This document shows positions 1-64,000 of a DNA stretch of 64,000 bases, piece by piece. Source of the stretch: Bacilli bacterium (lineage in GTDB: Bacteria > Bacillota_I > Bacilli_A > RFN20 > CAG-826); contig JAKSUZ010000006.1 in NCBI GenBank assembly GCA_024408505.1, positions 2,073 to 66,072 of the forward strand. The letters run 5' to 3'. Each line of letters starts with the position of its first letter. Within the stretch, counting starts at the first letter, position 1. Made by a program: the position numbers and the translations under genes. The notes beneath the pieces are model-generated. The model was not told the DNA's origin and did not search any database. It worked only from the letters and a program-made list of their open reading frames with translations.

Positions 1-3000
1 ATAAGCGATGCTTCCTCACGCTTCTTAATTAATAAAGAATTAACAGGCGAAATTACTAAAAAGATTGATTTGGGCTTTATGAAAAAAGCTTATGCAAACT
101 TAAAACGTGATTATCAAGATTTATTAAAATTAGCAAAAGAATTCTACGAAAGAGACTTTGTTGATAGCGGGAATATTATTGAATTAATTGATGACATAAA
201 TAATGATTATGGTGGTCTTGCAAGCGTTTATCTTGGTGATATTAAGGAAAAACTGATCGCATTAGCGAATCGTCTTTCAATTACACCAAATAATATATTA
301 ACAAGCGCTTTTGCTTATACTCTATCTCGATTTATCAATAATGATAAAGTCTATTTCACTTTTACAAATCATGGTCGTGATTTAGATGGTTTAGATGCCG
401 CGCTTGGTATGTATGTCAAAACTATTCCAATTGTTTTGAATACAAATAATAAATCAGTGGATGATTATCTAAAAGGATCTTCAAAGCACATTTTAGATGC
501 AATGAAGCATAGCGTTTTCCCATTCCGCTTAGTTGCAAGTGAATATCACCTTAAGAAAAATGTTTCGTTTGAATATAATACGAATCTAAATGATGTGACT
601 GGTGTCAGTGAATCGATTTATTATAAACCAGATAAAGAAAAGCACATTTCTCATGTATCGCATTTATTAGGCGTTATCAATGATTATCAAAATGGTTATG
701 TATTAAGCATCGAGCATTCTAGTAGATACACAAAAAATACCATAATTCGTTTCCTAAAAACATATCAAAAAATTATTATTGGCTTATTAAATAATAAAGA
801 ATTAAAGGACATCAACTACACTCTTGATGAAGATCTTAGTGTCTTTAATAAAATTAATGCGACTTCAACTAAACTTGTTTATCACGATATTTTAGAAGCC
901 TTTAATAATTCGCTTAAGAAATACCCAAATAACACATTAGTAACTTATCTTGATAATAAATATACCTATAAAGAAGGCGCGAAATGGATTAATAATCTTA
1001 CTAATAAACTAAATAACATTCCTCAAGGTAGTAATATAGCTATCTTAACTCATCGTTCTCACTATTATTTATTAACAGCCCTTGCGGTTCTTAATCATGG
1101 TTCTACTTATGTTCCAATTGATGATACTTATCCTGATGAACGAATTAAGTTTATGCTTAAAGATAGTGGGGCGAAATGTGTCTTAGTTACTAGCGAAATG
1201 GTTTCTCGCATTAAGACATTGACTGATATCCCGTTTGTTAATGTGAGTGATATTAGGGCAATTGGAGAACTTAAGCCTCTTAAGATAAACACTAACGAAG
1301 ATAGCGTGGCCATAATTTTATATACCTCTGGCACAACGGGAACACCTAAGGGTTCTTTAATTACTCGTAGAGCCATTCTTAATCTCGCTGAATGGTATGT
1401 TCATGATACGAAATTAACAAATCATGATATTTATTCAATGTATGTATCATATGTTTTTGATATGCATACTTTAGGATTCTATACGCCTTTAATTGTCGGC
1501 GCATCGTTAGATATTGTACCGTTCAATGTTCGCTTAAATCTTAATGATCTTAATAAACATTTTAATAAAGTTGGTGGCACTCATACATATATGACCGCTC
1601 AAGTAGGTAAATTATATGCGGAAGGCGGATATAAAACACCAATTAAACTTCTTTGTTTTGGCGGTATGAAGCTTGGCGAACTTCACGCGCCTAATTCAAT
1701 TGGAGCGTTTGAATCATATGGTCCAACTGAAAACTTAGCGATTACGACTTCAATCTTTGCAAATAAACGAATTCATCATTCATCTATTGGTAACTTCATT
1801 CATAACGTTAAAGGATATATCTTAGATCATGAACACCGTTTAGTGCCTTATGGCGCGATGGGTGAACTCTACCTATCCGGTTATCAACTCGCGAAAGGAT
1901 ATCTTAATCGAAAGAAAGAAAACGAAGCGGCTTTCTTTAAAAATCCATTTACTAACGAAAAAGGATACGAAGTCTTATATAAGACAGGTGATATTGTTAG
2001 ACTCTTACCTGATCATACCTTAGGGATTATTGGTCGCGTTGACTCTCAAGTCAAGATTCGGGGTAACCGCGTAGAATTAGGTGAAGTAGAAACATGTATT
2101 AAACAAGTTGATGGTGTTATCGATGTGACGGTTCAAACTATTCAAGTTAATGGTAATAATGAACTTGTTGCCTATGTTGCGACTAAAGACAAAGCCATTA
2201 AAGATAAAGTTATTAAATATGTCGCGAGCCATAAGCCCGCTTATATGGTTCCTAGCCACGTGATGGTTTTAGATAAGATTCCGCTTAACGTTAATGGCAA
2301 AGTTGATAAACGTGCGTTACCGAAAGTAGATGTCAGTAGTAAGAAAGTTAGCTATGTTGCTCCAACTAATGATGTTGAAAAGACTATTTGTGATGCCTTC
2401 GCGAAAGTCTTTAATTTAAAACAAGTTGGTGTGAATGATGATTTCCTTAGTCTAGGTGGTGATTCACTTACCGCAATTCGTCTATTAGCGTTCTTAAAAG
2501 ATTATCAATTAACCGCTGCGGATATTACTAACTTAAAAACTCCAAGACTCATTAGTGAGAAGATTTCGGGTAGTAAGTCATTAAGTCTTGATTTAAATAA
2601 ATATAGTCTCGTAACTGGTGCGCCTTTAAGTGAACAACAACTTAATATTTATCTTGATATTGTAATGAATAAGAAGGTAGATGCCTATCTTATTCCGCTG
2701 GTAACAAATTTAGAAAAATATTCATCTAATGATGTTATTAAAGCTTTAGATAAAATGTTTGAAATTCACCCTATTCTGAAAGGATATGTTGATAATAAAA
2801 ATGACACTCCTTTTATTAAAATAGGTAAAAAACCAAACACGAAAGTTGTCGACAATAACACAAAAATCGATTTAACTAAATTCTTATCGACACCATTTGA
2901 CATTTATCACGAATTATCTCGTTTCTTATATTGCAAAGAGAACAAAACTTTATATGCCGTGTTCCATCATATGATTTTTGATGGTCTATCAACCTTAGTG

Positions 3001-6000
3001 TTCTCTAATCACCTCTTAGCGATCCTTAATAAAAAGGAAGTTGAACCTGATCTTGCTTTCTTAAAAGCCAGTGCCTTTAGTCAAGAAATTAAGAAAACAA
3101 ATTTATACCAAGAAGCCGAAATATTCTATGAAAAAGAATTCGTTGATAGTGAAAAGATTGTGGAGCCTCTCCCGGATATTGGTGAACATCAACCAAGTTA
3201 TACTTCTTTAAAATTAAAAGTTGATCAAAAGCGCATTGATAGTTTTATTAAACGACACGAAATTACCAAGAACGTGCTCTTTACTAGTGTCTTTGCCTAT
3301 ACGCTTTCACGCTTTACTAATACCAATGATGCTTATTTCACAATGATTGAAAACGGGCGAAGTCGTCTTGATGCGCGTGAGGCGATTGGAATGTTTGTCA
3401 ATACCTTACCTTTACTTATTGATTGCTCGAATGATTCAATTGCTAACTTTATTAAGAAGAGTAAAGAAAAGATTTATCAAACCATTAACTATAATTTCTA
3501 TCCGTTTAGATTATTAAATAATAAATATCGAATAAGCGCGAACGTTCTCTTTCAATATCAGCCCGGTGTTAAGCAAACCAAATCGATGAACGATAAGGGA
3601 TTTATTGGTAAAGATGATTTAGCCAATCGTAATGATTTTAACGCTGAACTTTCGTTCGTTCTATCTAGTTCTGATACTGATAATTATCTTGATGTGATTG
3701 CGGGCAAAAAATACGCATCTTCAACTATCAAAAAAATTCTCTTAACCTATGAGCGGATTCTTTGCGAATTTTTGATTAAGGATAATTTAAAAGATATTAA
3801 TTATACACTTGCTGAAGATATTAAAGTTATTGATGGAATCAATTCAACAAGAACCAAGCTTAAATATCACGATATTTTAGAAGCTTTTAACAATTCTTTG
3901 AAAAAGCATCCTAACCATATATTAGTAAGTTATTTTAATGAAAAATATACTTATGCTGAGGGCGCAAAATGGATTAATAAATTAGATGATATCTTTATTA
4001 GCAAAAAGATAAAACGCTACTCCCATATTGCTGTCTTCCCGCATCGTAGCCACTATTATCAATTAGGAGCATTAGCGGTGGAAAATTATAATTCTGCTTA
4101 TGTACCAATTGATGAAGCGTACCCAAACGACCGTATTAAATTTATGATTACGGATACAGCAGCCAGCGCCATCTTGGTTACTAATCAAACATTAGACCGT
4201 GCGAAAGAAATAATTAAAGATTTTAAAGTTAAACCATTAATTATCAATATGAGCGAAGTAATAATCACTAACCAAGATAAAGTTAAACCATTAACTGCAA
4301 AAATTGATCATCAGGATGTTGCTTGTATTCTTTATACTTCTGGTACAACTGGGATTCCAAAAGGAGCGTTAATTCTTCATAAAGGAATTATCAATACCGC
4401 ACAACGCTATGCTACCCAAGTTGCTAATTTATGTGATACGGATAAAGTCACTCTTTATGCCTCAGTTGGTTTTGATGTTCATATGGAAGCTCTCCATTCA
4501 CCAATTTTTGCCGGCGCTACCTTAGACATCACACCTACTAATGTGCGTTTAGATCCAATTGCGTTACTTAAACATTTTGAAACTCACCATGTTACACATG
4601 TCCACTTACCGACCTCTTTAACTAAAATTTTAATTAATCACGAAATTCCATCTTGTATGAAACAAATGGTTACTGGTGGTGCACCGTTAGGAAAAGTAAA
4701 TACCAATCTTCCTTGCGATTTTAAAGATGTGTATGGACCAACAGAAGCAACAATTAACGTTGCCGCTATTCGCGTGAAGGATAAAATTGATCCGACTAGT
4801 GTAGGTAAACCATTAATGAATTCTCGTTGTTATATCCTTGATAAGGAACATCGCTTAACCCCGTTTGGTGGTGTGGGTGATTTATATCTATGTGGTTACC
4901 AAGTATGCAAAGGTTACCTTAATCGCGATAAGGAAAATAAAGAAGCGTTCTTTAAGAACCCTTTCACTAATGAAGAGGGCTACGAAAGAATATATCGTTC
5001 AGGTGACGTTGCGCGTTATTTACCTGATGGAACGATTGCCTACCTTGGTCGGAAAGACTCACAAGTAAAGATTCGTGGTAATCGCGTTGAATTAGGCGAA
5101 ATTGAAGTTACAATTAGAAAAATTAAAGAGGTAAAAGATGTTACTGTTCAAGTCATTGTTAATGATGGTAACAAAGAACTTGTCGCGTATGTCGTTTCTT
5201 CAAATAAAGATATTAAAAATATCATTATTAATTACGTTAGAAATAACCAACCTGAATATATGGTTCCTAGCCACGTGATGGTTTTAGATAAGATTCCGCT
5301 TAACGTTAATGGCAAAGTTGATAAACGTGCGTTACCGAAAGTAGATGTCAGTAGTAAGAAAGTTAGCTATGTTGCTCCAACTAATGATGTTGAAAAGACT
5401 ATTTGTGATGCCTTCGCGAAAGTCTTTAATTTAAAACAAGTTGGTGTGAATGATGATTTCCTTAGTCTAGGTGGTGATTCACTTACCGCAATTCGTCTAT
5501 TAGCGTTCTTAAAAGATTATCAATTAACCGCTGCGGATATTACTAACTTAAAAACTCCAAGACTCATTAGTGAGAAGATTTCGGGTAGTAAGTCATTAAG
5601 TCTTGATTTAAATAAATATAGTCTTGTAACTGGTGCGCCTTTAAGCGAACAGCAACTTAATATTTATCTTGATATTGTAATGAATAAGAAGGTTGAATCC
5701 TATCTTAACCCACTTGTTTTTAAATATGATAAATATACATCGAATGATATCAAGAATGCTCTAACTAAATTGTTTAAGTGTCATCCGATTTTAACTGGTT
5801 ACATTGAAAATGATTCTGATAATAATCCTTATTTAAAAATCGGCCATACACCTATGATTGAGGTTCTAAAGGATTTAAGGAAAAATGATATTAATAGTTA
5901 TATCGCTGAGCCTTTTAACATTCATAAATCATTATCACGTTTCCTTATTGATGAGAATAGCAAAACTTTATATGCGGTGTTCCATCATATAATTTTTGAT

Positions 6001-9000
6001 GCTTTATCTCGTGCTGTTTTTAGAAATCACCTCTTAGCGATCCTTAATAAAAAGGAAGTTGAACCTGATCTTGCTTTCTTAAAAGCCAGTGCCTTTAGTC
6101 AAGAAATTAAGAAAACAAATTTATACCAAGAAGCCGAAATATTCTATGAAAAAGAATTCGTTGATAGTGAAAAGATTGTGGAGCCTCTCCCGGATATTGG
6201 TGAACATCAACCAAGTTATACTTCTTTAAAATTAAAAGTTGATCAAAAGCGCATTGATAGTTTTATTAAACGACACGAAATTACCAAGAACGTGCTCTTT
6301 ACTAGTGTCTTTGCCTATACGCTTTCACGCTTTACTAATACCAATGATGCTTATTTCACAATGATTGAAAACGGGCGAAGTCGTCTTGATGCGCGTGAGG
6401 CGATTGGAATGTTTGTCAATACCTTACCTTTACTTATTGATTGCTCGAATGATTCAATTGCTAACTTTATTAAGAAGAGTAAAGAAAAGATTTATCAAAC
6501 CATTAACTATAATTTCTATCCGTTTAGATTACTTAAGAATAAATATAATTTATCCGCGAATATTGATTTCCAATATCAACCAAATAACTTTAGTAGTCAT
6601 CTGGATACGAACGCGCATAATTTACTTTATCGTGATAACTTAAAGAAACGAACCGATTTAATTAGTGATTTAGCGATTGTTGCTACCGATAACGAAATTA
6701 ATATTGTTAGTAGCAAAAAATATGCCCAATCGACCATTAAAAAGATGTTATCTACCTATGAGCAGATTCTTAACGAGATTTTAGTGAAGAATTCTTTAGC
6801 GGATATCAATTATACTCTTAATGAAGATCTTAGTGTCTTTAATAAAATTAATGCGACCTCAACTAAACTCGTTTATCACGATATCTTAGAAGCCTTTAAT
6901 CATTCACTTAAGAAATATCCGAATAATACTTTAGTGAGTTACCTCGATACTAAATATACATATTCTGAAGGCGCGAAATGGATTAATAATCTTACTAATA
7001 AACTAAATAACGTTCCTAAGAAGAGCAATATCGCAATCCTTACTCATAGATCCCACTTCTATCTATTAACGGCCTTAAGCGTTTTAAATCATGGTTCCGC
7101 CTATGTTCCAATTGATGATACTTATCCGGATGAAAGAATTAAGTTCATGCTTAAAGATAGTAATGCGAAAGTAGTGTTAGTCACAGATGAAACCATTAAC
7201 CGTGTTAAGAAACTTACTAATATTCCTGTTATTAATGTAAGTGATATTAAATCATCAGGAACACTGAAACCGTTAAAGACTAACAATAAAGATGATTTAG
7301 CCGCGGTCATTTTATATACCTCAGGGACAACCGGAACACCAAAAGGTACGATTTTGCCTCGGAAAGCGATTTTGAATTTAGCGGAATGGTGCGCGCACTT
7401 CACCTCTTTAACTAAAACTGATGTATTCGCGTTATATGTTTCAATTGGTTTTGACGTCCATATTGGTTCGCTTTATTCCCCTTTATTAACCGGGGCAAGT
7501 TTAAACGTTATTCCTACGGATATCCGTCTTGATCCAAACCAGCTTATTAATTATTTTAACCAATATCATATTAGCCATGTCTTCTCGGTTACCGCTTTAA
7601 CCAGAATCCTTCTTGATAATCAACTACCAAAAGAATTGCGGGTCATGTTTACTGGTGGTGAAGCCTTAGGCGAAGTTAATCAACATCTTACTTGTTCTTT
7701 ATATGATGCTTATGGACCAACTGAGTCGACGGTCTTATCAACAGTAATTGATGTAAAAAAGAAAATATCAGCTTCTAGTGTCGGTCATCTTTTAGCAAAT
7801 ATTAAAGGTTACGTCTTAGATCATGAGCGGCGTCTCGTCCCTTATGGCGCGATGGGTGAACTCTACCTATCCGGTTATCAACTCGCGAAAGGATATTTAA
7901 ATCGAGATAAAGAAAATAAAGAAGCTTTCTATCTTAATCCATTCTCGAAAGAAAAAGGTTATGAAAGAATGTATAAGACGGGAGATATCGTTAGATACTT
8001 ACCTGATGGGACCTTTGGCTTTATTGGTCGAGTGGACTCTCAAGTTAAAATCCGTGGTAACCGTGTTGAACTAGGTGAAGTAGAAGCAACCATTCGCGAA
8101 GTTAAAGAAGTTAAAGATGTCACAGTTCAAACTATGATTAATAATAACAATAAAGAACTTGTCGCCTATCTTGTCTCTAGTGATAAAGCCATTAAAGATA
8201 AAGTTATTAAATATGTCGCGAGCCATAAGCCCGCTTATATGGTTCCTAGCCACGTGATGGTTTTAGATAAGATACCGCTTAATGTTAATGGCAAAGTTGA
8301 TAAACGCGCGTTACCGAAAGTAGATGTCAGCGCGAATATTCATTCTTGTCAACCACCTCGTAATAAATTAGAACAAAGAATGGTTGATTGTGCGAAAAAT
8401 TTATTTAAACTTGCCTCACAAAAAATAGGAATCGACACAAACATGAATAATCTAGGCTTAGATTCATTAATAGCATTACGCTTGTCACTTCTTTATAAGG
8501 CACGCGCTAATATTAGTATTGGCGCTATCGATATTATCAATAATCCAACTATTGAAAAGCAGATTGCGTTTGTTAAAAAGTTCACATATCAACCGATTCA
8601 TACCTTCAATTTAAGCAAGGGCAAAAAACATTTATTCTTTGTCCACCCTGGACAAGGTGGTAGTGAATCATATCAAGAATTAGCAAAATTACTAGGAAAG
8701 AATGTTTCCTTCTCGGTTTTTGAGCATTACAATTTATTCCACCTTAATCAAAGAATCAAAGGAATTAAAAACATTGCGAAATATTATGTTAAATTATTGA
8801 AAGCGCAGCAACCGCATGGGCCATATTATTTAGGCGGTTATTCTTATGGTGGCAATATTGCATATGAAATGGCGGTTATTTTAGCTAAAGATCATGAAGA
8901 AGTTAGGAACCTTTTCTTGCTCGATTCAGCTACAAGAAGCGTACCGCTATCAAAGGAAGAGATGATTAAATTAGTCGATGCGGAAACAAAAAATATCACT

Positions 9001-9318
9001 ATCAAACAAAAGAATTTAACTAATGAAATGGCAACTGCTTATAAGACAATTTCGTTATTTGTATCCGAAGATTTAAATGGCTATTCACCATCTCGATATG
9101 ATGGAGAAGTAACATTCTTTAAGGCTAACAAAAAGAATAAAAAGATTGCGGGGTTACCAAAGTCAACATACCAAAAAATTTCTTCATCTAGAAACTTATA
9201 CTTAAAGAAAAAAGCAAATTTTATAATATGCGATATTGATGCTTCGCATGATGAATTGTTAGACGAAAAACCGAGAAACAAAATTGCAAAAATTATTGTA
9301 AAGCAACTTCTTAATTAA
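1..9318 (+). CDS. Non-ribosomal peptide synthetase, 5'-partial: (C)-A-T-C-A-T-C-A-T-TE
   Basis: Frame is open from base 1, so the true start lies upstream. Three A domains (YTSGTTGxPKG, YGPTE, Y[K/R][T/S]GD, QVKIRGNRVELGE, NGKVDK), three carrier motifs (LGGDSL, LGGDSL, LGLDSL), C-domain motifs HHMIFDG (2965-2985) and HHIIFDA (5983-6003), thioesterase GYSYG (8836-8850). Confidence 0.97.
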   Translation: MSDASSRFLINKELTGEITKKIDLGFMKKAYANLKRDYQDLLKLAKEFYERDFVDSGNIIELIDDINNDYGGLASVYLGDIKEKLIALANRLSITPNNILTSAFAYTLSRFINNDKVYFTFTNHGRDLDGLDAALGMYVKTIPIVLNTNNKSVDDYLKGSSKHILDAMKHSVFPFRLVASEYHLKKNVSFEYNTNLNDVTGVSESIYYKPDKEKHISHVSHLLGVINDYQNGYVLSIEHSSRYTKNTIIRFLKTYQKIIIGLLNNKELKDINYTLDEDLSVFNKINATSTKLVYHDILEAFNNSLKKYPNNTLVTYLDNKYTYKEGAKWINNLTNKLNNIPQGSNIAILTHRSHYYLLTALAVLNHGSTYVPIDDTYPDERIKFMLKDSGAKCVLVTSEMVSRIKTLTDIPFVNVSDIRAIGELKPLKINTNEDSVAIILYTSGTTGTPKGSLITRRAILNLAEWYVHDTKLTNHDIYSMYVSYVFDMHTLGFYTPLIVGASLDIVPFNVRLNLNDLNKHFNKVGGTHTYMTAQVGKLYAEGGYKTPIKLLCFGGMKLGELHAPNSIGAFESYGPTENLAITTSIFANKRIHHSSIGNFIHNVKGYILDHEHRLVPYGAMGELYLSGYQLAKGYLNRKKENEAAFFKNPFTNEKGYEVLYKTGDIVRLLPDHTLGIIGRVDSQVKIRGNRVELGEVETCIKQVDGVIDVTVQTIQVNGNNELVAYVATKDKAIKDKVIKYVASHKPAYMVPSHVMVLDKIPLNVNGKVDKRALPKVDVSSKKVSYVAPTNDVEKTICDAFAKVFNLKQVGVNDDFLSLGGDSLTAIRLLAFLKDYQLTAADITNLKTPRLISEKISGSKSLSLDLNKYSLVTGAPLSEQQLNIYLDIVMNKKVDAYLIPLVTNLEKYSSNDVIKALDKMFEIHPILKGYVDNKNDTPFIKIGKKPNTKVVDNNTKIDLTKFLSTPFDIYHELSRFLYCKENKTLYAVFHHMIFDGLSTLVFSNHLLAILNKKEVEPDLAFLKASAFSQEIKKTNLYQEAEIFYEKEFVDSEKIVEPLPDIGEHQPSYTSLKLKVDQKRIDSFIKRHEITKNVLFTSVFAYTLSRFTNTNDAYFTMIENGRSRLDAREAIGMFVNTLPLLIDCSNDSIANFIKKSKEKIYQTINYNFYPFRLLNNKYRISANVLFQYQPGVKQTKSMNDKGFIGKDDLANRNDFNAELSFVLSSSDTDNYLDVIAGKKYASSTIKKILLTYERILCEFLIKDNLKDINYTLAEDIKVIDGINSTRTKLKYHDILEAFNNSLKKHPNHILVSYFNEKYTYAEGAKWINKLDDIFISKKIKRYSHIAVFPHRSHYYQLGALAVENYNSAYVPIDEAYPNDRIKFMITDTAASAILVTNQTLDRAKEIIKDFKVKPLIINMSEVIITNQDKVKPLTAKIDHQDVACILYTSGTTGIPKGALILHKGIINTAQRYATQVANLCDTDKVTLYASVGFDVHMEALHSPIFAGATLDITPTNVRLDPIALLKHFETHHVTHVHLPTSLTKILINHEIPSCMKQMVTGGAPLGKVNTNLPCDFKDVYGPTEATINVAAIRVKDKIDPTSVGKPLMNSRCYILDKEHRLTPFGGVGDLYLCGYQVCKGYLNRDKENKEAFFKNPFTNEEGYERIYRSGDVARYLPDGTIAYLGRKDSQVKIRGNRVELGEIEVTIRKIKEVKDVTVQVIVNDGNKELVAYVVSSNKDIKNIIINYVRNNQPEYMVPSHVMVLDKIPLNVNGKVDKRALPKVDVSSKKVSYVAPTNDVEKTICDAFAKVFNLKQVGVNDDFLSLGGDSLTAIRLLAFLKDYQLTAADITNLKTPRLISEKISGSKSLSLDLNKYSLVTGAPLSEQQLNIYLDIVMNKKVESYLNPLVFKYDKYTSNDIKNALTKLFKCHPILTGYIENDSDNNPYLKIGHTPMIEVLKDLRKNDINSYIAEPFNIHKSLSRFLIDENSKTLYAVFHHIIFDALSRAVFRNHLLAILNKKEVEPDLAFLKASAFSQEIKKTNLYQEAEIFYEKEFVDSEKIVEPLPDIGEHQPSYTSLKLKVDQKRIDSFIKRHEITKNVLFTSVFAYTLSRFTNTNDAYFTMIENGRSRLDAREAIGMFVNTLPLLIDCSNDSIANFIKKSKEKIYQTINYNFYPFRLLKNKYNLSANIDFQYQPNNFSSHLDTNAHNLLYRDNLKKRTDLISDLAIVATDNEINIVSSKKYAQSTIKKMLSTYEQILNEILVKNSLADINYTLNEDLSVFNKINATSTKLVYHDILEAFNHSLKKYPNNTLVSYLDTKYTYSEGAKWINNLTNKLNNVPKKSNIAILTHRSHFYLLTALSVLNHGSAYVPIDDTYPDERIKFMLKDSNAKVVLVTDETINRVKKLTNIPVINVSDIKSSGTLKPLKTNNKDDLAAVILYTSGTTGTPKGTILPRKAILNLAEWCAHFTSLTKTDVFALYVSIGFDVHIGSLYSPLLTGASLNVIPTDIRLDPNQLINYFNQYHISHVFSVTALTRILLDNQLPKELRVMFTGGEALGEVNQHLTCSLYDAYGPTESTVLSTVIDVKKKISASSVGHLLANIKGYVLDHERRLVPYGAMGELYLSGYQLAKGYLNRDKENKEAFYLNPFSKEKGYERMYKTGDIVRYLPDGTFGFIGRVDSQVKIRGNRVELGEVEATIREVKEVKDVTVQTMINNNNKELVAYLVSSDKAIKDKVIKYVASHKPAYMVPSHVMVLDKIPLNVNGKVDKRALPKVDVSANIHSCQPPRNKLEQRMVDCAKNLFKLASQKIGIDTNMNNLGLDSLIALRLSLLYKARANISIGAIDIINNPTIEKQIAFVKKFTYQPIHTFNLSKGKKHLFFVHPGQGGSESYQELAKLLGKNVSFSVFEHYNLFHLNQRIKGIKNIAKYYVKLLKAQQPHGPYYLGGYSYGGNIAYEMAVILAKDHEEVRNLFLLDSATRSVPLSKEEMIKLVDAETKNITIKQKNLTNEMATAYKTISLFVSEDLNGYSPSRYDGEVTFFKANKKNKKIAGLPKSTYQKISSSRNLYLKKKANFIICDIDASHDELLDEKPRNKIAKIIVKQLLN
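2242..2678 (+). repeat. NRPS internal repeat A, copy 1 (copy 2 at 5257-5693)
   Basis: 437 bp at offset 3015; by eye only 3 synonymous differences, all near the 3' end. Covers A-domain C-terminus, T domain and C-domain start. Confidence 0.9.
3007..3513 (+). repeat. NRPS internal repeat B, copy 1 (copy 2 at 6025-6531)
   Basis: 507 bp, apparently identical, offset 3018. Covers the C domain just after the HHxxxD motif. Confidence 0.9.
5257..5693 (+). repeat. NRPS internal repeat A, copy 2
   Basis: Near-identical to 2242-2678. Confidence 0.9.
6025..6531 (+). repeat. NRPS internal repeat B, copy 2
   Basis: Apparently identical to 3007-3513. Confidence 0.9.
8185..8330 (+). repeat. NRPS internal repeat C (matches 2191-2336)
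   Basis: 146 bp with about 3 mismatches, offset 5994; A-domain C-terminal subdomain shared by modules 1 and 3. Confidence 0.85.
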
Positions 9319-9389
9319 CCATAAAGCAAGTTTTAATATTATTTAATTATGCAATTTATTAAAAAAATAAAATAATATAATAGCAGCAT

Positions 9390-10306
9390 GGTTAATTTTA
9401 AATATTTATGTCTATTCTCAATAGTGGTAATAGGTGTGGTAGAATTCTCGTCTTCATACCAAGCAATAAAGTTTTACCCATCCTTACAGCATCTTTTAAT
9501 GTTATCACGTCTTCAATCGTGAAATTTTCTGGGTTATCCTTATCGTTAGTCCCACCATTAAGATACCAAGTAATACCATATGATATTGCGCTAAATCTCC
9601 CGTACAAAATAGTATTCTCGGCGCTTATACTAGTTTGTCATCAATTTTATTTCCGCCCTCTGCCTTATCTAACCAACCATCGAAATTGTATCCTTCACGA
9701 GTTGCTTTTTTTAAGACTAAGTGATTCACCTTTTCTAGCCATGTTTTATTTTCAGGTGGATTAATAGCATCTTCAGGCAAAATGTATTCAATTTTACATA
9801 AATCAGTTGAATCATAAGATTCAACATATGTATATAGACTTTTACTAACCCAACCTGTATATGTATATTTAATTTGCTTTTCGTAGTCGTATGAAACAGC
9901 TGAATGTGTTTGAGGAAAATAATTTTCTACATCCCCTCCTCTAGGAACTTCAACTGTTTCGGTTGGTTTGCCATCAGCATATTCAAAATAATAAGAGGTT
10001 GAAATTTTTACACTTTCTTGTTTTTCTTGATAATTGCAATTTTGCTTATATTCCCATGTATATGTGTATTCATAGTAGTAATCATCATGCTTAGGAGTAT
10101 TCTCAGGGTAATTTTTTTAACATCTTCGCCAGTAGGTACTTCTTTATTAACTGAATGACCATCAAAAAATGTAAAACTATAAGTAGTAGATGTAGGAGTA
10201 GAAGTCGGTTCTGCCCTGGATCATCTCCACCGCCTTTTGAACAAGACGCTAAAACAGATACCGAAAATAGAGCGATGAAACTTAAAAATATGGTCTTCGT
10301 TTTCAT
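9390..10306 (-). pseudogene. Frameshifted surface lipoprotein with InlB B-repeat (Flg_new)-like repeats
   Basis: Signal peptide with lipobox VLAS-C from ATG 10306. Switching frames joins AEPTSTPTSTTYSFTFFDG, YYFEYADGKPTETVEVPRGG..YTYTGW, SLKKATREGYNFDGWLDKAEGG and YGITWYLNGGTNDKDNPENFTIEDVITLKDAVR. About five frameshifts; 3' end approximate. Confidence 0.8.
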
Positions 10307-10428
10307 AAGTCTAATTTATCATAGAACCCCCCGTCAACTTTTGCACTTTGCAAAAATATTGTTTATTTGCCAAAAAGTTGTACCATAGTACTAACTCAAC
10401 CGAGTACAAAAAATCGGGTACACATCAT

Positions 10429-10458
10429 TTAGCCTCTTTTTGTTAAGTAACTAATAAG
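10429..10458 (+). repeat. 30-bp direct repeat, copy 1
   Basis: TTAGCCTCTTTTTGTTAAGTAACTAATAAG, exact copy at 10808-10837. Confidence 0.95.
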
Positions 10459-10494
10459 CCTATTACGGTTATTTTTAAGTGGAGGTAGATAATT

Positions 10495-10764
10495 ATGAAA
10501 AGAGACTTAAAAAGTATGGTGGAATTAAAAGAATTTCTAAAAAATCCCTCACCGAATTTAAAAGTTCCGGTGTATACTGAAAACGAAGATGGAGCTAAAC
10601 CAGTGAAAAATACAAAAGATAGAGTCACATTGAAGCAAGTCGTTGATATGATCCAAAAAATGGATGATAAAATGGATGCTGGTTTTAAACAAGTAAATGC
10701 CCGTCTTGATTACATCGTAGGCGTAAATAATCTAAAAGATCTTCCAAAAACAAAAAGTAAGTAA
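10495..10764 (+). CDS. Small hypothetical protein with short C-terminal coiled coil
   Basis: GGAGGT ribosome-binding site upstream of ATG; 89 aa; heptad-like QKMDDKMDAGFKQVNARLDYIV. Confidence 0.75.
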   Translation: MKRDLKSMVELKEFLKNPSPNLKVPVYTENEDGAKPVKNTKDRVTLKQVVDMIQKMDDKMDAGFKQVNARLDYIVGVNNLKDLPKTKSK

Positions 10765-10807
10765 ATTCTATATTTACTTTGTAAATATAAAAAAATAAGT
10801 GAGGAAA

Positions 10808-10837
10808 TTAGCCTCTTTTTGTTAAGTAACTAATAAG
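10808..10837 (+). repeat. 30-bp direct repeat, copy 2
   Basis: Exact copy of 10429-10458; here it overlaps a weak GAGG/CCTC hairpin with T-tract. Confidence 0.95.
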
Positions 10838-10917
10838 GAGGATATTGTGCATATGCACTTTATCTTTCCTAGGCGCCTACCCTTTATCTCCTTGGTGCTG
10901 CAACAAAGGAGGAGAGC

Positions 10918-10983
10918 GTGCTCGATACCATTTTGCTGATGGTAGTATTGACGTTACTGATTGAGTTAATCTCGCGAAGGTAA
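10918..10983 (+). CDS. Putative type I toxin, 21-aa hydrophobic peptide MLDTILLMVVLTLLIELISRR
   Basis: AAAGGAGG SD 5 nt before GTG; single hydrophobic helix with basic C-terminus; TAA TGA stops; anti-SD TCTCCTT upstream. Too short for the ORF track. Confidence 0.7.
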   Translation: MLDTILLMVVLTLLIELISRR

Positions 10984-10985
10984 TG

Positions 10986-11021
10986 AAAAAAGGGCGGTCA
11001 TCCCGTCCTCAACATTAAGCG
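10986..11021 (-). ncRNA. Putative antisense antitoxin sRNA (minimum extent; may read through over the toxin ORF)
   Basis: Lies downstream of a near-consensus minus-strand promoter; minus-strand hairpin AGGACGG-GATGA-CCGCCCT followed by a T-run. Boundaries inferred. Confidence 0.45.
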
Positions 11022-11026
11022 AAATA

Positions 11027-11055
11027 ATGATAGCACCTCGTAGGAGTCTTGTAAA
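11027..11055 (-). promoter_or_regulatory. Sigma-A-type promoter, antisense to the small ORF
   Basis: Minus strand reads TTTACA-17 nt-TATCAT with extended -10 TG (TGcTATCAT). Confidence 0.65.
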
Positions 11056-11069
11056 GGGGCGAGTGCCGA

Positions 11070-11090
11070 CCCGGATCCTTTGGGTCCGGG
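11070..11090 (+). terminator. GC-rich hairpin closing the putative toxin mRNA
   Basis: CCCGGATCC-TTT-GGGTCCGGG, 9-bp stem with one G-U; poor U-tract, so it may be a stabilising hairpin. Confidence 0.5.
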
Positions 11091-11103
11091 GTTAAATATT
11101 AGT

Positions 11104-13161
11104 ATGTATAAATTAGTAAATGTAAGTAAATCGTATGGTAAGGGAATTAATTCAATTAACGTTTTAAAAAGCGTTTGCCTTACTTTTCCACAAGTAGGCT
11201 TGGTGTCAATTTTAGGCAAGTCAGGAAGTGGAAAATCTACACTTTTAAATATCATCGCTGGATTAGATAAACCAACCAATGGGAAAATCTACTTTTCTAA
11301 CAAGGATTTGAATGGACTAAGCAAGAAAGAAAAGAAGATTTATCAAAATCAAATTATTGGTGTATTGTTTCAGCACTTTAATTTATTTAATGATTTAAGC
11401 TGTCTTGAAAATGTAATGCTCCCAAGTTTAATTAACGGAGTTAATAGAGAGGATAGTAAAGTAAGAGCCACTAATCTATTTAAACAATATCATCTTGAAC
11501 ATTTAATGAATCAACGGTATGAAACTCTATCTGGAGGCGAAAAACAAAGAGTAGCGTTATTAAGAGCGTTAATAAATAGACCAAGAATTATTATCGCAGA
11601 TGAACCTACTGGCGCGCTAGATAGTCAAAATAGTGTTTTTATTATGAAAGAATTAAAAACTCTAGCAAAGGATCACCTAGTTATCGTTGTTACACACAAC
11701 GAAGCACTAATTAAAGATTATGAAGATTATCGAATAAATATTGTTGATGGTAAGACCAGTGAATTTAAAGCCGTTTTTAACGAAAGATATGAAGTAAAGC
11801 ATAGCGGTAAAATAAAATTCAGTGCGGTTACTCGTTTTATTAAATTGCATCTATTTAAACATAAAGTAAGAAATATTATTGCAGCAAGCTCAATTATGTT
11901 CTCTTCACTTTGTTTGTTAGTGTCTTTAGGTTACATCAATGGTGCAAAGACATCAGTTGATAATTATAAAAAACAATCGCTTTTATACACTTATGCGACG
12001 GTTGCAAAGAAAACAAAAATAGAAGTCCCTGATTCACCGATTATTATTTCAAAACTAACAAGGCCTTCGTTAGAAGAAATTAGTTTTTTAGTTGACAATA
12101 TTTCATCTTTAATAGTTGCGAATAACTATCAAATTGTTTTTCCCTCTGTGCCATCATTTAATTTTGATAATAAAAATATTAGTGACATTGAATTTTCACC
12201 AGTTTATGATTTTTCATTATTTCAAAATTTATTTACTAGCGGGGTGTTACCACAGCAAGATAATTTTCTTGAGGTTGTGGTAAATGAAGAATTCGCGCAT
12301 CACTTCGGTTACTCAAATCAAGAAATAATTAACCATGTATTTAATCTTGATTCCTTAAGCGACATAAATAGTAAAAGTCCTTTAGGAAAAATCATTAAAG
12401 ATGAAATTTATTTTAATCAAAAAGTAAAAATTACTGGTGTAGTAAAAGAATTTGCTTATTTAAATATGCCCCGCGTATATTATCCATATTTAGGTCTTAA
12501 AAAAATATTAAGCAATTTCATTTTGCTAAATTATTCAAAAGAAGTAGGATATAACGTTTCAATTGAGGAAATGATTAGTGACGCTAGTGAAGAAGATGCA
12601 AATAGTAGCTATTGCTATAGTTTATTTGTTAATGATCTTAACGAAGTTAATCAACTCTATGATTTTAAAAAAGAATATGATCAATTAGGAACTTTTGATA
12701 TCGCTTCAACTAGTTATACTATCTCTTCGTCCTATCAAGAGATGACTGACATTATTTCAACCTCATTAATTGCGTTTGTGATTATTGCTATTGTTGGAGC
12801 GATTTTTATTATTGTTATTACCGCGTATTCTAACTTCACACAGAATAAAAAAGAGAGCGCTATTTTATCAGTTCTTGGAACTAATAAATTAGCTATCTTC
12901 AATATCTTCAATATTGAGAATCTAATTGTGGCTGCAGTTGGTATTTTTTCTTCTTTCTTATTATCAATGCCGATTACACTAATCATTAACTCGATCATCG
13001 AGAAATCATTTCATCTAAGTAATTTGATTGCCGTCCCACTTTTATCATATGTTCCATTTGTGATTTTGATTGTTGCGTTTGTTTTATCAATATTAGCGAC
13101 TGCCATCCCGTTTTTATTTTACGAGAACGGTTTTATTGTTGAGGAGCTTAAAGACGAATGA
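11104..13161 (+). CDS. MacB/FtsX-type ABC transporter, fused ATPase-permease
   Basis: Walker A GKSGSGKS, LSGGEKQR, ADEPTGALD, C-terminal FtsX-like TM segments. ATG 11104 (MYKLVNVSKSY) preferred over TTG 11080, which lies in the hairpin. Confidence 0.92.
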   Translation: MYKLVNVSKSYGKGINSINVLKSVCLTFPQVGLVSILGKSGSGKSTLLNIIAGLDKPTNGKIYFSNKDLNGLSKKEKKIYQNQIIGVLFQHFNLFNDLSCLENVMLPSLINGVNREDSKVRATNLFKQYHLEHLMNQRYETLSGGEKQRVALLRALINRPRIIIADEPTGALDSQNSVFIMKELKTLAKDHLVIVVTHNEALIKDYEDYRINIVDGKTSEFKAVFNERYEVKHSGKIKFSAVTRFIKLHLFKHKVRNIIAASSIMFSSLCLLVSLGYINGAKTSVDNYKKQSLLYTYATVAKKTKIEVPDSPIIISKLTRPSLEEISFLVDNISSLIVANNYQIVFPSVPSFNFDNKNISDIEFSPVYDFSLFQNLFTSGVLPQQDNFLEVVVNEEFAHHFGYSNQEIINHVFNLDSLSDINSKSPLGKIIKDEIYFNQKVKITGVVKEFAYLNMPRVYYPYLGLKKILSNFILLNYSKEVGYNVSIEEMISDASEEDANSSYCYSLFVNDLNEVNQLYDFKKEYDQLGTFDIASTSYTISSSYQEMTDIISTSLIAFVIIAIVGAIFIIVITAYSNFTQNKKESAILSVLGTNKLAIFNIFNIENLIVAAVGIFSSFLLSMPITLIINSIIEKSFHLSNLIAVPLLSYVPFVILIVAFVLSILATAIPFLFYENGFIVEELKDE

Positions 13162-15917
13162 TTGTTCTAAAAAATATTAATAAACGATATAAGGAAAATG
13201 TAATCAGCAATTTTTCTTATTCTTTTCCTAATATTGGTTTAATCGCAATTTTAGGTGATAGTGGATCAGGTAAATCAACTTTGTTAAACATTATTAGCGG
13301 GGTTGATAGTGACTACACAGGCAATTTACGAATTGATGATATCAATATCAAATTACTTAATGAAATTGAAAATTCCACCTTCCGTTTGAATAACATTGGA
13401 TATGTATTCCAAGATTTTCGTTTACTAAATTTATTGAGTGTTTTTGACAATGTAATTTTTAATTTAGATGCGGCTTCATCTTTATCAAAAGATGCGAAGA
13501 ATAAGTTAGTAGATGATGCACTTAAATTTGTTGGTTTAGAAAAGAAAAAGAAAGTAGCGGTAAATAAATTATCCGGTGGTGAAAAACAGAGAGTTGCCAT
13601 CGCGCGTGCGATTGTGGGATCACCTAAATATTTATTATGTGACGAACCAACCGGAAACTTAGATGATAAAAATGCATTAGCGGTTTTTTCATTAATTAAA
13701 GAATATAGTAAAAATCATTTGGTAATACTTGTTTCGCACGATCAAGAAAAGACCATTCAATTCGCAGACGAAATTATTTATTTGAAAGATGGCAAAATTA
13801 ACCATATTGATAAACTTAATGAAATTAAACTAGGTGAGACTCCACAAATAAAAATTAATAAGAAAAGTAATATTTCATTATCTTGGGGATTGCGTTTTAG
13901 GTCAGGCAAGAAAAAAATCCAAGAAAAGAAATTTCGCTCTATTTTTACTAATTTAATTTCTTCGATTTCGCTTTTAGCGTTAGGGATTGGCGTTATTGTT
14001 ACAACTTCTTTACGAAATCAAATTATTTCATCCTTTGCGAATCTAATTAATCCAAATCAAATTATTGTCACGAAGAAAAGCAATAATCCGAACCCGTACA
14101 CTAGTTATATCTCGACTGATGAAACAGTAGTGAAGAAAATTGCAGATGAATATAGCGATTATATGTATGGAATGGGTGTTACTTACTTAAATAATTTTTC
14201 TCAGCATTTTCCTGATCGCGACCAAGTCTATATTGAGTTAAATGGAAGAAAAATTGTTCTACCTTCCTATCATTCAGCGAAATTTAATTCTTATGTATGG
14301 CAAGAAGAATGTACATCAGATGTCTTTTTTCCGACTCTAAAAGATAAACTTGAAATTAACGAAGTTGTGTTGGGTTTAACTTATAGCGATATGCGTAATT
14401 TATGTCGTCAATTAGGTTTAGCGGATGAAACCTATCAAATTCTTGGTAGTTATTTAGCGACACATAGTGTCCCACTCTATTTAGGCATTGATAATATGAG
14501 TTGGGAATATGAAAACGATATTGAATTTACTTTAAAAAGTGTATACCCATCTTCTGAACCGGAAATTTATCACACTGATAGCTTCTTTAATCAGCACGTT
14601 TTTGAAATTGAAGCACAAATGCCTACTACTTTAGATATTATGAGCGAACCAGAAAAGCCGTGGACACTTAAAAAGGTTTTTACTTTGCATCTAGCGGAGA
14701 CACCATCATATTTTGTCGAGAGCTTGCAATATGATAAAAAATACGATGATATTTTAATTGAAAGCGCACAAAACTTTTTAGAAGATTCGTGCATTGCCAC
14801 CGATACCTGTCCAAGCAATATCGTCTTTGTATTTACATTGGATAAAAATGCAGTTGATGTATCTGACATTATTACCTTTAAGAAAATAACTCCTAGAGTT
14901 AAAAGCTTTTATTTATCCACTATTAGTGGTTATCAAATGCACTCCTCAGGAATGATAATGGGATTTAGCAATAACATCGCCTTTTCTTTTGATGAGGATA
15001 AAGCGTTAGCGGTAGGTGATTATTTTTCAAAGCAAATCGAAGGTGATATGCAAAATTTTCCTGGCACCGCAATTGGAGGCATTACTCGCTTTAATCAAAA
15101 TCCAGTTTTATTTTCAAGCGATTTAGATCAAATCAGTGAAGGCGATTTGCCAAATAACTATAACGAAATTGTTATTTCAACCGGATTAGCGAAATACTTA
15201 GGAATTGAGAAACCACTATATGAAAATCTCTATTATTCAATTTATTCATCGACTTTAGAAGAAGTGATTCTTAATAAATTTAAAGTAGTTGGAATCGTTG
15301 AAGAAGAAAAGAACTATATTTATCATTATCCGTTATTTTCTATATCTTTCTTCCGAGATAAATTAGGAGTCTCTTCATTTAACTTAGTGCCGACAAGCAT
15401 GGTAATTAATCTATTAGAAGACACAAACATTGATTTATTGATGGCTGATCTCTCTTCTTCGTTTAAAGAATATAATTTTGCTTGTCCGCTTGAAGAAATT
15501 GGAGCTACCGTTGATGAAACAATGAACTATGTTACCAGTATTGCAATCATCTTTTCGTGTATTGCTTTAATTATTACAATTTTGTTATTAGCATTAATTA
15601 GTTATCTCAATACAATTGAAAGCAAAGGCGAAATTAATCTATTGAAACACTTAGGACATAATCATAAATCAATTAATGAATATATTGTTTCTCATTCACT
15701 AGTAATGAGCATCATTACAACTAGTATAGCAGTAGTCGAATTAATTATTTTCCAAATCTTTTTATCTTTCTTTTTAGGGAGTTTCTTTGGTACAACCATT
15801 TCTTTAACAATCAATGTATTACCGTTTTTCATTGTTATTATAGTGGGGATGTTATTACCAACCATTATTAGTTATTTAGTTAGCAATTTTACCTTAAGAA
15901 AAATGATGAAAAATTAA
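13158..15917 (+). CDS. MacB/FtsX-type ABC transporter, fused ATPase-permease
   Basis: GDSGSGKS, LSGGEKQR, CDEPTGNLD, large extracellular loop, C-terminal TMs; ATGA overlap with previous gene. Confidence 0.92.
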   Translation: MIVLKNINKRYKENVISNFSYSFPNIGLIAILGDSGSGKSTLLNIISGVDSDYTGNLRIDDINIKLLNEIENSTFRLNNIGYVFQDFRLLNLLSVFDNVIFNLDAASSLSKDAKNKLVDDALKFVGLEKKKKVAVNKLSGGEKQRVAIARAIVGSPKYLLCDEPTGNLDDKNALAVFSLIKEYSKNHLVILVSHDQEKTIQFADEIIYLKDGKINHIDKLNEIKLGETPQIKINKKSNISLSWGLRFRSGKKKIQEKKFRSIFTNLISSISLLALGIGVIVTTSLRNQIISSFANLINPNQIIVTKKSNNPNPYTSYISTDETVVKKIADEYSDYMYGMGVTYLNNFSQHFPDRDQVYIELNGRKIVLPSYHSAKFNSYVWQEECTSDVFFPTLKDKLEINEVVLGLTYSDMRNLCRQLGLADETYQILGSYLATHSVPLYLGIDNMSWEYENDIEFTLKSVYPSSEPEIYHTDSFFNQHVFEIEAQMPTTLDIMSEPEKPWTLKKVFTLHLAETPSYFVESLQYDKKYDDILIESAQNFLEDSCIATDTCPSNIVFVFTLDKNAVDVSDIITFKKITPRVKSFYLSTISGYQMHSSGMIMGFSNNIAFSFDEDKALAVGDYFSKQIEGDMQNFPGTAIGGITRFNQNPVLFSSDLDQISEGDLPNNYNEIVISTGLAKYLGIEKPLYENLYYSIYSSTLEEVILNKFKVVGIVEEEKNYIYHYPLFSISFFRDKLGVSSFNLVPTSMVINLLEDTNIDLLMADLSSSFKEYNFACPLEEIGATVDETMNYVTSIAIIFSCIALIITILLLALISYLNTIESKGEINLLKHLGHNHKSINEYIVSHSLVMSIITTSIAVVELIIFQIFLSFFLGSFFGTTISLTINVLPFFIVIIVGMLLPTIISYLVSNFTLRKMMKN

Positions 15918-15962
15918 GATTATCTTTTATAAAAAATAATTATTGTTATAATAATTATTGCT

Positions 15963-17069
15963 ATGGCATTAAAAGCTGGAATTGTCGGTTTACCAAATGT
16001 AGGGAAGTCTACCCTTTTTAATGCTATTACAAATAGTCATGTTGAAGCCGCTAATTATCCATTTGCTACGATTAATCCGAATACCGGTGTAGTCATGGTT
16101 CCTGATCATCGTCTTGACGTTTTAGTAAAAGCCTTTAAACCAAAGAAAACTATTTATGCTACATTTGAATTCTACGATATCGCTGGATTAGTTAAAGGTG
16201 CAAGTAAGGGCGAAGGATTAGGCAATCAGTTCTTAGCGCATATCCGTGAATGTGATGCAATTGTGGAAGTGGTCCGTTGCTTTGAAAACGCGGATATTAT
16301 TCATGTTGATGGAACCGTTAATCCTAAACGCGATATTGAAACTATTAATCTTGAATTAGCCTTAGCGGACTTAGATACCGTTAATAAACGTTTAAGTAAA
16401 GTTGAAACTAAAGCGCGTATTCAAAAAGATAAAGAATCAATCGCGGAATTCAATGCTTTAAAGAAAGTTGTTGAACCTTTAAGCCAAGGTCAATCAATTC
16501 GCCAAATTGAATTCACTGAAGACGAATTTAATTATTTATTTAAAGAATTACACCTACTTTCTCTTAAGCCGATTATCTATGTCGCGAATGTTAGCGAAGA
16601 AGATTATGCGAATTTAGAAAACGCTAAGCATTTAAAGGCAGTCCAAGAAATTGCAAGTAAAGAAAAAGCAGAAGTAATTCCGGTTTCTTGCGAAATTGAA
16701 TATCAGATTTCAACCCTTCCAGTTAATGAAAGAGGAGAATTCTTATCATCGCTTCATCAGACTGAATCAGGTTTAGATAAATTAGTAAAAGCTTCCTATA
16801 AGTTACTTAATCTATCAACTTTCTTTACAGTCGGAGAAGATGAGTGTCGTGCTTGGACGTTTAAAAATGGAATGCTTGCGCCTGATTGCGCTGGTATTAT
16901 TCATACTGATTTTAAGCGTGGCTTTATTAAAGCCGAAGTTTATTCATATAGTGACTTTGAAAAATATGGTAGTGAACAAGCCATTAAAGAAAATGGCAAA
17001 CTACGAATTGAAGGAAAGGAGTATGCTTTTAAAGATGGCGACATCGTCTTCTTTAAATTCAATGTGTAA
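15963..17069 (+). CDS. ychF: Redox-regulated ATPase YchF
   Basis: GIVGLPNVGKSTLFN, ANYPFATI, DIAGLVKGASKGEGLGNQFL, TGS C-terminus. Confidence 0.97.
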   Translation: MALKAGIVGLPNVGKSTLFNAITNSHVEAANYPFATINPNTGVVMVPDHRLDVLVKAFKPKKTIYATFEFYDIAGLVKGASKGEGLGNQFLAHIRECDAIVEVVRCFENADIIHVDGTVNPKRDIETINLELALADLDTVNKRLSKVETKARIQKDKESIAEFNALKKVVEPLSQGQSIRQIEFTEDEFNYLFKELHLLSLKPIIYVANVSEEDYANLENAKHLKAVQEIASKEKAEVIPVSCEIEYQISTLPVNERGEFLSSLHQTESGLDKLVKASYKLLNLSTFFTVGEDECRAWTFKNGMLAPDCAGIIHTDFKRGFIKAEVYSYSDFEKYGSEQAIKENGKLRIEGKEYAFKDGDIVFFKFNV

Positions 17070-17071
17070 TT

Positions 17072-17545
17072 ATGTATCGAATTGGCTTTAGCAAAGATAT
17101 TCATAAATTAGTTAAAGGTCGTAAGCTTATGCTTGCAGGTATTCATATTCCTTTTAATAAAGGTGAACTTGCGCATAGTGATGGTGATGTAATTATGCAT
17201 GCAGTAGCAGAAGCGATGTTAGGCGCTACTACTTTAGGAGATCTCGGAACTTTCTATCCAACGAATGATAGAAAATATAAAGATATCGCTAGCAAAGAAA
17301 TTTTAATTGATACTAATAAACGGATTCATAAATTAAAATATCAAATTGAAAACGTTGATGTTAGTGTCGAACTTGATAAACCAAAGCTTGCTCCTTATAT
17401 TAGTAAGATGAGAAATAATTTGGCAAAGATTTTAAAAGTTAAATTAGATCAAATAAGCATTAAAGCAAATACTAATGAAGGATTATGTGTGACCGGTAAA
17501 GGAGAAGCAGTTATCGCTTATGCGATTGTCTTGTTAAAAAAGTAA
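17072..17545 (+). CDS. ispF: 2-C-methyl-D-erythritol 2,4-cyclodiphosphate synthase
   Basis: RIGxxxDIH, HSDGDVxxHA, LGDLG, ISIKA motifs. Confidence 0.93.
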   Translation: MYRIGFSKDIHKLVKGRKLMLAGIHIPFNKGELAHSDGDVIMHAVAEAMLGATTLGDLGTFYPTNDRKYKDIASKEILIDTNKRIHKLKYQIENVDVSVELDKPKLAPYISKMRNNLAKILKVKLDQISIKANTNEGLCVTGKGEAVIAYAIVLLKK

Positions 17546-17546
17546 T

Positions 17547-19169
17547 ATGGCTATTGAATTAACATTAAAAGAAGAAATTAGTAAAGCACTTAAAAAATTA
17601 GGTGTTACTTTTGAAACTAGTAATATTACGATTGATCATTCGAAAGACCCAAGTCATGGTGACTACGCTTCTAATATTGCTTTTAAAGTAAATAAAGATT
17701 TAGGACCAACTCCGATCGATACCGCAAATAAAATTATTGATGCGTTAGACAAAAAACTATTTACGAAAGTTGAAGTCGCTAAGCCTGGTTTCATTAATTT
17801 CTTTTTAAAGAATGATTTAGTGACATCGGTTATTGAAGAAATTGTAAAACTTGATAAAAAATATGGTCAAGGCGAAAAGAAAAAAGAAAAAATTAATATT
17901 GAATTTGTGAGTGCAAATCCAACCGGTAATCTTCATGTTGGTCATGCTCGTTGCGCTGCTTATGGCGATTCACTTGCTCGAATTATGGAGTTCGCAGGAT
18001 ATCAAGTTACTCGTGAATATTATATTAATGATGCTGGTAATCAAATCGCTAATCTTGGAGAGTCGCTATATCAAAGATACATAGAATTATTTGGTAAAGT
18101 AGCTAAGATTCCTGAAGATGGTTATATGGGCGAGGACGTGAAGAACATCGCAAAATTATTTAAAGATAAATATGGTGATTCTTTACTAGAACATACAAAA
18201 GAAAATGTTGAGAAGATGACTAATGAAGGCAAAGCCTTAGAACTTGAAAATATCAAAAAAGACCTTGAATTATTTAGAGTTAAATTTGATGTGTATAGTT
18301 CAGAAACCGCAATTAGAAATAGCGGTGCAATCGAAAAGGCCTTAAAAGAATTAGAACCACATATTTATGTTGATGGTGGCGCTAAGATTCTTAAGACTAG
18401 CGAATATCTTGATGATAAAGATCGCCCAATTGTTAAAAGCAACGGCGACTATACTTATTTCTTACCTGACATTGCATATCACTATAATAAATTAAGTCGT
18501 GGATTTGATTATTTAATTGATGTTTTAGGCGCTGATCACCACGGTTATGTAAATAGAATGAAGAGCGCATTAATGATGAAAGGATATAAAAAAGAAACAT
18601 TGGAAGTCCCATTAATTCAGGTTGTACGTTTAATGGATAAAGGTGTCGAAGTTAAAATGAGTAAGCGGACTGGTAACGCAATTACATTAAGAGAACTTTG
18701 TGAAGAAGTTGGCGTTGATGCAGTTAGATATTTCTTTGTAGCTAGAAGTAATACTTCTCACCTTGATTTTGATTATGCATTAGCCAAATCAAAGACTAAC
18801 GATAATCCGGTTTATTATGCGATGTATGCTCATGCTCGTTTACACAATGTTCTTGAGCTCGCAAAGGGTATGAAAATTGATTATTCAGGAAAGCTTTTAA
18901 AAGAAAAAGCCGAGCTTGATATTTTAAAGATCTTGCAGGAATTCCCGCATGTTGTTCAAACAGTCGCAAAAAGTCACGAAGTCCATAAAATGGCGATTTT
19001 TATACATTCACTAGCAACTTTGGTTCATTCATTCTATAATGAATGTCGCATAGTAAATAAAGAAAATATTGAATTAACCGCTAATCGATTAGGATTAGTT
19101 GAAGCAAGCAAGGTTGTCTTGTATAATGCTTTAGGTTTAATTGGAGTAAATGCTCCAGATAAAATGTAA
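17547..19169 (+). CDS. argS: Arginine--tRNA ligase
   Basis: EFVSANPTGNLHVGHAR, KMSKRTG, NPVYYAMYAHAR. Confidence 0.97.
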   Translation: MAIELTLKEEISKALKKLGVTFETSNITIDHSKDPSHGDYASNIAFKVNKDLGPTPIDTANKIIDALDKKLFTKVEVAKPGFINFFLKNDLVTSVIEEIVKLDKKYGQGEKKKEKINIEFVSANPTGNLHVGHARCAAYGDSLARIMEFAGYQVTREYYINDAGNQIANLGESLYQRYIELFGKVAKIPEDGYMGEDVKNIAKLFKDKYGDSLLEHTKENVEKMTNEGKALELENIKKDLELFRVKFDVYSSETAIRNSGAIEKALKELEPHIYVDGGAKILKTSEYLDDKDRPIVKSNGDYTYFLPDIAYHYNKLSRGFDYLIDVLGADHHGYVNRMKSALMMKGYKKETLEVPLIQVVRLMDKGVEVKMSKRTGNAITLRELCEEVGVDAVRYFFVARSNTSHLDFDYALAKSKTNDNPVYYAMYAHARLHNVLELAKGMKIDYSGKLLKEKAELDILKILQEFPHVVQTVAKSHEVHKMAIFIHSLATLVHSFYNECRIVNKENIELTANRLGLVEASKVVLYNALGLIGVNAPDKM

Positions 19170-19179
19170 GGAGAAAAGT

Positions 19180-19524
19180 ATGGCAAAAAAAGCAATGATT
19201 GAATACGCATACGAAGTGATGCAAGAAAAGAAAAGTATTAGTTTTTCTACTCTTTGGGCAACGGTTAGCAAGAAAGCTGAACTTACCGATGCTGAGAAAG
19301 AAAAAGCTTTGCCAAATTTTTATACACAATTATCGTTAGATGGTCGCTTTGTAGCGCTTGGCAATAACAAATGGAGTCTTCGTGATCGCTTACCTTATGA
19401 GAAGGTTCATGTTGATTTAAGTGATTTCTATAATGACTTAGAAGAAGAGACCGAAGGCGATGACGATGAAGAGAACGAAACTAAAAAAGAAGAAGCTCCC
19501 GCTGAAGAAGGGGCTAATTTATAA
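19180..19524 (+). CDS. rpoE: RNA polymerase delta subunit
   Basis: FYTQLSLDGRFVALGNNKWSLR plus acidic tail; AAGGAG SD before ATG 19180. Confidence 0.92.
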   Translation: MAKKAMIEYAYEVMQEKKSISFSTLWATVSKKAELTDAEKEKALPNFYTQLSLDGRFVALGNNKWSLRDRLPYEKVHVDLSDFYNDLEEETEGDDDEENETKKEEAPAEEGANL

Positions 19525-19546
19525 CTTATATTAAGGAGGATTAAAT

Positions 19547-20452
19547 ATGAGTATTAAAGATTTCAAAACCGTGTTCACTGGTCGTCCAGTAACTCATTTT
19601 GTAAGCATGAAAGAAATGCTTATCAAGGCGCGTGCAGGTCACTATGCCGTTGGTCAATTCAATATCAACAACATTGAATGGATTGGTGCTATCTTAGACA
19701 GAGTTCAAGAATTAAAAGCGCCAGTTATTCTCGGTGTTAGTGAAGGCGCCATGAAATATATGGGTGGTTGGCATACGGTTGTCGGTGCAGTTGAAGGCTA
19801 TATCCGCGACAAAAAAATTACTGTTCCAGTGGCAGTTCATCTTGACCATGGTTCATCTTATGATGCTTGTAAAGCAGCTATTGATGCTGGTTTTTCAAGC
19901 GTTATGATTGATGCATCTAAGTTCCCATTAGAGAAGAACATTGAAATTGTTAAACAAGTGGTCCAATACGCGCACAGTCGTGGCGTTTCCGTTGAAGCGG
20001 AACTTGGTCACGTTGGCGGACAAGAAGATAATGTTGTTTCTCAAGGTGTTATTTATGCGGATGCGGCAGAGTGCGTTAAATTAGTAAAAGAAACTAACGT
20101 TGATTGCCTAGCACCAGCTTTAGGTAGCGTTCACGGCCCATACCATGGTGAACCAAAACTTGGTTTCCCAGAAATGGAAAAAATTAATAACTTATTAGGT
20201 ATTCCACTTGTCTTACATGGTGGTTCAGGTATTCCTGATGAACAAATCCGTAAAGCAATTGATCGTGGTACAGCAAAAATTAATGTTAATACTGAATGTC
20301 AACAAGAATGGACAAAGATTGTTCGTGAAGTCTTAGCTAAAGATGATAAGGTCTATGACCCACGTAAAGTCATTGGTCCTGGTAAGAAAGGTATCGCTAA
20401 CGTTGTCACAGCTAAGTGTGCAATCTTTGGCTGTAACAATAGAGCTGCCTAA
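19547..20452 (+). CDS. fba: Class II fructose-1,6-bisphosphate aldolase
   Basis: [34 protein letters not shown]; AAGGAGG SD. Confidence 0.96.
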
Positions 20453-21228
20453 TGTGGGAAAAACAATTAGCGGCCGCCATTAAAGCTGGCGAACTTGCTA
20501 AACGCGCTATTCTCGAAATTTATAAAACTCCTTTTAAAGTAGAATTAAAAAAGGATAAATCCCCAGTTACCACTGCGGATAAAAAGGCTGACAAGATAAT
20601 TTCTGAATATTTAAAACAAGCATACCCTAAGTACGCTATTTTAACTGAAGAGAGTAAAGATGATAAAAGTCGTCTTACTAATGATTTTGTTTGGATAGTT
20701 GATCCACTTGATGGTACGACTAACTTTGTTGATAAGAATAATGAATTCACCATCAATATTGCTTTAGTTCATAAACATAAAGTAGTGGTAGGGGTTGTTA
20801 TCATTCCAATTACAAATGAGATTTATTACGCAACCGATCATGGTGGCGCATTTTATTCAATCAATGGAAAAATAAAAGAAATTCATGTCTCACGTAATAC
20901 TGAAAGTATTCGTGTTTTATTATCACGTTTGCACCATGGCAAAAAAGAAGAAGAGGTTCTTAAAAAGTACGGCAGGAAAATTATCGATAAAAAATATGTT
21001 GGTGCGGCTATAAAAGCTTGTCTAATTGCTAAAGGCGATGCGGAATTATCAATTGGCTTAAATGATAAAACTAAAGAATGGGACACGGCTGCTTCGCAAA
21101 TTATATTAAAGGAAGCGAATGGTTTATTTATTGAACCACATGGCAAGTGGCTTACTTATAACCGAGAAGATACAACAAATAAAAATGGCTATGTTATGGC
21201 CAATAAACGCAAAAATATTTTATTTTAG
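20452..21228 (+). CDS. cysQ: 3'(2'),5'-bisphosphate nucleotidase / inositol monophosphatase family
   Basis: SPVTTAD, TEE, WIVDPLDGT, EWDTAA motifs. Confidence 0.85.
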   Translation: MWEKQLAAAIKAGELAKRAILEIYKTPFKVELKKDKSPVTTADKKADKIISEYLKQAYPKYAILTEESKDDKSRLTNDFVWIVDPLDGTTNFVDKNNEFTINIALVHKHKVVVGVVIIPITNEIYYATDHGGAFYSINGKIKEIHVSRNTESIRVLLSRLHHGKKEEEVLKKYGRKIIDKKYVGAAIKACLIAKGDAELSIGLNDKTKEWDTAASQIILKEANGLFIEPHGKWLTYNREDTTNKNGYVMANKRKNILF

Positions 21229-21599
21229 TCTTTAGCGTGTTTAGCAATTGCTTTTAAAGTATCTTCGCTAATTACATGTTCAATTTTACAGCAATCGATT
21301 TCAGCAATCTTTTCGTTAACGCCAATGGAGATTAAGAATTTTTTAATGGTTGTATGGCGATAGTAAATGCTTTTTGCAAATGTTCTACCCTTATTGGTAA
21401 GTGTTACATCAGAATAAGTTGATTTAGTAACATAACCAAGAGTTGCTAAGCGTTTTAAAGCACGCGTTACAGCTGGTTTACTCACGTTTAAATGTTTAGC
21501 GATTGCAATAGAGTGAATGCGTCCGCCTTTCATCTCTAAAACAAAAATTGCTTCTAGATAATCTTCTAATGAACGACTTAGATTTGCCATCTCCTTCAT
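21225..21599 (-). CDS. DtxR/MntR-family metal-dependent transcriptional regulator
   Basis: SLEDYLEAI, HTH IAKHLNVSKPAV, CKIEHVIS; divergent from feoAB. Confidence 0.93.
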   Translation of the reverse strand: MKEMANLSRSLEDYLEAIFVLEMKGGRIHSIAIAKHLNVSKPAVTRALKRLATLGYVTKSTYSDVTLTNKGRTFAKSIYYRHTTIKKFLISIGVNEKIAEIDCCKIEHVISEDTLKAIAKHAKD

Positions 21600-21666
21600 A
21601 ATACATTGTTAATTAAATAATTACAATTTAAGTTGACTAACCACTCTTGATGACTAAAATATAATT

Positions 21667-21682
21667 GTTAACCTAAGTTAAC
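21667..21682. promoter_or_regulatory. Candidate operator for the DtxR/MntR-type regulator
   Basis: GTTAAC-CTAA-GTTAAC dyad between the -10 region and the feoA ATG; minus strand contains TTAGGTTAAC, resembling a DtxR-box half site. Confidence 0.45.
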
Positions 21683-21686
21683 TTTT

Positions 21687-21956
21687 ATGAAGAAAGCAAA
21701 ACATATTCTTTTACATAGCGGTGAAGAAGGGCACCTCAGCGATTTACGACGCGGGCAAAAATGTATTGTCCTTGACTTTCATAATGATAACGCTGCTTTG
21801 CGTCGTCGTTTATTAGATATGGGAATTACTAAAGGCGTCATCATTGAAATTAAAAAGATTGCGCCACTAGGGGATCCAATTGATATTCGTTTACGCGGTT
21901 ATGAATTATGCATTCGTAAGGCTGATATGGAGGGAATCGATATCCGCGTCTTATGA
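21687..21956 (+). CDS. feoA: Ferrous iron transport protein A
   Basis: RRRLLDMGITKG, APLGDPI, RGYELCIRK. Confidence 0.95.
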   Translation: MKKAKHILLHSGEEGHLSDLRRGQKCIVLDFHNDNAALRRRLLDMGITKGVIIEIKKIAPLGDPIDIRLRGYELCIRKADMEGIDIRVL

Positions 21957-23995
21957 AATTAGCATTGTTTGGAAATCAAAATTCAGGCAAAACTTCTCTT
22001 TTTAATGCGCTTACTGGTTCTAATCAAAAAGTTGGTAACTGGCCAGGTGTTACGATTGATCGTGTTGAAGGATATATCAAGAAAAATAATTCAACTATTG
22101 TTGATCTACCTGGTGTTTACTCTTTATCTCCTTATACAAGCGAAGAAGAAATTTCTCGTCGTTTTGTTTTAGATGAAAAGATTGATTTAATTATTAATAT
22201 TGTTGATGCCACGCAACTTGAAAGAAGTTTATATTTAACCACTCAACTACTTGAGTTAGATGTTGATGTAGTTATAGCGCTAAATATGTATGATTTGCTT
22301 CAACATAAAGGCATTAAGATTAATGTTAAAAAACTTGAAGATGAACTAGGAGTCACGATTATTCCCATCTCAGCAAAAACTGGTGCGGGTATCAATCGCC
22401 TTAAAGAAACAATCTTTAAAAGACGATATAAAAGAAATAAACATAAACCAATTTATCCAGATGATGTTGAAGAGTTTATTCAACGAGTCGCTAAAGAATT
22501 TAAATATGTGAGGCCGACTAAAAATGGTAAACCACATAAACGTTTCGGGGCCGTGAAGATTTTAGAAGAAGATCGTGACTATCGTATTTTAATGGATGAG
22601 AAATTAAAAGCTGCACATCTTGCGCTTGAGCAATCTTATGGAATGGATGGTGAACAATTAGTAGCATCACTTCGCTATGACTATATCGTGCGCATTAGAA
22701 GAAAATGTGTCCATTATCAAAAGCGAAAAGAGACTAGAACCGATAAAGTGGATCGTATTTTCTTAAATAAATTTTTAGCTATTCCTATTTTCATTTTAAT
22801 TATGGCAATAGTTTACTTTGTATCAATTTCCCTTGTTGGTGGATTAACAGCTAGTCTTATTGATGCAGCTTTTAATGGCACTGAACATTTAACTATTTAT
22901 ATTGGTACTCATCCGATTGTTTTTGACCAAGGAGCGATTGGTCTAGGACCATTATTAGCTAATTGGTTAGGCGGACTTGGTGCTTCCTCTTGGGCGATTG
23001 GATTACTTACCGATGGTGTCATTGCTGGTACTGGTGCGGTAATTTCCTTTGTCCCACAATTAATTATGTTATTTATTTGTTTAAGTGTTCTTGAAACAAC
23101 TGGTTATATGTCGCGTATTGCATTTTTCCTTGATCGTGTGTTTCATAAAATCGGTTTATCTGGTAAATCATTGATTCCGTTTATTGTTGGCGCTGGTTGT
23201 AGCGTTCCTGGAGTGATGAGTACAAGAATTATTGAAGACGAAAACGAAAAGAAAGCGACACTAGCTTTGGTGCCTTTTATTCCTTGTAGTGCGAAGTTAC
23301 CAATTATTTCATTAGTATGTGCCACCTTCTTTCCAGCTTGGGGATTTGCTCTAGCTTTAGTTTTCTATTTAATGGCAATTGTTATTATTTTTGTTCTAGC
23401 ATTAATTATTAAAAAGTTTACTAAGAAAAAAGAACATTCGACTTTTATTAGTGAATTACCGAGTTATAAAATCCCAAGTCTTAAATACGTTGGTCGCGAT
23501 GTCGGTGATAAAACTTGGTCCTTCGTCAAACGCGCAGGAACAGTAGTAGTATTTTTCTCTGTAATTGTTTGTGTCCTTGCATCATTTACTTGGAATTTCC
23601 AATATGTAGATGGCACAAGAATCAATATTGACGAGTCCATGCTTGCTGGTATTGGTAACGGATTTGCATGGTTCTTTTATCCAATGCTTGGCTGTCAATG
23701 GAATTGGGCGGCTAGTGTTTCAGCGATTCAAGGATTAATTGCAAAAGAACAAGTGGTATCATCAATTCGCGTAATTGAAGCAGCGGGAGGTTTAGGTTTA
23801 TTTGATAGTTTCACTCCTCTAACCGCATTTGCTTATGCGGCCTTTAATTTATTTTCAATTCCTTGCATCGCAACAATTTCTACTATGCGTGCCGAATTGA
23901 AATCGGTTAGGAAAGTTATTTTAATTATGTTGATGGAGTTATTAGTAGCGTGGCTGATTGCATCGCTGATTGGCGTTTGGGGAGTGTTGTTATGA
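21953..23995 (+). CDS. feoB: Ferrous iron transport protein B
   Basis: GNQNSGKT, VGNWPGVT, DLPG, PCSAKLP, multiple TMs. Confidence 0.96.
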   Translation: MKLALFGNQNSGKTSLFNALTGSNQKVGNWPGVTIDRVEGYIKKNNSTIVDLPGVYSLSPYTSEEEISRRFVLDEKIDLIINIVDATQLERSLYLTTQLLELDVDVVIALNMYDLLQHKGIKINVKKLEDELGVTIIPISAKTGAGINRLKETIFKRRYKRNKHKPIYPDDVEEFIQRVAKEFKYVRPTKNGKPHKRFGAVKILEEDRDYRILMDEKLKAAHLALEQSYGMDGEQLVASLRYDYIVRIRRKCVHYQKRKETRTDKVDRIFLNKFLAIPIFILIMAIVYFVSISLVGGLTASLIDAAFNGTEHLTIYIGTHPIVFDQGAIGLGPLLANWLGGLGASSWAIGLLTDGVIAGTGAVISFVPQLIMLFICLSVLETTGYMSRIAFFLDRVFHKIGLSGKSLIPFIVGAGCSVPGVMSTRIIEDENEKKATLALVPFIPCSAKLPIISLVCATFFPAWGFALALVFYLMAIVIIFVLALIIKKFTKKKEHSTFISELPSYKIPSLKYVGRDVGDKTWSFVKRAGTVVVFFSVIVCVLASFTWNFQYVDGTRINIDESMLAGIGNGFAWFFYPMLGCQWNWAASVSAIQGLIAKEQVVSSIRVIEAAGGLGLFDSFTPLTAFAYAAFNLFSIPCIATISTMRAELKSVRKVILIMLMELLVAWLIASLIGVWGVLL

Positions 23996-24171
23996 GTACA
24001 GCGGATATTGTCATTGTTGTTATAGTTTCTCTCTTTATGTTATCGATTGTTTTCTTTGCATTTATTTATCCGCGTTTAATCAAGCATCGCAATGGTTGCG
24101 ACTCTTGCCCTGCTGGTAAATATCAAAAGATTAAAAGAGCTTTTAAAGACTATCGCAAGAAAAATAGATAA
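23992..24171 (+). CDS. FeoB-associated Cys-rich membrane protein
   Basis: ATGA overlap with feoB stop; one TM then GCDSCP. Confidence 0.8.
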   Translation: MSTADIVIVVIVSLFMLSIVFFAFIYPRLIKHRNGCDSCPAGKYQKIKRAFKDYRKKNR

Positions 24172-24183
24172 AATATATAAGGT

Positions 24184-24525
24184 ATGAAAAAGTTGTTGTT
24201 ACCATTCGCCCTTTTATTCACTATCCCTTTTAATTCTTCTTGTATTAAGGAAATAACTTTTAAAGTTTCTGTGACCGGAAAATATTGTAGTTGGGAAGAG
24301 CCGGTAAAAGATGCAGTGTATGGAAAAGATTACAGTATAAAGATTATTCCGGATTTAGGTTTTTATTTACTAGACGGTGACTTTGTTGTTAAAAATAAAA
24401 TACACGATTTATCTTTATATCATCTTTATGAACCAACCACTCAAACTCTTACTATTCCCGGCGAACATGTTAATAGTGAAATCACAATTTACGCTGAAGC
24501 TACAGAAGAACCACCAGGTTTATAA
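24184..24525 (+). CDS. Small putative lipoprotein with beta-rich domain
   Basis: MKK-hydrophobic-NSSC signal; TLTIPGEHVNSEITIYAEA beta-sandwich-like end. Confidence 0.65.
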   Translation: MKKLLLPFALLFTIPFNSSCIKEITFKVSVTGKYCSWEEPVKDAVYGKDYSIKIIPDLGFYLLDGDFVVKNKIHDLSLYHLYEPTTQTLTIPGEHVNSEITIYAEATEEPPGL

Positions 24526-24527
24526 CT

Positions 24528-25451
24528 ATGAATAAAAATAAAAGAAGATTTGAACATCATCATCGTTCTTCCCCAGTTCTTTTTAATTTCAAAATTGCTA
24601 ATGAAGATCGATTATTAAATTTTTTATATACACATATTCAAGTAATTCCTCGAGGCAAAATAAAATCAATGCTTGAACATCATCAAGTATTAGTAAATGG
24701 TGTAGCAATTACTCGTTTTGATTATTTATTGAGTAAAGAAGATGTTGTAAAAATTGTTAAGACTTCTTTCAAAGATACAAGAAGTAATAAACTACCTTTT
24801 AGTATTCTTTATGAAGATAAAGATTTTATTGTTGTTGATAAGCCGAGTGGTTTATTAACTGTTGCAACCGAAAAAGAAAATCGTCGTACGGCTTATCGTT
24901 TCGTTAGTGATTATGTTTCGTTACGCGATAAACATGAGAGAATATATGTTGTTCATCGCCTTGATGAAGATACATCAGGCGTTCTAGTGTTTGCAAAAGA
25001 TGCGCGCTTAAAAGATGCGCTTCAACTATCTTGGCAAAAGCTTGTGAGTAAGCGTGGCTACTATGCAATTGTGGAAGGCAAGATGCGCGATCATGAAGGA
25101 ACACTCGTGAATTATTTAAAGAAAAGTAAGATTAATCTTGTGTATGTGACCGATGATAAGGTTAATGGGAAACGCGCGGTTACTCACTACAAAGCAATCA
25201 ACGAAAATAATGATTACAGTTTGCTAAATATCACGATTGATACCGGAAGACAAAATCAAATTCGTGTTCAATTAGGGCATATTAATCACTACGTGATTGG
25301 TGATGATAAATACGGAGAGCCGTCTAATCCAATTCATCGTTTAGGGCTCCACGCTTATCTATTAGAATTTAAGCATCCTTATAGCAATAAGGTGATGCGT
25401 TTTAACTCTCCAATTCCTAAAGAATTCCAAACTTTATTTCCAAAGAAATAG
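24528..25451 (+). CDS. RluA/RluD-family pseudouridine synthase
   Basis: S4-like N-terminus, DKPSGL, VHRLDEDTSG, TGRQNQIR, GDDKYG, LHA. Confidence 0.95.
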   Translation: MNKNKRRFEHHHRSSPVLFNFKIANEDRLLNFLYTHIQVIPRGKIKSMLEHHQVLVNGVAITRFDYLLSKEDVVKIVKTSFKDTRSNKLPFSILYEDKDFIVVDKPSGLLTVATEKENRRTAYRFVSDYVSLRDKHERIYVVHRLDEDTSGVLVFAKDARLKDALQLSWQKLVSKRGYYAIVEGKMRDHEGTLVNYLKKSKINLVYVTDDKVNGKRAVTHYKAINENNDYSLLNITIDTGRQNQIRVQLGHINHYVIGDDKYGEPSNPIHRLGLHAYLLEFKHPYSNKVMRFNSPIPKEFQTLFPKK

Positions 25452-25499
25452 AAAAAATTTAATGCAAGAGTAGTGATAATACTCTAAAATAAATCATAC

Positions 25500-27008
25500 A
25501 TGAAAAAGTGGGCTAAGATTCTTCTTGATGCTTTATTATCAACTGCGCCTGTTATTGTTATTGTGCTCATTTTAAATCTATGTAAAGTCGCTCCTTTTGA
25601 TAACAACATGAATCTAATGTTTTTGTTTGGTTCATTACTTCTTTTCTTTGGTGTTGCCCTTTTCTCGGTCGGTACCGAAAACGCGATGAGTAAGATCGGT
25701 GAAATCGTAGGCGCGAATATGACCAAACAAAAGAATTTTATAGGCTTAATTCTAATTGTCTTCCTTCTAGGAATATTTGTTACAATAGCTGAACCAGACT
25801 TATCAGTTCTTGCTTCACGATTACCGATTGAAAATTATTTGTTTATTGCCTTAGTTGGTGTCGGAGTTGGTTTGTTTCTTGTTATCGGTGTTATTCGAAT
25901 TTTATGGCAAAAGAGTTTAAAGGTTTGGCTTTTGGCTTTTTATGCTCTAATCTTTGCTTTAGCAATTTTAGTAGATGAATCGTTCGTACCACTAACCTTC
26001 GATAGCGGTGGCGTTACCACTGGTCCAGTTACCGTTCCGTTTATCCTTGCGTTGGGCGTTGGTATCGCAACTACTCGTGCAGGTAAATCGAGTAATGCTG
26101 ACTCATTCGGTCTAACTGCTTTCTGTTCAATCGGCCCATTACTTGTTGTTTTAATCTTTGGATTATTTATGCGCAATTTAGATATGGAAGTTAAGACAAC
26201 GGAAGTATTACCGTTTGGTGAAGCGTTGTTTATTGCATTCAAAGATCAGTGCATCAATGTTTCTATTGCGATGGCGCCAATCATCTTATTCTTCTTTATC
26301 TATAACGCGGTCTTTATTCGCTTACCTAAAAAGCAAATTCTTAAAATTATTGTTGGCCTAGTTTATACCTATATTGGTCTAGTGTTATTCTTAACCGGTG
26401 TCGAAGGTGCATTCACTCCAATTGCTGACTATGTCGGTACATCATTAGCTAATGGAGTACTTTGGATGCTTCTTTTAATATCAGCAGTAATTGGCATTGT
26501 TGTTGTGCTTTGCGAGCCCGCAGTTCAAGTTTTAGTTAAACAAGTTGAACAAGTTAGCGATGGTATGATCAAGAAATCTAACATGCTAATTGCTTTAGCA
26601 GGTGGTATTGGTTTAGCTGTTATGTTGTCGGTTATTCGTATTATTTACGATTTCTCAATTTTCTATTATGTGGTGCCAGGTTATATTTTAGCGTTAGGTT
26701 TAACCTTCGCGGTCCCTGATATTTATGTCGGTATTGCGTTTGACTCAGGCGGAGTCGCAAGCGGTCCTATGACAAGCGCGTTTATTCTCCCATTTACGTT
26801 AGGCATCGCTAAAGCATTACATCCAGGCGATGGGCAATTCCTTCTTACACGTGCTTTTGGCACAGTCGCGATGGTTGCGATGATGCCTTTAATCGTTATC
26901 CAATTGCTCGGTCTTAATGCAACCCTTGAAAAACAATATAACCTTCGTCTTGCGCGTAAACTTGTGGCGGAGAAAGATGATAATCAAATCATCCACTTTG
27001 GAGCATAA
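25500..27008 (+). CDS. DUF1538 membrane protein with two fused domains
   Basis: Two copies of (A/C)EP..FDSGGV(T/A)(T/S)GP; highly hydrophobic. Confidence 0.88.
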   Translation: MKKWAKILLDALLSTAPVIVIVLILNLCKVAPFDNNMNLMFLFGSLLLFFGVALFSVGTENAMSKIGEIVGANMTKQKNFIGLILIVFLLGIFVTIAEPDLSVLASRLPIENYLFIALVGVGVGLFLVIGVIRILWQKSLKVWLLAFYALIFALAILVDESFVPLTFDSGGVTTGPVTVPFILALGVGIATTRAGKSSNADSFGLTAFCSIGPLLVVLIFGLFMRNLDMEVKTTEVLPFGEALFIAFKDQCINVSIAMAPIILFFFIYNAVFIRLPKKQILKIIVGLVYTYIGLVLFLTGVEGAFTPIADYVGTSLANGVLWMLLLISAVIGIVVVLCEPAVQVLVKQVEQVSDGMIKKSNMLIALAGGIGLAVMLSVIRIIYDFSIFYYVVPGYILALGLTFAVPDIYVGIAFDSGGVASGPMTSAFILPFTLGIAKALHPGDGQFLLTRAFGTVAMVAMMPLIVIQLLGLNATLEKQYNLRLARKLVAEKDDNQIIHFGA

Positions 27009-27010
27009 TT

Positions 27011-27460
27011 ATGGCAAAGTTTAAATTAAGAAATTTCCTTAGTCTAAGAAAAATCATGCCACAACAAACCAATAAAAAGTTTGATCCGAAACGTGCTGAT
27101 CATTTAAAAATGGGTATTATTTTGGTTAAAAAAGGTCATGGTGTAGCAATCAACGAATTATTGTTCGCGCATGGTGTTGCAATGAGTGTACTAGTCTATG
27201 CGGAAGGCGCCAGAGAAAAATATGTCGCTGATATCTTAGGCGGTGAAGAGCATAAGATTGAAGCTATTTTAACGGTGATGAATGAAAAGAAAGTAAAGGA
27301 AATTAAAGAAGCACTACATACACGCTTTATAATCAGCAAAGATAGCGTAGGTGTAATGTTTGTGTTTGATATTAAATCGATGGCGGGAATTCTCGCATAT
27401 AAATATTTAGCAGATTTTGGAGGAGCATCAAATTATGGCAAACAAAAAGAAGGTAAGTAA
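27011..27460 (+). CDS. Divergent P-II-like protein
   Basis: Hydrophobic/Gly pattern parallel to the downstream P-II protein; usual position after DUF1538. Confidence 0.6.
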   Translation: MAKFKLRNFLSLRKIMPQQTNKKFDPKRADHLKMGIILVKKGHGVAINELLFAHGVAMSVLVYAEGAREKYVADILGGEEHKIEAILTVMNEKKVKEIKEALHTRFIISKDSVGVMFVFDIKSMAGILAYKYLADFGGASNYGKQKEGK

Positions 27461-27782
27461 AACTAAACAACCAAAGAAGGCTTTAGCGGATGCAGTATTT
27501 TGTATCGTAAACCGTGGCTTTACTGATTTGGTAATGGTAGCAGCACGCAAGGTCGGTGTTACCGGTGGTACTGTGTTGCACGCTCGTGGAACTGGTAGTG
27601 AACAATTTAAAAAGTATTATGGCATTTCAGTTACACCAGAAAAAGAAATTGTTATGATGATTGTTAAAAGTGATATTACTGATAAGGTTTTATTAGCGGT
27701 TAATGAAGCAGCTGGTTTAGATAGCCCAGGCCAAGGTATTGCTTTCGCATTACCAGTTACTGACTATGTAGGCACACGTTAA
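27435..27782 (+). CDS. P-II family regulator-like protein
   Basis: IVNRG, AAR..GVTGGTVLHARGTG, PEKE, GQGIAFALPV; GGAGG SD before ATG 27435. Confidence 0.88.
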   Translation: MANKKKVSKTKQPKKALADAVFCIVNRGFTDLVMVAARKVGVTGGTVLHARGTGSEQFKKYYGISVTPEKEIVMMIVKSDITDKVLLAVNEAAGLDSPGQGIAFALPVTDYVGTR

Positions 27783-28630
27783 TTGCCGTGATAGATTGAA
27801 TAAACTTTATTCTTAGGCAAGTTGAGTAAATCGCTTGCCTTTTTTATTGCGTCTTTGGTGGACATGCCCATATTAGTAAAGTTACGAATTAAATTTACGA
27901 TTTCTTTTTCTTCTGGCATAGCTGTTATTTCTTCGTCGTTGCCTTCCACCACGATTACCATTTCACCTTTTAAAGTTTCTTTATCAAGTGTTAGGAATTC
28001 TTCTAGGTTGCCACGAATAAATTCTTCATGAATTTTACTAATCTCGCGCGCGATACATGCTTTACGGCTACCGAAGATTTCGTGCATACACTTTAAAGTT
28101 TTATCAATTCTGTGAGGTGATTCGTAAAAGATAAGGGTCTCTTGTCGCTTATAGAGTTTTCTTAATTCCTCTTTTTTGACGCTGTCCTTTGCGTTTAAGA
28201 AGCCGTGGAAGTAGAAATGGTCAGTTGGTAGACCGCTCGCAATTAAAGCGTTTAACGCTGCATTTGGCCCGCTAATCGGCGAGACATTAATCTCATTAAT
28301 TAAACATTCTCTTACGAGAATATATCCAGGATCAGAGATACAAGGCATACCCGCATCTGACATATACGCAACTTTATAGCCTTCTTTTAATAAACGAATT
28401 GCTTCTTTGGTTGCCATTGCTTCATTATGTTCATGGCAAGAAATAAAACGTTTCTTCACTCCGCAAAGATTAACTAACTTAGAAGAAACACGAGTGTCTT
28501 CGCAAAAAATATAATCAACTTCTTTTAAGACATCGAGTGTTCGTGTAGAAAGCTCTTTTAGATTACCGATTGGGGTTGCGACTAAATATAGAATAGGTTT
28601 TTTACTTGAGAAATTAGAATTACGAATCAT
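27779..28630 (-). CDS. rsmI: 16S rRNA (cytidine1402-2'-O)-methyltransferase
   Basis: LYLVATPIGNL, CEDTR, SDAGMPCISDPG, YESPHR, REISKIHEE. Confidence 0.96.
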   Translation of the reverse strand: MIRNSNFSSKKPILYLVATPIGNLKELSTRTLDVLKEVDYIFCEDTRVSSKLVNLCGVKKRFISCHEHNEAMATKEAIRLLKEGYKVAYMSDAGMPCISDPGYILVRECLINEINVSPISGPNAALNALIASGLPTDHFYFHGFLNAKDSVKKEELRKLYKRQETLIFYESPHRIDKTLKCMHEIFGSRKACIAREISKIHEEFIRGNLEEFLTLDKETLKGEMVIVVEGNDEEITAMPEEKEIVNLIRNFTNMGMSTKDAIKKASDLLNLPKNKVYSIYHGN

Positions 28631-29427
28631 TATTTTTTAATGTCGCTTAATTTGATAAAGGCGATACCCTCCGGTCCTTCGCATTTAATTGTTTTACTCA
28701 CAATATTAAACCCTAATACTTTATAGGTTACTTTATCTTTTTTAATTGTTGATCCAATGGGTGGATAATCTTTTGCTTCTCGACTATAAGTCTCGTCTTC
28801 AAATAATAAGCAGCACATTAATTTTCCACACGAGCCAGAAAGCTTTGCGTTATTAAGCGGGAGCTGTTGATTCTTTGCGCGATTAATTGAAATGCCATCA
28901 AAATTCTTTAAGAAAGATAAACAGCATAATTCACGACCACAAGGTCCGACACCACCGGTTGCTCTTGCTTTATCGCGTGCACCGATTTGGTGGAATTCGA
29001 TTCTAGTATGTAATCTTCCGGTTAATATTTTTAGTAATTCACGGAAATCAACACGACCATCAGCAGTATAGATTAGAGTTAATTTACTAGCATCAAGAAC
29101 ATACTCTGCATCCAAAAAACTCATACCAAGCTTTAAGGCATCAGATTCTTCTTGTGCAATTCTTAATGCATCTTTTCCACGCTTAAGATTGTCGTTATAA
29201 ATATGAACTTCAGTCTTAGTAGGGCGACCGATAATTGTTGAAACATCAACCTTACTTGTGATTGATTCAATATTAGAAGGTTCACTTACAACCACTCCCA
29301 TTTCTTCGCCGCGCTCAGTATTAATTAAAACTTGATCACCGACTTTTAAGTCATCAATATCAGTAGCAAAAAGAGTTGGTTTACTTAACCGTGAATATTT
29401 AACTTGAACGAGATACTTTTTAACCAT
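28630..29427 (-). CDS. ricT: RicT/YaaT (PSP1 domain) Fe-S protein
   Basis: RVDFRELL, QIGARD, GPCGRELCC, SGSCGKLMCCL. Confidence 0.93.
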   Translation of the reverse strand: MVKKYLVQVKYSRLSKPTLFATDIDDLKVGDQVLINTERGEEMGVVVSEPSNIESITSKVDVSTIIGRPTKTEVHIYNDNLKRGKDALRIAQEESDALKLGMSFLDAEYVLDASKLTLIYTADGRVDFRELLKILTGRLHTRIEFHQIGARDKARATGGVGPCGRELCCLSFLKNFDGISINRAKNQQLPLNNAKLSGSCGKLMCCLLFEDETYSREAKDYPPIGSTIKKDKVTYKVLGFNIVSKTIKCEGPEGIAFIKLSDIKK

Positions 29428-29428
29428 A

Positions 29429-30403
29429 TTACTCCTTGGTTAGATAAATTGATAAATGTTCGAATATGCTTGGAATACTAACATTTGAATCAATTTTACG
29501 TCTTAACGTAATTATTTCTAATAAACTTGATTCAACGTGCGGCATTGCCTTCGCTAATTCATTAATTATCTTATCATAACTTGTTAAGAATATCTTTTCG
29601 CCGTTTTTCTTTCTAATAACATCTTCTAGAACACTAGTAAGCATATCAAGGAAGACACGAGCTTGTTGTTTAGTAGTAATATTTTCGATTACTTGGCTTT
29701 CAGCAATGTAAAGTAAATCCTTTTTATTGTTAATGTTATTAACATAAGAATTAAGACATTCTTTAGTGGATGCATATTCTTCATCACTAATAACATCTTT
29801 AATCTTATTTGCATCATTATAGAAATAAGAAAGTAGTTCAACATCATCTACAGGTAAATTTAATTGCGCGCATTCTTTAATTACATCTTCTCTTGGAGTT
29901 AGACGGAGCACAAGTTTTTGACTTCTTGAGACAATGGTTGGTAAGACTCGTGATTCGTTTTGTGTGGTTAAAATCGCGTAAGTATCTTTGCCAGGTTCTT
30001 CAAGAAATTTTAATAAAGCATTAATCGAAGTCGGCAACAAAGTTTCAATTAAATGAATGATATAAATTACTTTGCCTTTGCTTTCAACAGCAGTTTTTGA
30101 GAAAGTAGAAATAATTCGATCGATATCTTCTCTTTTGATTTGACCTTCTTCGGCATCTTCAACGATTAGGTCAGCATATTGATTATTTTCAACACGCATA
30201 CAGGTAATGCAATTCTCACACGCTAGGGGGTCAGGTTTATCACATAAAAGAGATTTAGCTAAATAAAGAGCGGTTTCTTTTAATGGTGTTCCAGTTTCAC
30301 CAACAATTAAATAAGCATGAGATAATTCATTATTTTTGAGTGCATTTAAAAACGTTTGATAAAGTAATGGCTGTTTAGTTTTTAAATATTCTTTGATTTG
30401 CAT
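29429..30403 (-). CDS. holB: DNA polymerase III delta' subunit
   Basis: SHAYL, zinc-binding Cys cluster, NALLKFLEEP, LPTIVSRSQ; follows tmk. Confidence 0.9.
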   Translation of the reverse strand: MQIKEYLKTKQPLLYQTFLNALKNNELSHAYLIVGETGTPLKETALYLAKSLLCDKPDPLACENCITCMRVENNQYADLIVEDAEEGQIKREDIDRIISTFSKTAVESKGKVIYIIHLIETLLPTSINALLKFLEEPGKDTYAILTTQNESRVLPTIVSRSQKLVLRLTPREDVIKECAQLNLPVDDVELLSYFYNDANKIKDVISDEEYASTKECLNSYVNNINNKKDLLYIAESQVIENITTKQQARVFLDMLTSVLEDVIRKKNGEKIFLTSYDKIINELAKAMPHVESSLLEIITLRRKIDSNVSIPSIFEHLSIYLTKE

Positions 30404-31023
30404 TATTTTTTTAAGCGTTTTTTGATTGCGCGATAAACTTCTTTCACAATTTCTTCCGGTGTTTTGCTAGCATCAATTTTTACAATCCGTTTTGGATAAC
30501 GTTTCGCTAAGAGTAAGAAATTTTTTCTTACTTCGTTATGGAAAGATATACGTTCTAAATCTAGACGGTTCACTTCACGTCCTTTGTTTTTGCTAATCCT
30601 TTTTAATCCTAGTTTTGGTTCAATATCGAAAAGGAATGTTAAATCAGGGAATGTGCCTTCAGTGGCAAACATATTCATATTTAAAACATTATCAATTCCA
30701 ATTTTTCTCGCCCCACCTTGATAAGCTAATGAAGAATCTAAATAGCGATCGCAAATAACGATATTGCCTTTCTTAAGATTTGGCCACACAGTTTCGATTA
30801 AATGTTGGCGGCGACTAGCAGCGTATAATAAAGCTTCGGTTCTTTTATCCATCATTGTATTCTTTTTATCCAGGATAACATTACGAATATCTTCACTAAT
30901 TCTTGGACCGCCTGGTTCGCGCGTTAAAATAACTTTGTAGCCATCTTTTTGTAATAATTTAGTAATGGCTTTAATTGCAGTGGTCTTGCCACTTCCTTCT
31001 CCGCCTTCAAAAGTAATAAACAT
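30403..31023 (-). CDS. tmk: Thymidylate kinase
   Basis: FITFEGGEGSGKTT, TREPGG, DRYLDSSLAYQG. Confidence 0.97.
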   Translation of the reverse strand: MFITFEGGEGSGKTTAIKAITKLLQKDGYKVILTREPGGPRISEDIRNVILDKKNTMMDKRTEALLYAASRRQHLIETVWPNLKKGNIVICDRYLDSSLAYQGGARKIGIDNVLNMNMFATEGTFPDLTFLFDIEPKLGLKRISKNKGREVNRLDLERISFHNEVRKNFLLLAKRYPKRIVKIDASKTPEEIVKEVYRAIKKRLKK

Positions 31024-31024
31024 A

Positions 31025-31621
31025 TTAAATCTTCTTCCTTCCTTCTAATGCTTTCATAATTGTCATAGAATCAGCGTAATCAATATGGCCGCCCATTGGT
31101 AAGCCATAGGCTAATCTTGTAACTGTAACTTTTTTCTCTTCTAATAATTTTGCAATATATAGTGCAGTTGTTTCACCTTCGACGGTAGGATCAGTTGCGA
31201 TGATTACTTCTTTAATTCCTTCTTCATCGACGCGCTTAATTAAAGAAGCGATATTTAAATCTTCTACTCCTACACCTTTAATTGCACTTATTACTCCATT
31301 AAGTACATGATAAACCCCATGATATGAATTTAATTTCTCAAAGTTGTAAGCATCTTTTGCATAAGATAAAACAATAATAGTTGAGTGATCGCGAGTCGTA
31401 TCTTTACAAATCTCGCATTCATCATCTTCAATATATAGACCACATTGTGGGCATTGTTTTATTTTCTTTTTAACATCAAGTAAGGCATCCGCGAATTCTT
31501 TGATTGCTTCTTCGTCCATATTTAAAGTTGCGTATGCCATTCTTTCAGCGCTCTTTTTACCAACGCTTGGAAGACGAGAATATGAATCAACTAAACGATT
31601 AATGGACTTAAGTTCTTTCAT
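31025..31621 (-). CDS. recR: Recombination mediator RecR
   Basis: LPSVGKKSAER, C4 zinc finger, EGETTA, TRLAYGLPMG. Confidence 0.97.
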   Translation of the reverse strand: MKELKSINRLVDSYSRLPSVGKKSAERMAYATLNMDEEAIKEFADALLDVKKKIKQCPQCGLYIEDDECEICKDTTRDHSTIIVLSYAKDAYNFEKLNSYHGVYHVLNGVISAIKGVGVEDLNIASLIKRVDEEGIKEVIIATDPTVEGETTALYIAKLLEEKKVTVTRLAYGLPMGGHIDYADSMTIMKALEGRKKI

Positions 31622-31920
31622 TACATTCCAATTCCTTCTTTACGACCGGTTAATCTAAGATTAATCTCTTCTTCAGCGGCCTTGATTTGTTCGTGCGCTT
31701 CATTAATTGCTAACACAATCATATCCTGAACCATCTCTTTATCTTCTTTTAAGGCGTTATCATCAATGTTTATTGATTTAACTGATTTATTACCTAAAAC
31801 AGTAACTTTAACCGCGCCGCCTTTTTCAATTACGAATTCTTTGCTAGCTAATTCAGCTTTTGCTTTTTGAAGTTCGCGTTGAATTTTCTGCGCTTGCATT
31901 AACATTGCTTGCATGTTCAT
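31621..31920 (-). CDS. ybaB: YbaB/EbfC nucleoid-associated protein
   Basis: MMxQAQK-like start, GGAVKV, QDMIVLAIN; between dnaX and recR. Confidence 0.93.
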   Translation of the reverse strand: MNMQAMLMQAQKIQRELQKAKAELASKEFVIEKGGAVKVTVLGNKSVKSINIDDNALKEDKEMVQDMIVLAINEAHEQIKAAEEEINLRLTGRKEGIGM

Positions 31921-31923
31921 AAA

Positions 31924-33540
31924 TTATTTCTCCTTTATTACTACTTCTTCTTTTGCTGGTAATTTATTTACCTGGCGAAGATTTAAAAACAATTTTCTTA
32001 AGCGTACTTCTTCGCCACGACTAAGAGCGTAAACGAAGACTTTTCGCTTCACAATCGCTTCGATAATTGAAGCAATATTTGCTTGGTTAGTTTTGATGTT
32101 TACTTTGTAAGCTAAACGTTCAAAATCAAAATTAAGTAATAATACATTTTTACAAATTACATATGGTGTTGCATCTAATAATAAAGTTGCATATTTACCA
32201 ATCTTTGGATCACTCACTAGTGGTGATAAATGCATATTCCAATGATTTAATAAATCCACTCTTTCATCTTTATTTCCGCTTACCATTAATTTAATAATTG
32301 TATTGTCATCAAGTTTATTAACATCACCTTCAATGTCTAGTTGTTTATCTTCTTTTAGGCTAACTTTGATATCTTCATGTTTTTCTTTTACTTTAGTAGG
32401 CTCTTTTTTTACGTCAGTAAAAATAACTGATGGAGTAACCGTAGATAATTTTTCTTCTTCAGTTGGTTCTAGTGTAATTAATTTAAGTAAAGTAATTTCA
32501 AATAGACTTCTTGGATTAGAAACAACTTTAAAGTCAACTTCAGCCTTAATAAGAATGGTAATCATTTCGTTTAATTGGCGAGGTGAAAATAAGCCTTCAA
32601 GTTTCTTTAAATCAGTTTCTTTTAGCGTGAGCATTAAATCAGTTTCTTTGGTTGTGTGATAAATCAGTAAATCTTTTAAGATATCAAGTAGTGATACAGT
32701 TAAACGTTTAATATCTATGCCTGCTTCTAAGAAGTGATTACTTCTAGTTAATACTCCGTTTGTATTCTTTTTTGCGATATCCACTAACAAATCTACTTTC
32801 TCTTCTAGTGAAGCGATACCAAATAAATCAAGAACGTCTTTTTCTACTAGTTTCTTGTTTGAATACGATAAAGCTTGATCAAGCATCATTAAGGCATCGC
32901 GCATTCCGCCATCAGCAATACTTACAATCGGGGTCAATGCTTTAGCATCATAAGTAACACCTTCTTTATCTAGGATACCCATTAAGTATTCAGTAATAGC
33001 ATGATCTTCAATCTTTGCGAAGTCATAACGTTGACAACGAGAAAGAATGGTTGGTAATACTTTATGCGGTTCAGTAGTTGCGAGAATAAAAATAACATGT
33101 GCAGGTGGTTCTTCTAAAGTTTTTAATAATGCATTAAATGCACCAGAGGTCATCATATGAACTTCATCGATGATATAAACTTTGTATTTACCTTTAATTG
33201 GTGCGAATTTACATTTTTCAATTAATGAACGTACTTCCTCAACACCATTATTGCTCGCAGCATCGATTTCAATAATATCTGGATGAGCATTTTTATTCGC
33301 GCTCATGCAATTATCACATTCATTACAAATTTCTCCATTACCTTTTTCGCAGTTGATTGCTTTTGCAAATAACTTGGCGGTTGTGGTTTTTCCAGTTCCT
33401 CTTGGGCCAGTAAACAAATAAGCATGGGAGATTTTACCCGTCTTTAAAGCATTGCTTAAAGTTTGGACAATTGCTTTTTGTCCAGCTACTTCGCTAAACT
33501 TCGTTGGACGATATTTACGATATAAGACTTTGTAAGACAT
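31924..33540 (-). CDS. dnaX: DNA polymerase III subunit gamma/tau
   Basis: LYRKYRP, GPRGTGKTT, EIDAASNNGV, DEVHM, SRCQ. Confidence 0.97.
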   Translation of the reverse strand: MSYKVLYRKYRPTKFSEVAGQKAIVQTLSNALKTGKISHAYLFTGPRGTGKTTTAKLFAKAINCEKGNGEICNECDNCMSANKNAHPDIIEIDAASNNGVEEVRSLIEKCKFAPIKGKYKVYIIDEVHMMTSGAFNALLKTLEEPPAHVIFILATTEPHKVLPTILSRCQRYDFAKIEDHAITEYLMGILDKEGVTYDAKALTPIVSIADGGMRDALMMLDQALSYSNKKLVEKDVLDLFGIASLEEKVDLLVDIAKKNTNGVLTRSNHFLEAGIDIKRLTVSLLDILKDLLIYHTTKETDLMLTLKETDLKKLEGLFSPRQLNEMITILIKAEVDFKVVSNPRSLFEITLLKLITLEPTEEEKLSTVTPSVIFTDVKKEPTKVKEKHEDIKVSLKEDKQLDIEGDVNKLDDNTIIKLMVSGNKDERVDLLNHWNMHLSPLVSDPKIGKYATLLLDATPYVICKNVLLLNFDFERLAYKVNIKTNQANIASIIEAIVKRKVFVYALSRGEEVRLRKLFLNLRQVNKLPAKEEVVIKEK

Positions 33541-33616
33541 AAAATAATTACTATTATTTTAACAAAAAATAAAAGATTAACATAACTTATTTAAAAATAG
33601 GTCAAAAAACGGACAA

Positions 33617-34732
33617 TTATTTTATAGAACTAAACTTATAAGTAATATTGCGAGTGAAAGGTTTATCTTTATCAATAAATAATTTTTCCATTGATTCCTG
33701 TTCGGTGGTAAAGAAGGTGTATGGTTCAATAGTAATTGCAGCATATTTTGTATCTTTTTCGCCGTCGTTCATTTCTTGTTCTTCGTTTGGCCAACAATTA
33801 GAGTACATAATAACTGCATCCGAATCCTTCGATGTGACATTTAATCTAATATTTGATTCTTCGTTACTTAATTCGAAGTCTTGTTCATCAATACTTCTAT
33901 CATCGAAACACCAAATGTGATCATATCCACCAGAGACTTTATCTTTATCTGCTGCTTCTTCAATATCTTTCCCAATAGTTTTTCCATTAATAAAATTCCA
34001 TGGGTTATTGCCTTCCTTAGTTACACTTTCAATGCCTAAAACAGTTTGATGCCCTTCGCTATCGTATTTTGCTATATTTTCAGCTTTAACAGTTAATTTA
34101 TGATTTTTTATGGTTCCATTATTACCTAGTCTAAAGTACGGATGGAATGATAAATTTACCGGAGTTAAACCAGAAGAGGTAGCATCAATGGCTAAACTTA
34201 ATTCTCCATCAGTTTTGCTTACTGTATAAACATATTTAACATTTAAAGTTTCAGGGAATCCTGATTCACCAGCAAGAGATATGTATTCAAATGCAACTTG
34301 ATAATTATCATCCTTTTCCGTTACTTTATGTGTCCAATCTTTAGCATATAAACCATTTGTACCACCATGAAGACAATTATTTTTTCCGCCTTTAGTCTCG
34401 TTAATGTCTAAATTATATTCATGTTCACCAATCTTTAATTTGCCATCTGAGATTCTACCTGCTACTCTTCCTAAACATTTTCCATAAAAGTTATTAGTGA
34501 TAAATGTTTTCTTATCCTTTGGATGATAGGTGACAAATTGATCTTTGTATTTAATCGAATAAATGGATGCACCACGATCGCAGAACACTACTTCTAACTG
34601 ATCTCCTTTCACAGTAAAGAATAATTTGTTAATGTCTTCATTATTACAACCGGTGGTAGAAATTATTGCGCCGCCTAACATAGCAAAAGCACATAAACAT
34701 AATGCTTTAGATTTTGATGCATTTGTTTTCAT
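33617..34732 (-). CDS. galM: Aldose 1-epimerase (mutarotase) with putative lipoprotein signal
   Basis: GRVAGRI, LHGG, NLSFHPYF, GYDH, IEP; N-terminal hydrophobic stretch ending TTGC. Confidence 0.88.
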   Translation of the reverse strand: MKTNASKSKALCLCAFAMLGGAIISTTGCNNEDINKLFFTVKGDQLEVVFCDRGASIYSIKYKDQFVTYHPKDKKTFITNNFYGKCLGRVAGRISDGKLKIGEHEYNLDINETKGGKNNCLHGGTNGLYAKDWTHKVTEKDDNYQVAFEYISLAGESGFPETLNVKYVYTVSKTDGELSLAIDATSSGLTPVNLSFHPYFRLGNNGTIKNHKLTVKAENIAKYDSEGHQTVLGIESVTKEGNNPWNFINGKTIGKDIEEAADKDKVSGGYDHIWCFDDRSIDEQDFELSNEESNIRLNVTSKDSDAVIMYSNCWPNEEQEMNDGEKDTKYAAITIEPYTFFTTEQESMEKLFIDKDKPFTRNITYKFSSIK

Positions 34733-34745
34733 AAATTACCTCTAA

Positions 34746-35756
34746 TTAGTGTTTTTTCACGTATTCATCAACAAGTTTAAGATAAGCTTTCTTTTTCTTA
34801 TCGCTCATAAAACTTGCAAGGAATGAATTTTTCGCTAATTGAATAACTTCTTTTTTGCATAGTTTATATTTACTAGCAAGTGTAAACATATCATCCGAGA
34901 TATAACTTTGAAAATAAGCCGGATCATCGGAATTAACTGTAACAAGTGCTCCTTTCTTGAGTAAGTATTTCATTTCCTTGCCTTTCATATCTTTAGTGAC
35001 GAAGCTATTTGAAACCGGGCAACAAGTAAATCCAATTTTATTTTTAATCGCAAATTTTACTAATGATTCATCTTCAACAATGTTTGTACCATGATCAATT
35101 CTTTCAACCTTAATATCTTTTAGACAAGTACGAATATGTTTAATGGAATCAATTTGATCAATGTCACAATGCATTGTGATATGAAGACCATCTTTCTTAG
35201 CTTGTTTAAAAATATCTTTGAATTTCTCAGGTGGATTGTTTCTTTCATCAGAATCTAGTCCGATTGCGATAATCTTATCCTTATAAGGAAGCATTTGTTT
35301 ATAAGTCTCTTTTGCGGATTTATATGGCATATCACGTAAGAAACACATAATTAAGCGCGCTTCAATGCCTAACTTTTTAGCTTCTTTAACTGCTTTATAG
35401 TACCCATTAATGACAGTTTTAAAACTTACGCCACGAGAAGTGTGAGCTTGTGGATCAAAGAATAATTCGCAATATTTTACATTGTGCTTCTTCGCTTTTA
35501 ATAAATAGGCATGTGCTAAAGCGTAGAAATCGGATTCTTTTTGTAAAACATTCATTGCAGGATAATAGACTTTTAAGAACGAAGTTAAATCGTTAAATTT
35601 ATAAGATGCTTTAACTTCCTTAATATTCTTTTGGCCAATATTAATGTGATTCTTTTTCGATAGTTTAAGTTTTAAATCGGGTTCAAGTGTACCTTCTAGA
35701 TGTAAATGTAATTCAGCCTTTGGTAAGCCTTTAATGAATTCTTTTGAGTAGTCCAT
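34746..35756 (-). CDS. add: Adenosine/adenine deaminase
   Basis: LPKAELHLHLEG, RIDHG, VNSDDPAYF. Confidence 0.9.
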   Translation of the reverse strand: MDYSKEFIKGLPKAELHLHLEGTLEPDLKLKLSKKNHINIGQKNIKEVKASYKFNDLTSFLKVYYPAMNVLQKESDFYALAHAYLLKAKKHNVKYCELFFDPQAHTSRGVSFKTVINGYYKAVKEAKKLGIEARLIMCFLRDMPYKSAKETYKQMLPYKDKIIAIGLDSDERNNPPEKFKDIFKQAKKDGLHITMHCDIDQIDSIKHIRTCLKDIKVERIDHGTNIVEDESLVKFAIKNKIGFTCCPVSNSFVTKDMKGKEMKYLLKKGALVTVNSDDPAYFQSYISDDMFTLASKYKLCKKEVIQLAKNSFLASFMSDKKKKAYLKLVDEYVKKH

Positions 35757-35856
35757 AATTTTCTCCTAAATCTTTATATAATAATCATACCTTTTTCAAA
35801 AATAATTATCATATAATTAGACTTTTTCTTCTCCTTAATTAAAATAGATAACGATT

Positions 35857-36666
35857 ATGAAAAGTTTAGTAATTAAAAATCTTCATGTCACCGTGGATGG
35901 TAAAAAGATCTTAAATGGCGTTACTCTTGCTATTAACGAAGGCGATAATATTGCTCTTTTAGGACCAAACGGGCATGGTAAATCAACATTATTTATGTCA
36001 ATAATGGGACATCCTAAATACCATATTACTCAAGGTAGTATTACCTTTAATAATAAGGATATTAAAAAGTTAAGTGTTGATGAAAGAAGTAAACTTGGTA
36101 TTTTTTTAGGATTACAAAATCCAAGTGAAGTGCCTGGTGTAAATAATAGTGATTTCTTAAAAAATATTATGAATGTAAGAAGAGATAAGCCGATGTCGCT
36201 TTTTACTTTCTATAAAGAATTGGAAAAAGCTTACCAAGAAATGGAGATGCCGTTTGAATTCGCAAATCGTAATTTAAATGAAGGATTTTCTGGTGGTGAA
36301 AAGAAGCGTAATGAAATTTTGCAAATGTTACTTCTTAATCCAAAACTTGCGATGTTAGATGAAATTGATTCAGGTTTAGATGTTGATGGTATTAATCAAG
36401 TCGCAAAGATGATTAATAAAAAACATAAAGAAGGTACAAGTTTATTAGTAATTTCTCACTATGCAAGATTATTCAATCTTATTAAGCCGAATCGTGCGGT
36501 AGTAATGGTAAATGGAAAAATTGTACTTGATGGCAAACCAGATTTAATTAAGCGCATTGATAAAGAAGGATATGAATGGATTAAGAATGAACTAAAAATT
36601 GAAATTAATAAAAAACAAGTTCATTCAATTGGAACCTGTGCAACGAAAGTTGCCTTGAAAAAATAA
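35857..36666 (+). CDS. sufC: Fe-S assembly ATPase SufC
   Basis: GPNGHGKST, NEGFSGGEKKRNE, LDEIDSGLDVD. Confidence 0.96.
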   Translation: MKSLVIKNLHVTVDGKKILNGVTLAINEGDNIALLGPNGHGKSTLFMSIMGHPKYHITQGSITFNNKDIKKLSVDERSKLGIFLGLQNPSEVPGVNNSDFLKNIMNVRRDKPMSLFTFYKELEKAYQEMEMPFEFANRNLNEGFSGGEKKRNEILQMLLLNPKLAMLDEIDSGLDVDGINQVAKMINKKHKEGTSLLVISHYARLFNLIKPNRAVVMVNGKIVLDGKPDLIKRIDKEGYEWIKNELKIEINKKQVHSIGTCATKVALKK

Positions 36667-37370
36667 TGAATATTAAAGTGAAGCAAAACGAAACTAAAGA
36701 AATTTTAGTAGAGGACAATTCCTCCATTAATTTTTCAATTGCTGAAAATGCTTCACTTATTTTAAAGTTTGTTTTCTTTTCGCCAATTAAAAATATTTCG
36801 ATTAATGGTGAACTTAAAAAGAAAGCTAAATTAAAAGCGGTTGTTGCGGATTTTTCTAATGGTGAAGCTAAGATGAACGCAAAAATTTTATTGAATGAAG
36901 AAGGCGCGAATGCAACTTGGGATTTAGCATCTCTTGCCACTAAAAAAGATCAAAAACAATTTGATATCTCCTTTATTCACAATAAAGGTAATACGAAAGC
37001 GGATATGAATAACTATGGTGTTGCGCTTAATGCATCGCGCCTAGTATTTTCAGGCACTAATCATATTCAAAAGAAAGCCAAGAAAAGTAACACCAATCAA
37101 AGCGCAAAAATTATTGTGTTTGATAAAGATGCAAGCGGAAAGGCTAATCCAATTTTACGTATTGATGAAAACGATGTTTTAGCTAGTCACGCTGCGGTTG
37201 TTGGTCGTTTAAATGATGAACACTTATTTTATTTAAAATCGCGTGGACTAACTGAAGAAGAAGCTAAAGCTTTAATCGTAAGCGGCTATCTAAAACCGAT
37301 TGCCAAAAACTTTGACACTAATATTCAAAATAAGATTAATAAAATGATTATGGAGAAATGTCATGTATAA
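36666..37370 (+). CDS. sufD: Fe-S assembly protein SufD (short form)
   Basis: ANPILRIDENDVLASHAA, LFYLKSRGL. Confidence 0.9.
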   Translation: MNIKVKQNETKEILVEDNSSINFSIAENASLILKFVFFSPIKNISINGELKKKAKLKAVVADFSNGEAKMNAKILLNEEGANATWDLASLATKKDQKQFDISFIHNKGNTKADMNNYGVALNASRLVFSGTNHIQKKAKKSNTNQSAKIIVFDKDASGKANPILRIDENDVLASHAAVVGRLNDEHLFYLKSRGLTEEEAKALIVSGYLKPIAKNFDTNIQNKINKMIMEKCHV

Positions 37371-38586
37371 CATAAAAAAGATTCGTGAAGATTTTCCGAT
37401 GCTAAAACAAAAAATGCAGAATCATCCGCTTGTTTTTCTTGATAATGCTTCTACTACCTTTAAACCAAAAGCGGTAATTGATGCTATTAACAATTACTAT
37501 GTAAAGGAAACTAGTAATTCGCATCGTGGTGATTATGATCTTTGTTTCCATATTGATCAAGAACTTGATGCTACTCGTAAAGTAGTGGCGGATTTTCTTA
37601 ATGCTAAAAAAGAAGAAATTGTTTTTACTTCAGGTGCATCCATGTCCATTAATTTAGTGGCATATGGTTATGCAATGAAACATTTAAAGAAAGGCGATGA
37701 AATTTTATTAACTGAATCCGAACATGCTTCTAATATTTTGCCTTGGTTTAAAGTTCAACAAACCGTGGGCGCAAAAATAAAATTCATTCCTTTAACTAAA
37801 GAAGGAAGATTAACTTTAGATAATGTAAAGAAATCGATTACTAGTAAAACTAAAATTATTGCAGTTGCGCAGATTACTAATGTTTTAGGATACCTTGCGT
37901 CAATTAAAGAAATCACAAAATTAGCACATCAAAAAAAGATTATTGTTGTTGTAGATGGCGCGCAATCCGTTCCACATCGTTTAACTGATGTTAAAGATTT
38001 AGACGTTGATTTCCTTTCCTTTAGCGCGCATAAGATGTGCGGGCCAACTGGGATCGGCGTTTTATATGGTAAGTATGAATTATTAGAAAAAACCGATCCG
38101 ACTTTAACTGGTGGTGGAATGAATGTTGATTTCTTTACTGATGGAAAAGTAACTTATTTTAATCCTCCAGCGCGTTTTGAAGCAGGTACGCTTAATCTAG
38201 CAGGCATCTATGGTTTAAAGGCCGCTATTCAATATTTAACAAAGATTGGAATGAACAATATTGAAAAACACGAGCAGGAATTACGCGCTTATCTAATTAA
38301 AGAATTAAAGAAAATTAAAGATGTCGTTATCTATAACGAACACGCTGAATCAGGCATCGTTACAATTAACAAAAAGAATGTTTTTGCCCAAGATGAAGCA
38401 ACATTTTTAAACAGCCGTGGAATTGCTGTTAGAAGTGGGCAACACTGCGCAAAGATTTTAAATGGTTTTTTAAATACTCCAGCAACAGTTCGCATATCCC
38501 TATATTTATATACCAGCAAAGAAGATATTGATAAATTAATTAAAGCTTTAAAAGAAGGAGATTATCTCAATGCCTATTTCGCTTAA
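37363..38586 (+). CDS. sufS: Cysteine desulfurase SufS
   Basis: LDNASTT, DGAQS, SAHKMCGPTG, RSGQHCA. Confidence 0.95.
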   Translation: MYNIKKIREDFPMLKQKMQNHPLVFLDNASTTFKPKAVIDAINNYYVKETSNSHRGDYDLCFHIDQELDATRKVVADFLNAKKEEIVFTSGASMSINLVAYGYAMKHLKKGDEILLTESEHASNILPWFKVQQTVGAKIKFIPLTKEGRLTLDNVKKSITSKTKIIAVAQITNVLGYLASIKEITKLAHQKKIIVVVDGAQSVPHRLTDVKDLDVDFLSFSAHKMCGPTGIGVLYGKYELLEKTDPTLTGGGMNVDFFTDGKVTYFNPPARFEAGTLNLAGIYGLKAAIQYLTKIGMNNIEKHEQELRAYLIKELKKIKDVVIYNEHAESGIVTINKKNVFAQDEATFLNSRGIAVRSGQHCAKILNGFLNTPATVRISLYLYTSKEDIDKLIKALKEGDYLNAYFA

Positions 38587-39007
38587 CAATGAAATGATGC
38601 GTCAAATCATCATGGATCATTATCAAAATCCACAGCATAAGAAAACGCCTAAGAAAGGTTATGTTTCAATTCATTCAAAAAGTGAAAATTGCATTGATGA
38701 CATCAATGTTTATTTAAAACTAGAAAAAGGTAAAGTCAAAGATTGTCTTTGGGATGGCGTAGCCTGTACGATTTCTACCGCTAGCACTGATATTATGTGT
38801 GAACTCGTAATTAATAAAACTGAAAAAGAAGCACGTTATATTATCGATCAATACTTGAAAATGATTCATGAAGAAAAGTTTGATGAAGAAATATTAGGCG
38901 AAGCAATTGCTTTTATTAACACAAGTAAACAAGCCGCGCGGATTAAGTGTGCGACCATTGGCTTTAATGCATTAAAGGATATCTTAAATCATAAACATGG
39001 GAAATAA
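38570..39007 (+). CDS. sufU: SufU Fe-S/sulfur-transfer protein
   Basis: IMDHYQNP, three conserved Cys, ARIKCA. Confidence 0.93.
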
Positions 39008-40394
39008 ATTAAAACTAAACACTGACTATAAATATGGTTTTAAAGATAAAGATACCGCAGTTTTAAAAACGCCAAAAGGTTTAAATGAAAAAATAATTCG
39101 TGTGATCTCTCGTCTTAAGCATGAACCAAAATGGATGTTAGAGTTTCGTTTAAAATCTTATGAAGCATTTAAGCGCTTAAAAATGCCAAGTTTCGGTCCG
39201 GATTTATCTAAACTCGATTTTAATTCTTATACTTACTTTATTCGTCCGAGTGAAAAGGTTGAAAGAAAATGGGAAGATGTTCCTCAAACAATTAGAGATA
39301 CATTTAAAAAGATTGGTATACCTGAAGCAGAACAAAAATATTTAGCGGGTGTTACTACTCAATATGATAGTGAAGCAGTTTATCACAACATGCTTAAAGA
39401 AGTAGAGGATAAAGGAGTTATCTTTTTATCAACCGATCAAGCTTTACAAATGTGTCCTGAAATAATGAAAAAGTATTTCAACACCGTTGTTCCTTATACT
39501 GATAATAAATTCGCTGCGCTTAACGGTGCAGTTTGGTCAGGTGGTTCTTTTATATATGTCCCTAAAGGCGTTAAATTAGAAAAACCACTTCAATCTTATT
39601 TTAGAATTAACAATGAAAAATCAGGTCAATTCGAAAGAACTTTAATAATTGTCGATGAAGGCGCAGATGTACATTACATTGAAGGATGTACTGCACCAAT
39701 TTATTCAAAAGATTCATTACACGCTGCAGTGGTAGAAATTGTTGTGTTAAAAAATGCGAAATGTCGTTATTCAACTGTACAAAATTGGTCAACCAATATT
39801 GTGAACCTAGTTACTAAACGCGCGAGTGTTTTTGAAAACGGCAGCATGGAATGGATTGATGGTAATATCGGTTCACTTGTAAATATGAAATACCCGGCAT
39901 GTTTACTAAAAGGAGAAGGCGCAAAAGGAACTTGCATTTCAATTGCGGTTGCAAGCAAAGGACAATATCAAGATGCAGGTGCACGTATGATTCACTTAGC
40001 GCCCAATACCCATTCGACCATTATTTCTAAATCAGTAGTACATGATGGTGGAGTTGCTAATTATCGTGGCACAGTTCGTCATACTAGATTAGCAAATAAT
40101 TCTTCTAGCCACGTTGAATGTGACACATTAATTCTTGATGATATTTCTAAGTCGGATACGATTCCGAATAATGAAGTGATTAATCATACTAGTTTTATTG
40201 AACACGAGGCTACAGTTAGTAAGATTAATGAGGATCAACTATTTTATTTAATGAGTAAAGGCATGAGCAAAAAAGATGCAACTCAGTTAATTATTATGGG
40301 ATTTATTGCGCCGTTCTCGCGTGAACTTCCAATGGAATATGCGGTTGAGCTTAATCAATTAATTAAACTCGACATGGATAAAAGCATTGGATAA
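38997..40394 (+). CDS. sufB: Fe-S assembly protein SufB
   Basis: [40 protein letters not shown]. Confidence 0.97.
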
Positions 40395-40459
40395 AAAAAC
40401 TAAATTCTTGCTTATAAAAATTTCTTTTATTATGTATAATAAAAATAGGAGAGTATATT

Positions 40460-40843
40460 ATGGCAAGAAAAGAACATCATGTTGTCCCTAATAAGAAGGG
40501 CGGATGGGATGTTAAGATTAATGATGCTGGTCATCGTACTTACCATACCCGTAAAAAATCAACGGCGGTTAGAAAAGCCCGTGCTATTTCCCGTCGCCAT
40601 GGTAGTGAATTAGTCATTCACAACTCAAAAGGTCAGATTGAGGTGAAAAACTCACATCCAAATCCAACCAAGAGACGGAAAAGAGCTAAAAAGGCAAAAC
40701 GTCGTGTAAAACGTACGGTTAAGAAAGCCAAGCGTCCAGCAAAGAAAAAAACTAGACGTCCAGTAAGAAAAGCTAAGCGCGTAAAGAGAAAAGTTAAACG
40801 TCCTGCGCGTAAAGCGAAAAGAAAGAATCGTCGTAGAAGATAA
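40460..40843 (+). CDS. DUF2188-domain protein with Lys/Arg-rich histone-H1-like tail
   Basis: HVVP..GGWDVK..A...AR..S....SELVIH...GQI...NSH; last ~57 aa almost entirely K/R/A/V/P; TATAAT and AGGAG upstream. Confidence 0.85.
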   Translation: MARKEHHVVPNKKGGWDVKINDAGHRTYHTRKKSTAVRKARAISRRHGSELVIHNSKGQIEVKNSHPNPTKRRKRAKKAKRRVKRTVKKAKRPAKKKTRRPVRKAKRVKRKVKRPARKAKRKNRRRR

Positions 40844-40847
40844 TTCT

Positions 40848-41060
40848 ATGCAGAAGATTCTATTAATTGCTAGCATTGTTTTATTGACCGTTGGTGCGAT
40901 AATCTTTCTAGCAATCGGAACGCCTTTAAAAGACTTTAATTGTATGTGGGCGGGATTAGGAATCTTCTTGATCGGACTCGTAACCTTGATTGTTTGGTTC
41001 TTTATCAGAACTTATCTTAAACGAAAAGAAGACGAGAAAAACAATATTAGAAGGGGCTAG
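40848..41060 (+). CDS. Small two-TM membrane protein
   Basis: Two hydrophobic segments and charged tail; 4 nt after previous stop. Confidence 0.7.
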   Translation: MQKILLIASIVLLTVGAIIFLAIGTPLKDFNCMWAGLGIFLIGLVTLIVWFFIRTYLKRKEDEKNNIRRG

Positions 41061-41076
41061 TTAATAGCCTCTTTTT
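41051..41076 (+). terminator. Intrinsic terminator
   Basis: AAGGGGCTA-GTTAA-TAGCCTCTT then TTT. Confidence 0.7.
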
Positions 41077-41090
41077 ATTAGTAAAAAAGA

Positions 41091-41110
41091 AAAGCACCTA
41101 TGGTGGGTGC
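41091..41110 (-). terminator. Intrinsic terminator after tRNA-Gly
   Basis: Minus strand GCACC-loop-GGTGC followed by TTTTCTTTTTT. Confidence 0.7.
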
Positions 41111-41121
41111 TATAATTTTAC

Positions 41122-41195
41122 TGGAGCAGGTGACGGGAATCGGACCCGCATAACTACCTTGGCAAGGTAGTGTTCTACCACTGAACTACACCTGC
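41122..41195 (-). tRNA. tRNA-Gly(GCC)
   Basis: Cloverleaf GCAGGTG..CACCTGC-T-CCA; anticodon arm CTACC-TTGCCAA-GGTAG; 74 nt; T-loop reads TCCGATT. Confidence 0.95.
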
Positions 41196-41254
41196 AAATG
41201 AGTGCCGTATTATTATAAATAAAGTATAATAAGTATTCAAGTATTAAAAAAATT

Positions 41255-42910
41255 ATGGATAAACAGATTGAATTAGCAGAATTAATGTTTCCAGAAATAA
41301 AGGAAACAATTGGTGATCTTGAGGCAAAATATCCGCCCCGTAATTTAATTGAGTCTGCTGAAATCACTCGGTTTGCGCCATCGCCTACTGGTTATTTACA
41401 TACTGGTAGTTTATTTACTTCATTAGTAAGTTATTATCTTGCTAAATCTACAAAAGGCGTTTTCTTTGTACGTTTAGAAGATACTGATACAAAGCGTGAG
41501 ATTAAAGGCGCTGGCGAAGCGCTTATTAAAGAATTAAAGAATTTTAATATTGCACCGATGGAAGGATATGGTACAGATAAAGGGCGCTATGCTCCATATG
41601 AACAAAGTAAACGTGCTAGCATTTATAAAACAGTCATTAAAGAATTAGTGAAACAAGGTTTAGCATATCCATGTTTCTGCACACCAGAAGAGTTAGATGA
41701 AATTCGCCAAGTTCAAGAAAAGACTAAACAATTGCCTGGTTATTATGGTAGCTATGCTAAGTGTCGTTATTTAAGTGCGGAAGATGCAATTAAATTAATT
41801 AAAGAAGGGAAACCTTATGTGGTGCGTTTCCGCAGTAACGGCAATCACAATAATAAGATTCGCGTTCACGATGAAATTCGTGGAGATATTGATATTAGTG
41901 AAAATGAATTAGATGTCGTTATTTTAAAAAGTGATGGCCTACCAACTTATCACTTCGCGCATGTTGTGGATGATCACTTTATGAAAACTACAACGGTTAC
42001 TCGAGGCGAAGAATGGATATCTTCTCTTCCAATTCATTTAGAAATGTTTAAAGCATTAAAATGGAAGGCTCCTAAGTTCGCTCACTTACCTTTAATTAAT
42101 AAATTAGATAATGGCAATAAACGTAAATTAAGCAAAAGAAAAGATCCAGAAGCGGCAGTGACTTATTTCTTTGAAGAAGGCTATCCTCCTGAAGCAGTTC
42201 TTGTTTATTTAATGAGTATTGCTAATTCAAATTTTGAAGAATGGATGATTGCTAATAAAAGTTTTGATTTAGATAAATTCCCATTCTCCATTCATAAGAT
42301 GAGTCTTGATGGTGCGTTATTTGATTTAGATAAATTAGCATATTTCTCTAAAGAATTTTTAGCGCATTTAACTGCGGATGAAATGAGTAAACGTGCTCTA
42401 GAATATGCAAAAAAATATGATCCAAAATTATTAGCGCTTATTAATAAAGATATTGCTTATTTCACGAAAATTATGAATATTGAACGCGATAAAGAAAATC
42501 CAAGAAAAGACTACGCTAAATTTAAAGATATTTATAATGTTATCCGTTTCTTCTACGACGACGAATATAACGAAATAATTAAGAACGGATATCCATTTAA
42601 TCCAAATATTAAAAAAGAAGTTATCGCTAATGTGTTAACTGATTTTATGAATACAAACGACTTTTCACTTAATGAGCAAGATTGGTTTAATACGGTTAAA
42701 GTTTTGGGTGAAAAATATGGTTTTGCAAGCGATAGAAAAGCTTATAAGGCTAACAAGGATAAATACCTCGGAATGGTGAGCGATGTAGCGGAGATGATTC
42801 GAATTGCGTTAACCGGCAATAAGAATTCACCGAATCTATACTATGTTTTACATATTCTCCCAAAAGAGACAATAAATAATAGAATTAAACAAGCAATAAG
42901 CGTAAAATAA
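41255..42910 (+). CDS. gltX: Glutamate--tRNA ligase
   Basis: TRFAPSPTGYLHTG, RLEDTD, PTYHFAHVVDDH, RGEEW, KLSKR. Confidence 0.95.
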   Translation: MDKQIELAELMFPEIKETIGDLEAKYPPRNLIESAEITRFAPSPTGYLHTGSLFTSLVSYYLAKSTKGVFFVRLEDTDTKREIKGAGEALIKELKNFNIAPMEGYGTDKGRYAPYEQSKRASIYKTVIKELVKQGLAYPCFCTPEELDEIRQVQEKTKQLPGYYGSYAKCRYLSAEDAIKLIKEGKPYVVRFRSNGNHNNKIRVHDEIRGDIDISENELDVVILKSDGLPTYHFAHVVDDHFMKTTTVTRGEEWISSLPIHLEMFKALKWKAPKFAHLPLINKLDNGNKRKLSKRKDPEAAVTYFFEEGYPPEAVLVYLMSIANSNFEEWMIANKSFDLDKFPFSIHKMSLDGALFDLDKLAYFSKEFLAHLTADEMSKRALEYAKKYDPKLLALINKDIAYFTKIMNIERDKENPRKDYAKFKDIYNVIRFFYDDEYNEIIKNGYPFNPNIKKEVIANVLTDFMNTNDFSLNEQDWFNTVKVLGEKYGFASDRKAYKANKDKYLGMVSDVAEMIRIALTGNKNSPNLYYVLHILPKETINNRIKQAISVK

Positions 42911-42919
42911 TATTCACGT

Positions 42920-42995
42920 GGTCCCATGGTCAAGCGGTTCAAGACGCAACCCTCTCAAGGTTGAATCCCGGGTTCGATTCCCGGTGGGATCACCA
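42920..42995 (+). tRNA. tRNA-Glu(CTC)
   Basis: GGTCCCA..TGGGATC-A-CCA; anticodon arm CAACC-CTCTCAA-GGTTG; GGTTCGATTCC. Confidence 0.96.
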
Positions 42996-43010
42996 AAAAT
43001 ATTAATTTAT

Positions 43011-44363
43011 TTATTCTACACGATATTGCTTACCGAGCTCGATAGCTTCGTCAAATCTATTTATTACATCATTATATTTATAATATCCATCAGCGTTCTT
43101 TGTTAAACGATTAAATTCTAAATCATAGAACATTGGCGGATTATCTAAAGAAGTGATTTCACAACTTCTTAATTGTGAAGTCGTGTTATAAACCATAATG
43201 GGTTTGATATATTTAGTGTCCTCATTAGCTTTAGAATATTCTTCAAACATCATTTTTACACCGATTGGGGATTTACAAGAAATCGCTCCTGGGAGTTTAT
43301 ATTCTTTTATATCTAATGCCGATACTAAAGAAGTTATAGTGCTATCGTGTCCGCAAAGGAAAGTAAATTGTCTATCCTCTTCTTCTAATTCACTCTTCAT
43401 CAGTTTCATCATTTCAACCATTACGTGTGTTGCTAATGTTCTAGTGCCTTCACAAATTTCTTGATACATATCTCCAATCGAACAAATCTCTATAATTTGC
43501 TTTTCAGTTAATTGATGGCCGAATAACGCTTTATTAATGTTTGGTTCTTCATAGATTTGAAGTTTAAAAGCATCAACTGCACTATTAGCGAGTTTTAATC
43601 CACCAGTCATTTTGTCCCCGAGTTCTTTATCAACTTCAAATTTCACTGCATTATCATCTAACGGAATATGTTCTATATTATTCTCCTTTGCGTATTTAGA
43701 AACTTTAAAGTCTAGTGTATCTTCTAATAATTTATAAGCATTTTTTAATTTATAACCCACACCAGTAAAGCCTTGTTCACCGCAAATCTCGTCAATGTCG
43801 GAACGAACTTTTTCTTCGAACCCTTCTTTGTGCTCCTTAATGATAGGGCAGAATATTGGATTTACTGTTCCGTAAGGTTTTTGATAATCAATTTTAATAT
43901 CTCCTACTGGTAACATACCGGTAGCGAAGAAGTTAGCAGTCGCGATTGTTCTTTGCATTGAATTAGAATAAAACCAAGTCTCTCCTTCATCGGGAATCCA
44001 ATTTTCAGGTATCATCTCTTTGGCTTCCAAATATTTTCTAAAAAATTGGCCCATGTTGGTTTCAAGTTGACCACCCTTAACTGATAATTCGCCTGATTTA
44101 GAAGTCCATTTAAACCATTCGTGGGGTGTGATTTCACCTAATGTAGACCCATCGCCAGTAAGTGGAGAACGAATATTGTGTCTACTCATAATAAGTACTT
44201 TTTCTAGTTTATAGTCACCATCATCTAATACAATTGCTGGTTCTAAATCATCATGATGAAAGATGTCGACGTTAGCATTGTTTGCGCAACTTGTAACAAG
44301 AGTGCAAGTGACCATAATTAGCGAACAGAAAACTATGTGTCTATAATTGTTGAGTTTATTCAT
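43011..44363 (-). CDS. Histidine acid phosphatase (glucose-1-phosphatase/phytase-like) lipoprotein
   Basis: SRHNIRSP and GHDS catalytic motifs; LVTSC lipobox. Confidence 0.9.
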   Translation of the reverse strand: MNKLNNYRHIVFCSLIMVTCTLVTSCANNANVDIFHHDDLEPAIVLDDGDYKLEKVLIMSRHNIRSPLTGDGSTLGEITPHEWFKWTSKSGELSVKGGQLETNMGQFFRKYLEAKEMIPENWIPDEGETWFYSNSMQRTIATANFFATGMLPVGDIKIDYQKPYGTVNPIFCPIIKEHKEGFEEKVRSDIDEICGEQGFTGVGYKLKNAYKLLEDTLDFKVSKYAKENNIEHIPLDDNAVKFEVDKELGDKMTGGLKLANSAVDAFKLQIYEEPNINKALFGHQLTEKQIIEICSIGDMYQEICEGTRTLATHVMVEMMKLMKSELEEEDRQFTFLCGHDSTITSLVSALDIKEYKLPGAISCKSPIGVKMMFEEYSKANEDTKYIKPIMVYNTTSQLRSCEITSLDNPPMFYDLEFNRLTKNADGYYKYNDVINRFDEAIELGKQYRVE

Positions 44364-44430
44364 TTTGTATACCTCTTAACATAAATTTTATAATGCCATT
44401 ATAACATTATTGTAAAATATACATTAGATT

Positions 44431-45336
44431 ATGAAGGCGATCTTTGTTTATTCAGTTCTTTCTGGATTCATTAATATAACGCGTTTTATTCCTTTAATTG
44501 AGCGAAAGTTGAAAGAGAAATTTTCAGAATTAAAAATTATTGAAACTAAAAATGAGGAAGAATTAAAAGAAGCATGTCTATTAGCATGTAAAGAATATGA
44601 ATATTTAATTTTTGTGGGCGGAGATGGTGCGGTCAATTCAGTTATTAACAATATCGCCAATCAAGAAAAGAAACCGATATTAGGTTATATTCCTGGAGGG
44701 ACCACTAATGATTTTGCAAAGAATTTTAAACTTTCACGTAGTATACGCTCTGCCTTAAAAAAGATTATTAAAGGCGCTCCCGCTCCGTTTGATATTTTTA
44801 AAGTTAATAATAAATATGTAGCTTATGTTTTAGCTTGTGGGGCTTTTAGCGAAATATCATATACCGCTAAAAGAAAAACCAAAAAAGCAGTCGGCCCTTT
44901 AGCATATTATCTACTAGCAATGCGTGATGTTTTTATTCCTAGACGCGTAATCGGAAAATTGTCTTGTAATGGAAAAAGCTATGATGTGAACACACCGTTT
45001 TTGTTAGTGCTTAATGGTAACCATGTTGGCGGTTTCTATTTAAATTTTAAGAACAAAATTAATGATGGCAAATTTAATATCTATATTACTAAACCGGGCG
45101 TGTTTAATGGTTTGCTTCATTATCTATTCTTTAAGATGAAGACGGTCAAAATTCAGACTGATCATTTTACTTTTACTTTTTTAAGTAAACCTACTCCATG
45201 GTGCATTGATGGTGAACTCGCAAATATGGAAAATGTCGAAGTAAAATGTTATCCAGCTCATTTAAAAATAATGACTTCAAAACGAATGGCGAAAAAACTT
45301 TATAGTCAACAAGCGGTGGCGGTAGAACAAAAATGA
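44431..45336 (+). CDS. Diacylglycerol/lipid kinase family protein
   Basis: GGDG, PGGTTNDFA, IDGE. Confidence 0.9.
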   Translation: MKAIFVYSVLSGFINITRFIPLIERKLKEKFSELKIIETKNEEELKEACLLACKEYEYLIFVGGDGAVNSVINNIANQEKKPILGYIPGGTTNDFAKNFKLSRSIRSALKKIIKGAPAPFDIFKVNNKYVAYVLACGAFSEISYTAKRKTKKAVGPLAYYLLAMRDVFIPRRVIGKLSCNGKSYDVNTPFLLVLNGNHVGGFYLNFKNKINDGKFNIYITKPGVFNGLLHYLFFKMKTVKIQTDHFTFTFLSKPTPWCIDGELANMENVEVKCYPAHLKIMTSKRMAKKLYSQQAVAVEQK

Positions 45337-47198
45337 AAAATTATGATGTGATAGTGGTTGGTGGTGGACATGCGGGCGTTGAGGCTGCGCTTGTTTCAGC
45401 GCGAATGGGCGTTAAAACCTTATTGACCACATTAAATATCAAAAAGATGTCTAACATGCCTTGTAATCCTTCGATTGGCGGTTCTGCGAAAGGAATTGTG
45501 GTACGCGAGATTGATGCAATGGGCGGAGCAATGGGGATTGCAGCTGATCATACCTATTTACAAATGAAAATGCTTAACACTGGTAAAGGACCAGGAGTTC
45601 AATGTCTAAGAGCGCAGTGTGATAAATATGATTATCCACACTATATGCAAGAGCTATGTTTACATACCAAAAATTTAACGGTTAAAGAATGTGAAGTGAA
45701 GGAACTTATTTACGATAAACATAAGGTTAGTGGTGTTATTACTAATAAAAAAGAACGTATAAAAGCTAAAGCAGTCATTATTACTACTGGAACTTTTATG
45801 AATGCTTATATTTATCATGGGAAAAATAAAATAAGTGCTGGTCCTGATGGTGAAAAGCCTAGTATTGGACTTAGTGATTGCCTTCGTAAAATGGGACTAT
45901 CACTAATTCGTTTAAAGACCGGAACTCCTCCACGCATTAAACGCGAATCAATTGATTTTAAGAAAACCGAAATTCAATTAGGAACGCCTGGTAAATTAGC
46001 ATTCTCTTATCTTACGAACAAATTCGTGGATATTAAAAAACAATTACCGTGTTATTTAATCTATACAAACGAAAAGACACATGCATTAATACGTGCGCAT
46101 CTTGATGAATCCGCTCAATATAATGGAACTGTTCAAGCAACTGGTCCTCGTTATTGTCCAAGTATCGAAGGTAAAGTGATGACCTTCAAAGATAAGAAGA
46201 GACATCAATTATTTTTAGAGCCTGAATATAAGGATCAAGAATCAATTTATCTACAAGGTTTCTCAACTTCTATGTCTCATCCAGTTCAGGAAAAGATGGT
46301 GCATTCTTTGAAAGGACTTGAAAAAGCAGTTTTTCTTAAATATGCTTATGCGATTGAATACGATGCCATTGATCCACTTGAATTTAATCTTTCGTTAGGC
46401 GTAAAAAAATACCAAGGATTATATGGCGCTGGACAAATATGTGGTACTTCAGGATATGAAGAAGCCGCAGGCTTAGGATTAGTCGCTGGCATTAACGCTG
46501 TCCATTATATTAAAAAGAAAAAACCATTTATTTTAAAGCGCAATGAATCATATATTGGAGTAATGATTGATGATATTGTCACTAAAGGCATTACTGAACC
46601 ATATCGTTTACTATCAAGTCGTGCTGAATATCGATTGTTGCTTCGTCATGATAATGCAGATATTCGTTTAACACCTATCGCAAAGAAACTAGGCATTATT
46701 GATAATAAGCGCTATCAAATGTTTATTAAGAAAAATGAACAAATAAAAAAAGCGATGAAGTTATTAAACGTCACTCGCTTTGGTAGTAAAAGTGAAGTGA
46801 ATGCCTATTTAAAAACATTAAAGTACGATAATTTATCTGCAGGTACTTCGGCTTTAGATTTATTACGTCGCCCAAATGTTAGACTTGTTGAGCTATATTC
46901 ATATGTTAAAGGATTAAAGGAACTTAAATTAACTGATATCGCTATTTTCCAAATTGAAGTGAGTGTAAAATATGAAGGTTACATTCGTAAGCAATTAAAA
47001 GAAGCAACTGAATTTAATAAGATTGAAGATACATTAATTCCGAATAATATTGATTATCTTCATATGGATGGTTTAGCCTTAGAAGCTAGACAAAAAATGG
47101 ATAAGATTAGACCACATTCAATTGGACAAGCAAGTCGTATCTCCGGTGTAAATCCAAGTGATATCGCTATCTTAGTGCTAAACTTAAAGAAGAAATAA
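45333..47198 (+). CDS. mnmG: tRNA U34 carboxymethylaminomethyl modification enzyme
   Basis: GGGHAGVEAA, CNPSIGG, RLKTGTPPR, GPRYCPSIE, GYEEAA, SRAEYRL. Confidence 0.98.
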   Translation: MKNYDVIVVGGGHAGVEAALVSARMGVKTLLTTLNIKKMSNMPCNPSIGGSAKGIVVREIDAMGGAMGIAADHTYLQMKMLNTGKGPGVQCLRAQCDKYDYPHYMQELCLHTKNLTVKECEVKELIYDKHKVSGVITNKKERIKAKAVIITTGTFMNAYIYHGKNKISAGPDGEKPSIGLSDCLRKMGLSLIRLKTGTPPRIKRESIDFKKTEIQLGTPGKLAFSYLTNKFVDIKKQLPCYLIYTNEKTHALIRAHLDESAQYNGTVQATGPRYCPSIEGKVMTFKDKKRHQLFLEPEYKDQESIYLQGFSTSMSHPVQEKMVHSLKGLEKAVFLKYAYAIEYDAIDPLEFNLSLGVKKYQGLYGAGQICGTSGYEEAAGLGLVAGINAVHYIKKKKPFILKRNESYIGVMIDDIVTKGITEPYRLLSSRAEYRLLLRHDNADIRLTPIAKKLGIIDNKRYQMFIKKNEQIKKAMKLLNVTRFGSKSEVNAYLKTLKYDNLSAGTSALDLLRRPNVRLVELYSYVKGLKELKLTDIAIFQIEVSVKYEGYIRKQLKEATEFNKIEDTLIPNNIDYLHMDGLALEARQKMDKIRPHSIGQASRISGVNPSDIAILVLNLKKK

Positions 47199-47200
47199 TT

Positions 47201-47872
47201 ATGACTTATCAAGAATTAGAAAAAGAATTTAATATCAACGCGAAACAAGTTGATAAGTTTTTAACTTATTTATTAGAGACTAATAAAAAGATGAACTTAA
47301 CTGCGATTACCAATAAAGAAGAAATGATTAGTAAACATATTTATGATTCATTACTTATTAGTAAAGCTTATGATTTTAAAAACAAAACTATTTTAGATGT
47401 TGGTAGCGGTGGAGGTTTCCCTGGCATTCCGCTTGCAATGCTTTATCCAACTTCACATTTTGTGTTAGTGGATTCAACCATGAAGAAAGTTAAATATTTA
47501 GATGAAGTCGCTAAGGCGCTTAATCTTACAAACGTTGAAGTGAAATGCGCTCGTGTTGAAGAGTTAAACGAAAAAGAAAAATACGATGTGGTAATTGCTC
47601 GTGCTTTAGCAGAATTAAGAATTTATCTTGAACTTGTTACTTACCTAGTAAAAGTAAATGGAAACGTTATTGCGCTTAAAGGAAAAAATGCAAACGATGA
47701 ATTAGCCGCTAGCGATAACGCAATCAAGAAATTAAACTTATCATTAAATAAAATACAAGCCACCGCAATTCCTACAGGTGAAAAACGTATGAATCTGATT
47801 TTCACTAAAATTAAAAGTACGGATAAATCCTATCCACGCGAATTTAGTCAAATTAAAAAAAGACCACTATAA
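47201..47872 (+). CDS. rsmG: 16S rRNA m7G527 methyltransferase
   Basis: NLTAI, HIYDSL, DVGSGGGFPGIP, ARA, YPR. Confidence 0.96.
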   Translation: MTYQELEKEFNINAKQVDKFLTYLLETNKKMNLTAITNKEEMISKHIYDSLLISKAYDFKNKTILDVGSGGGFPGIPLAMLYPTSHFVLVDSTMKKVKYLDEVAKALNLTNVEVKCARVEELNEKEKYDVVIARALAELRIYLELVTYLVKVNGNVIALKGKNANDELAASDNAIKKLNLSLNKIQATAIPTGEKRMNLIFTKIKSTDKSYPREFSQIKKRPL

Positions 47873-47890
47873 TATAAGGAGAGGTATTCT

Positions 47891-48490
47891 ATGAATAAGA
47901 CTAACAAAACTTTAAAAATTATCACCGCTTCAACAATTGCAATTGCGAGCCTTGTAATGGTTATTCTTGCAATTGTTAATTTAGCGAAAAATGGTAGTGG
48001 TGAATCGGAAACCATCGCTTTCCGCATCATCGCTTGTGTTCTTCTTGTTTTAGCTTCAATATTATCAACTTGTTTAGTTGTTGGTGATAATCCACGTCAC
48101 TTTGACGCTAGATTAGTTATTTATAATGGTCTATTACTTGGCACAGGTATTTTTGTAGTTTTACCAGTAGCCGGAGAAGTCGCCGATATTATGGTCGGTT
48201 ATTTAATCCCTTGTTTCCTTATCGGTCTTGGCGTTTTCTTTGTTGTCGCTACTATCATTAGCTTAATTAAGAAAATTAATAATAAAAACACGGATGTTGT
48301 TGCGCTAATTCTTGGTATCCTATTGCTTGTCGCAGGCATTCTTCTTCTTTGTTACGCAGAGAAAACAACCAAAGTTTTATGGTTAGTTATAGGCATTATC
48401 CTACTTGCATCTTCAATTATCGCTTTAGTGAACATAATTAAAAAAGATAAAGTAAAAACTATTGATGTTACTGATACTACAAAGAATTAA
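47891..48490 (+). CDS. Six-TM membrane protein, function unknown (HdeD/DUF308-like pattern)
   Basis: Six hydrophobic helices; AAGGAGAGG SD. Confidence 0.75.
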   Translation: MNKTNKTLKIITASTIAIASLVMVILAIVNLAKNGSGESETIAFRIIACVLLVLASILSTCLVVGDNPRHFDARLVIYNGLLLGTGIFVVLPVAGEVADIMVGYLIPCFLIGLGVFFVVATIISLIKKINNKNTDVVALILGILLLVAGILLLCYAEKTTKVLWLVIGIILLASSIIALVNIIKKDKVKTIDVTDTTKN

Positions 48491-49320
48491 TTATTCTTAC
48501 TAATATTTTCTAAAAACTTATCTTTTTCTTTATTGTTAGTGAAACTAATCACTAGAGTTTTATCTTTATTATCTACTTCGCATTTAAATTTCTTTAATAA
48601 GATTACCGAAGTATCTTGATTACCTTTTGCATGTTTCTTTTTCGCTAAACCTTCAATCTCACGAACTGATAAACCTTCTTCGTAGATTTTATTCACCAGT
48701 TCTTCAATTGAAGTTTCTGGTAATGATGCAATCGCTTTAGCGTGTCCATAACTTAACTTACCAACCGAGATATCATCAATAATCCATTTTGGTAAATTAA
48801 GTAATCTTAAGATATTAGTAATTTGTGAACGTGATTGATGAGCGAGCTCCGCTAAAGTAGTTTGATTGTAATTATATTTCTCGCTTAATTCTTTTAAGAC
48901 TAATGCAGTTTCGATAATATTCGCATCCCGTTGTTCGCGGTTATCCGCAAGTAGCATAAAAAGCATTTCTTCATCGCTTACATTAATGATTCTTGCGGGT
49001 GCTTTATAAATCTTATATTTCTTCATCGCTAATAAACGCTTACGACCAAAAACGATTTCGTAATAGTTTTTCTTAGGACGCACAATTAATGGATTAGTTA
49101 ATCCATTTTTATTAATACTATCCGCGATATTTTTTAAAGCATCATTAGGGATTACTGCACTTTTAATAATTGCATTGTCATCAATATTAGTCACTAACAA
49201 TTCGGTTGATTTAGCTTGACGGAGATTTTTCTCCATCTCTTCGATTACATAGCTCTTTGAAAAACGATTAACTAATTTAGAGAGTTGGTTTTTCTTTAGC
49301 AATCTATTTGTTTTGTTCAT
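48487..49320 (-). CDS. parB: ParB/Spo0J partition protein
   Basis: NGLTNPLIVR, GRKR, DNREQRDAN, HTH SRSQITNILRLL, LSYGHAKA, LSVRE. Confidence 0.92.
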   Translation of the reverse strand: MNKTNRLLKKNQLSKLVNRFSKSYVIEEMEKNLRQAKSTELLVTNIDDNAIIKSAVIPNDALKNIADSINKNGLTNPLIVRPKKNYYEIVFGRKRLLAMKKYKIYKAPARIINVSDEEMLFMLLADNREQRDANIIETALVLKELSEKYNYNQTTLAELAHQSRSQITNILRLLNLPKWIIDDISVGKLSYGHAKAIASLPETSIEELVNKIYEEGLSVREIEGLAKKKHAKGNQDTSVILLKKFKCEVDNKDKTLVISFTNNKEKDKFLENISKNN

Positions 49321-50077
49321 GATCTAATAATTCCTTCGCAAGTGATGCATACGAAACGCTACCAGCACTCGTAGGACGATATTCACTAACTGGCATTAAT
49401 TTAGCAGTAGCTTCAGGAATTGAAACGTTTCTGGGAATAACTGAGATAAATGTATTCTCTTTAAAGAGCGATCTTACTTCTTGAGCGATTTCGCTACTTA
49501 AATTCGTATGAGTATCAAACATAGTTAACACAAAACCTTCAATTGCTAAATTAGGATTGTGTAAACGTTTTACTTCACTAATGGTTCCGAGGATTTGTGC
49601 AATGGCCTCCATTGCAAAATATTCGCACTGAACAGGAATTAAAATACTGTTAGATGCCGTTAAGGCATTGATGGTTAATAAGCCTAAAGATGGAGGACAA
49701 TCAATTAAAACATAATCGTATTTCTTTTTAATTAGACTCATGGTTTCTTTAAGACGATTATGTGGTTGATTAGTGACATTCGAAATAGTGATACCAAAAT
49801 TCGCTAAGTTGAGATTACTTGGTATGATGTCGATTCCCTTATACGAAGTAGTTCTAATTACTTCATTGACATCTTTTTGATTAATTAAAGCTTCAAATAA
49901 AGTATTTTTAATTGCATTAATATCAATACCAACACCACGAGATGAATTGCCTTGTGGGTCCATATCAATAATCAAAACATGTTTATCTAAGTTACCTAAA
50001 GCAGCAGCTAAATTAATGGTGGTGGTAGTCTTACCTACGCCACCTTTTTGATTGGCAATTGAAATAATCTTACCCAT
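49304..50077 (-). CDS. parA: ParA/Soj ATPase
   Basis: NQKGGVGKTTT, DMDPQGN, DCPPSLG, PVQCEY. Confidence 0.96.
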   Translation of the reverse strand: MGKIISIANQKGGVGKTTTTINLAAALGNLDKHVLIIDMDPQGNSSRGVGIDINAIKNTLFEALINQKDVNEVIRTTSYKGIDIIPSNLNLANFGITISNVTNQPHNRLKETMSLIKKKYDYVLIDCPPSLGLLTINALTASNSILIPVQCEYFAMEAIAQILGTISEVKRLHNPNLAIEGFVLTMFDTHTNLSSEIAQEVRSLFKENTFISVIPRNVSIPEATAKLMPVSEYRPTSAGSVSYASLAKELLDHEQNK

Positions 50078-50116
50078 GCACTTATATTATAATGTTTCAC
50101 GGATAGTTTCACAAAA

Positions 50117-51550
50117 TTATATTTTCTTAATTAAAGGATATAGTTTTCGATACGTTAAATATTTCTTTTGATAGTAGTTAACTAATTTTGGATCTTTTTT
50201 AATTACTTTAGTAACTTTAACAATTTTATTAGTGGCTTGTTCAATTGATTTATATTCTTTGTTTGCAACCATCGCTAAAATAGCTGCACCTAAACCTGGC
50301 CCCTCATCCGCATTAATTAATTTAACATTTACGTTTAGGATATTCGCAATTAGGCTTGGCCAAACATCAGATTTTGCGCCACCGCCACAAACGGTAGTTT
50401 CTTTTACATTGATTCCCATATCGCGTGCGATATTGAGACAATCTTTTAATGCAAATGTCACTCCTTCAAGAACCGCTAATGACATATCGTTATTAGTGGT
50501 ATTACTTCTTAAATTAAAGAATGCACCCGTTGCGCTTGGATCATTATATGGGCATCTTTCGCCAGTTAAATAAGGTAAGAAATAAATATCATTTTTCTTT
50601 ATAGTAATCTTACGATTAACTTTTGCATTAATAATTTTACTCCACCAATTATAAGCACTAGCTGCACTAAGAATGCAACCCATTAAATAATATTTACTAT
50701 TTGCGTGATTAAATGAATGAATCGGTAAAGTCTTACCATCATGATAAGTATCAGAAGCGATTAAAATTGTTCCACTTGTACCAAGTGAAATGTTACAAGC
50801 GTTGTTCTTAATTGTGTTAGTGCCAATCGCAGCAATTGCATTATCTGCTCCGCCAGCAACAATCTTAACATCAGTATTTAAACCAAGATCATTCGCGACT
50901 TTCTTATTAATCTTTTTTACTACTTGATAACTTTCATAAATCTTTGGTAGTTGTTCTTTTTTAACACCAACAATTTTTAGCATTTCGTTTGACCACTTCT
51001 TTCTTTTAACATCAAGAAGTAGCGTTCCCGCGGCATCACTATAATCCGTGGCAAAGCATTTAGTGAATTGATAAATAAGATAATCTTTCGGGAGCATAAT
51101 CTTATTAATCTTTTTATAGTTTGCTGGTTCATGTTTTTTAACCCACATAATCTTTGGAGAAGTAAATCCATTAAAAGCGATATTGCCGGTTAAAGCATTT
51201 AACTTCTTTTTATTTTTATTTAATAACTGAGTGAATTCTTCACTCCGATTGTCGTTCCAAAGAATACAAGGTCTAATAACATTATCATCTTTATCAAGCA
51301 TTACTAGTCCATGCATTTGCCCACTAAAGGAAATGGCTTTAACATTCTTTTTATTTGTTTTGCTTAATAAAGTCTTTAATCCAGAAATAGTAGCGGACCA
51401 CCAACGATTAGGATCTTGTTCAGAAAAATTCACTTGTGGAATATTAACTGGATAGGCAACGCTAACAGAGTTAAGAACTTTACCTGTGTGGTTAACTAAA
51501 AGTAATTTAACTGCACTAGTGCCTAAATCAATTCCTATATATGTATTCAT
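50117..51550 (-). CDS. xylB: Xylulokinase
   Basis: GIDLGTS, SGQMHG, LWND, PYLTGERCP, GGGAKS; xylA nearby. Confidence 0.93.
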   Translation of the reverse strand: MNTYIGIDLGTSAVKLLLVNHTGKVLNSVSVAYPVNIPQVNFSEQDPNRWWSATISGLKTLLSKTNKKNVKAISFSGQMHGLVMLDKDDNVIRPCILWNDNRSEEFTQLLNKNKKKLNALTGNIAFNGFTSPKIMWVKKHEPANYKKINKIMLPKDYLIYQFTKCFATDYSDAAGTLLLDVKRKKWSNEMLKIVGVKKEQLPKIYESYQVVKKINKKVANDLGLNTDVKIVAGGADNAIAAIGTNTIKNNACNISLGTSGTILIASDTYHDGKTLPIHSFNHANSKYYLMGCILSAASAYNWWSKIINAKVNRKITIKKNDIYFLPYLTGERCPYNDPSATGAFFNLRSNTTNNDMSLAVLEGVTFALKDCLNIARDMGINVKETTVCGGGAKSDVWPSLIANILNVNVKLINADEGPGLGAAILAMVANKEYKSIEQATNKIVKVTKVIKKDPKLVNYYQKKYLTYRKLYPLIKKI

Positions 51551-51552
51551 GA

Positions 51553-53010
51553 TTAAATTAATGTGAGATATAAGTTCATACCAATTGCGGTAAGAATGGT
51601 TGCAATTGGGAATGCAGCGGCATATGCGTTCGCCACGTCGTCGGTTTTGGCCATGCCAATTAATGCGCCTAACGCTGGAGTAGAAGTCATACTACCAGTA
51701 ATAGCGCCTAAGTTATTTAATAAAGGTAATTTAAATATGTATTTACCCATAAAGTAACCGCCTATCATCGGAATCACAGTAATAATCACTCCGAGTAAAA
51801 TTGCATAAACAATAGTAACCGGATCAATTCCACCTGTAGAAGCGCTATTAATAATCTTATAGCCACCAACAATACCGATACCAGCTAAGAAGACAATTAA
51901 ACCAAATTCACGGAAGGTTTTATTAACATTCGCTGGAACTTTAAATGACATTTTGCCAATATGTCCGAAGTGACCAAAGATAATACAGCTAAGTAAACAA
52001 CCACCGGTGGTGCCTAGTGAGAAACATGGTCCTGCGAATCCATCTGGAGTTAATGGAATAGTTATTGCGCCAACTAATAAACCAGCAAAAGCGGCGATTG
52101 AGAATGGCACTAAACCAAACGAATCTACTTCAAAATAAGTTTTATCTAAACCCTGTCTCTGTTTTTCTTCTTCGGCTTTTTCTTCATTCATTTCTTGTTT
52201 TAAAGCTTTGACGATTAATAGACCTCTTTCCATGCTCATATCCGCTTTTAAGATCTTAGGCATTAATTGAATGAAAAGAACAACACCTAAAACGCCTAAA
52301 GGATAAGTAACTGCATATCCAATCGTTACTAAAGTAACTGCTTGGTCACCAGCAGCTTTTGCTACTTCTTGTGCCGCGGCTAAAGCAGGAGTAGAAGTAA
52401 TAGCGCCTGAGAAAATACCTGAAGCGTAGAATGGACCAATGCCAGGAATCAAACCAATTAAAGCGGTTAATAAAATGCCGACTAAAGTGACAGAAACTCC
52501 CATAGTAATAAATGATTTAGCGTTTGTTTTAAAACTTCTAAAGAAAGTAGGACCTGCAATAAATCCAACTGCGGAAGCAAATAAAATTAATCCGAAATTT
52601 TCAAGAACATCACCATAAATAGTGATATCATGAATCCCTTTTGTAGCATCTTCTACTAATACAAATTGGCCAATCCAAGGAGTATCAGGAGGTATAGCGG
52701 CAAAAGCGATGCCGACTCCGAGCGCGACTAAGAATACACCGGCTGAACCAAAAGAAACGCCTTTAATAGTAATGCGACCAATCGCAAGGCCGATAGCTAA
52801 AATTAAAAATAATCCAATAAATCTAGCTAAGTGTTGCCCGACGACAACTGGACCAACTTTTCCTTCTGGATCAGGTGGTGCAAAATTACACCAAACAACA
52901 ATTAGTGCTAATAAAACAACCCCAAAACAAATCCAAAAAACTTTATTTTTGAACAATGATTTAAAAAAGTTTGGTTTTTGGGAAGAAGAGCTTTTCTTTT
53001 TCTCAGCCAT
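51553..53010 (-). CDS. AspT/YidE/YbjL-family transporter lacking TrkA-C domains
   Basis: Duplicated G(A/S)xTSTPAL motifs, GYAVTYPLG; only a short charged linker between the halves. Confidence 0.85.
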   Translation of the reverse strand: MAEKKKSSSSQKPNFFKSLFKNKVFWICFGVVLLALIVVWCNFAPPDPEGKVGPVVVGQHLARFIGLFLILAIGLAIGRITIKGVSFGSAGVFLVALGVGIAFAAIPPDTPWIGQFVLVEDATKGIHDITIYGDVLENFGLILFASAVGFIAGPTFFRSFKTNAKSFITMGVSVTLVGILLTALIGLIPGIGPFYASGIFSGAITSTPALAAAQEVAKAAGDQAVTLVTIGYAVTYPLGVLGVVLFIQLMPKILKADMSMERGLLIVKALKQEMNEEKAEEEKQRQGLDKTYFEVDSFGLVPFSIAAFAGLLVGAITIPLTPDGFAGPCFSLGTTGGCLLSCIIFGHFGHIGKMSFKVPANVNKTFREFGLIVFLAGIGIVGGYKIINSASTGGIDPVTIVYAILLGVIITVIPMIGGYFMGKYIFKLPLLNNLGAITGSMTSTPALGALIGMAKTDDVANAYAAAFPIATILTAIGMNLYLTLI

Positions 53011-53045
53011 CTTATTTATAATTATAACTTAAAATAAATAAAAAA

Positions 53046-53070
53046 TAAAAAGCACCTTTTGGTGCTCTTT
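53046..53070 (-). terminator. Intrinsic terminator after xylA
   Basis: Minus strand AGCACC-AAAA-GGTGCT followed by T-runs. Confidence 0.75.
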
Positions 53071-53084
53071 ATTATTGTGGTTAA

Positions 53085-54404
53085 TTATTTACCATGAATG
53101 ATTTGATTTATAATGCTCTGCATGAGCTCTTGATGGTTGCTCTTAGGAAGCTTTGCATCCTTCATCTTACAAGCATATTTACTGAGTTCTTCTAGAGTAG
53201 TCTTACCACTAACAATCTTTTTACCAATGCCTGTATTAAATGAAGCATATTTCTCTTTGATCATCTTATCAATACGTCCGTCTTTAATTAACTTATCTGC
53301 ATTAATTAATCCTAAAGCATAGGTATCCATACCTAAGATATAACCATAGAACATATCTTCTTTGGTGTAAGAACCACGGCGGTTCTTTGCATCAAAGTTA
53401 AATCCACCGGTTAAACCTTTACTCTTAAGTACTTCATACATTGCCATCGTAGCGGTATGAACATCAAATGGGAATTCATCAGTATCCCATCCTAAGATTG
53501 GATCGCCTTGGTTCGCATCAATACTTCCTAACATATTATTTAAACGAGATACTCTTAATTCATGTTCAAAAGTATGACCCGCTAAAGTAGCGTGATTAGC
53601 CTCGATATTTAACTTAAAGTCTTTATCTAACCCATAATGACGTAAGAAATTAATGGCGGTATTAGCATCAAAGTCATATTGATGTTTCATTGGTTCTTTG
53701 GGTTTTGGTTCAATATAGAAATCGCCTTTAAAACCAATCTTACGACCATACTTAACGGCCATTTTCATGAGTCGAGCGATATTATCAAGCTCTAATTGCA
53801 TATCAGTATTTAATAAATGCTCATAGCCTTCTCTTCCGCCCCAAAAGACATATCCGCGACCACCGAGTTTAACGGTAATATCAAGCGCTTTCTTGACTTT
53901 TGCGGCTGCAAAGGCAAAGACATCCGCACTACTAGTGGAACCCGCTCCAGCGAAGAATTTGGGGTTAGAGAACATATTAGAAGTACCCCAAAGACACTTA
54001 ATACCGGTTTGTTTCATCTTTTTTAAGATATAATCGCTAATTTCATCTAAACGCTTATAGTTAACGTTAATATCATTGGTTTCAGGGATTAAATCCGCAT
54101 CATGCCAGCAGAAATAATGAATGCCAAGTTTTTGCATAAATTCAAAACCTGCATCAACTTTAGCCTTAGCGTGATCCATGGTGCCAATCTTTCTATTGAA
54201 AGATTTATCCATGGTATCAGTACCAAACATATCCGTTCCTTGAGCGCATAAATTGTGCCACCAAGCCATCGCAAAAGGGAGATGATCCTTCATTTTCTTA
54301 CCGGCTACTACCTTATTTTCATCATAATAATGAAAAGCTAAGGGATTTTTACTGCTCGGGCCTTCATATTTAATTTTTTTAATGTTAGGGAAGTATTCTT
54401 TCAT
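53085..54404 (-). CDS. xylA: Xylose isomerase (class II)
   Basis: [51 protein letters not shown]. Confidence 0.97.
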
Positions 54405-54502
54405 AAATTTACCTCATAGTAAGCATTATATAACTAATCTTAAATAAATAATTTATTATTTAGATATTTTTTAGTTTATAATATATTCAGTTTACATTAT
54501 TA

Positions 54503-56026
54503 GTGATTATGAAGAAAAACACTTTAAAAATCATAACCATTGTAAGCGCTTCCTTTATAGCGACATCTTGTTCTTTATTTCAAACCAAATATTTTGACTG
54601 GTTAAAATCTACAAATAATAACACTGAGATTAACTATTGTCTTTTAATTGGTCAAAATGAGCATAGTGACTCTATTGAAAGAACTAGGTACACGCGCGAA
54701 GCTTTACACACACGTGACGCTGCGTCTGAAATTAACGGAAATGCTAACTTAGGCACCCCTAAGATTGGTCAACTCACCTTAGGTGGCAAAAGTTCAACCG
54801 ATCCATTAAATCCAGCCCCAGAACGCGAATTTAAGGTAACTGAGCTTGAACATATGGAGCAAAAGTCCTTAGCAGGCGTTGTTTGGGACTCAATTACCGC
54901 AAACGGGACCACTTCAACCTGGATTAGTAAACATAATGAGAAAATCACCATGATTATTTCTAATAATGATGGCATGGCCGAAGGCGCCTTATTCGCCTCT
55001 AATTACATTAAAGATTTACCATTATTCGGTTATGATGCAAACACCTCAACCCTTAAATTAATCACTCAAGGCAAGATTATGGGCACAGTGGATCAAAATG
55101 CATCTGCTCAAACTTCAGCCGCCTATTTAATGATTAGAAATATCCTAGAGGATATTGATAATAAGGCTAATGGCATCGGAACAACGGCTTATAATCCCTT
55201 AAATCGTGGATTTAATGGGGAAGAAAGCGCAACAGCGGATGGCATTTATATTGAAGGCTTTAATAGCGATACCCAAATAACTGAATTAGAGAAAGAAGGA
55301 ATAACTAATCCATTCCATGATGATCGTTCGCCTAATAACATGGATTTAAGCAAAACTGACGGGTATCATCAAATTTTATCGAAAAGTATCGCGATTGACG
55401 ATACAAATATCGATACTTTCGTTGATGAAAGCGGTGAAGTTCGTAAACCACACGATTTAGCATGGTCAGATATCGGTTATGTTCATAAAAAGGGTAGTAA
55501 AAAACCTAATAAAACCTATAACATATGTCATGTTTATAACAACGCTGCTGAAGTCTATTTACAAGGAACAATGCATGACTATTATGTTGAATATGATGAT
55601 GAATTAGGTTTAGCCATCCAAAAGATTGATGGCGATGGGGTTGATGAACAAAAGATTTTCTCCCAATTAGAAGGCGCTTGCGCAGGTACTCAATTTGATG
55701 CTTTCTTAATTAACATGGTTACTACCACTGATGGTGGAACATTTGTAGATAACATTTCTAAATATGCTGCATCCAAAGAAGGAAAGGGTAATCCACCTAA
55801 AGGTGGATGGGATAAATGGGAAGACCGTTTAGACACTCCATTAATCTTCTGGAATAAACAGCCACAAACGGTTGATGGTAAAGTCGATGTAGATACCATG
55901 AATAATAAATACTTTAAGTATACTTATTTTGTAGGAGTCGATGCTTCTTATGGCGGACAAGAACAAGGAAATATGATTGTTCGTTATCTCGAACGCCAAT
56001 ACGAGAATAGCATTAAAAATAAATAA
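54503..56026 (+). CDS. Sugar ABC substrate-binding lipoprotein (MglB/GGBP-like, circularly permuted), paralog 1
   Basis: Lipobox IATSC; HSDSIERT, WD, SNNDGMA, FGYDA precede AFLINMV, PLIFWNKQP, YFVGVDASYGGQEQG. Start may be ATG 54509. Confidence 0.88.
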   Translation: MIMKKNTLKIITIVSASFIATSCSLFQTKYFDWLKSTNNNTEINYCLLIGQNEHSDSIERTRYTREALHTRDAASEINGNANLGTPKIGQLTLGGKSSTDPLNPAPEREFKVTELEHMEQKSLAGVVWDSITANGTTSTWISKHNEKITMIISNNDGMAEGALFASNYIKDLPLFGYDANTSTLKLITQGKIMGTVDQNASAQTSAAYLMIRNILEDIDNKANGIGTTAYNPLNRGFNGEESATADGIYIEGFNSDTQITELEKEGITNPFHDDRSPNNMDLSKTDGYHQILSKSIAIDDTNIDTFVDESGEVRKPHDLAWSDIGYVHKKGSKKPNKTYNICHVYNNAAEVYLQGTMHDYYVEYDDELGLAIQKIDGDGVDEQKIFSQLEGACAGTQFDAFLINMVTTTDGGTFVDNISKYAASKEGKGNPPKGGWDKWEDRLDTPLIFWNKQPQTVDGKVDVDTMNNKYFKYTYFVGVDASYGGQEQGNMIVRYLERQYENSIKNK

Positions 56027-56028
56027 TT

Positions 56029-57582
56029 ATGAATAAACGTCCGTTATTACTTCTATCATCATTATCAATAATTGCATTAACTTCGTGTGGATTATTAAAT
56101 AAACATACTTGGAGTTGGACTGCTTCTACTGAAGGTTACAAAATAAACTATTGTTTATTAATTGGCCAAATTGATCATAACGATTCTATGAATCGTACCC
56201 GTGGTGTGCGGGATCAGCTTGATACTAGAGTAGAAGAAAAATATCGGAAAGATAATTACAACCTTGAAGGAGTTAAACAAGGTGAAGTTACTTTAGGCAA
56301 AGGCACCGCTCATGAACATAAATTTGTGACTACCGAACTTGAAAGCTTAGAACAGAAATCATTTTCCGGCGCTACTTGGGATCCGATTACCGCTAATACA
56401 ACTACTGGTACTTGGATTGGTAAACATGGTAAGAATATTACTTGTTTTGTCTCCAATAACGATGGTATGGCGGAAGGCGCTATTCGAGCCTTTAACTGGT
56501 ATCAAGGTATGCCAATCTTTGGCTATGATGCCAATATGTCGACTTTAAAACTAATTAACCAGGATAAGATTATGGGTACGATTGATTCCAATACCGCTGG
56601 TCAATGCTTAGTGACTTCAGTTATTGTTCGTAATATCCACAATGCTTCAAAGAAGAGAGCGGAATATAATGGCATGAGTCTTATTGAAAAGATGTGGAAA
56701 GAAGAAGGTAAACCTTATAACCCAATTTATGAAGGTTTCCAATATGATGATGAAGAATATGCTGCTGAAGCAGGCACCGAAGTACGTGGACATAATGAAA
56801 TTTCTTATGGTACTGGCTATGTTCATAGCACAGTTACTTTTGATGGATGCCTTAACGATGATTTAACTAATAATCCTAAATCTAACCATGCTATTCTTTT
56901 GAAGAATAGAACGGTAACTAAAGATAAATATACCGAAGGCATTGATCCAAGTGCGATTAAAACTAATTTCTTCTTTAATCCAGATACTGGCGAAGCATTA
57001 ACGCCAAAAGAAATATATGATAACGCTGAAGGCGCTAATGTTGAAGATAAAAATCCAGTTATCCCTAATAAACAAGATGAACCAGTGCGTGCTTGGCAAT
57101 CTTGGTATAGTGATACGGATACTTTCTTCTCTGGAAATATGGATCCTTACTTTGTAATTACACAAGATTCAAATATGTTTAATATAGCAGTAACACCAGC
57201 CAAAAGTGATGGGGCAAATGAAGATAAAAACCTTAATGCTTTAAGCGCAGTCTTAACTAAAAGTGAAAGTGAGAGGCCAAACGCTTTCTTAATTAATCCA
57301 GTTCAACAACCTAATTCAGTTCAATACATTACTAGAATTGCCGACGGACTTAAATTACAAGAAGAAGATGAATGGATTAATCGAAGTGATATTCCGATTA
57401 TTTTCTGGAATCGTCAACCAACTGATCTACATGGCGCGATATCAACTGAATCCGTTATGAATAATAAATACTTTAAATACACTTATTATATTGGCTTTGA
57501 TGCGGCTCAAGGCGGCGAACTACAAGGTCAAATGGTTAAGTCGTGGTTAAACAAAAAGTATATGGAGCAATTTGAAAATTAG
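56029..57582 (+). CDS. Sugar ABC substrate-binding lipoprotein (MglB/GGBP-like, circularly permuted), paralog 2
   Basis: Lipobox LTSC; HNDSMNRT, GATWD, SNNDGMA, FGYDA precede AFLINPV, PIIFWNRQP, YYIGFDAAQGGELQG. Confidence 0.88.
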   Translation: MNKRPLLLLSSLSIIALTSCGLLNKHTWSWTASTEGYKINYCLLIGQIDHNDSMNRTRGVRDQLDTRVEEKYRKDNYNLEGVKQGEVTLGKGTAHEHKFVTTELESLEQKSFSGATWDPITANTTTGTWIGKHGKNITCFVSNNDGMAEGAIRAFNWYQGMPIFGYDANMSTLKLINQDKIMGTIDSNTAGQCLVTSVIVRNIHNASKKRAEYNGMSLIEKMWKEEGKPYNPIYEGFQYDDEEYAAEAGTEVRGHNEISYGTGYVHSTVTFDGCLNDDLTNNPKSNHAILLKNRTVTKDKYTEGIDPSAIKTNFFFNPDTGEALTPKEIYDNAEGANVEDKNPVIPNKQDEPVRAWQSWYSDTDTFFSGNMDPYFVITQDSNMFNIAVTPAKSDGANEDKNLNALSAVLTKSESERPNAFLINPVQQPNSVQYITRIADGLKLQEEDEWINRSDIPIIFWNRQPTDLHGAISTESVMNNKYFKYTYYIGFDAAQGGELQGQMVKSWLNKKYMEQFEN

Positions 57583-57593
57583 CGGAGGAGCAG

Positions 57594-59108
57594 ATGATGA
57601 AAAAGAAAGTTAGCAACAGCAAATACGTTCTCGAAATTATTAACTTATCAAAAGCCTTTGGTAAGAACCAAGTTCTTTGTGGCGTTAATATTAGAGTCCC
57701 GCGTGGTACGGTTATGGGTCTGATGGGTGAAAATGGTGCGGGCAAATCAACCTTAATGAAATGTTTATTTGGTATGTACGCGAAAGATACCGGAACCTTC
57801 CGTTTAGATGGTAAAGAAATTGATTTTAAATCGAGTAAAGAAGCGTTAGAAAGTGGTGTAGCGATGGTGCACCAAGAATTAAACCAATGTTTAAATAGAA
57901 CGATTCAAGATAACTTATTCTTAGGGCGTTATCTTACGAATGCAGGCATTGTTAATGAAAAGGCTATGTATAAGCGTTCACTTGAATTATTCTCACGCTT
58001 AGACATGAAATTTAATCCTAAGATGATGATTCGTGATTTATCAGTTTCGCAAAGACAGATGGTCGAAATTGCCCGTGCGATTTCTTATAACTCAAAAGTA
58101 ATCATCTTAGATGAACCAACTTCATCGTTATCTGAAAGAGAAACTAGAAAACTATTTGAAATTATTAATAATTTAAAGAAAACAGGTGTAAGCTTCGTCT
58201 TCATTTCTCATAAGATGAACGAAATCTTTGAACTATGTGATAACATCACGGTCCTTCGTGATGGTTTAGTTACGCTAGATAAACCAATCCCAAAGACTAA
58301 CTTAGATGAAGTAGTTAAGGCGATGATCGGAAGAAGCTTAACTAGTCGCTTCCCACCTCTAACTAATAAACCAGGCGAAGTAATCTTAAAAGTTAGAGCG
58401 CTTGAAACTAAATATAAACCATACTTACGTGATATTGACTTTGATTTAAAGAAAGGTGAAATCTTAGGCGTATATGGTCTAGTAGGCGCGGGTAGAAGTG
58501 AATTACTTGAATGCTTATTCGGTTGCCGTACCATAGGTACTGGTGCGATTCGTTATCACGATAAACGAGTATTATTTACTACTCCAAAAGAAGCAATGGA
58601 TCATAACTTTGCATTCGTGACTGAAGAAAGAAAGGTATCAGGCATGTTCGCTAATTGTAACTTAACCTTTAATACTTGTATTACTAACCTAGATAAATAT
58701 AAATCTAGAACTATGTTAATTAATAGCAAGATGAATAAAGCAGCCGATTTACAAATTGGTCAAATGCACGTTAAGTGCAGTAGCCGTAATGATATGATTC
58801 TTAACTTATCGGGTGGTAATCAACAAAAAGTTATTATTGGTAAGTGGCTTGAAAGAGCACCGGATGTATTCTTAATGGATGAACCAACCCGTGGTATTGA
58901 TATTATGGCTAAGTACCAAATCTATGAATTAATGATTGAACTCGCGAAGCGTGGTAAATCAATCATTATGGTAAGTAGTGAAATGCCAGAAATCTTAGGA
59001 GTTACTAATCGAGTAATAGTGATGAGTAACTACCGGATTGCGGGTGAACTAGAAACTAAGAAAGCAACGCAAGAGCAAATTATGCGTCTATGCACAAAAT
59101 ATTTATAA
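57594..59108 (+). CDS. mglA: Sugar ABC transporter ATP-binding protein (tandem domains)
   Basis: GENGAGKSTLMK, MVHQELN, LDEPTSSL, LSGGNQQKV, DEPTRGID. Confidence 0.9.
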   Translation: MMKKKVSNSKYVLEIINLSKAFGKNQVLCGVNIRVPRGTVMGLMGENGAGKSTLMKCLFGMYAKDTGTFRLDGKEIDFKSSKEALESGVAMVHQELNQCLNRTIQDNLFLGRYLTNAGIVNEKAMYKRSLELFSRLDMKFNPKMMIRDLSVSQRQMVEIARAISYNSKVIILDEPTSSLSERETRKLFEIINNLKKTGVSFVFISHKMNEIFELCDNITVLRDGLVTLDKPIPKTNLDEVVKAMIGRSLTSRFPPLTNKPGEVILKVRALETKYKPYLRDIDFDLKKGEILGVYGLVGAGRSELLECLFGCRTIGTGAIRYHDKRVLFTTPKEAMDHNFAFVTEERKVSGMFANCNLTFNTCITNLDKYKSRTMLINSKMNKAADLQIGQMHVKCSSRNDMILNLSGGNQQKVIIGKWLERAPDVFLMDEPTRGIDIMAKYQIYELMIELAKRGKSIIMVSSEMPEILGVTNRVIVMSNYRIAGELETKKATQEQIMRLCTKYL

Positions 59109-59125
59109 TATAAAGGAGATATATT

Positions 59126-61093
59126 ATGGCGAAAAAGAAAGTTATTAAAAAGAAGACGGTTAAGGCTAAAGTTAAGACTTCATCTTCTATGACGATCGCA
59201 ACGGATGAATCAAACACCATTGAAGTCTATGTCAAGAAACACGCGCGTTTCGTGAGCGGTATTCTTGAGGCGCGCAAAAAAGACATTAGTCATGTTTTTG
59301 CGCTTCGGCGTGCAATCATCGATGTTGAGACTGATGAAAAATTAAAACCTGAAACTAAAGAAACAAAGCTTAGTGAACTAAAAGCTCAGCTTAAACAAGC
59401 TAAGATAGATGCTAAGCTTAGTCAAAAGGCCATCGAGAAAACCGTTGATGATGCCATTAAGAATAATTTCTATGATTTAAGAGTTTGTTTCTCTTATCAA
59501 CAAGTTAAGTATCAAGATTATCTTGATGAACTTAATAAATTAAGACGTGATGGTGAAAATAAGATCATCGCGCTTCGTAATGAAATCCAAGATATCATCT
59601 TGAATAAACAAATTGAAAAACACGAGAAGAGAGAATTAATTGATAACAATATTAAAGAATTAAAGAAAGCAAGAGAGAACGCTAAGTTAATGAAGAAAGA
59701 GGTTAAAGCCGTTCTTCATGAAGCCATGGTGTTATCTAAACTTGACTCTAAACAATATATGCGTCTTGTGAAGGCGGGTAATAAATATGACAATAATTTA
59801 TCACGTACGCAATATAAGGACATGTGCAAAACTATTAATGAAATGCACACGAAGCGTGTTATTCAATTAAAGAGTGAAGCTAAAGATAAGAAAGCGTTAG
59901 CTGTTGACTTAAAAGCTGAAAATATTGCTTACTCCAGTAAACTTAACGAAGCGAAGACCGCTAAAGTTGAAGCGATTGATCGTTCTAAAGAATTACGCTA
60001 TTCATCCTTTATGAATAAATACGCGTATACCGGTAAGCTCAAGCATGATCATCACCCAATTGGTGAGTGGTTCCGCTTTAAATATGAAAACTACATTGCT
60101 AACTTTAATCTCCAGAATTGGTTATTAAAGAATGCATTATATGTAGTTATCCTTGTAGTTTTCGCTGCCTTAGTCGGTATGACTGGTGGTGGTCTACTTA
60201 AAGGTGAGTCACTTTTAGGTGCTTTAGTCCAGATTTCGCCAAAGATCTTCTTCGCGTTAGGCGTCGCGGGTCTAATTCTATTAGGAGGCACGGACTTAAG
60301 TATTGGACGACTAACCGGTGTAGGTGTTTCCTTTACCTTAATGATATTATCTAACGATATTTATCCTGATATTAATGGTAACGCGTGGTGGATATTTACG
60401 ACCGCGCCAGGCGCAGTAAAAATTATTACAGCCTTATTAATTTCAATCCTCTTATGTACTTTCTTTACTACTTTCGCTGGTTTCTTTACCGCGAAGTTTA
60501 AGATGCATCCATTCATTTCAACCTTAGCGGTGCAGCTTATTTCTTATGGTTTCTTCCAAATCTTCTGGTCAGCAACCTCGAGCTTCTCACCTGATACCGA
60601 TCTACTCGCTGCGTTACGTGGCCCGCAATCTATATTATTAGTTATATACGCGATTATCGCGATATTAATTGTTTGGTTTATTTGGAACAAAACGAAGTTT
60701 GGTAAACACATGTACGCGGTGGGTGGTAACCAAGAAGCCGCAACCGTTTCTGGTATTTCTCCATTTAAGATTACAATGCTCGCGTTCGTAATGGCGGGTA
60801 TTCTCTATGGTTTTGGTGGATTTGTCCAAGCGATTCAAACTGGTACTGGTAACTTTAACTCAGGTTATGGTACTGAAACTGACGCGATTGCCGCGTGCGT
60901 TATAGGTGGTATCTCATTTAGTGGTGGTGTTGGTAAAGTCGGCGGTGCAGTTATAGGCGCGATTATATTAGGGTTCTTAACGTATGCGTTCGCTTATATA
61001 GGTGTTAACTCCAACTTACAGCTCCTCATCAAGGGTGTCATTATTCTCATCGCAGTGGCTCTTGACTGTGTGAAATATTTACGTAAAAAATAA
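59126..61093 (+). CDS. mglC: Sugar ABC permease with long N-terminal coiled-coil extension
   Basis: GTDLSIGR, HPFISTL, FGKHMYAVGGNQEAA, DAIAACVIGGISF; ~330-aa charged N-terminus. Confidence 0.88.
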   Translation: MAKKKVIKKKTVKAKVKTSSSMTIATDESNTIEVYVKKHARFVSGILEARKKDISHVFALRRAIIDVETDEKLKPETKETKLSELKAQLKQAKIDAKLSQKAIEKTVDDAIKNNFYDLRVCFSYQQVKYQDYLDELNKLRRDGENKIIALRNEIQDIILNKQIEKHEKRELIDNNIKELKKARENAKLMKKEVKAVLHEAMVLSKLDSKQYMRLVKAGNKYDNNLSRTQYKDMCKTINEMHTKRVIQLKSEAKDKKALAVDLKAENIAYSSKLNEAKTAKVEAIDRSKELRYSSFMNKYAYTGKLKHDHHPIGEWFRFKYENYIANFNLQNWLLKNALYVVILVVFAALVGMTGGGLLKGESLLGALVQISPKIFFALGVAGLILLGGTDLSIGRLTGVGVSFTLMILSNDIYPDINGNAWWIFTTAPGAVKIITALLISILLCTFFTTFAGFFTAKFKMHPFISTLAVQLISYGFFQIFWSATSSFSPDTDLLAALRGPQSILLVIYAIIAILIVWFIWNKTKFGKHMYAVGGNQEAATVSGISPFKITMLAFVMAGILYGFGGFVQAIQTGTGNFNSGYGTETDAIAACVIGGISFSGGVGKVGGAVIGAIILGFLTYAFAYIGVNSNLQLLIKGVIILIAVALDCVKYLRKK

Positions 61094-61109
61094 AAAAATT
61101 ACAAATTCT

Positions 61110-61133
61110 AAAGCGCCCCCTCGGGGGCGTTTT
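61110..61133 (+). terminator. Intrinsic terminator of the sugar ABC operon
   Basis: AAAGCGCCCC-CTCG-GGGGCGTTTT. Confidence 0.85.
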
Positions 61134-61157
61134 AATAGATGTCATCGGAAAAAATAT

Positions 61158-61186
61158 TTGACATTCCTTATTTATATTATTAGTAT
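61158..61186 (+). promoter_or_regulatory. Sigma-A-type promoter of the lipoprotein array
   Basis: TTGACA-17 nt-TAGTAT; AAGGAG SD downstream. Confidence 0.55.
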
Positions 61187-61224
61187 ATAGGCACAGTTAT
61201 TCTAAAAAAGGAGATTTGTTAGAT

Positions 61225-62391
61225 ATGACTAAAAACATAAAATTTATTGCGCCATTAGCCTTAGTTGCTTTTGGTACACTTGCAAGTTGCGGTGGTGGAA
61301 AGAGTTTTTCCCATTTAAACCGCGTTGAGTACAAGGAAGTTAATTCGAAGGAATTGGTGCCACAACTCAATAAGATTTTTGAGAAACAGTATGCTGCTGG
61401 TGTTATTGCTAATTTATTCAAGAAAGGAACGATTAACCTAAATTATTCTATATCTTTAAACGGTGATGTCCGTGCATATATTGATGGTGTTGCACCTATT
61501 GATGTCAATGGCATTAACATTTCAGAGCAAAATAGTGTTACTTTCTCTTGGTCAATTGATGATGAGTATTTGAAAGCTACTAGTAAGACTGGTACTACTT
61601 ACATTATTCATGATAAAGCTGACAATAAATATTACAAATGTTTTGATATCGGTGATGGTCAAAAATATAAAGTGGATCTTTTTGAAGGATATAGTGATCC
61701 TTCTGACATCCCTTATTTCTCTGACATTGTAATTGCTGAAGCTGCAAAAAATTGTGGTTTATATTATGGTGGTATGGGAATGGGAGTTGCTTTTGGGCTA
61801 ACTGGTCAAGGAACAATGTGGGTCGAACCACAAACTTATGATTTCATTAATTTCTATGAAATACCTGGTGCTCTTGTTCTTGCTGATCAAAAGCTTCCAG
61901 AAACTCTTGGAGGCATCGCTATTATCATTGATGGAATCGATGAATTAGATGTTGGAACTGGTAAAGTTGGTAGTGATGGTGACGATAGCGTTTCCCTTAA
62001 TGTTGCTTTAACAAATCTTAATTTAGCAAAAATTCAAGATTATCTCGATAAATTAAAATTACCATTTGATCTTCCTGAAGGCTTAACTCTTGCTGGTAAT
62101 GCGACGCTTGATTATTTCTTTGCATTTGCCGAAAACTTCATCAAACAACAGGAATTGATTTTTGACTTAGACAAAGTTAGTTTTGTTTATGAATCGCTTC
62201 CAGAAGAAGATGATGATGACTACACTTATGTAAGCGCTGATTTCTCAGCAAATGCCTACATCGGAGAAGAAGTAATAAAAGATAAGTGTACAGTTGATAC
62301 AGTTAATACTAAAGACTATACGACCGTAAAACTCACTCCCGGTGGCAAAGATTATGAGCCAACCTTTATTGTGGAAGACTTTGTTTGTTAA
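61225..62391 (+). CDS. Hypothetical lipoprotein, paralog 1
   Basis: KNIKFIAPLALVAFGTLAS-CGG; ATG 61225 preferred to TTG 61216; shares KGTI, ITFSW-like, EAA(K/R)N and NFIKQQE with the next gene. Confidence 0.85.
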   Translation: MTKNIKFIAPLALVAFGTLASCGGGKSFSHLNRVEYKEVNSKELVPQLNKIFEKQYAAGVIANLFKKGTINLNYSISLNGDVRAYIDGVAPIDVNGINISEQNSVTFSWSIDDEYLKATSKTGTTYIIHDKADNKYYKCFDIGDGQKYKVDLFEGYSDPSDIPYFSDIVIAEAAKNCGLYYGGMGMGVAFGLTGQGTMWVEPQTYDFINFYEIPGALVLADQKLPETLGGIAIIIDGIDELDVGTGKVGSDGDDSVSLNVALTNLNLAKIQDYLDKLKLPFDLPEGLTLAGNATLDYFFAFAENFIKQQELIFDLDKVSFVYESLPEEDDDDYTYVSADFSANAYIGEEVIKDKCTVDTVNTKDYTTVKLTPGGKDYEPTFIVEDFVC

Positions 62392-62420
62392 TTAAATATA
62401 TTATATAAGGAGAAAAAAAC

Positions 62421-63659
62421 ATGAAAAACATTAAACTTATTGCTCCATTAGCCTTAGTTGCTTGTGCAACACTTGCAAGTTGCGGTGGTAGTACCAATCC
62501 GTTTACTCCACTCAAACGTCTTGATTATAAAGAGGTTTCAGCTACTGAATTGACAGAAGTGCTACATAGACACATTAGACCAAGTCAAGTTACTGTAGAT
62601 GCTGAGGGTCGCATTTTCCATACGAAGCCATCTGAGAAAGGTACTATCACTTTCAATTATGGAGTAGCAGCTACTGGTAAATTTAAACTTTTTGCACCTT
62701 CAATTGTTCCAACTATTGATTTAACTGGTTTAAAAGGCGGTCTTGCTGATACAATCACTTTTTCTTGGGAAAAAGATAAGATAAAAATTAGTGATTCTAG
62801 ATCAACTAGTTATGTCATGAAAACTAGTGATCACTACATTAAGTATTATGATGTTGATGGGAAGAAATATTGTGTCAATATCGACCCATTAATTTATGGC
62901 GAAGATACTTCTGAAAAAAATGAAACAACTATTATTAATTATTTCGACAATTATCTTATGGTTGAAGCCGCTAGAAATTTGGGTGTCTATATACCTCGTG
63001 TAACAGAAATAAAAGATGATGATACTGGTGAACATATTGCTTGGAATTATATGTTAGAAGGAGCTGGTTTTGATTTAACTGGTTTTGGAAATTATCTTAC
63101 TTGGGACTATAATGAAAATCCTAGAATAGGTGAGCCTGGTTTGAGATTATATACCCTTGAGAATGTTATTGCCCCTGGTCAATATTTATCTACAGGAAAA
63201 ATTGCTAGACTTCTACCAATCATTAAAGCGATTAGCGGCGGTTATTACAAGTTCGGCAGTAATGATGAAAAATCAGCATCTATTAATCTTGGTATTAAGA
63301 ATTTCGATTTATCAATTCTTCCTGGAATAATTGAGTCACTAGTCGGCTCTCGATATAGTGCGGATATCGATGCTTCTGGAACATTATCTGCCGATTACTT
63401 TGTCGCTTATGCGAATAACTTCATTAAGCAACAAGAAATCATTATTAATGCTAATGCAGCGAAATTAAGTGGTGAAGTATATCTAGATAAAGATAAAACG
63501 CAAACCCCAGTTCTCCTTGGAACTGCCGATGTCGCTCTTGATTTATCACTATACCTTGGTCAAGAAGTTACTGATGAAGCTAGTATCGAAGATATTAATA
63601 AAGAAGAATACGGTGATCCAATAATTATTGATCCTGTTGATCCAGCATTAATTCGATAG
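62421..63659 (+). CDS. Hypothetical lipoprotein, paralog 2
   Basis: MKNIKLIAPLALVACATLAS-CGG; AAGGAG SD; motifs shared with the previous gene. Confidence 0.85.
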   Translation: MKNIKLIAPLALVACATLASCGGSTNPFTPLKRLDYKEVSATELTEVLHRHIRPSQVTVDAEGRIFHTKPSEKGTITFNYGVAATGKFKLFAPSIVPTIDLTGLKGGLADTITFSWEKDKIKISDSRSTSYVMKTSDHYIKYYDVDGKKYCVNIDPLIYGEDTSEKNETTIINYFDNYLMVEAARNLGVYIPRVTEIKDDDTGEHIAWNYMLEGAGFDLTGFGNYLTWDYNENPRIGEPGLRLYTLENVIAPGQYLSTGKIARLLPIIKAISGGYYKFGSNDEKSASINLGIKNFDLSILPGIIESLVGSRYSADIDASGTLSADYFVAYANNFIKQQEIIINANAAKLSGEVYLDKDKTQTPVLLGTADVALDLSLYLGQEVTDEASIEDINKEEYGDPIIIDPVDPALIR

Positions 63660-63674
63660 TATATTTCATTAATT

Positions 63675-63706
63675 AAAAAGCAGGGCTTCGGTCCTGCTTT
63701 TTTTTA
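63675..63706 (+). terminator. Intrinsic (possibly bidirectional) terminator
   Basis: AAAAAGCAGGGC-TTCG-GTCCTGCTTTTTTTTT. Confidence 0.92.
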
Positions 63707-63757
63707 TACAATTTAACATTTAGTGTTTATTTAAATTATAGTAGATTAGATAAGGAA

Positions 63758-63931
63758 AGTTTAAGGATTTTAGCTCCCCTAGTGGTTTTATCTTGATCAC
63801 TAACAAGTTGTAATGGAGGAGCAGGCGTACATACATGCTTAAACCGCGATAATTATAAAGCACTTGATAATCAAACTGCTGATGATATTGATATCCAAGC
63901 GGTTATGAATGAATATCCAGAAAAGAAATAA
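63758..63931 (+). pseudogene. Decayed third copy of the lipoprotein family
   Basis: Translates SLRILAPLVVLS*SLTSCNGGAGVHTCLNRDNYK..*, aligning with NIKFIAPLALVAFGTLASCGGGKSFSHLNRVEYK; no start codon, internal TGA at 63794. Confidence 0.65.
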
Positions 63932-64000
63932 GTTTATTATAGCGTTTCTAATTTATTTGCGAGGTCTAGGCTTACTTTAACGCCCTGCTTAATCGTGTTA

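Follow-up and report, generated by a model that had tools for sequence, protein, structure and literature searches.

A thioesterase-terminated NRPS gene of the gut-methanogen type on an inserted island in a small Bacilli genome

The NRPS gene, its domains and its upstream part

The window, i.e. the whole stretch of 64,000 nucleotides that was analysed, opens inside a large nonribosomal peptide synthetase (NRPS) gene: positions 1..9318 of the plus strand form one stop-free reading frame of 3105 residues, open at its 5' end. We ran Pfam profiles on ten pieces of the translated gene, alongside our own domain HMMs, and found the domain order (C)-A-T-C-A-T-C-A-T-TE (C, condensation; A, adenylation; T, carrier; TE, thioesterase). 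The features of the gene are as follows.

1..885, plus strand: C domain, C-terminal two thirds (Pfam Condensation, domain HMM)
889..2310, plus strand: adenylation domain A1 (Pfam AMP-binding and AMP-binding_C, alignment, TSGTTGTPKG and NGKVDK motifs)
2242..2609 = 5257..5624, plus strand: exact 368-nt intragenic repeat, end of A and start of T
2371..2586, plus strand: carrier domain 1 with the GGDSL serine (Pfam PP-binding, motif)
2596..3870, plus strand: condensation domain 2, HHMIFDG (Pfam, motif, domain HMM)
3007..3513 = 6025..6531, plus strand: exact 507-nt intragenic repeat, middle of the C domain
3874..5325, plus strand: adenylation domain A2 (Pfam, alignment, domain HMM)
5386..5601, plus strand: carrier domain 2 with the GGDSL serine (Pfam, motif, domain HMM)
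5611..6879, plus strand: condensation domain 3, HHIIFDA (Pfam, motif, domain HMM)
6883..8304, plus strand: adenylation domain A3 (Pfam, alignment, domain HMM, TIGR01733)
8365..8586, plus strand: carrier domain 3 with the GLDSL serine (Pfam, motif, domain HMM)
8605..9318, plus strand: terminal thioesterase with the GYSYG nucleophile motif, and stop codon (Pfam Thioesterase, motif)

Pfam and the HMMs thus agreed with an earlier, sequence-only reading of this DNA, which had described a multimodular NRPS of more than 9.3 kb with three complete A-T units and a terminal TE; the A-domain motifs that it quoted were present in the translation (LDHEHRLVPYGAMGELYLSGYQLAKGYLNR..AF..NPF, and FDMH/FDVH). 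The Thioesterase match (E-value 7.7e-17) covered the first half of the profile only. TIGR01733 scored above its cut-off with A3, slightly under it with A1 and A2, and far under it with the starter A domain (A*) described below. The putative pocket residues, read by alignment and general position rules, were DMLYCGSAIK for A1, DVEHVGVINK for A2 and DVGFFGAVLK for A3. None of the curated NCBIfam models of characterised NRPSs (AusA, EntF, SolG, MxcG) scored over its cut-off, the best match being AusA (262-309 bits, for a cut-off of 2500); the close match to a characterised cluster that had been named as possible counter-evidence was therefore not found.

The window starts at base 2073 of its contig (C50), and the frame runs about 2 kb further 5', to the first bases of the contig, giving 3795 residues (11.4 kb) without a stop. 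This extension adds the end of an A domain, a T domain, an epimerase-like (E) domain and the start of a C domain, in keeping with the earlier expectation of at least one further module upstream. The E-like domain, which we take to be a putative epimerase from its motifs (PIQEYF, HHLIIDGVSW, ESHGRD, QTIGWCTAIYP, FNFLSD) and from an HMM built from that one domain, is directly followed by the first C domain, which starts 374 nt before the window and has its HHMISD motif at residue 688, just upstream of the window. Because it is preceded by the epimerase-like domain, this C domain would take a D-configured donor. The 3795-residue frame contains HHxxxD at residues 288, 688, 1679 and 2685, TSGTTGxPKG three times, NGKVDK four times and G(G/L)DS(L/I) four times; the A3 and A10 motifs, the four carrier serines and GYSYG were all intact. 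As expected for a type I modular NRPS, Condensation, AMP-binding (with AMP-binding_C) and PP-binding matches form three ordered sets in the window and a fourth upstream of it, and the TE provides the terminal release domain.

The 5' end of C50 is an assembly break inside a repeat. Another contig, C20, carries a starter module A*-T-C-A, and we assigned it to the window gene because the comparison with an empty site in a sister species (see below) links the two. C20 and C50 would then be the start and the rest of one NRPS gene, separated by an assembly gap (about 0.5 kb, if a single module is interrupted), and the minimal enzyme would have five modules and ~5,170 residues (A*-T / C-A-T-E / C-A-T / C-A-T / C-A-T-TE). 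The gap could also hide more than one module. The terminus on contig C30 is an alternative partner for C20, empty-site synteny favouring C50. In the C20 A* domain, Ile occupies the position of Asp235, both in our own alignment and in a HMMER alignment to the two A domains of LgrA; the starters of C20, C14 and C45 all have I or A in this column, as do two Methanobrevibacter-labelled starters.

Contigs assembled from independent public runs end at the edges of the 368-nt and 507-nt repeats, bridge neither of them and leave some bins uncovered. The placing of the two ~400-nt pieces that lie between the repeats, like the figure of '100%' for repeat identity, is taken from the original assembler only. 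One public-run contig bridges the TE to the downstream spacer (8277-9800). Among the public runs listed as carrying the sequence, none was an RNA data set. Among the 40 differences listed in the contigs of other runs, 31 were synonymous (72 more differences lie beyond those listed).

The inserted island, the PPTase and the other assembly lines

The NRPS gene belongs to an inserted island, at least 19.6 kb long, that is flanked by fhs/DUF951 on one side and by a conserved ABC-ychF backbone on the other. The island comprises, in order, a 48-nt repeat, a decayed IS3-family transposase, an acyltransferase fragment, the NRPS gene, a lipoprotein pseudogene, an 89-aa ORF and a second copy of the 48-nt repeat. 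Its right-hand part lies in the window:

9319..10758, strand not applicable: island tail, without counterpart at the site in the sister genome G001
about 9400-10310, minus strand: remains of a lipoprotein gene with a broken frame, within the island tail
10495-10764: 89-aa ORF, member of a three-copy repeat unit, within the island tail
10759..10806, plus strand: 48-nt hairpin-containing repeat, right island border, identical to the copy at the left border (C23:86917-86964)

Pfam gave no match on the small ORFs of the island tail, and Rfam none on window positions 9300-11100. The borders were defined by a precise empty site in the nearest sister species, where G001:C71:6962-8852 matches positions 85083-86967 of contig C23 of the host genome (G000) and then continues directly with window position 10759 onward. 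This empty site has a single copy of the 48-nt repeat; the host genome has five exact copies, which ruled out the repeat as a unique att duplication. On the left side, C23 and C20 overlap by 55 nt and the IS3-type transposase, which is frameshifted, reads through the joint. A second island was apparent from the rpoC-dprA spacing, which is 480 nt in the genus mate G003 versus 7 kb in G000. There, rpoC and dprA flank a complete NRPS gene on contig C14 (1820 residues, A*-T-C-A-T-TE), with the remnant of an IS end and a further 48-mer copy next to it.

Apart from the NRPS, the genes of the window are housekeeping ones (two FtsX-type ABC transporters, ychF, ispF, argS, rpoE, fba, mntR, feoB, dnaX, recR, suf, gltX, mnmG, rsmG and parAB); as had been noticed from the letters, the part of the window downstream of the NRPS holds neither a PPTase nor an MbtH gene, a gene for a tailoring enzyme or a dedicated regulator. 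We rejected the two downstream ABC transporters as island members, since the pair and ychF are conserved in genus mates devoid of NRPS. They could serve as exporter of the product.

The host genome (1.23 Mb, 86.7% complete) contains three NRPS assembly lines, as concluded from three starter A* domains, three TEs and three sets of pieces; NRPS DNA amounts to ~24.1 kb, or 1.96% of the genome. A search for an Sfp-type PPTase elsewhere in the genome, which had been proposed as a check, led to a 204-residue protein with AASDHPPT_N and ACPS domains (C23:66100-66714, minus strand), the only PF01648 match in the genome; its best NCBIfam model was AusB, under the cut-off. The gene is unlinked to the NRPS, about 23 kb upstream of the island and beside recA, and its product is, judging from its sequence, the predicted Sfp-type PPTase for the carrier domains. 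The outcome that had been named as counter-evidence, a broken upstream part in a genome devoid of PPTase, was not observed: the upstream part lies on C23 and C20 and is not lost, and the PPTase is there. No MbtH match (PF03621) was found in the 86.7%-complete genome, and we did not class the gene as an MbtH-dependent NRPS. The sister genome G001 has two PPTase homologues and no NRPS was found in it, which fits a loss in G001 as well as a gain in G000.

Relatives and origin of the gene

Of the 301 genomes sampled from the order, 24 contained a Condensation domain, and most of these 24 carry a different, two-module, reductase-ended NRPS; this bears out the earlier remark that such assembly lines are uncommon in Bacilli of this kind. 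The TE-type NRPS was found in 3 of the 7 species of the genus, and in none of the 300 further order members that were sampled. Ubiquitous vertical inheritance in the clade, which would have spoken against the sequence-only reading, is thus not what we observed; the gene is distributed patchily, and sister species show precise empty sites. A literature search for 'RF39' with NRPS returned nothing relevant, though RF39 may not be the name of the host order.

Named relatives at 33-58% identity (33-46% for full-length or module comparisons) all carry archaeal names (Methanobrevibacter, Methanomassiliicoccales), while ordinary bacterial NRPSs show 26-34% identity. In one protein comparison, the named relatives at 39-46% identity were 11 Methanobrevibacter entries; in another, entries at 35-48% numbered 18 for Methanobrevibacter and one for Methanomassiliicoccales (on a 1.66-Mb contig), with seven named bacterial NRPSs at 26-28%. 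Most of these archaeal names are database labels of metagenome bins, firmer ground being provided by the 1.66-Mb contig, a 223-kb contig and the published genome of a M. ruminantium isolate. Scanning genome contigs yielded one relative, on a contig of a 'Bacilli bacterium' MAG (51% identity); scanning metagenome contigs with a Methanobrevibacter-labelled query yielded one 7.6-kb contig, whose sole neighbour gene had no family match. Domain HMMs applied to 23 picked relatives indicated a shared A*-T-(C-A-T)n plan with E and TE, the A*-T start being present in 10 of the 23 and most of the others being cut proteins. Several relatives are 5,155-5,236 residues long, which matches the five-module model.

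Further evidence came from the phylogeny of the A domains, another of the checks proposed. These formed one clade with the Methanobrevibacter-labelled NRPSs (support 100), both with FastTree (166 rows) and with a quick IQ-TREE run (44 hand-chosen rows). Grouping the window A domains with those of the order's reductase-ended NRPS was rejected by an AU test (p = 7.8e-43, for a group named after the tree was seen). The resemblance to Methanobrevibacter NRPSs, first proposed from A-domain motifs, is therefore borne out by identity searches, tree and AU test, and the overall sequence-only reading is supported.

We consider it likely that a functional type I NRPS gene, of which the window holds the 3' three quarters, is carried by an island (at least 19.6 kb) that is laterally mobile, and that this gene belongs to a gut-methanogen-type family that underwent inter-domain transfer in the gut, in either direction.

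It is possible, though rather unlikely in our opinion, that the gene was inherited vertically, with an ancestral Bacilli NRPS surviving in a few lineages and disappearing from most others, and that methanogens acquired theirs from such bacteria. The A domains of the order's reductase-ended NRPS indeed branch as sister to the entire clade (support 98) and are 35-41% identical to the window family, the GC content of the gene (0.32-0.35) equals that of the genome, and the PPTase homologues of G001 fit a recent NRPS loss. A bacterial origin of archaeal NRPSs is also argued for by Leahy et al. 2010 (PMC2812497) and by Anderson & Fernando 2021 (PMC8241843). The finding of the TE-type NRPS in only three species of the genus, among the genomes sampled from the order, argues against vertical inheritance, as do the IS remnants at the NRPS borders and the different loci occupied by the TE-type NRPS among genus mates (beside recA in G006, versus fhs/ABC and rpoC/dprA in G000). 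Moreover, in the starter-domain tree, the starters of the Bacilli genus group with a Methanomassiliicoccales sequence, apart from a 40-row Methanobrevibacter clade, so that several transfers are needed in either direction.

That the island is a decaying relic on its way out, whose synthetase yields no product, appears improbable. The frameshifted transposase, the acyltransferase fragment and the lipoprotein pseudogene would fit such decay, as would the absence of the island in the sister species and of a dedicated exporter or regulator adjoining the gene, but the reading frame stays open over 11.4 kb and retains all catalytic motifs, most of the listed differences are synonymous, and a 1.2-Mb genome retains three parallel assembly lines plus a PPTase. 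Finally, an artefact in which the NRPS of a co-occurring low-GC methanogen was wrongly joined or binned is hardly credible: Methanobrevibacter has a GC content similar to that of the host, the contig starts inside a repeat and NRPS repeats fragment the assembly, but the gene shares a 75.5-kb contig with Bacilli core genes syntenic with genus mates, the TE is bridged to the downstream spacer by the public-run contig, rpoC and dprA enclose a second NRPS, which is complete, and identity to the archaeal relatives (36-58%) is far from near-identity.

Proposed assembly line and comparison with known systems

Coming back to a functional, laterally acquired or donated NRPS, we propose that the Sfp-type PPTase encoded beside recA would prime the five carrier domains. 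In A domains that activate amino acids, an Asp binds the alpha-amino group; because Ile replaces this Asp, the starter A* would load a carboxylic acid other than an alpha-amino acid. The four elongation modules would then add amino acids, the first of which would be epimerised, and the TE would release an N-capped tetrapeptide with a D-residue, linear or cyclised. The family, which is abundant in gut methanogens, would have reached or left the Bacilli genus by inter-domain transfer within the gut. A more speculative and quite doubtful extension is that whole assembly lines passed from archaea to the bacterium by recombination at the short repeated terminator-like element, and that three were kept (2% of the genome) because their peptides serve a close alliance, or else a contest, between the bacterium and methanogens in herbivore guts.

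That gut methanogens carry NRPSs has been known since 2010, and rumen genomes contain them in great numbers, as reported in PMC2812497 and PMC8241843, and the similarity between methanogen and Firmicutes NRPSs is, in general terms, already published in the latter. We found this family, with three intact copies and visible island borders, in uncultured Bacilli whose genome is among the smallest free-standing ones of the gut. This finding offers a concrete bacterial partner for an inter-domain exchange only hinted at by network analyses, and suggests that costly secondary metabolism is compatible with strong genome reduction. The 1820-residue A*-T-C-A-T-TE gene of C14 is a compact, complete bacterial member of the family with its own PPTase, and should be easier to express in bacteria than the archaeal genes.

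The reductase-ended NRPS of the order, found in other genera, has two modules (~2412 residues), with a PPTase upstream and a MatE-kinase fusion downstream. It starts with C and ends in a reductase, and its cluster has a PPTase and an exporter of its own, whereas the window gene ends in a TE; it resembles a gut dipeptide-aldehyde NRPS family reportedly described by Guo et al. in 2017. We rejected the assignment of the window gene to such reductase-terminated dipeptide NRPSs (C-A-T-C-A-T-R) on account of its TE end, its separate position in the trees and the AU test. The order's enzyme also resembles mru0068 of M. ruminantium as presented in the genome paper (PMC2812497).

Among solved structures, the best relative is LgrA, the linear gramicidin synthetase (PDB 6MFZ and others), which matches the last module at an E-value of 7e-172 and the starter at 4e-122. 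Canonical A-T-C-A-T modules are shared, but LgrA begins with a formylation domain, followed by an A domain that activates Val and has an FD motif, while the window enzyme has a starter devoid of the Asp and a TE at its terminus.

The NRPS of the Methanomassiliicoccales archaeon LGM-RCC1 (P0130, on the 1.66-Mb contig) is 5198 residues long, which fits the five-module model, and is 37% identical over 93% of the window protein. Its architecture is A*-T-C-A-T-C-A-T-C-A-T-E-C-A-T-C, and its starter groups with those of the genus (support 97, long branches). It differs by the place of E in the order, by the lack of a TE match with our own HMMs and by its archaeal host.

Closest in plan are the Methanobrevibacter systems. 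In M. ruminantium M1, mru0351 has, according to its published description, four modules and a thioesterase (Leahy et al. 2010, PMC2812497), and many Methanobrevibacter NRPS clusters are reported from rumen MAGs (Anderson & Fernando 2021, PMC8241843). The present host differs in being a bacterium with a 1.2-Mb genome, and no MatE exporter adjoins the gene. Common to mru0351, the rumen Methanobrevibacter NRPSs and the window gene are a multimodular, TE-terminated organisation and an unlinked PPTase. The Methanobrevibacter-labelled relatives (36-58% identity) are built as A*-T-(C-A-T)n-(E)-TE and belong to the same A-domain clade as the window gene, which would make mru0351 a probable member of this clade as well.

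Architecture of the NRPS gene and limits of its assembly

The window (C50:2073-66072 of the source genome G000; 1,233,700 bp in 53 contigs, 86.7% complete, 0.9% contaminated) begins with a single stop-free frame of 3105 aa (window 1-9318, plus strand), open at the window start. Pfam, run on this frame in ten consecutive pieces, recognised a partial Condensation (C) domain, then three adenylation-carrier (A-T) units (AMP-binding plus AMP-binding_C, and PP-binding) with Condensation between them, and lastly a Thioesterase (TE). HMMs built on the NRPS gene itself, which were used for the domain borders, gave the same order, as proposed in the sequence-only reading. The further module implied upstream was also found: at contig level the frame reaches C50 base 3 (3795 aa, zero stops), and takes in the terminal part of an A domain, a carrier domain and a pair of adjoining Condensation-family domains. 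The first of this pair contains PIQEYF, HHLIIDGVSW, ESHGRD, QTIGWCTAIYP and FNFLSD, which we take to be the epimerisation motifs E1, E2, E4, E5 and E7; the upstream order was therefore read as T-E-C (E, epimerase-like). Catalytic motifs are intact in the 3795-aa frame: HHxxxD (four copies), TSGTTGxPKG (three), NGKVDK (four), G(G/L)DS(L/I) (four) and GYSYG in the TE. Judged by its sequence, the NRPS is genuine and apparently functional.

Exact repeats of 368 and 507 nt occur within the gene, at equivalent places in modules 1/2 and 2/3. Because the first 340 nt of C50 are an exact copy of C50:4177-4516, the contig start is an assembly break within a repeat. Contig ends in G000 overlap by 55 nt, which points to short-read graph assembly, a procedure that may print near-identical copies as identical. 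Contigs from public runs (four runs, three studies) tiled window 1-9800 piecewise with 95-100% likeness. The listed pieces stop at or near the exact repeats (e.g. 3484-5286), and one (8277-9800) bridges the last carrier domain, the TE and the downstream spacer. The sole ambiguity seen is that the two ~400-nt pieces lying between the repeats may be swapped, which would leave the architecture unaffected. Most of the listed differences in these contigs (31 of 40) are synonymous in the NRPS frame; there are 72 more beyond those listed, and part of the differences may derive from paralogous modules.

Genomic island and the other NRPS genes of G000

Downstream of the NRPS come two ABC transporter genes of the FtsX type and then ychF; they are backbone genes, since they keep this order in four genus mates (G001, G003, G004 and G005). 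In G001, whose ychF is 96% identical, similarity to the window starts at ~10,814 (tblastx) or 10,759 (blastn), and the 1.9 kb before that start match G000 C23:85083-86967 (fhs, DUF951) at 88%. As this C23 stretch there abuts window 10,759 onward, G001 displays a precise empty site. The G000 DNA absent from it is, in order, C23:86968-88150, C20 (55-nt overlap), an unassembled gap and C50:1-12830, an island of at least 19,599 nt. The left end is an IS3-family transposase (C23:87020-88150 plus C20:2-295; OrfA with an HTH domain, OrfB with HTH_21, rve and rve_2), which spans the C23/C20 joint, is frameshifted and has one copy in the genome. It is followed by an Acyl_transf_3 fragment and by an NRPS start at C20:2026. 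On the 3' side, the NRPS stop is followed by the remains of a lipoprotein gene, then by an 89-aa ORF.

Feature 3' of the NRPS stop
Window ~9400-10310, minus strand: lipoprotein gene remains, with a signal peptide and lipobox cysteine, a broken frame and 'GYNFDGW'-type repeats

The C20 starter was joined to the C50 terminus because the empty-site synteny places both in one island. If the A domain cut at the end of C20 is completed by the A-domain end at the start of C50, ~520 nt would be missing and the enzyme would read A*-T-C-A-T-E-C-A-T-C-A-T-C-A-T-TE (~5,170 aa), A* being a starter A domain without the alpha-amino-binding Asp. Several relatives are 5,155-5,236 aa long, near this model.

A 48-nt sequence with a perfect hairpin is present at both island borders (C23:86917-86964 and window 10759-10806) and once at the empty site of G001. 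Its five exact copies in G000 rule it out as a unique att site; it is a repeated intergenic element that could act as a recombination site.

We searched G000 for NRPS pieces by tblastn, Pfam and domain HMMs.

Other NRPS pieces in G000
C14, rpoC-dprA interval: complete gene, 1820 aa, A*-T-C-A-T-TE
C20: gene start, A*-T-C-A, running off the contig
C45: gene start, A*, running off the contig; two ABC exporter genes before the start
C30: gene end, T-TE
C49: C-domain fragment

With three TE domains and three starters, G000 therefore has three assembly lines; its NRPS DNA amounts to ~24.1 kb (1.96% of the genome). The C14 gene is also an insertion, since rpoC and dprA are 480 nt apart in G003 vs 7,052 nt in G000. 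Just past its stop (C14:11242-11331), a 91-nt remnant matches the first bases of the island at 82% identity, and a copy of the 48-nt repeat lies 500 nt downstream of the C14 NRPS. A search for an Sfp-type PPTase elsewhere in the genome, suggested earlier, yielded a 204-aa candidate on C23 that adjoins recA and is the sole PF01648 match in G000. It was called Sfp-type because of its AASDHPPT_N and ACPS domains and because its top NCBIfam model is AusB, though with a score under the cut-off of that model. No MbtH protein was found in G000 at its 86.7% completeness.

Upstream of the third NRPS start, C45:1596-8830 (minus strand; locus L029) encodes the two ABC exporters, three DUF6273 proteins and a PLP enzyme resembling threonine synthase; on C30, the T-TE end is followed by a further DUF6273 gene. 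All of these may be accessory to the third assembly line.

The 89-aa ORF belongs to a unit, together with the 48-nt repeat and a ~290-nt conserved non-coding stem-loop stretch, of which there are three near-identical copies.

Copies of the 89-aa ORF unit
Window 10495-11100
C23:37100-37600
C3:33630-34130

Each is directly upstream of a gene, the first ABC transporter gene in the case of the window. In G001 the non-coding part shows 86% conservation; it had no Rfam match and may be a novel leader or regulatory RNA. Elsewhere in the window, mnmG, rsmG, parB and parA are clustered (45333-50077), which probably places the window close to the replication origin. Outside it, the final 100 nt of C50 (C50:75404) are repeated 5.3 kb upstream (C50:70080), another repeat at an assembly break.

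Adenylation pockets and occurrence in the order

A domains were aligned with an A domain of B. subtilis PpsC, and ten pocket positions were read by PheA-structure rules. The PpsC control reads DVFWIGGTFK, close to the Val code. The three window domains read DMLYCGSAIK (A1), DVEHVGVINK (A2) and DVGFFGAVLK (A3), and we know of no textbook code that they match. A1 shares 58% identity with a Methanobrevibacter-labelled domain reading DIAYCGSAIK vs 51% with its neighbour A2; the module types are therefore older than the split between hosts. A domains for alpha-amino acids bind the alpha-amino group via Asp235. All three starters align Ile or Ala at this position, as confirmed by HMMER alignment to both A domains of linear gramicidin synthetase LgrA, which suggests that the starter substrate is not an alpha-amino acid.

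NRPSs had been thought uncommon in such Bacilli, and they are: Condensation domains matched in 24 of 301 sampled genomes of the order, G000 counted (20 of 239 high-quality ones), and in 3 of 7 of the genus (G000, G005 and G006). None was found in G001, G002, G003 or G004 (completeness 61-90%). PPTase homologues (52-73% identity) were present in G001 (two), G002, G005 and G006, while none was found in G003 or G004. The NRPS end of G006 is located 10 kb upstream of recA-PPTase and has two ABC exporter genes after it; this locus differs from both G000 islands. The order members with a Condensation match that were examined have a ~2412-aa C-A-T-C-A-T-reductase gene (R-type), flanked upstream by a PPTase and downstream by a MatE-kinase fusion. 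An A3 query matched 18 of 301 order genomes at E <= 1e-60; outside G000 all matches were 32-43% identical and in R-type genes, so that no NRPS of the window's TE-ended type was seen among the other 300 sampled genomes.

Kinship with methanogen NRPSs

The last module, used as a query, matched 311 proteins at E <= 1e-30 among 7,999 scored candidates. Among the best 120 of these 311, the top matches were paralogues from G000 itself plus two fragments of 'Bacilli bacterium' MAGs (67% and 51%); the named matches at 39-46% (at least 11 entries) were labelled Methanobrevibacter, and ordinary NRPSs of named bacteria (Paenibacillus, cyanobacteria, B. subtilis PpsC) were at 25-31%. The whole window protein was compared with candidates of 1,707-5,434 aa. 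Among the 120 proteins listed, those named at 35-48% were at least 18 entries labelled Methanobrevibacter, on contigs of up to 223 kb, and one from Methanomassiliicoccales archaeon LGM-RCC1 (P0130, 5198 aa, 1.66-Mb contig), and at least seven named bacterial entries were at 26-28%. The parsed relatives share the plan of the window gene, with an A*-T start, C-A-T repeats and interspersed E-like domains, the latter called with an HMM from the single E-like domain of the window gene. Six have TE ends or matching fragments (P0137, P0148, P0153 and P0159; also fragments P0017 and P0030).

Of 256 A-domain hits, the 169 that spanned 400 or more of the 474 profile positions were used for a FastTree tree, three G000-duplicate rows being dropped (166 rows). 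All Methanobrevibacter-labelled elongation domains grouped with those of G000 and G005 in a clade of 56 rows (support 100, stem 0.73), and the R-type A domains of the order lay outside it, beside Alistipes and Bacteroidales sequences. The likeness to Methanobrevibacter noted from the sequence alone was thus borne out both by identity and by the A-domain phylogeny it had called for. IQ-TREE ('quick', 44 hand-chosen rows) gave a 24-row clade (support 100, stem 1.0) with the R-type group as sister (support 98); constraining the 12 Bacilli rows together, a group named after the tree was seen, cost 482.6 log-likelihood units (AU p = 7.8e-43). In a starter-domain tree (62 rows, LG+G4 quick), the C20, C45 and G006 starters joined two unnamed proteins and then a Methanomassiliicoccales sequence (support 97, long branches), separate from a clade of 40 rows that comprises proteins labelled Methanobrevibacter and unnamed ones. 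The starter of C14 paired with a protein from another genus of the family.

On these sequence comparisons, we place the window NRPS in the NRPS family of gut methanogens, as a bacterial member whose gene sits on a bordered island within a minimal Bacilli genome. A limited literature search found no publication on such NRPSs in reduced-genome Bacilli. Anderson & Fernando 2021 (PMC8241843) report 687 NRPS clusters in 125 genomes of rumen archaea; among the near-complete genomes, Methanobrevibacter alone had such clusters. They also point out a likeness to NRPSs from families of Firmicutes, so that the inter-domain link has already been published in general terms. For M. ruminantium M1, Leahy et al. 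2010 (PMC2812497) describe an NRPS, mru0351, with four modules and a TE; its PPTase is unlinked and its product unknown, and they suggest a bacterial origin for it.

In other genera of the order (for example L034, G269:C2:107000-122000; L033, L035 and L040), PPTase, 2412-aa R-type NRPS and MatE exporter form a conserved trio, the exporter being fused to a histidine-kinase-like ATPase domain. This three-gene cluster parallels the M. ruminantium mru0068 locus, and both NRPS types of that archaeon therefore have counterparts in this order of Bacilli.

Follow-up and report, generated by a model that had tools for sequence, protein, structure and literature searches.

Two adjacent genes, here named SBP1 and SBP2, encode MglB-like sugar-binding lipoproteins with the chain order C-A-B, the cut point of which is distinct from those of Escherichia coli MglB and Treponema pallidum MglB-2 (TpMglB-2). 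The genes were found in a 64,000-nucleotide stretch of contig JAKSUZ010000006.1 (the window), which belongs to a small metagenome-assembled genome of 53 contigs from a gut Bacilli bacterium (GCA_024408505.1). Blocks are named from E. coli MglB, in which the canonical order is A-B-C; the order of TpMglB-2 is B-C-A, and the novelty of the order described here (window order) lies in block B sitting at the C-terminus. Encoded in the operon SBP1-SBP2-MglA-MglC (Table 1), the two proteins are very probably the membrane-anchored receptors of an Mgl-type monosaccharide ABC importer, with a type I cluster B fold permuted to C-A-B.

Table 1. Genes and protein segments of the operon and its neighbourhood in the window (Tp, TpMglB-2).
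Feature	Position	Strand	Description
Xylulokinase-like gene	50117-51550		Behind the xylose isomerase-like gene; name from reading the translation
AspT/YidE-type permease	51553-53010		Behind the xylose isomerase-like gene
Xylose isomerase-like gene	53085..54404	-	Divergent from the operon; name from reading the translation
SBP1	54509..56026	+	MglB-like sugar-binding lipoprotein, 505 aa from ATG, C-A-B order
SBP1 signal peptide and lipobox	54509..54571	+	..IATSC, Cys21
SBP1 block C	54617..55237	+	Residues 37-243 = Tp chain 82-254 = E. coli precursor 159-325
SBP1 linker	55238..55489	+	Residues 244-327; extra lobe crossing, old C-terminus to old N-terminus
SBP1 block A	55490..55819	+	Residues 328-437; N-lobe strands 1-3, E348, Y350; = Tp chain 314-385
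SBP1 block B	55826..56011	+	Residues 440-501; PLIFWNKQP (N449), YFVGVDA, last helix 26 residues; = Tp chain 20-75
SBP2	56029..57582	+	Lipoprotein, 517 aa, C-A-B like SBP1, 36% identity to SBP1
SBP2 block C	56131-56763	+	Approximate
SBP2 linker	56764-57057	+	Approximate
SBP2 block A	57058-57375	+	Approximate
SBP2 block B	57382-57570	+	Approximate
MglA-like ABC ATPase	57594..59108	+	Two cassettes, 504 aa; NF008215 645 bits, cut-off 828
MglC-like permease	59126..61093	+	655 aa; residues 327-655 match MglC, 1-325 match no family

An alternative GTG start at 54503 would lengthen SBP1 to 507 aa. The lipobox reads ..ATSC in SBP1 and ..LTSC (Cys20) in SBP2. Block C of SBP1 contains the C-lobe core with H52, D54, R58, W126, N153 and D176, and then the hinge strand GTVDQN (Q196). 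The SBP1 linker, which superposes on PDB 6bgc within model residues 30..418, has loop insertions that are missing from relatives of about 410 aa. Both proteins passed the PF13407 (Peripla_BP_4) gathering score of 35.1 bits, SBP1 with 51.8 and SBP2 with 63.1, the matches spanning just profile positions 157-255 and 119-242 because the chain is permuted. The equivalog cut-off of NCBIfam MglB (NF011924, 420 bits) was missed by SBP1 (79.8 bits) and SBP2 (65.3 bits). For block A of SBP1, PF18610 scored 34.5 bits (cut-off 36.8), and for SBP2 no PF18610 match was reported.

The best phmmer match among PDB sequences was TpMglB-2 (5jx2) for both SBP1 (E 1e-40) and SBP2 (E 1.3e-34), in non-collinear pieces. 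In the 507-aa numbering of SBP1, residues 443-499 matched chain residues 20-75, 38-225 matched 82-254, and 344-418 matched 314-385; the third piece is weak alone (i-Evalue 1.1), and the same region was spanned by the profile search. A profile built from 70 window-order proteins aligned to TpMglB-2 over profile positions 37-389 and chain residues 84-386 (E 1.4e-84), and to the E. coli MglB precursor in pieces (314-457 to residues 31-150; 35-74 and 109-232 to residues 159-325). Collinear hhalign against E. coli MglB recovered the C block only. With doubled sequences, profile positions 36-464 aligned in one piece to 4/4 Tp-order proteins, e.g. to doubled P0077 with 345 bits, versus 279.5 and 58.6 bits when the undoubled sequence was matched in two pieces. 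Mapped on E. coli numbering, the window chains begin near mature residue 137 and finish near 127-134.

The motif order claimed for both proteins in the preliminary description agrees with the motif positions: H.DS at 52, SNNDGMA at 151, GYDA at 174, FWNKQP at 447 and GVDA at 476 in SBP1 (P0001, 505-aa numbering), and the same five motifs in the same sequence at 50, 142, 164, 459 and 488 in SBP2 (P0040). The TpMglB-2 order given there was likewise right, as the phmmer pieces have that chain starting with PLVFFNRQP and ending with FAVNMV. The chain start just past the GG..QG helix, a cut point seen in neither E. coli MglB nor TpMglB-2, is borne out by the phmmer pieces, the doubled sequences and the structure alignments. 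As for the proposed third cut point, the distinct cut stands and the count of three does not, since five chain orders were seen in the family (A-B-C, B-C-A, C-A-B, T3 and T4); PDB 5er3 appears to have a related order, other than that of the window proteins.

The C-A-B order was identified in 76/89 homologue clusters and in 42/57 loci of species-representative genomes, a recurrence on account of which the order is not due to chance. Most carriers are uncultured Bacilli of the gut whose genomes measure 1.1-1.8 Mb. Of the other orders, T3 begins ahead of TWD, its last element being the H..D...R strand, and T4 begins at GTVSQN; the Tp order is represented by thousands of clusters. Three proteins considered as window-order candidates (P0127, P0140 and P0102) were rejected, because motif inspection shows them to be T3.

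Confident AlphaFold2 models were obtained for SBP1 (pLDDT 92.5, pTM 0.89) and SBP2 (pLDDT 93.1, pTM 0.90), with pLDDT below 50 at SBP1 residues 1-4 and 13-20 in the signal peptide, and the ESM Atlas model of homologue P0047 had a pTM of 0.84. Aligned to glucose-bound TpMglB-2 with VIA-align, the SBP1 model gave Z 28.5 and rmsd 2.2 Å over 311 residues (model 30..418, chain 66..377), and the SBP2 model Z 28.7 and rmsd 1.7 Å over 305 residues (model 29..438, chain 69..377). The superposition takes in blocks C, linker and A only, leaving block B (pLDDT 93-98), including the SBP1 terminal helix (residues 479-504, likewise pLDDT 93-98), without a sequential partner. In the models both termini are predicted to lie on the C lobe, where MglB has its Ca2+ loop. 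The two-lobed hinge fold gave Z 28 to TpMglB-2 and Z 13-15 to many canonical periplasmic binding protein and LacI chains; the sequential matches to canonical binding proteins at this level (7-14% identity) were rejected as instances of the same order because they are in lobe-swapped register. Foldseek alignments to glucose/galactose-binding proteins (GGBPs) covered 166-188 columns only.

No solved structure collinear with the window proteins over the whole chain was found by PDB sequence profile search or by fold comparison with 48,161 chains. Second-best fold match among these chains was 5er3, a Rhodopirellula baltica SH1 sugar-binding protein released in 2015 (Z 18.8, 276 residues, model 82..497, chain 47..328), with marginal sequence scores (14% identity, E 0.047 and 0.0023). 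Its NND..GxDA region maps to residues 66-132 and linker-A-B to 132-307. As the alignment begins past the first strand and helix of the window proteins, 5er3 appears, judged from the alignments, to be C-lobe-first and T3-like rather than of window order; no papers naming it were found in the literature searched. Nor was a published description of the C-A-B order found in that literature.

TpMglB-2 (Tp0684; PDB 5jx2, 6bgc, 6bgd) is the founder of the binding proteins proposed as Type Ic / Cluster Bc in PMC4990184. It shares with the window proteins the lipoprotein nature, the mglA-mglC operon and, apparently, the fourth lobe crossing with its linker. However, both termini of TpMglB-2 are on the N lobe and its block B, of about 60 residues, is at the opposite end of the chain, and the window proteins have about 95 extra loop residues. 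The E. coli and Salmonella MglB (GGBP; 2gbp, 2fvy, 1gca) have in common with the window proteins the type I bilobed fold, the importer type and the strand 3 - helix - strand 4 connection, but differ in being A-B-C, with three lobe crossings, soluble and periplasmic, Ca2+-binding, and also chemoreceptors. Canonical MglB-like lipoproteins of the same bacterial order (P0139, P0154 and the one at 5625-6791 of locus L143) in turn share the lipobox, the motifs HADAEAR, SNNDGMA, GIDA and FWNRE, and the operon with mglA and mglC, whereas their order is A-B-C and the segment equivalent to the linker is a C-terminal extension.

Ten sugar-contact positions of E. coli MglB and TpMglB-2 are given in Table 2 of PMC4990184, and all ten are retained in the window proteins, either identical or conservatively replaced. 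For D14, F16, N91, H152, D154, R158, W183, N211, D236 and N256 of E. coli MglB (N311, F313, N19, H89, D91, R95, W145, N172, D195 and Q215 of TpMglB-2), the residues are E, Y, N, H, D, R, W, N, D, Q in SBP1 and D, F, N, H, D, R, W, N, D, S in SBP2. Among the 70 window-order proteins, the D154, R158, W183, N211 and D236 equivalents were present in 70/70, and those of H152 and N91 in 69/70 each. The D14 position was occupied by D (52), E (17) or N (1), F16 by F (50) or Y (20), and N256 by Q (46), S (23) or A (1). The EF-hand-like Ca2+ loop motif D.x.DG.L was present in 5/70 of these proteins and in neither SBP1 nor SBP2, and the loop is thus one MglB feature lost from the window proteins.

Because the paralogues split at three contact positions (E/Y/Q in SBP1, D/F/S in SBP2), they probably take different sugars. 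Glucose or galactose may be the ligand of one paralogue, and xylose perhaps that of the other, as xylose genes adjoin the operon; galactokinase-like and ROK kinase genes are present in the genome. The NCBIfam MglB, MglA and MglC scores were all under their equivalog cut-offs.

The operon is compact, with 11 bases before the MglA-like and 17 before the MglC-like gene. In each of 56 loci, MglA-like and MglC-like genes came after the one for the binding protein, save at contig ends (L003, L025), and four loci (L001, L002, L005, L006) had the same neighbours as in the window. A promoter scan returned 30 candidates against a shuffle mean of 36.9, i.e. no better than shuffles, and no Rfam element was found near the genes. 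No RNA run was listed as covering the stretch. The genome has a third PF13407 protein, on contig 23, which was considered as a family member and found to be unrelated. Contigs of four other runs match the window in pieces, one record spanning the SBP1/SBP2 junction (55949-56450) and another covering the upstream region into SBP1 (54300-54923).

In the proposed mechanism, the chain would begin on the C lobe at the H..D...R strand, fill the C-lobe core, cross to the N lobe and return through the linker common to TpMglB-2. The N-lobe strands 1-5 would then be built in canonical E. coli connectivity, and the first C-lobe helix would form the end of the chain. In the cleft, the residue set conserved with MglB would hold the sugar, and closure together with docking on MglC/MglA would drive uptake.

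That the window proteins are instead of the ordinary, collinear TpMglB-2 type, so that their order has already been described, is highly improbable. TpMglB-2 is indeed the top PDB match in both sequence and fold, with the linker and the PF18610 segment apparently common to both, but the alignments are non-collinear, a one-piece match results only with doubled sequences, and the structure alignment takes in neither model residues 419-505 nor any Tp residue ahead of 66. The survey criterion in PMC4990184 (>90% cover and matching N-termini) likewise separates the window proteins from Type Ic / Cluster Bc, as do the B-C-A order and N-lobe termini of that type. There is equally little to commend an artefact, be it chimeric assembly, wrong ORF calls over a tandem array, or decaying relic genes. 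The source is a fragmented assembly, tandem paralogues can mislead assemblers, and contigs of other runs give pieces only; yet each ORF has its own lipoprotein signal directly ahead of block C, the same order is seen in the 76 clusters, drawn from several sources, and in the 42 loci, which share the operon, the contact residues are near-invariant, and the fold is confident. An unlikely reading, though less so than these two, has the fold right and the function as a sensor or adhesin on a wall-less cell. Multifunctionality is common among surface lipoproteins of small-genome Bacilli, some binding proteins are also adhesins, and CD0873, recognised by its title only, is one of the fold matches. 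A transport receptor is favoured by the slot directly before mglA and mglC, kept in every locus where the contig reaches that far, and by the full sugar-contact set; moreover, in an order-level sample two separate family genes occurred in the genome of the window only, which fits one receptor per transporter.

On a tree built on rotated sequences and rooted by outgroup, chain orders were polyphyletic. The main C-A-B clade (35 rows and one Tp-order row, P0093; support 99/97) falls within a permuted lineage, the split of which from canonical relatives has support 98/97. The SBP1 and SBP2 clades are sisters inside the main clade (98/94), and 37/42 loci with intact window-order genes have a single such gene. 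Since both genes are already C-A-B and their clades are sisters there, the pair is a duplication later than the permutation and not its relic. Hence the tandem pair, which the preliminary description took as a sign of how the permutation arose, loses that meaning, whereas duplication and trimming as such stay plausible for other reasons: tandem pairs of Tp-order genes in 2/79 metagenome loci, a fused A-B-C-A-B-C protein (P0134), and canonical relatives with a linker extension. The metagenome loci came from a scan with a T4 protein, which returned 81 Tp-order and 6 canonical ORFs only; among longer homologues (885-2525 aa) no fused forms were found, which is weak evidence.

We infer that the window order arose from a Tp-order ancestor via tandem duplication, in-frame fusion and trimming, a direction that depends on the outgroup rooting of the tree. 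The B-C junction of P0093 has W..(x)..G.L.Y, as found after the lipobox in window order, and this protein could be a reversal to Tp order. Descent directly from a canonical A-B-C gene, or recombination of differently permuted paralogues, is less likely, though a good deal more credible than the alternatives above. It would suit the A-to-B connection, where strand 3 passes through a helix into strand 4 as is canonical in E. coli, the canonical MglB-like gene directly upstream in 22/42 window-order loci, the linker present as a C-terminal extension in lipoproteins such as P0154, and the existence of P0134. Against it, window-order and Tp-order proteins belong to a single lineage that excludes the canonical ones and have the linker in common, the Tp-order P0093 falls in the main window-order clade, and the upstream canonical genes are distant (12-48 bits to the profile).

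Circular permutation might have a natural hot spot in the MglB-like lipoproteins of spirochaetes and small-genome gut Bacilli, with at least five orders in the slot before mglA/mglC and several arising repeatedly; we hold this tentatively, doubt slightly outweighing acceptance. The repeated origins would then probably have proceeded via tandem duplication, fusion and trimming, and the site at which the protein carries its lipid anchor may itself be selected. GGBP is a standard glucose-sensor scaffold, and therefore natural cut sites may have practical use; if the hot spot is real, they would tell the designer of glucose sensors directly which termini are tolerated.

Few binding proteins are circularly permuted in nature, and TpMglB-2 is the sole permutant described for the fold in the literature searched. 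The window order is a second one, conserved and apparently functional, and its termini on the other lobe weaken the case for a single required anchor point. A family with several orders offers a chance to study permutation via tandem genes, and the tolerance of a hinge-bending protein to new termini. Length and coverage filters and collinear profiles (Pfam, NCBIfam) under-annotate permuted binding proteins. NCBI-derived records name these proteins only 'substrate-binding domain-containing protein', and JGI names some members of T3/T4 clusters methyl-galactoside or ABC-type sugar transport substrate-binding proteins.

The two tandem sugar-binding lipoproteins of the window, SBP1 and SBP2, are real ORFs, as the preliminary description claimed, each opening with its own lipoprotein signal; they share 36% identity and are collinear end to end. 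In both, the motifs of E. coli MglB (order A-B-C) run in the order C-A-B, where block A comprises the N-lobe strands 1-3 (YDDNF to AINLV), block B the PVVFFNKEP and YYVGTD motifs with the GIIQG helix, and block C the HPDAEAR strand through GTVLND to the chain end. The top match among all PDB sequences by phmmer was the Treponema pallidum circular permutant TpMglB-2 (E-values 1e-40 for SBP1 and 1.3e-34 for SBP2). The matching pieces of SBP1, i.e. 443-499, 38-225 and 344-418, corresponded to Tp residues 20-75, 82-254 and 314-385, respectively, thereby placing the start of the Tp chain at 443-499 and its C-terminal end at 344-418, and SBP2 gave the same pattern. Because these pieces run out of order, the Tp protein is B-C-A, in agreement with the preliminary description, and the window proteins are C-A-B.

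Profile A1, built from 70 window-order proteins, aligned over positions 36-464 in a single piece to four of four doubled Tp-order proteins. Against E. coli MglB, blocks A and B of the profile matched precursor residues 31-150 and block C residues 159-325 in swapped order, and collinear hhalign recovered block C only. The window proteins begin at about residue 137 of mature E. coli MglB and finish at about residues 127-134, the site of the EF-like Ca2+ loop in MglB and TpMglB-2; the loop motif is kept in five of the 70 proteins and is absent from SBP1 and SBP2. The proposed third cut point is confirmed as real and conserved, and is distinct from those of E. coli MglB and TpMglB-2; C-A-B is an apparently undescribed chain order.

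Given these alignments as input, AlphaFold2 yielded confident models, with pLDDT 92.5 and pTM 0.89 for SBP1, and 93.1 and 0.90 for SBP2. On glucose-bound TpMglB-2 (6bgc), VIA-align superposed SBP1 with Z 28.5 and rmsd 2.2 Å over 311 residues, and SBP2 with Z 28.7 and 1.7 Å over 305 residues, the aligned ranges (model 30..418 and 29..438, respectively, against Tp 66/69..377) covering block C, linker and block A. Block B (pLDDT 93-98), with a 26-residue helix at its end, had no sequential partner in the Tp chain, which in the models is the signature of permutation; its predicted placement in the N-lobe sheet rests on model and homology. Canonical GGBPs aligned across 166-188 columns only in Foldseek. 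A solved protein collinear over the full length, which would have made the order a known one, was found neither among 48,161 representative chains in the structure search nor in the profile search of PDB sequences.

Features of the window and of loci in other genomes (L numbers); P numbers denote homologue cluster representatives
Feature	Position	Strand	Remarks
SBP1	54503/54509-56026	+	505 aa from ATG; lipoprotein signal ..ATSC
SBP2	56029-57582	+	517 aa; lipoprotein signal ..LTSC
MglA-like two-cassette ATPase	57594-59108		NF008215, 645 bits, below cut-off 828
MglC-like permease	59126-61093		Residues 327-655 match MglC positions 7-336; 237 bits against cut-off 386
N-terminal extension of permease	59126-60100		About 325 residues
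ORF 3' of operon	61216-62391	+	391 aa; lipoprotein-like start (..LASCGGG)
ORF 3' of operon	62421-63659	+	412 aa
Galactose-1-epimerase-like gene	33617-34732	-	Score below cut-off
mnmG, parB, parA	45333-50077		Just upstream of sugar locus
Non-ribosomal peptide synthetase	1-9318	+	Open at 5' end; >3,100 aa
T3	L140:5751-6905	-	Also P0127 (11 contigs), P0140, P0246
T4	L139:4628-5836	+	Also P0100, P0232/P0233, P0104
Canonical MglB-like genes (examples)	L009:4829-5845; L139:3416-4444; L051:4636-5637		About 340 aa; NF011924, 175-180 bits

The motif order recurs widely, as a survey proposed at the outset established: with homologues clustered at 90% identity, 76 of the 89 clusters had C-A-B order (three of the 76 being fragments) and the other 13 Tp order. 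Intact window-order genes were found in 42 of 57 loci of species-representative genomes, five of them carrying two; of the remainder, one was split, a contig end truncated another, and 13 had Tp order. Most records are titled "Bacilli bacterium" or "uncultured Mollicutes". The titles for L009, L012, L016, L017 and L031 name Gemmiger formicilis, Bacteroidaceae, Acutalibacteraceae, Lachnospiraceae and Escherichia coli, labels that are probably wrong given genomes of 1.1-1.8 Mb with a window-order gene. At 50% identity, window-order clusters made up 18 among the best 150 of 1,584 representatives, and of 151 genomes sampled from the bacterial order to which the window belongs, 32 had a family member and nine a full-length window-order match. 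Tp order is far commoner; a Tp-lineage query (T4) gave 4,894 clusters at E 1e-40, and 119 of the best 120 were non-collinear with it at about 50% cover.

The query belongs to one of two further chain orders, T3 and T4, each with its own lipobox and each upstream of mglA and mglC. T3 proteins start just before the TWD motif, continue through linker, A and B, and end with the Ca2+ loop and the H..D...R strand; their C-terminal half is collinear with Salmonella GGBP residues 10-160 (E 3e-18), and the 413-aa member P0246 lies on a contig of 524 kb. T4 runs from lipobox and GTVSQN start through linker, A, B and C-lobe core to ..GYDAN..IQQG, and is rare, just its own cluster being collinear among the best 120 matches. 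The T4 gene of L139 is preceded by a canonical MglB-like gene and followed by mglA and mglC.

Solely Tp order is described in the available text of Brautigam et al. 2016 (PMC4990184), where a "Type Ic / Cluster Bc" class was proposed and the survey filter was >90% cover with matching N-termini. Full-text literature searches, together with text from PMC8694067 and PMC13552848, returned no other natural MglB permutant. The second-best fold match of the SBP1 model was 5er3, a Rhodopirellula baltica sugar-binding protein (Z 18.8, model 82..497 against chain 47..328), with weak sequence matches placing the NND..GxDA region at 66-132 and linker-A-B at 132-307. From fold match and sequence placement, 5er3 looks like a T3-like, C-lobe-first circular permutant; it does not appear to share window order, its alignment beginning only beyond the first strand and helix of the window proteins. 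No discussion of 5er3 was found by full-text search. The interest of the C-A-B order lies chiefly in protein evolution and engineering.

For the origin of the permutation, 81 sequences were rotated into a common order by our own cut points, and an IQ-TREE tree was rooted by outgroup. Canonical proteins, together with four T3 rows, split from the permuted lineage at 98/97. The latter divided into a clade in which Tp order predominates (97/99) and the main window-order clade (99/97), which holds 35 window-order rows and one protein of Tp order, P0093. Since the clades of SBP1 and SBP2 group as sisters (98/94), the tandem pair, taken in the preliminary description as a hint to how the permutation was made, arose after it. 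Window order required four changes on the tree, with starred branches forcing at least two, and formed one group in none of 200 bootstrap trees; a single window-order clade was rejected by the AU test (p 0.0006) on an earlier quick tree with labels fixed after motif inspection. T3 required three changes, appearing twice within the canonical lineage and once beside a Tp-order protein, and T4 two.

These results depend on the chosen cut points and on the outgroup root. Gene conversion between paralogues is also conceivable: P0100, a T4 protein, shares 94% identity with P0234, a 244-aa lipobox-B-C core fragment that begins Tp-like and has the same end residue. Duplication and trimming have material to work on: two of 79 metagenome loci held Tp-order genes as tandem pairs, the linker is present as an extension at the C-terminus of canonical lipoproteins, and the fusion of two canonical copies, A-B-C-A-B-C, seen in P0134 (671 aa, three cluster members) is the intermediate expected under this route. 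The Tp-order protein P0137 (513 aa) has an additional N-terminal region with part of A.

Ten positions contact the sugar in EcMglB and TpMglB-2 (Table 2 of PMC4990184); transferred to the window-order proteins through the printed alignments, they read E, Y, N, H, D, R, W, N, D, Q in SBP1 and D, F, N, H, D, R, W, N, D, S in SBP2. Among 70 proteins, five positions were invariant, two were kept in 69, and three varied conservatively as E-Y/F-Q in SBP1 orthologues, D-F/Y-S in SBP2 orthologues and D-F-Q in single-copy forms of about 410 aa. The sugar preferences of SBP1 and SBP2 probably differ. Apart from L003 and L025, where the contig stops too early, every one of the 56 loci examined has genes for an MglA-like and a long MglC-like protein after that of the binding protein, and in the window the spacing between the SBP genes and these genes is short; SBP1 and SBP2 would form a lipid-anchored Venus-flytrap receptor pair serving one Mgl-type importer. 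On the opposite strand are a xylose isomerase-like gene, an AspT/YidE-type permease and a xylulokinase-like gene, the xylose names being our reading of the translations. The xylose link is by neighbourhood only, and the tandem pair and xylose genes occur together only in the window, L001, L002, L005 and L006. Also present in the genome are two PTS EIIC genes, along with genes of galactokinase-like and ROK kinase type.

In 22 of the 42 window-order loci, and in 5 of the 13 with Tp order, the gene immediately 5' of the permuted one is MglB-like, canonical and collinear. Many of these operons thus combine a canonical receptor with a permuted one, whereas the window operon has two permuted ones. 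Long MglC forms were seen in all related loci irrespective of binding-protein order (frames of about 480-700 aa, against 336 aa in E. coli MglC). The N-terminal extension of the window permease is lysine-rich, looks helical by eye, and matched no Pfam or NCBIfam family, nor did the two ORFs 3' of the operon.

The source genome, a bin with 87% completeness, comprises 1.23 Mb on 53 contigs; the G+C content of the window is about 33%. With mnmG, parB and parA near the sugar locus, the region may adjoin the replication origin. The non-ribosomal peptide synthetase (3,795-aa frame in the contig) contains three adenylation and three condensation stretches and a thioesterase. Eight condensation-domain matches lie on four contigs of the genome, and any such match was present in only five of 41 sampled genomes of the organism's family.
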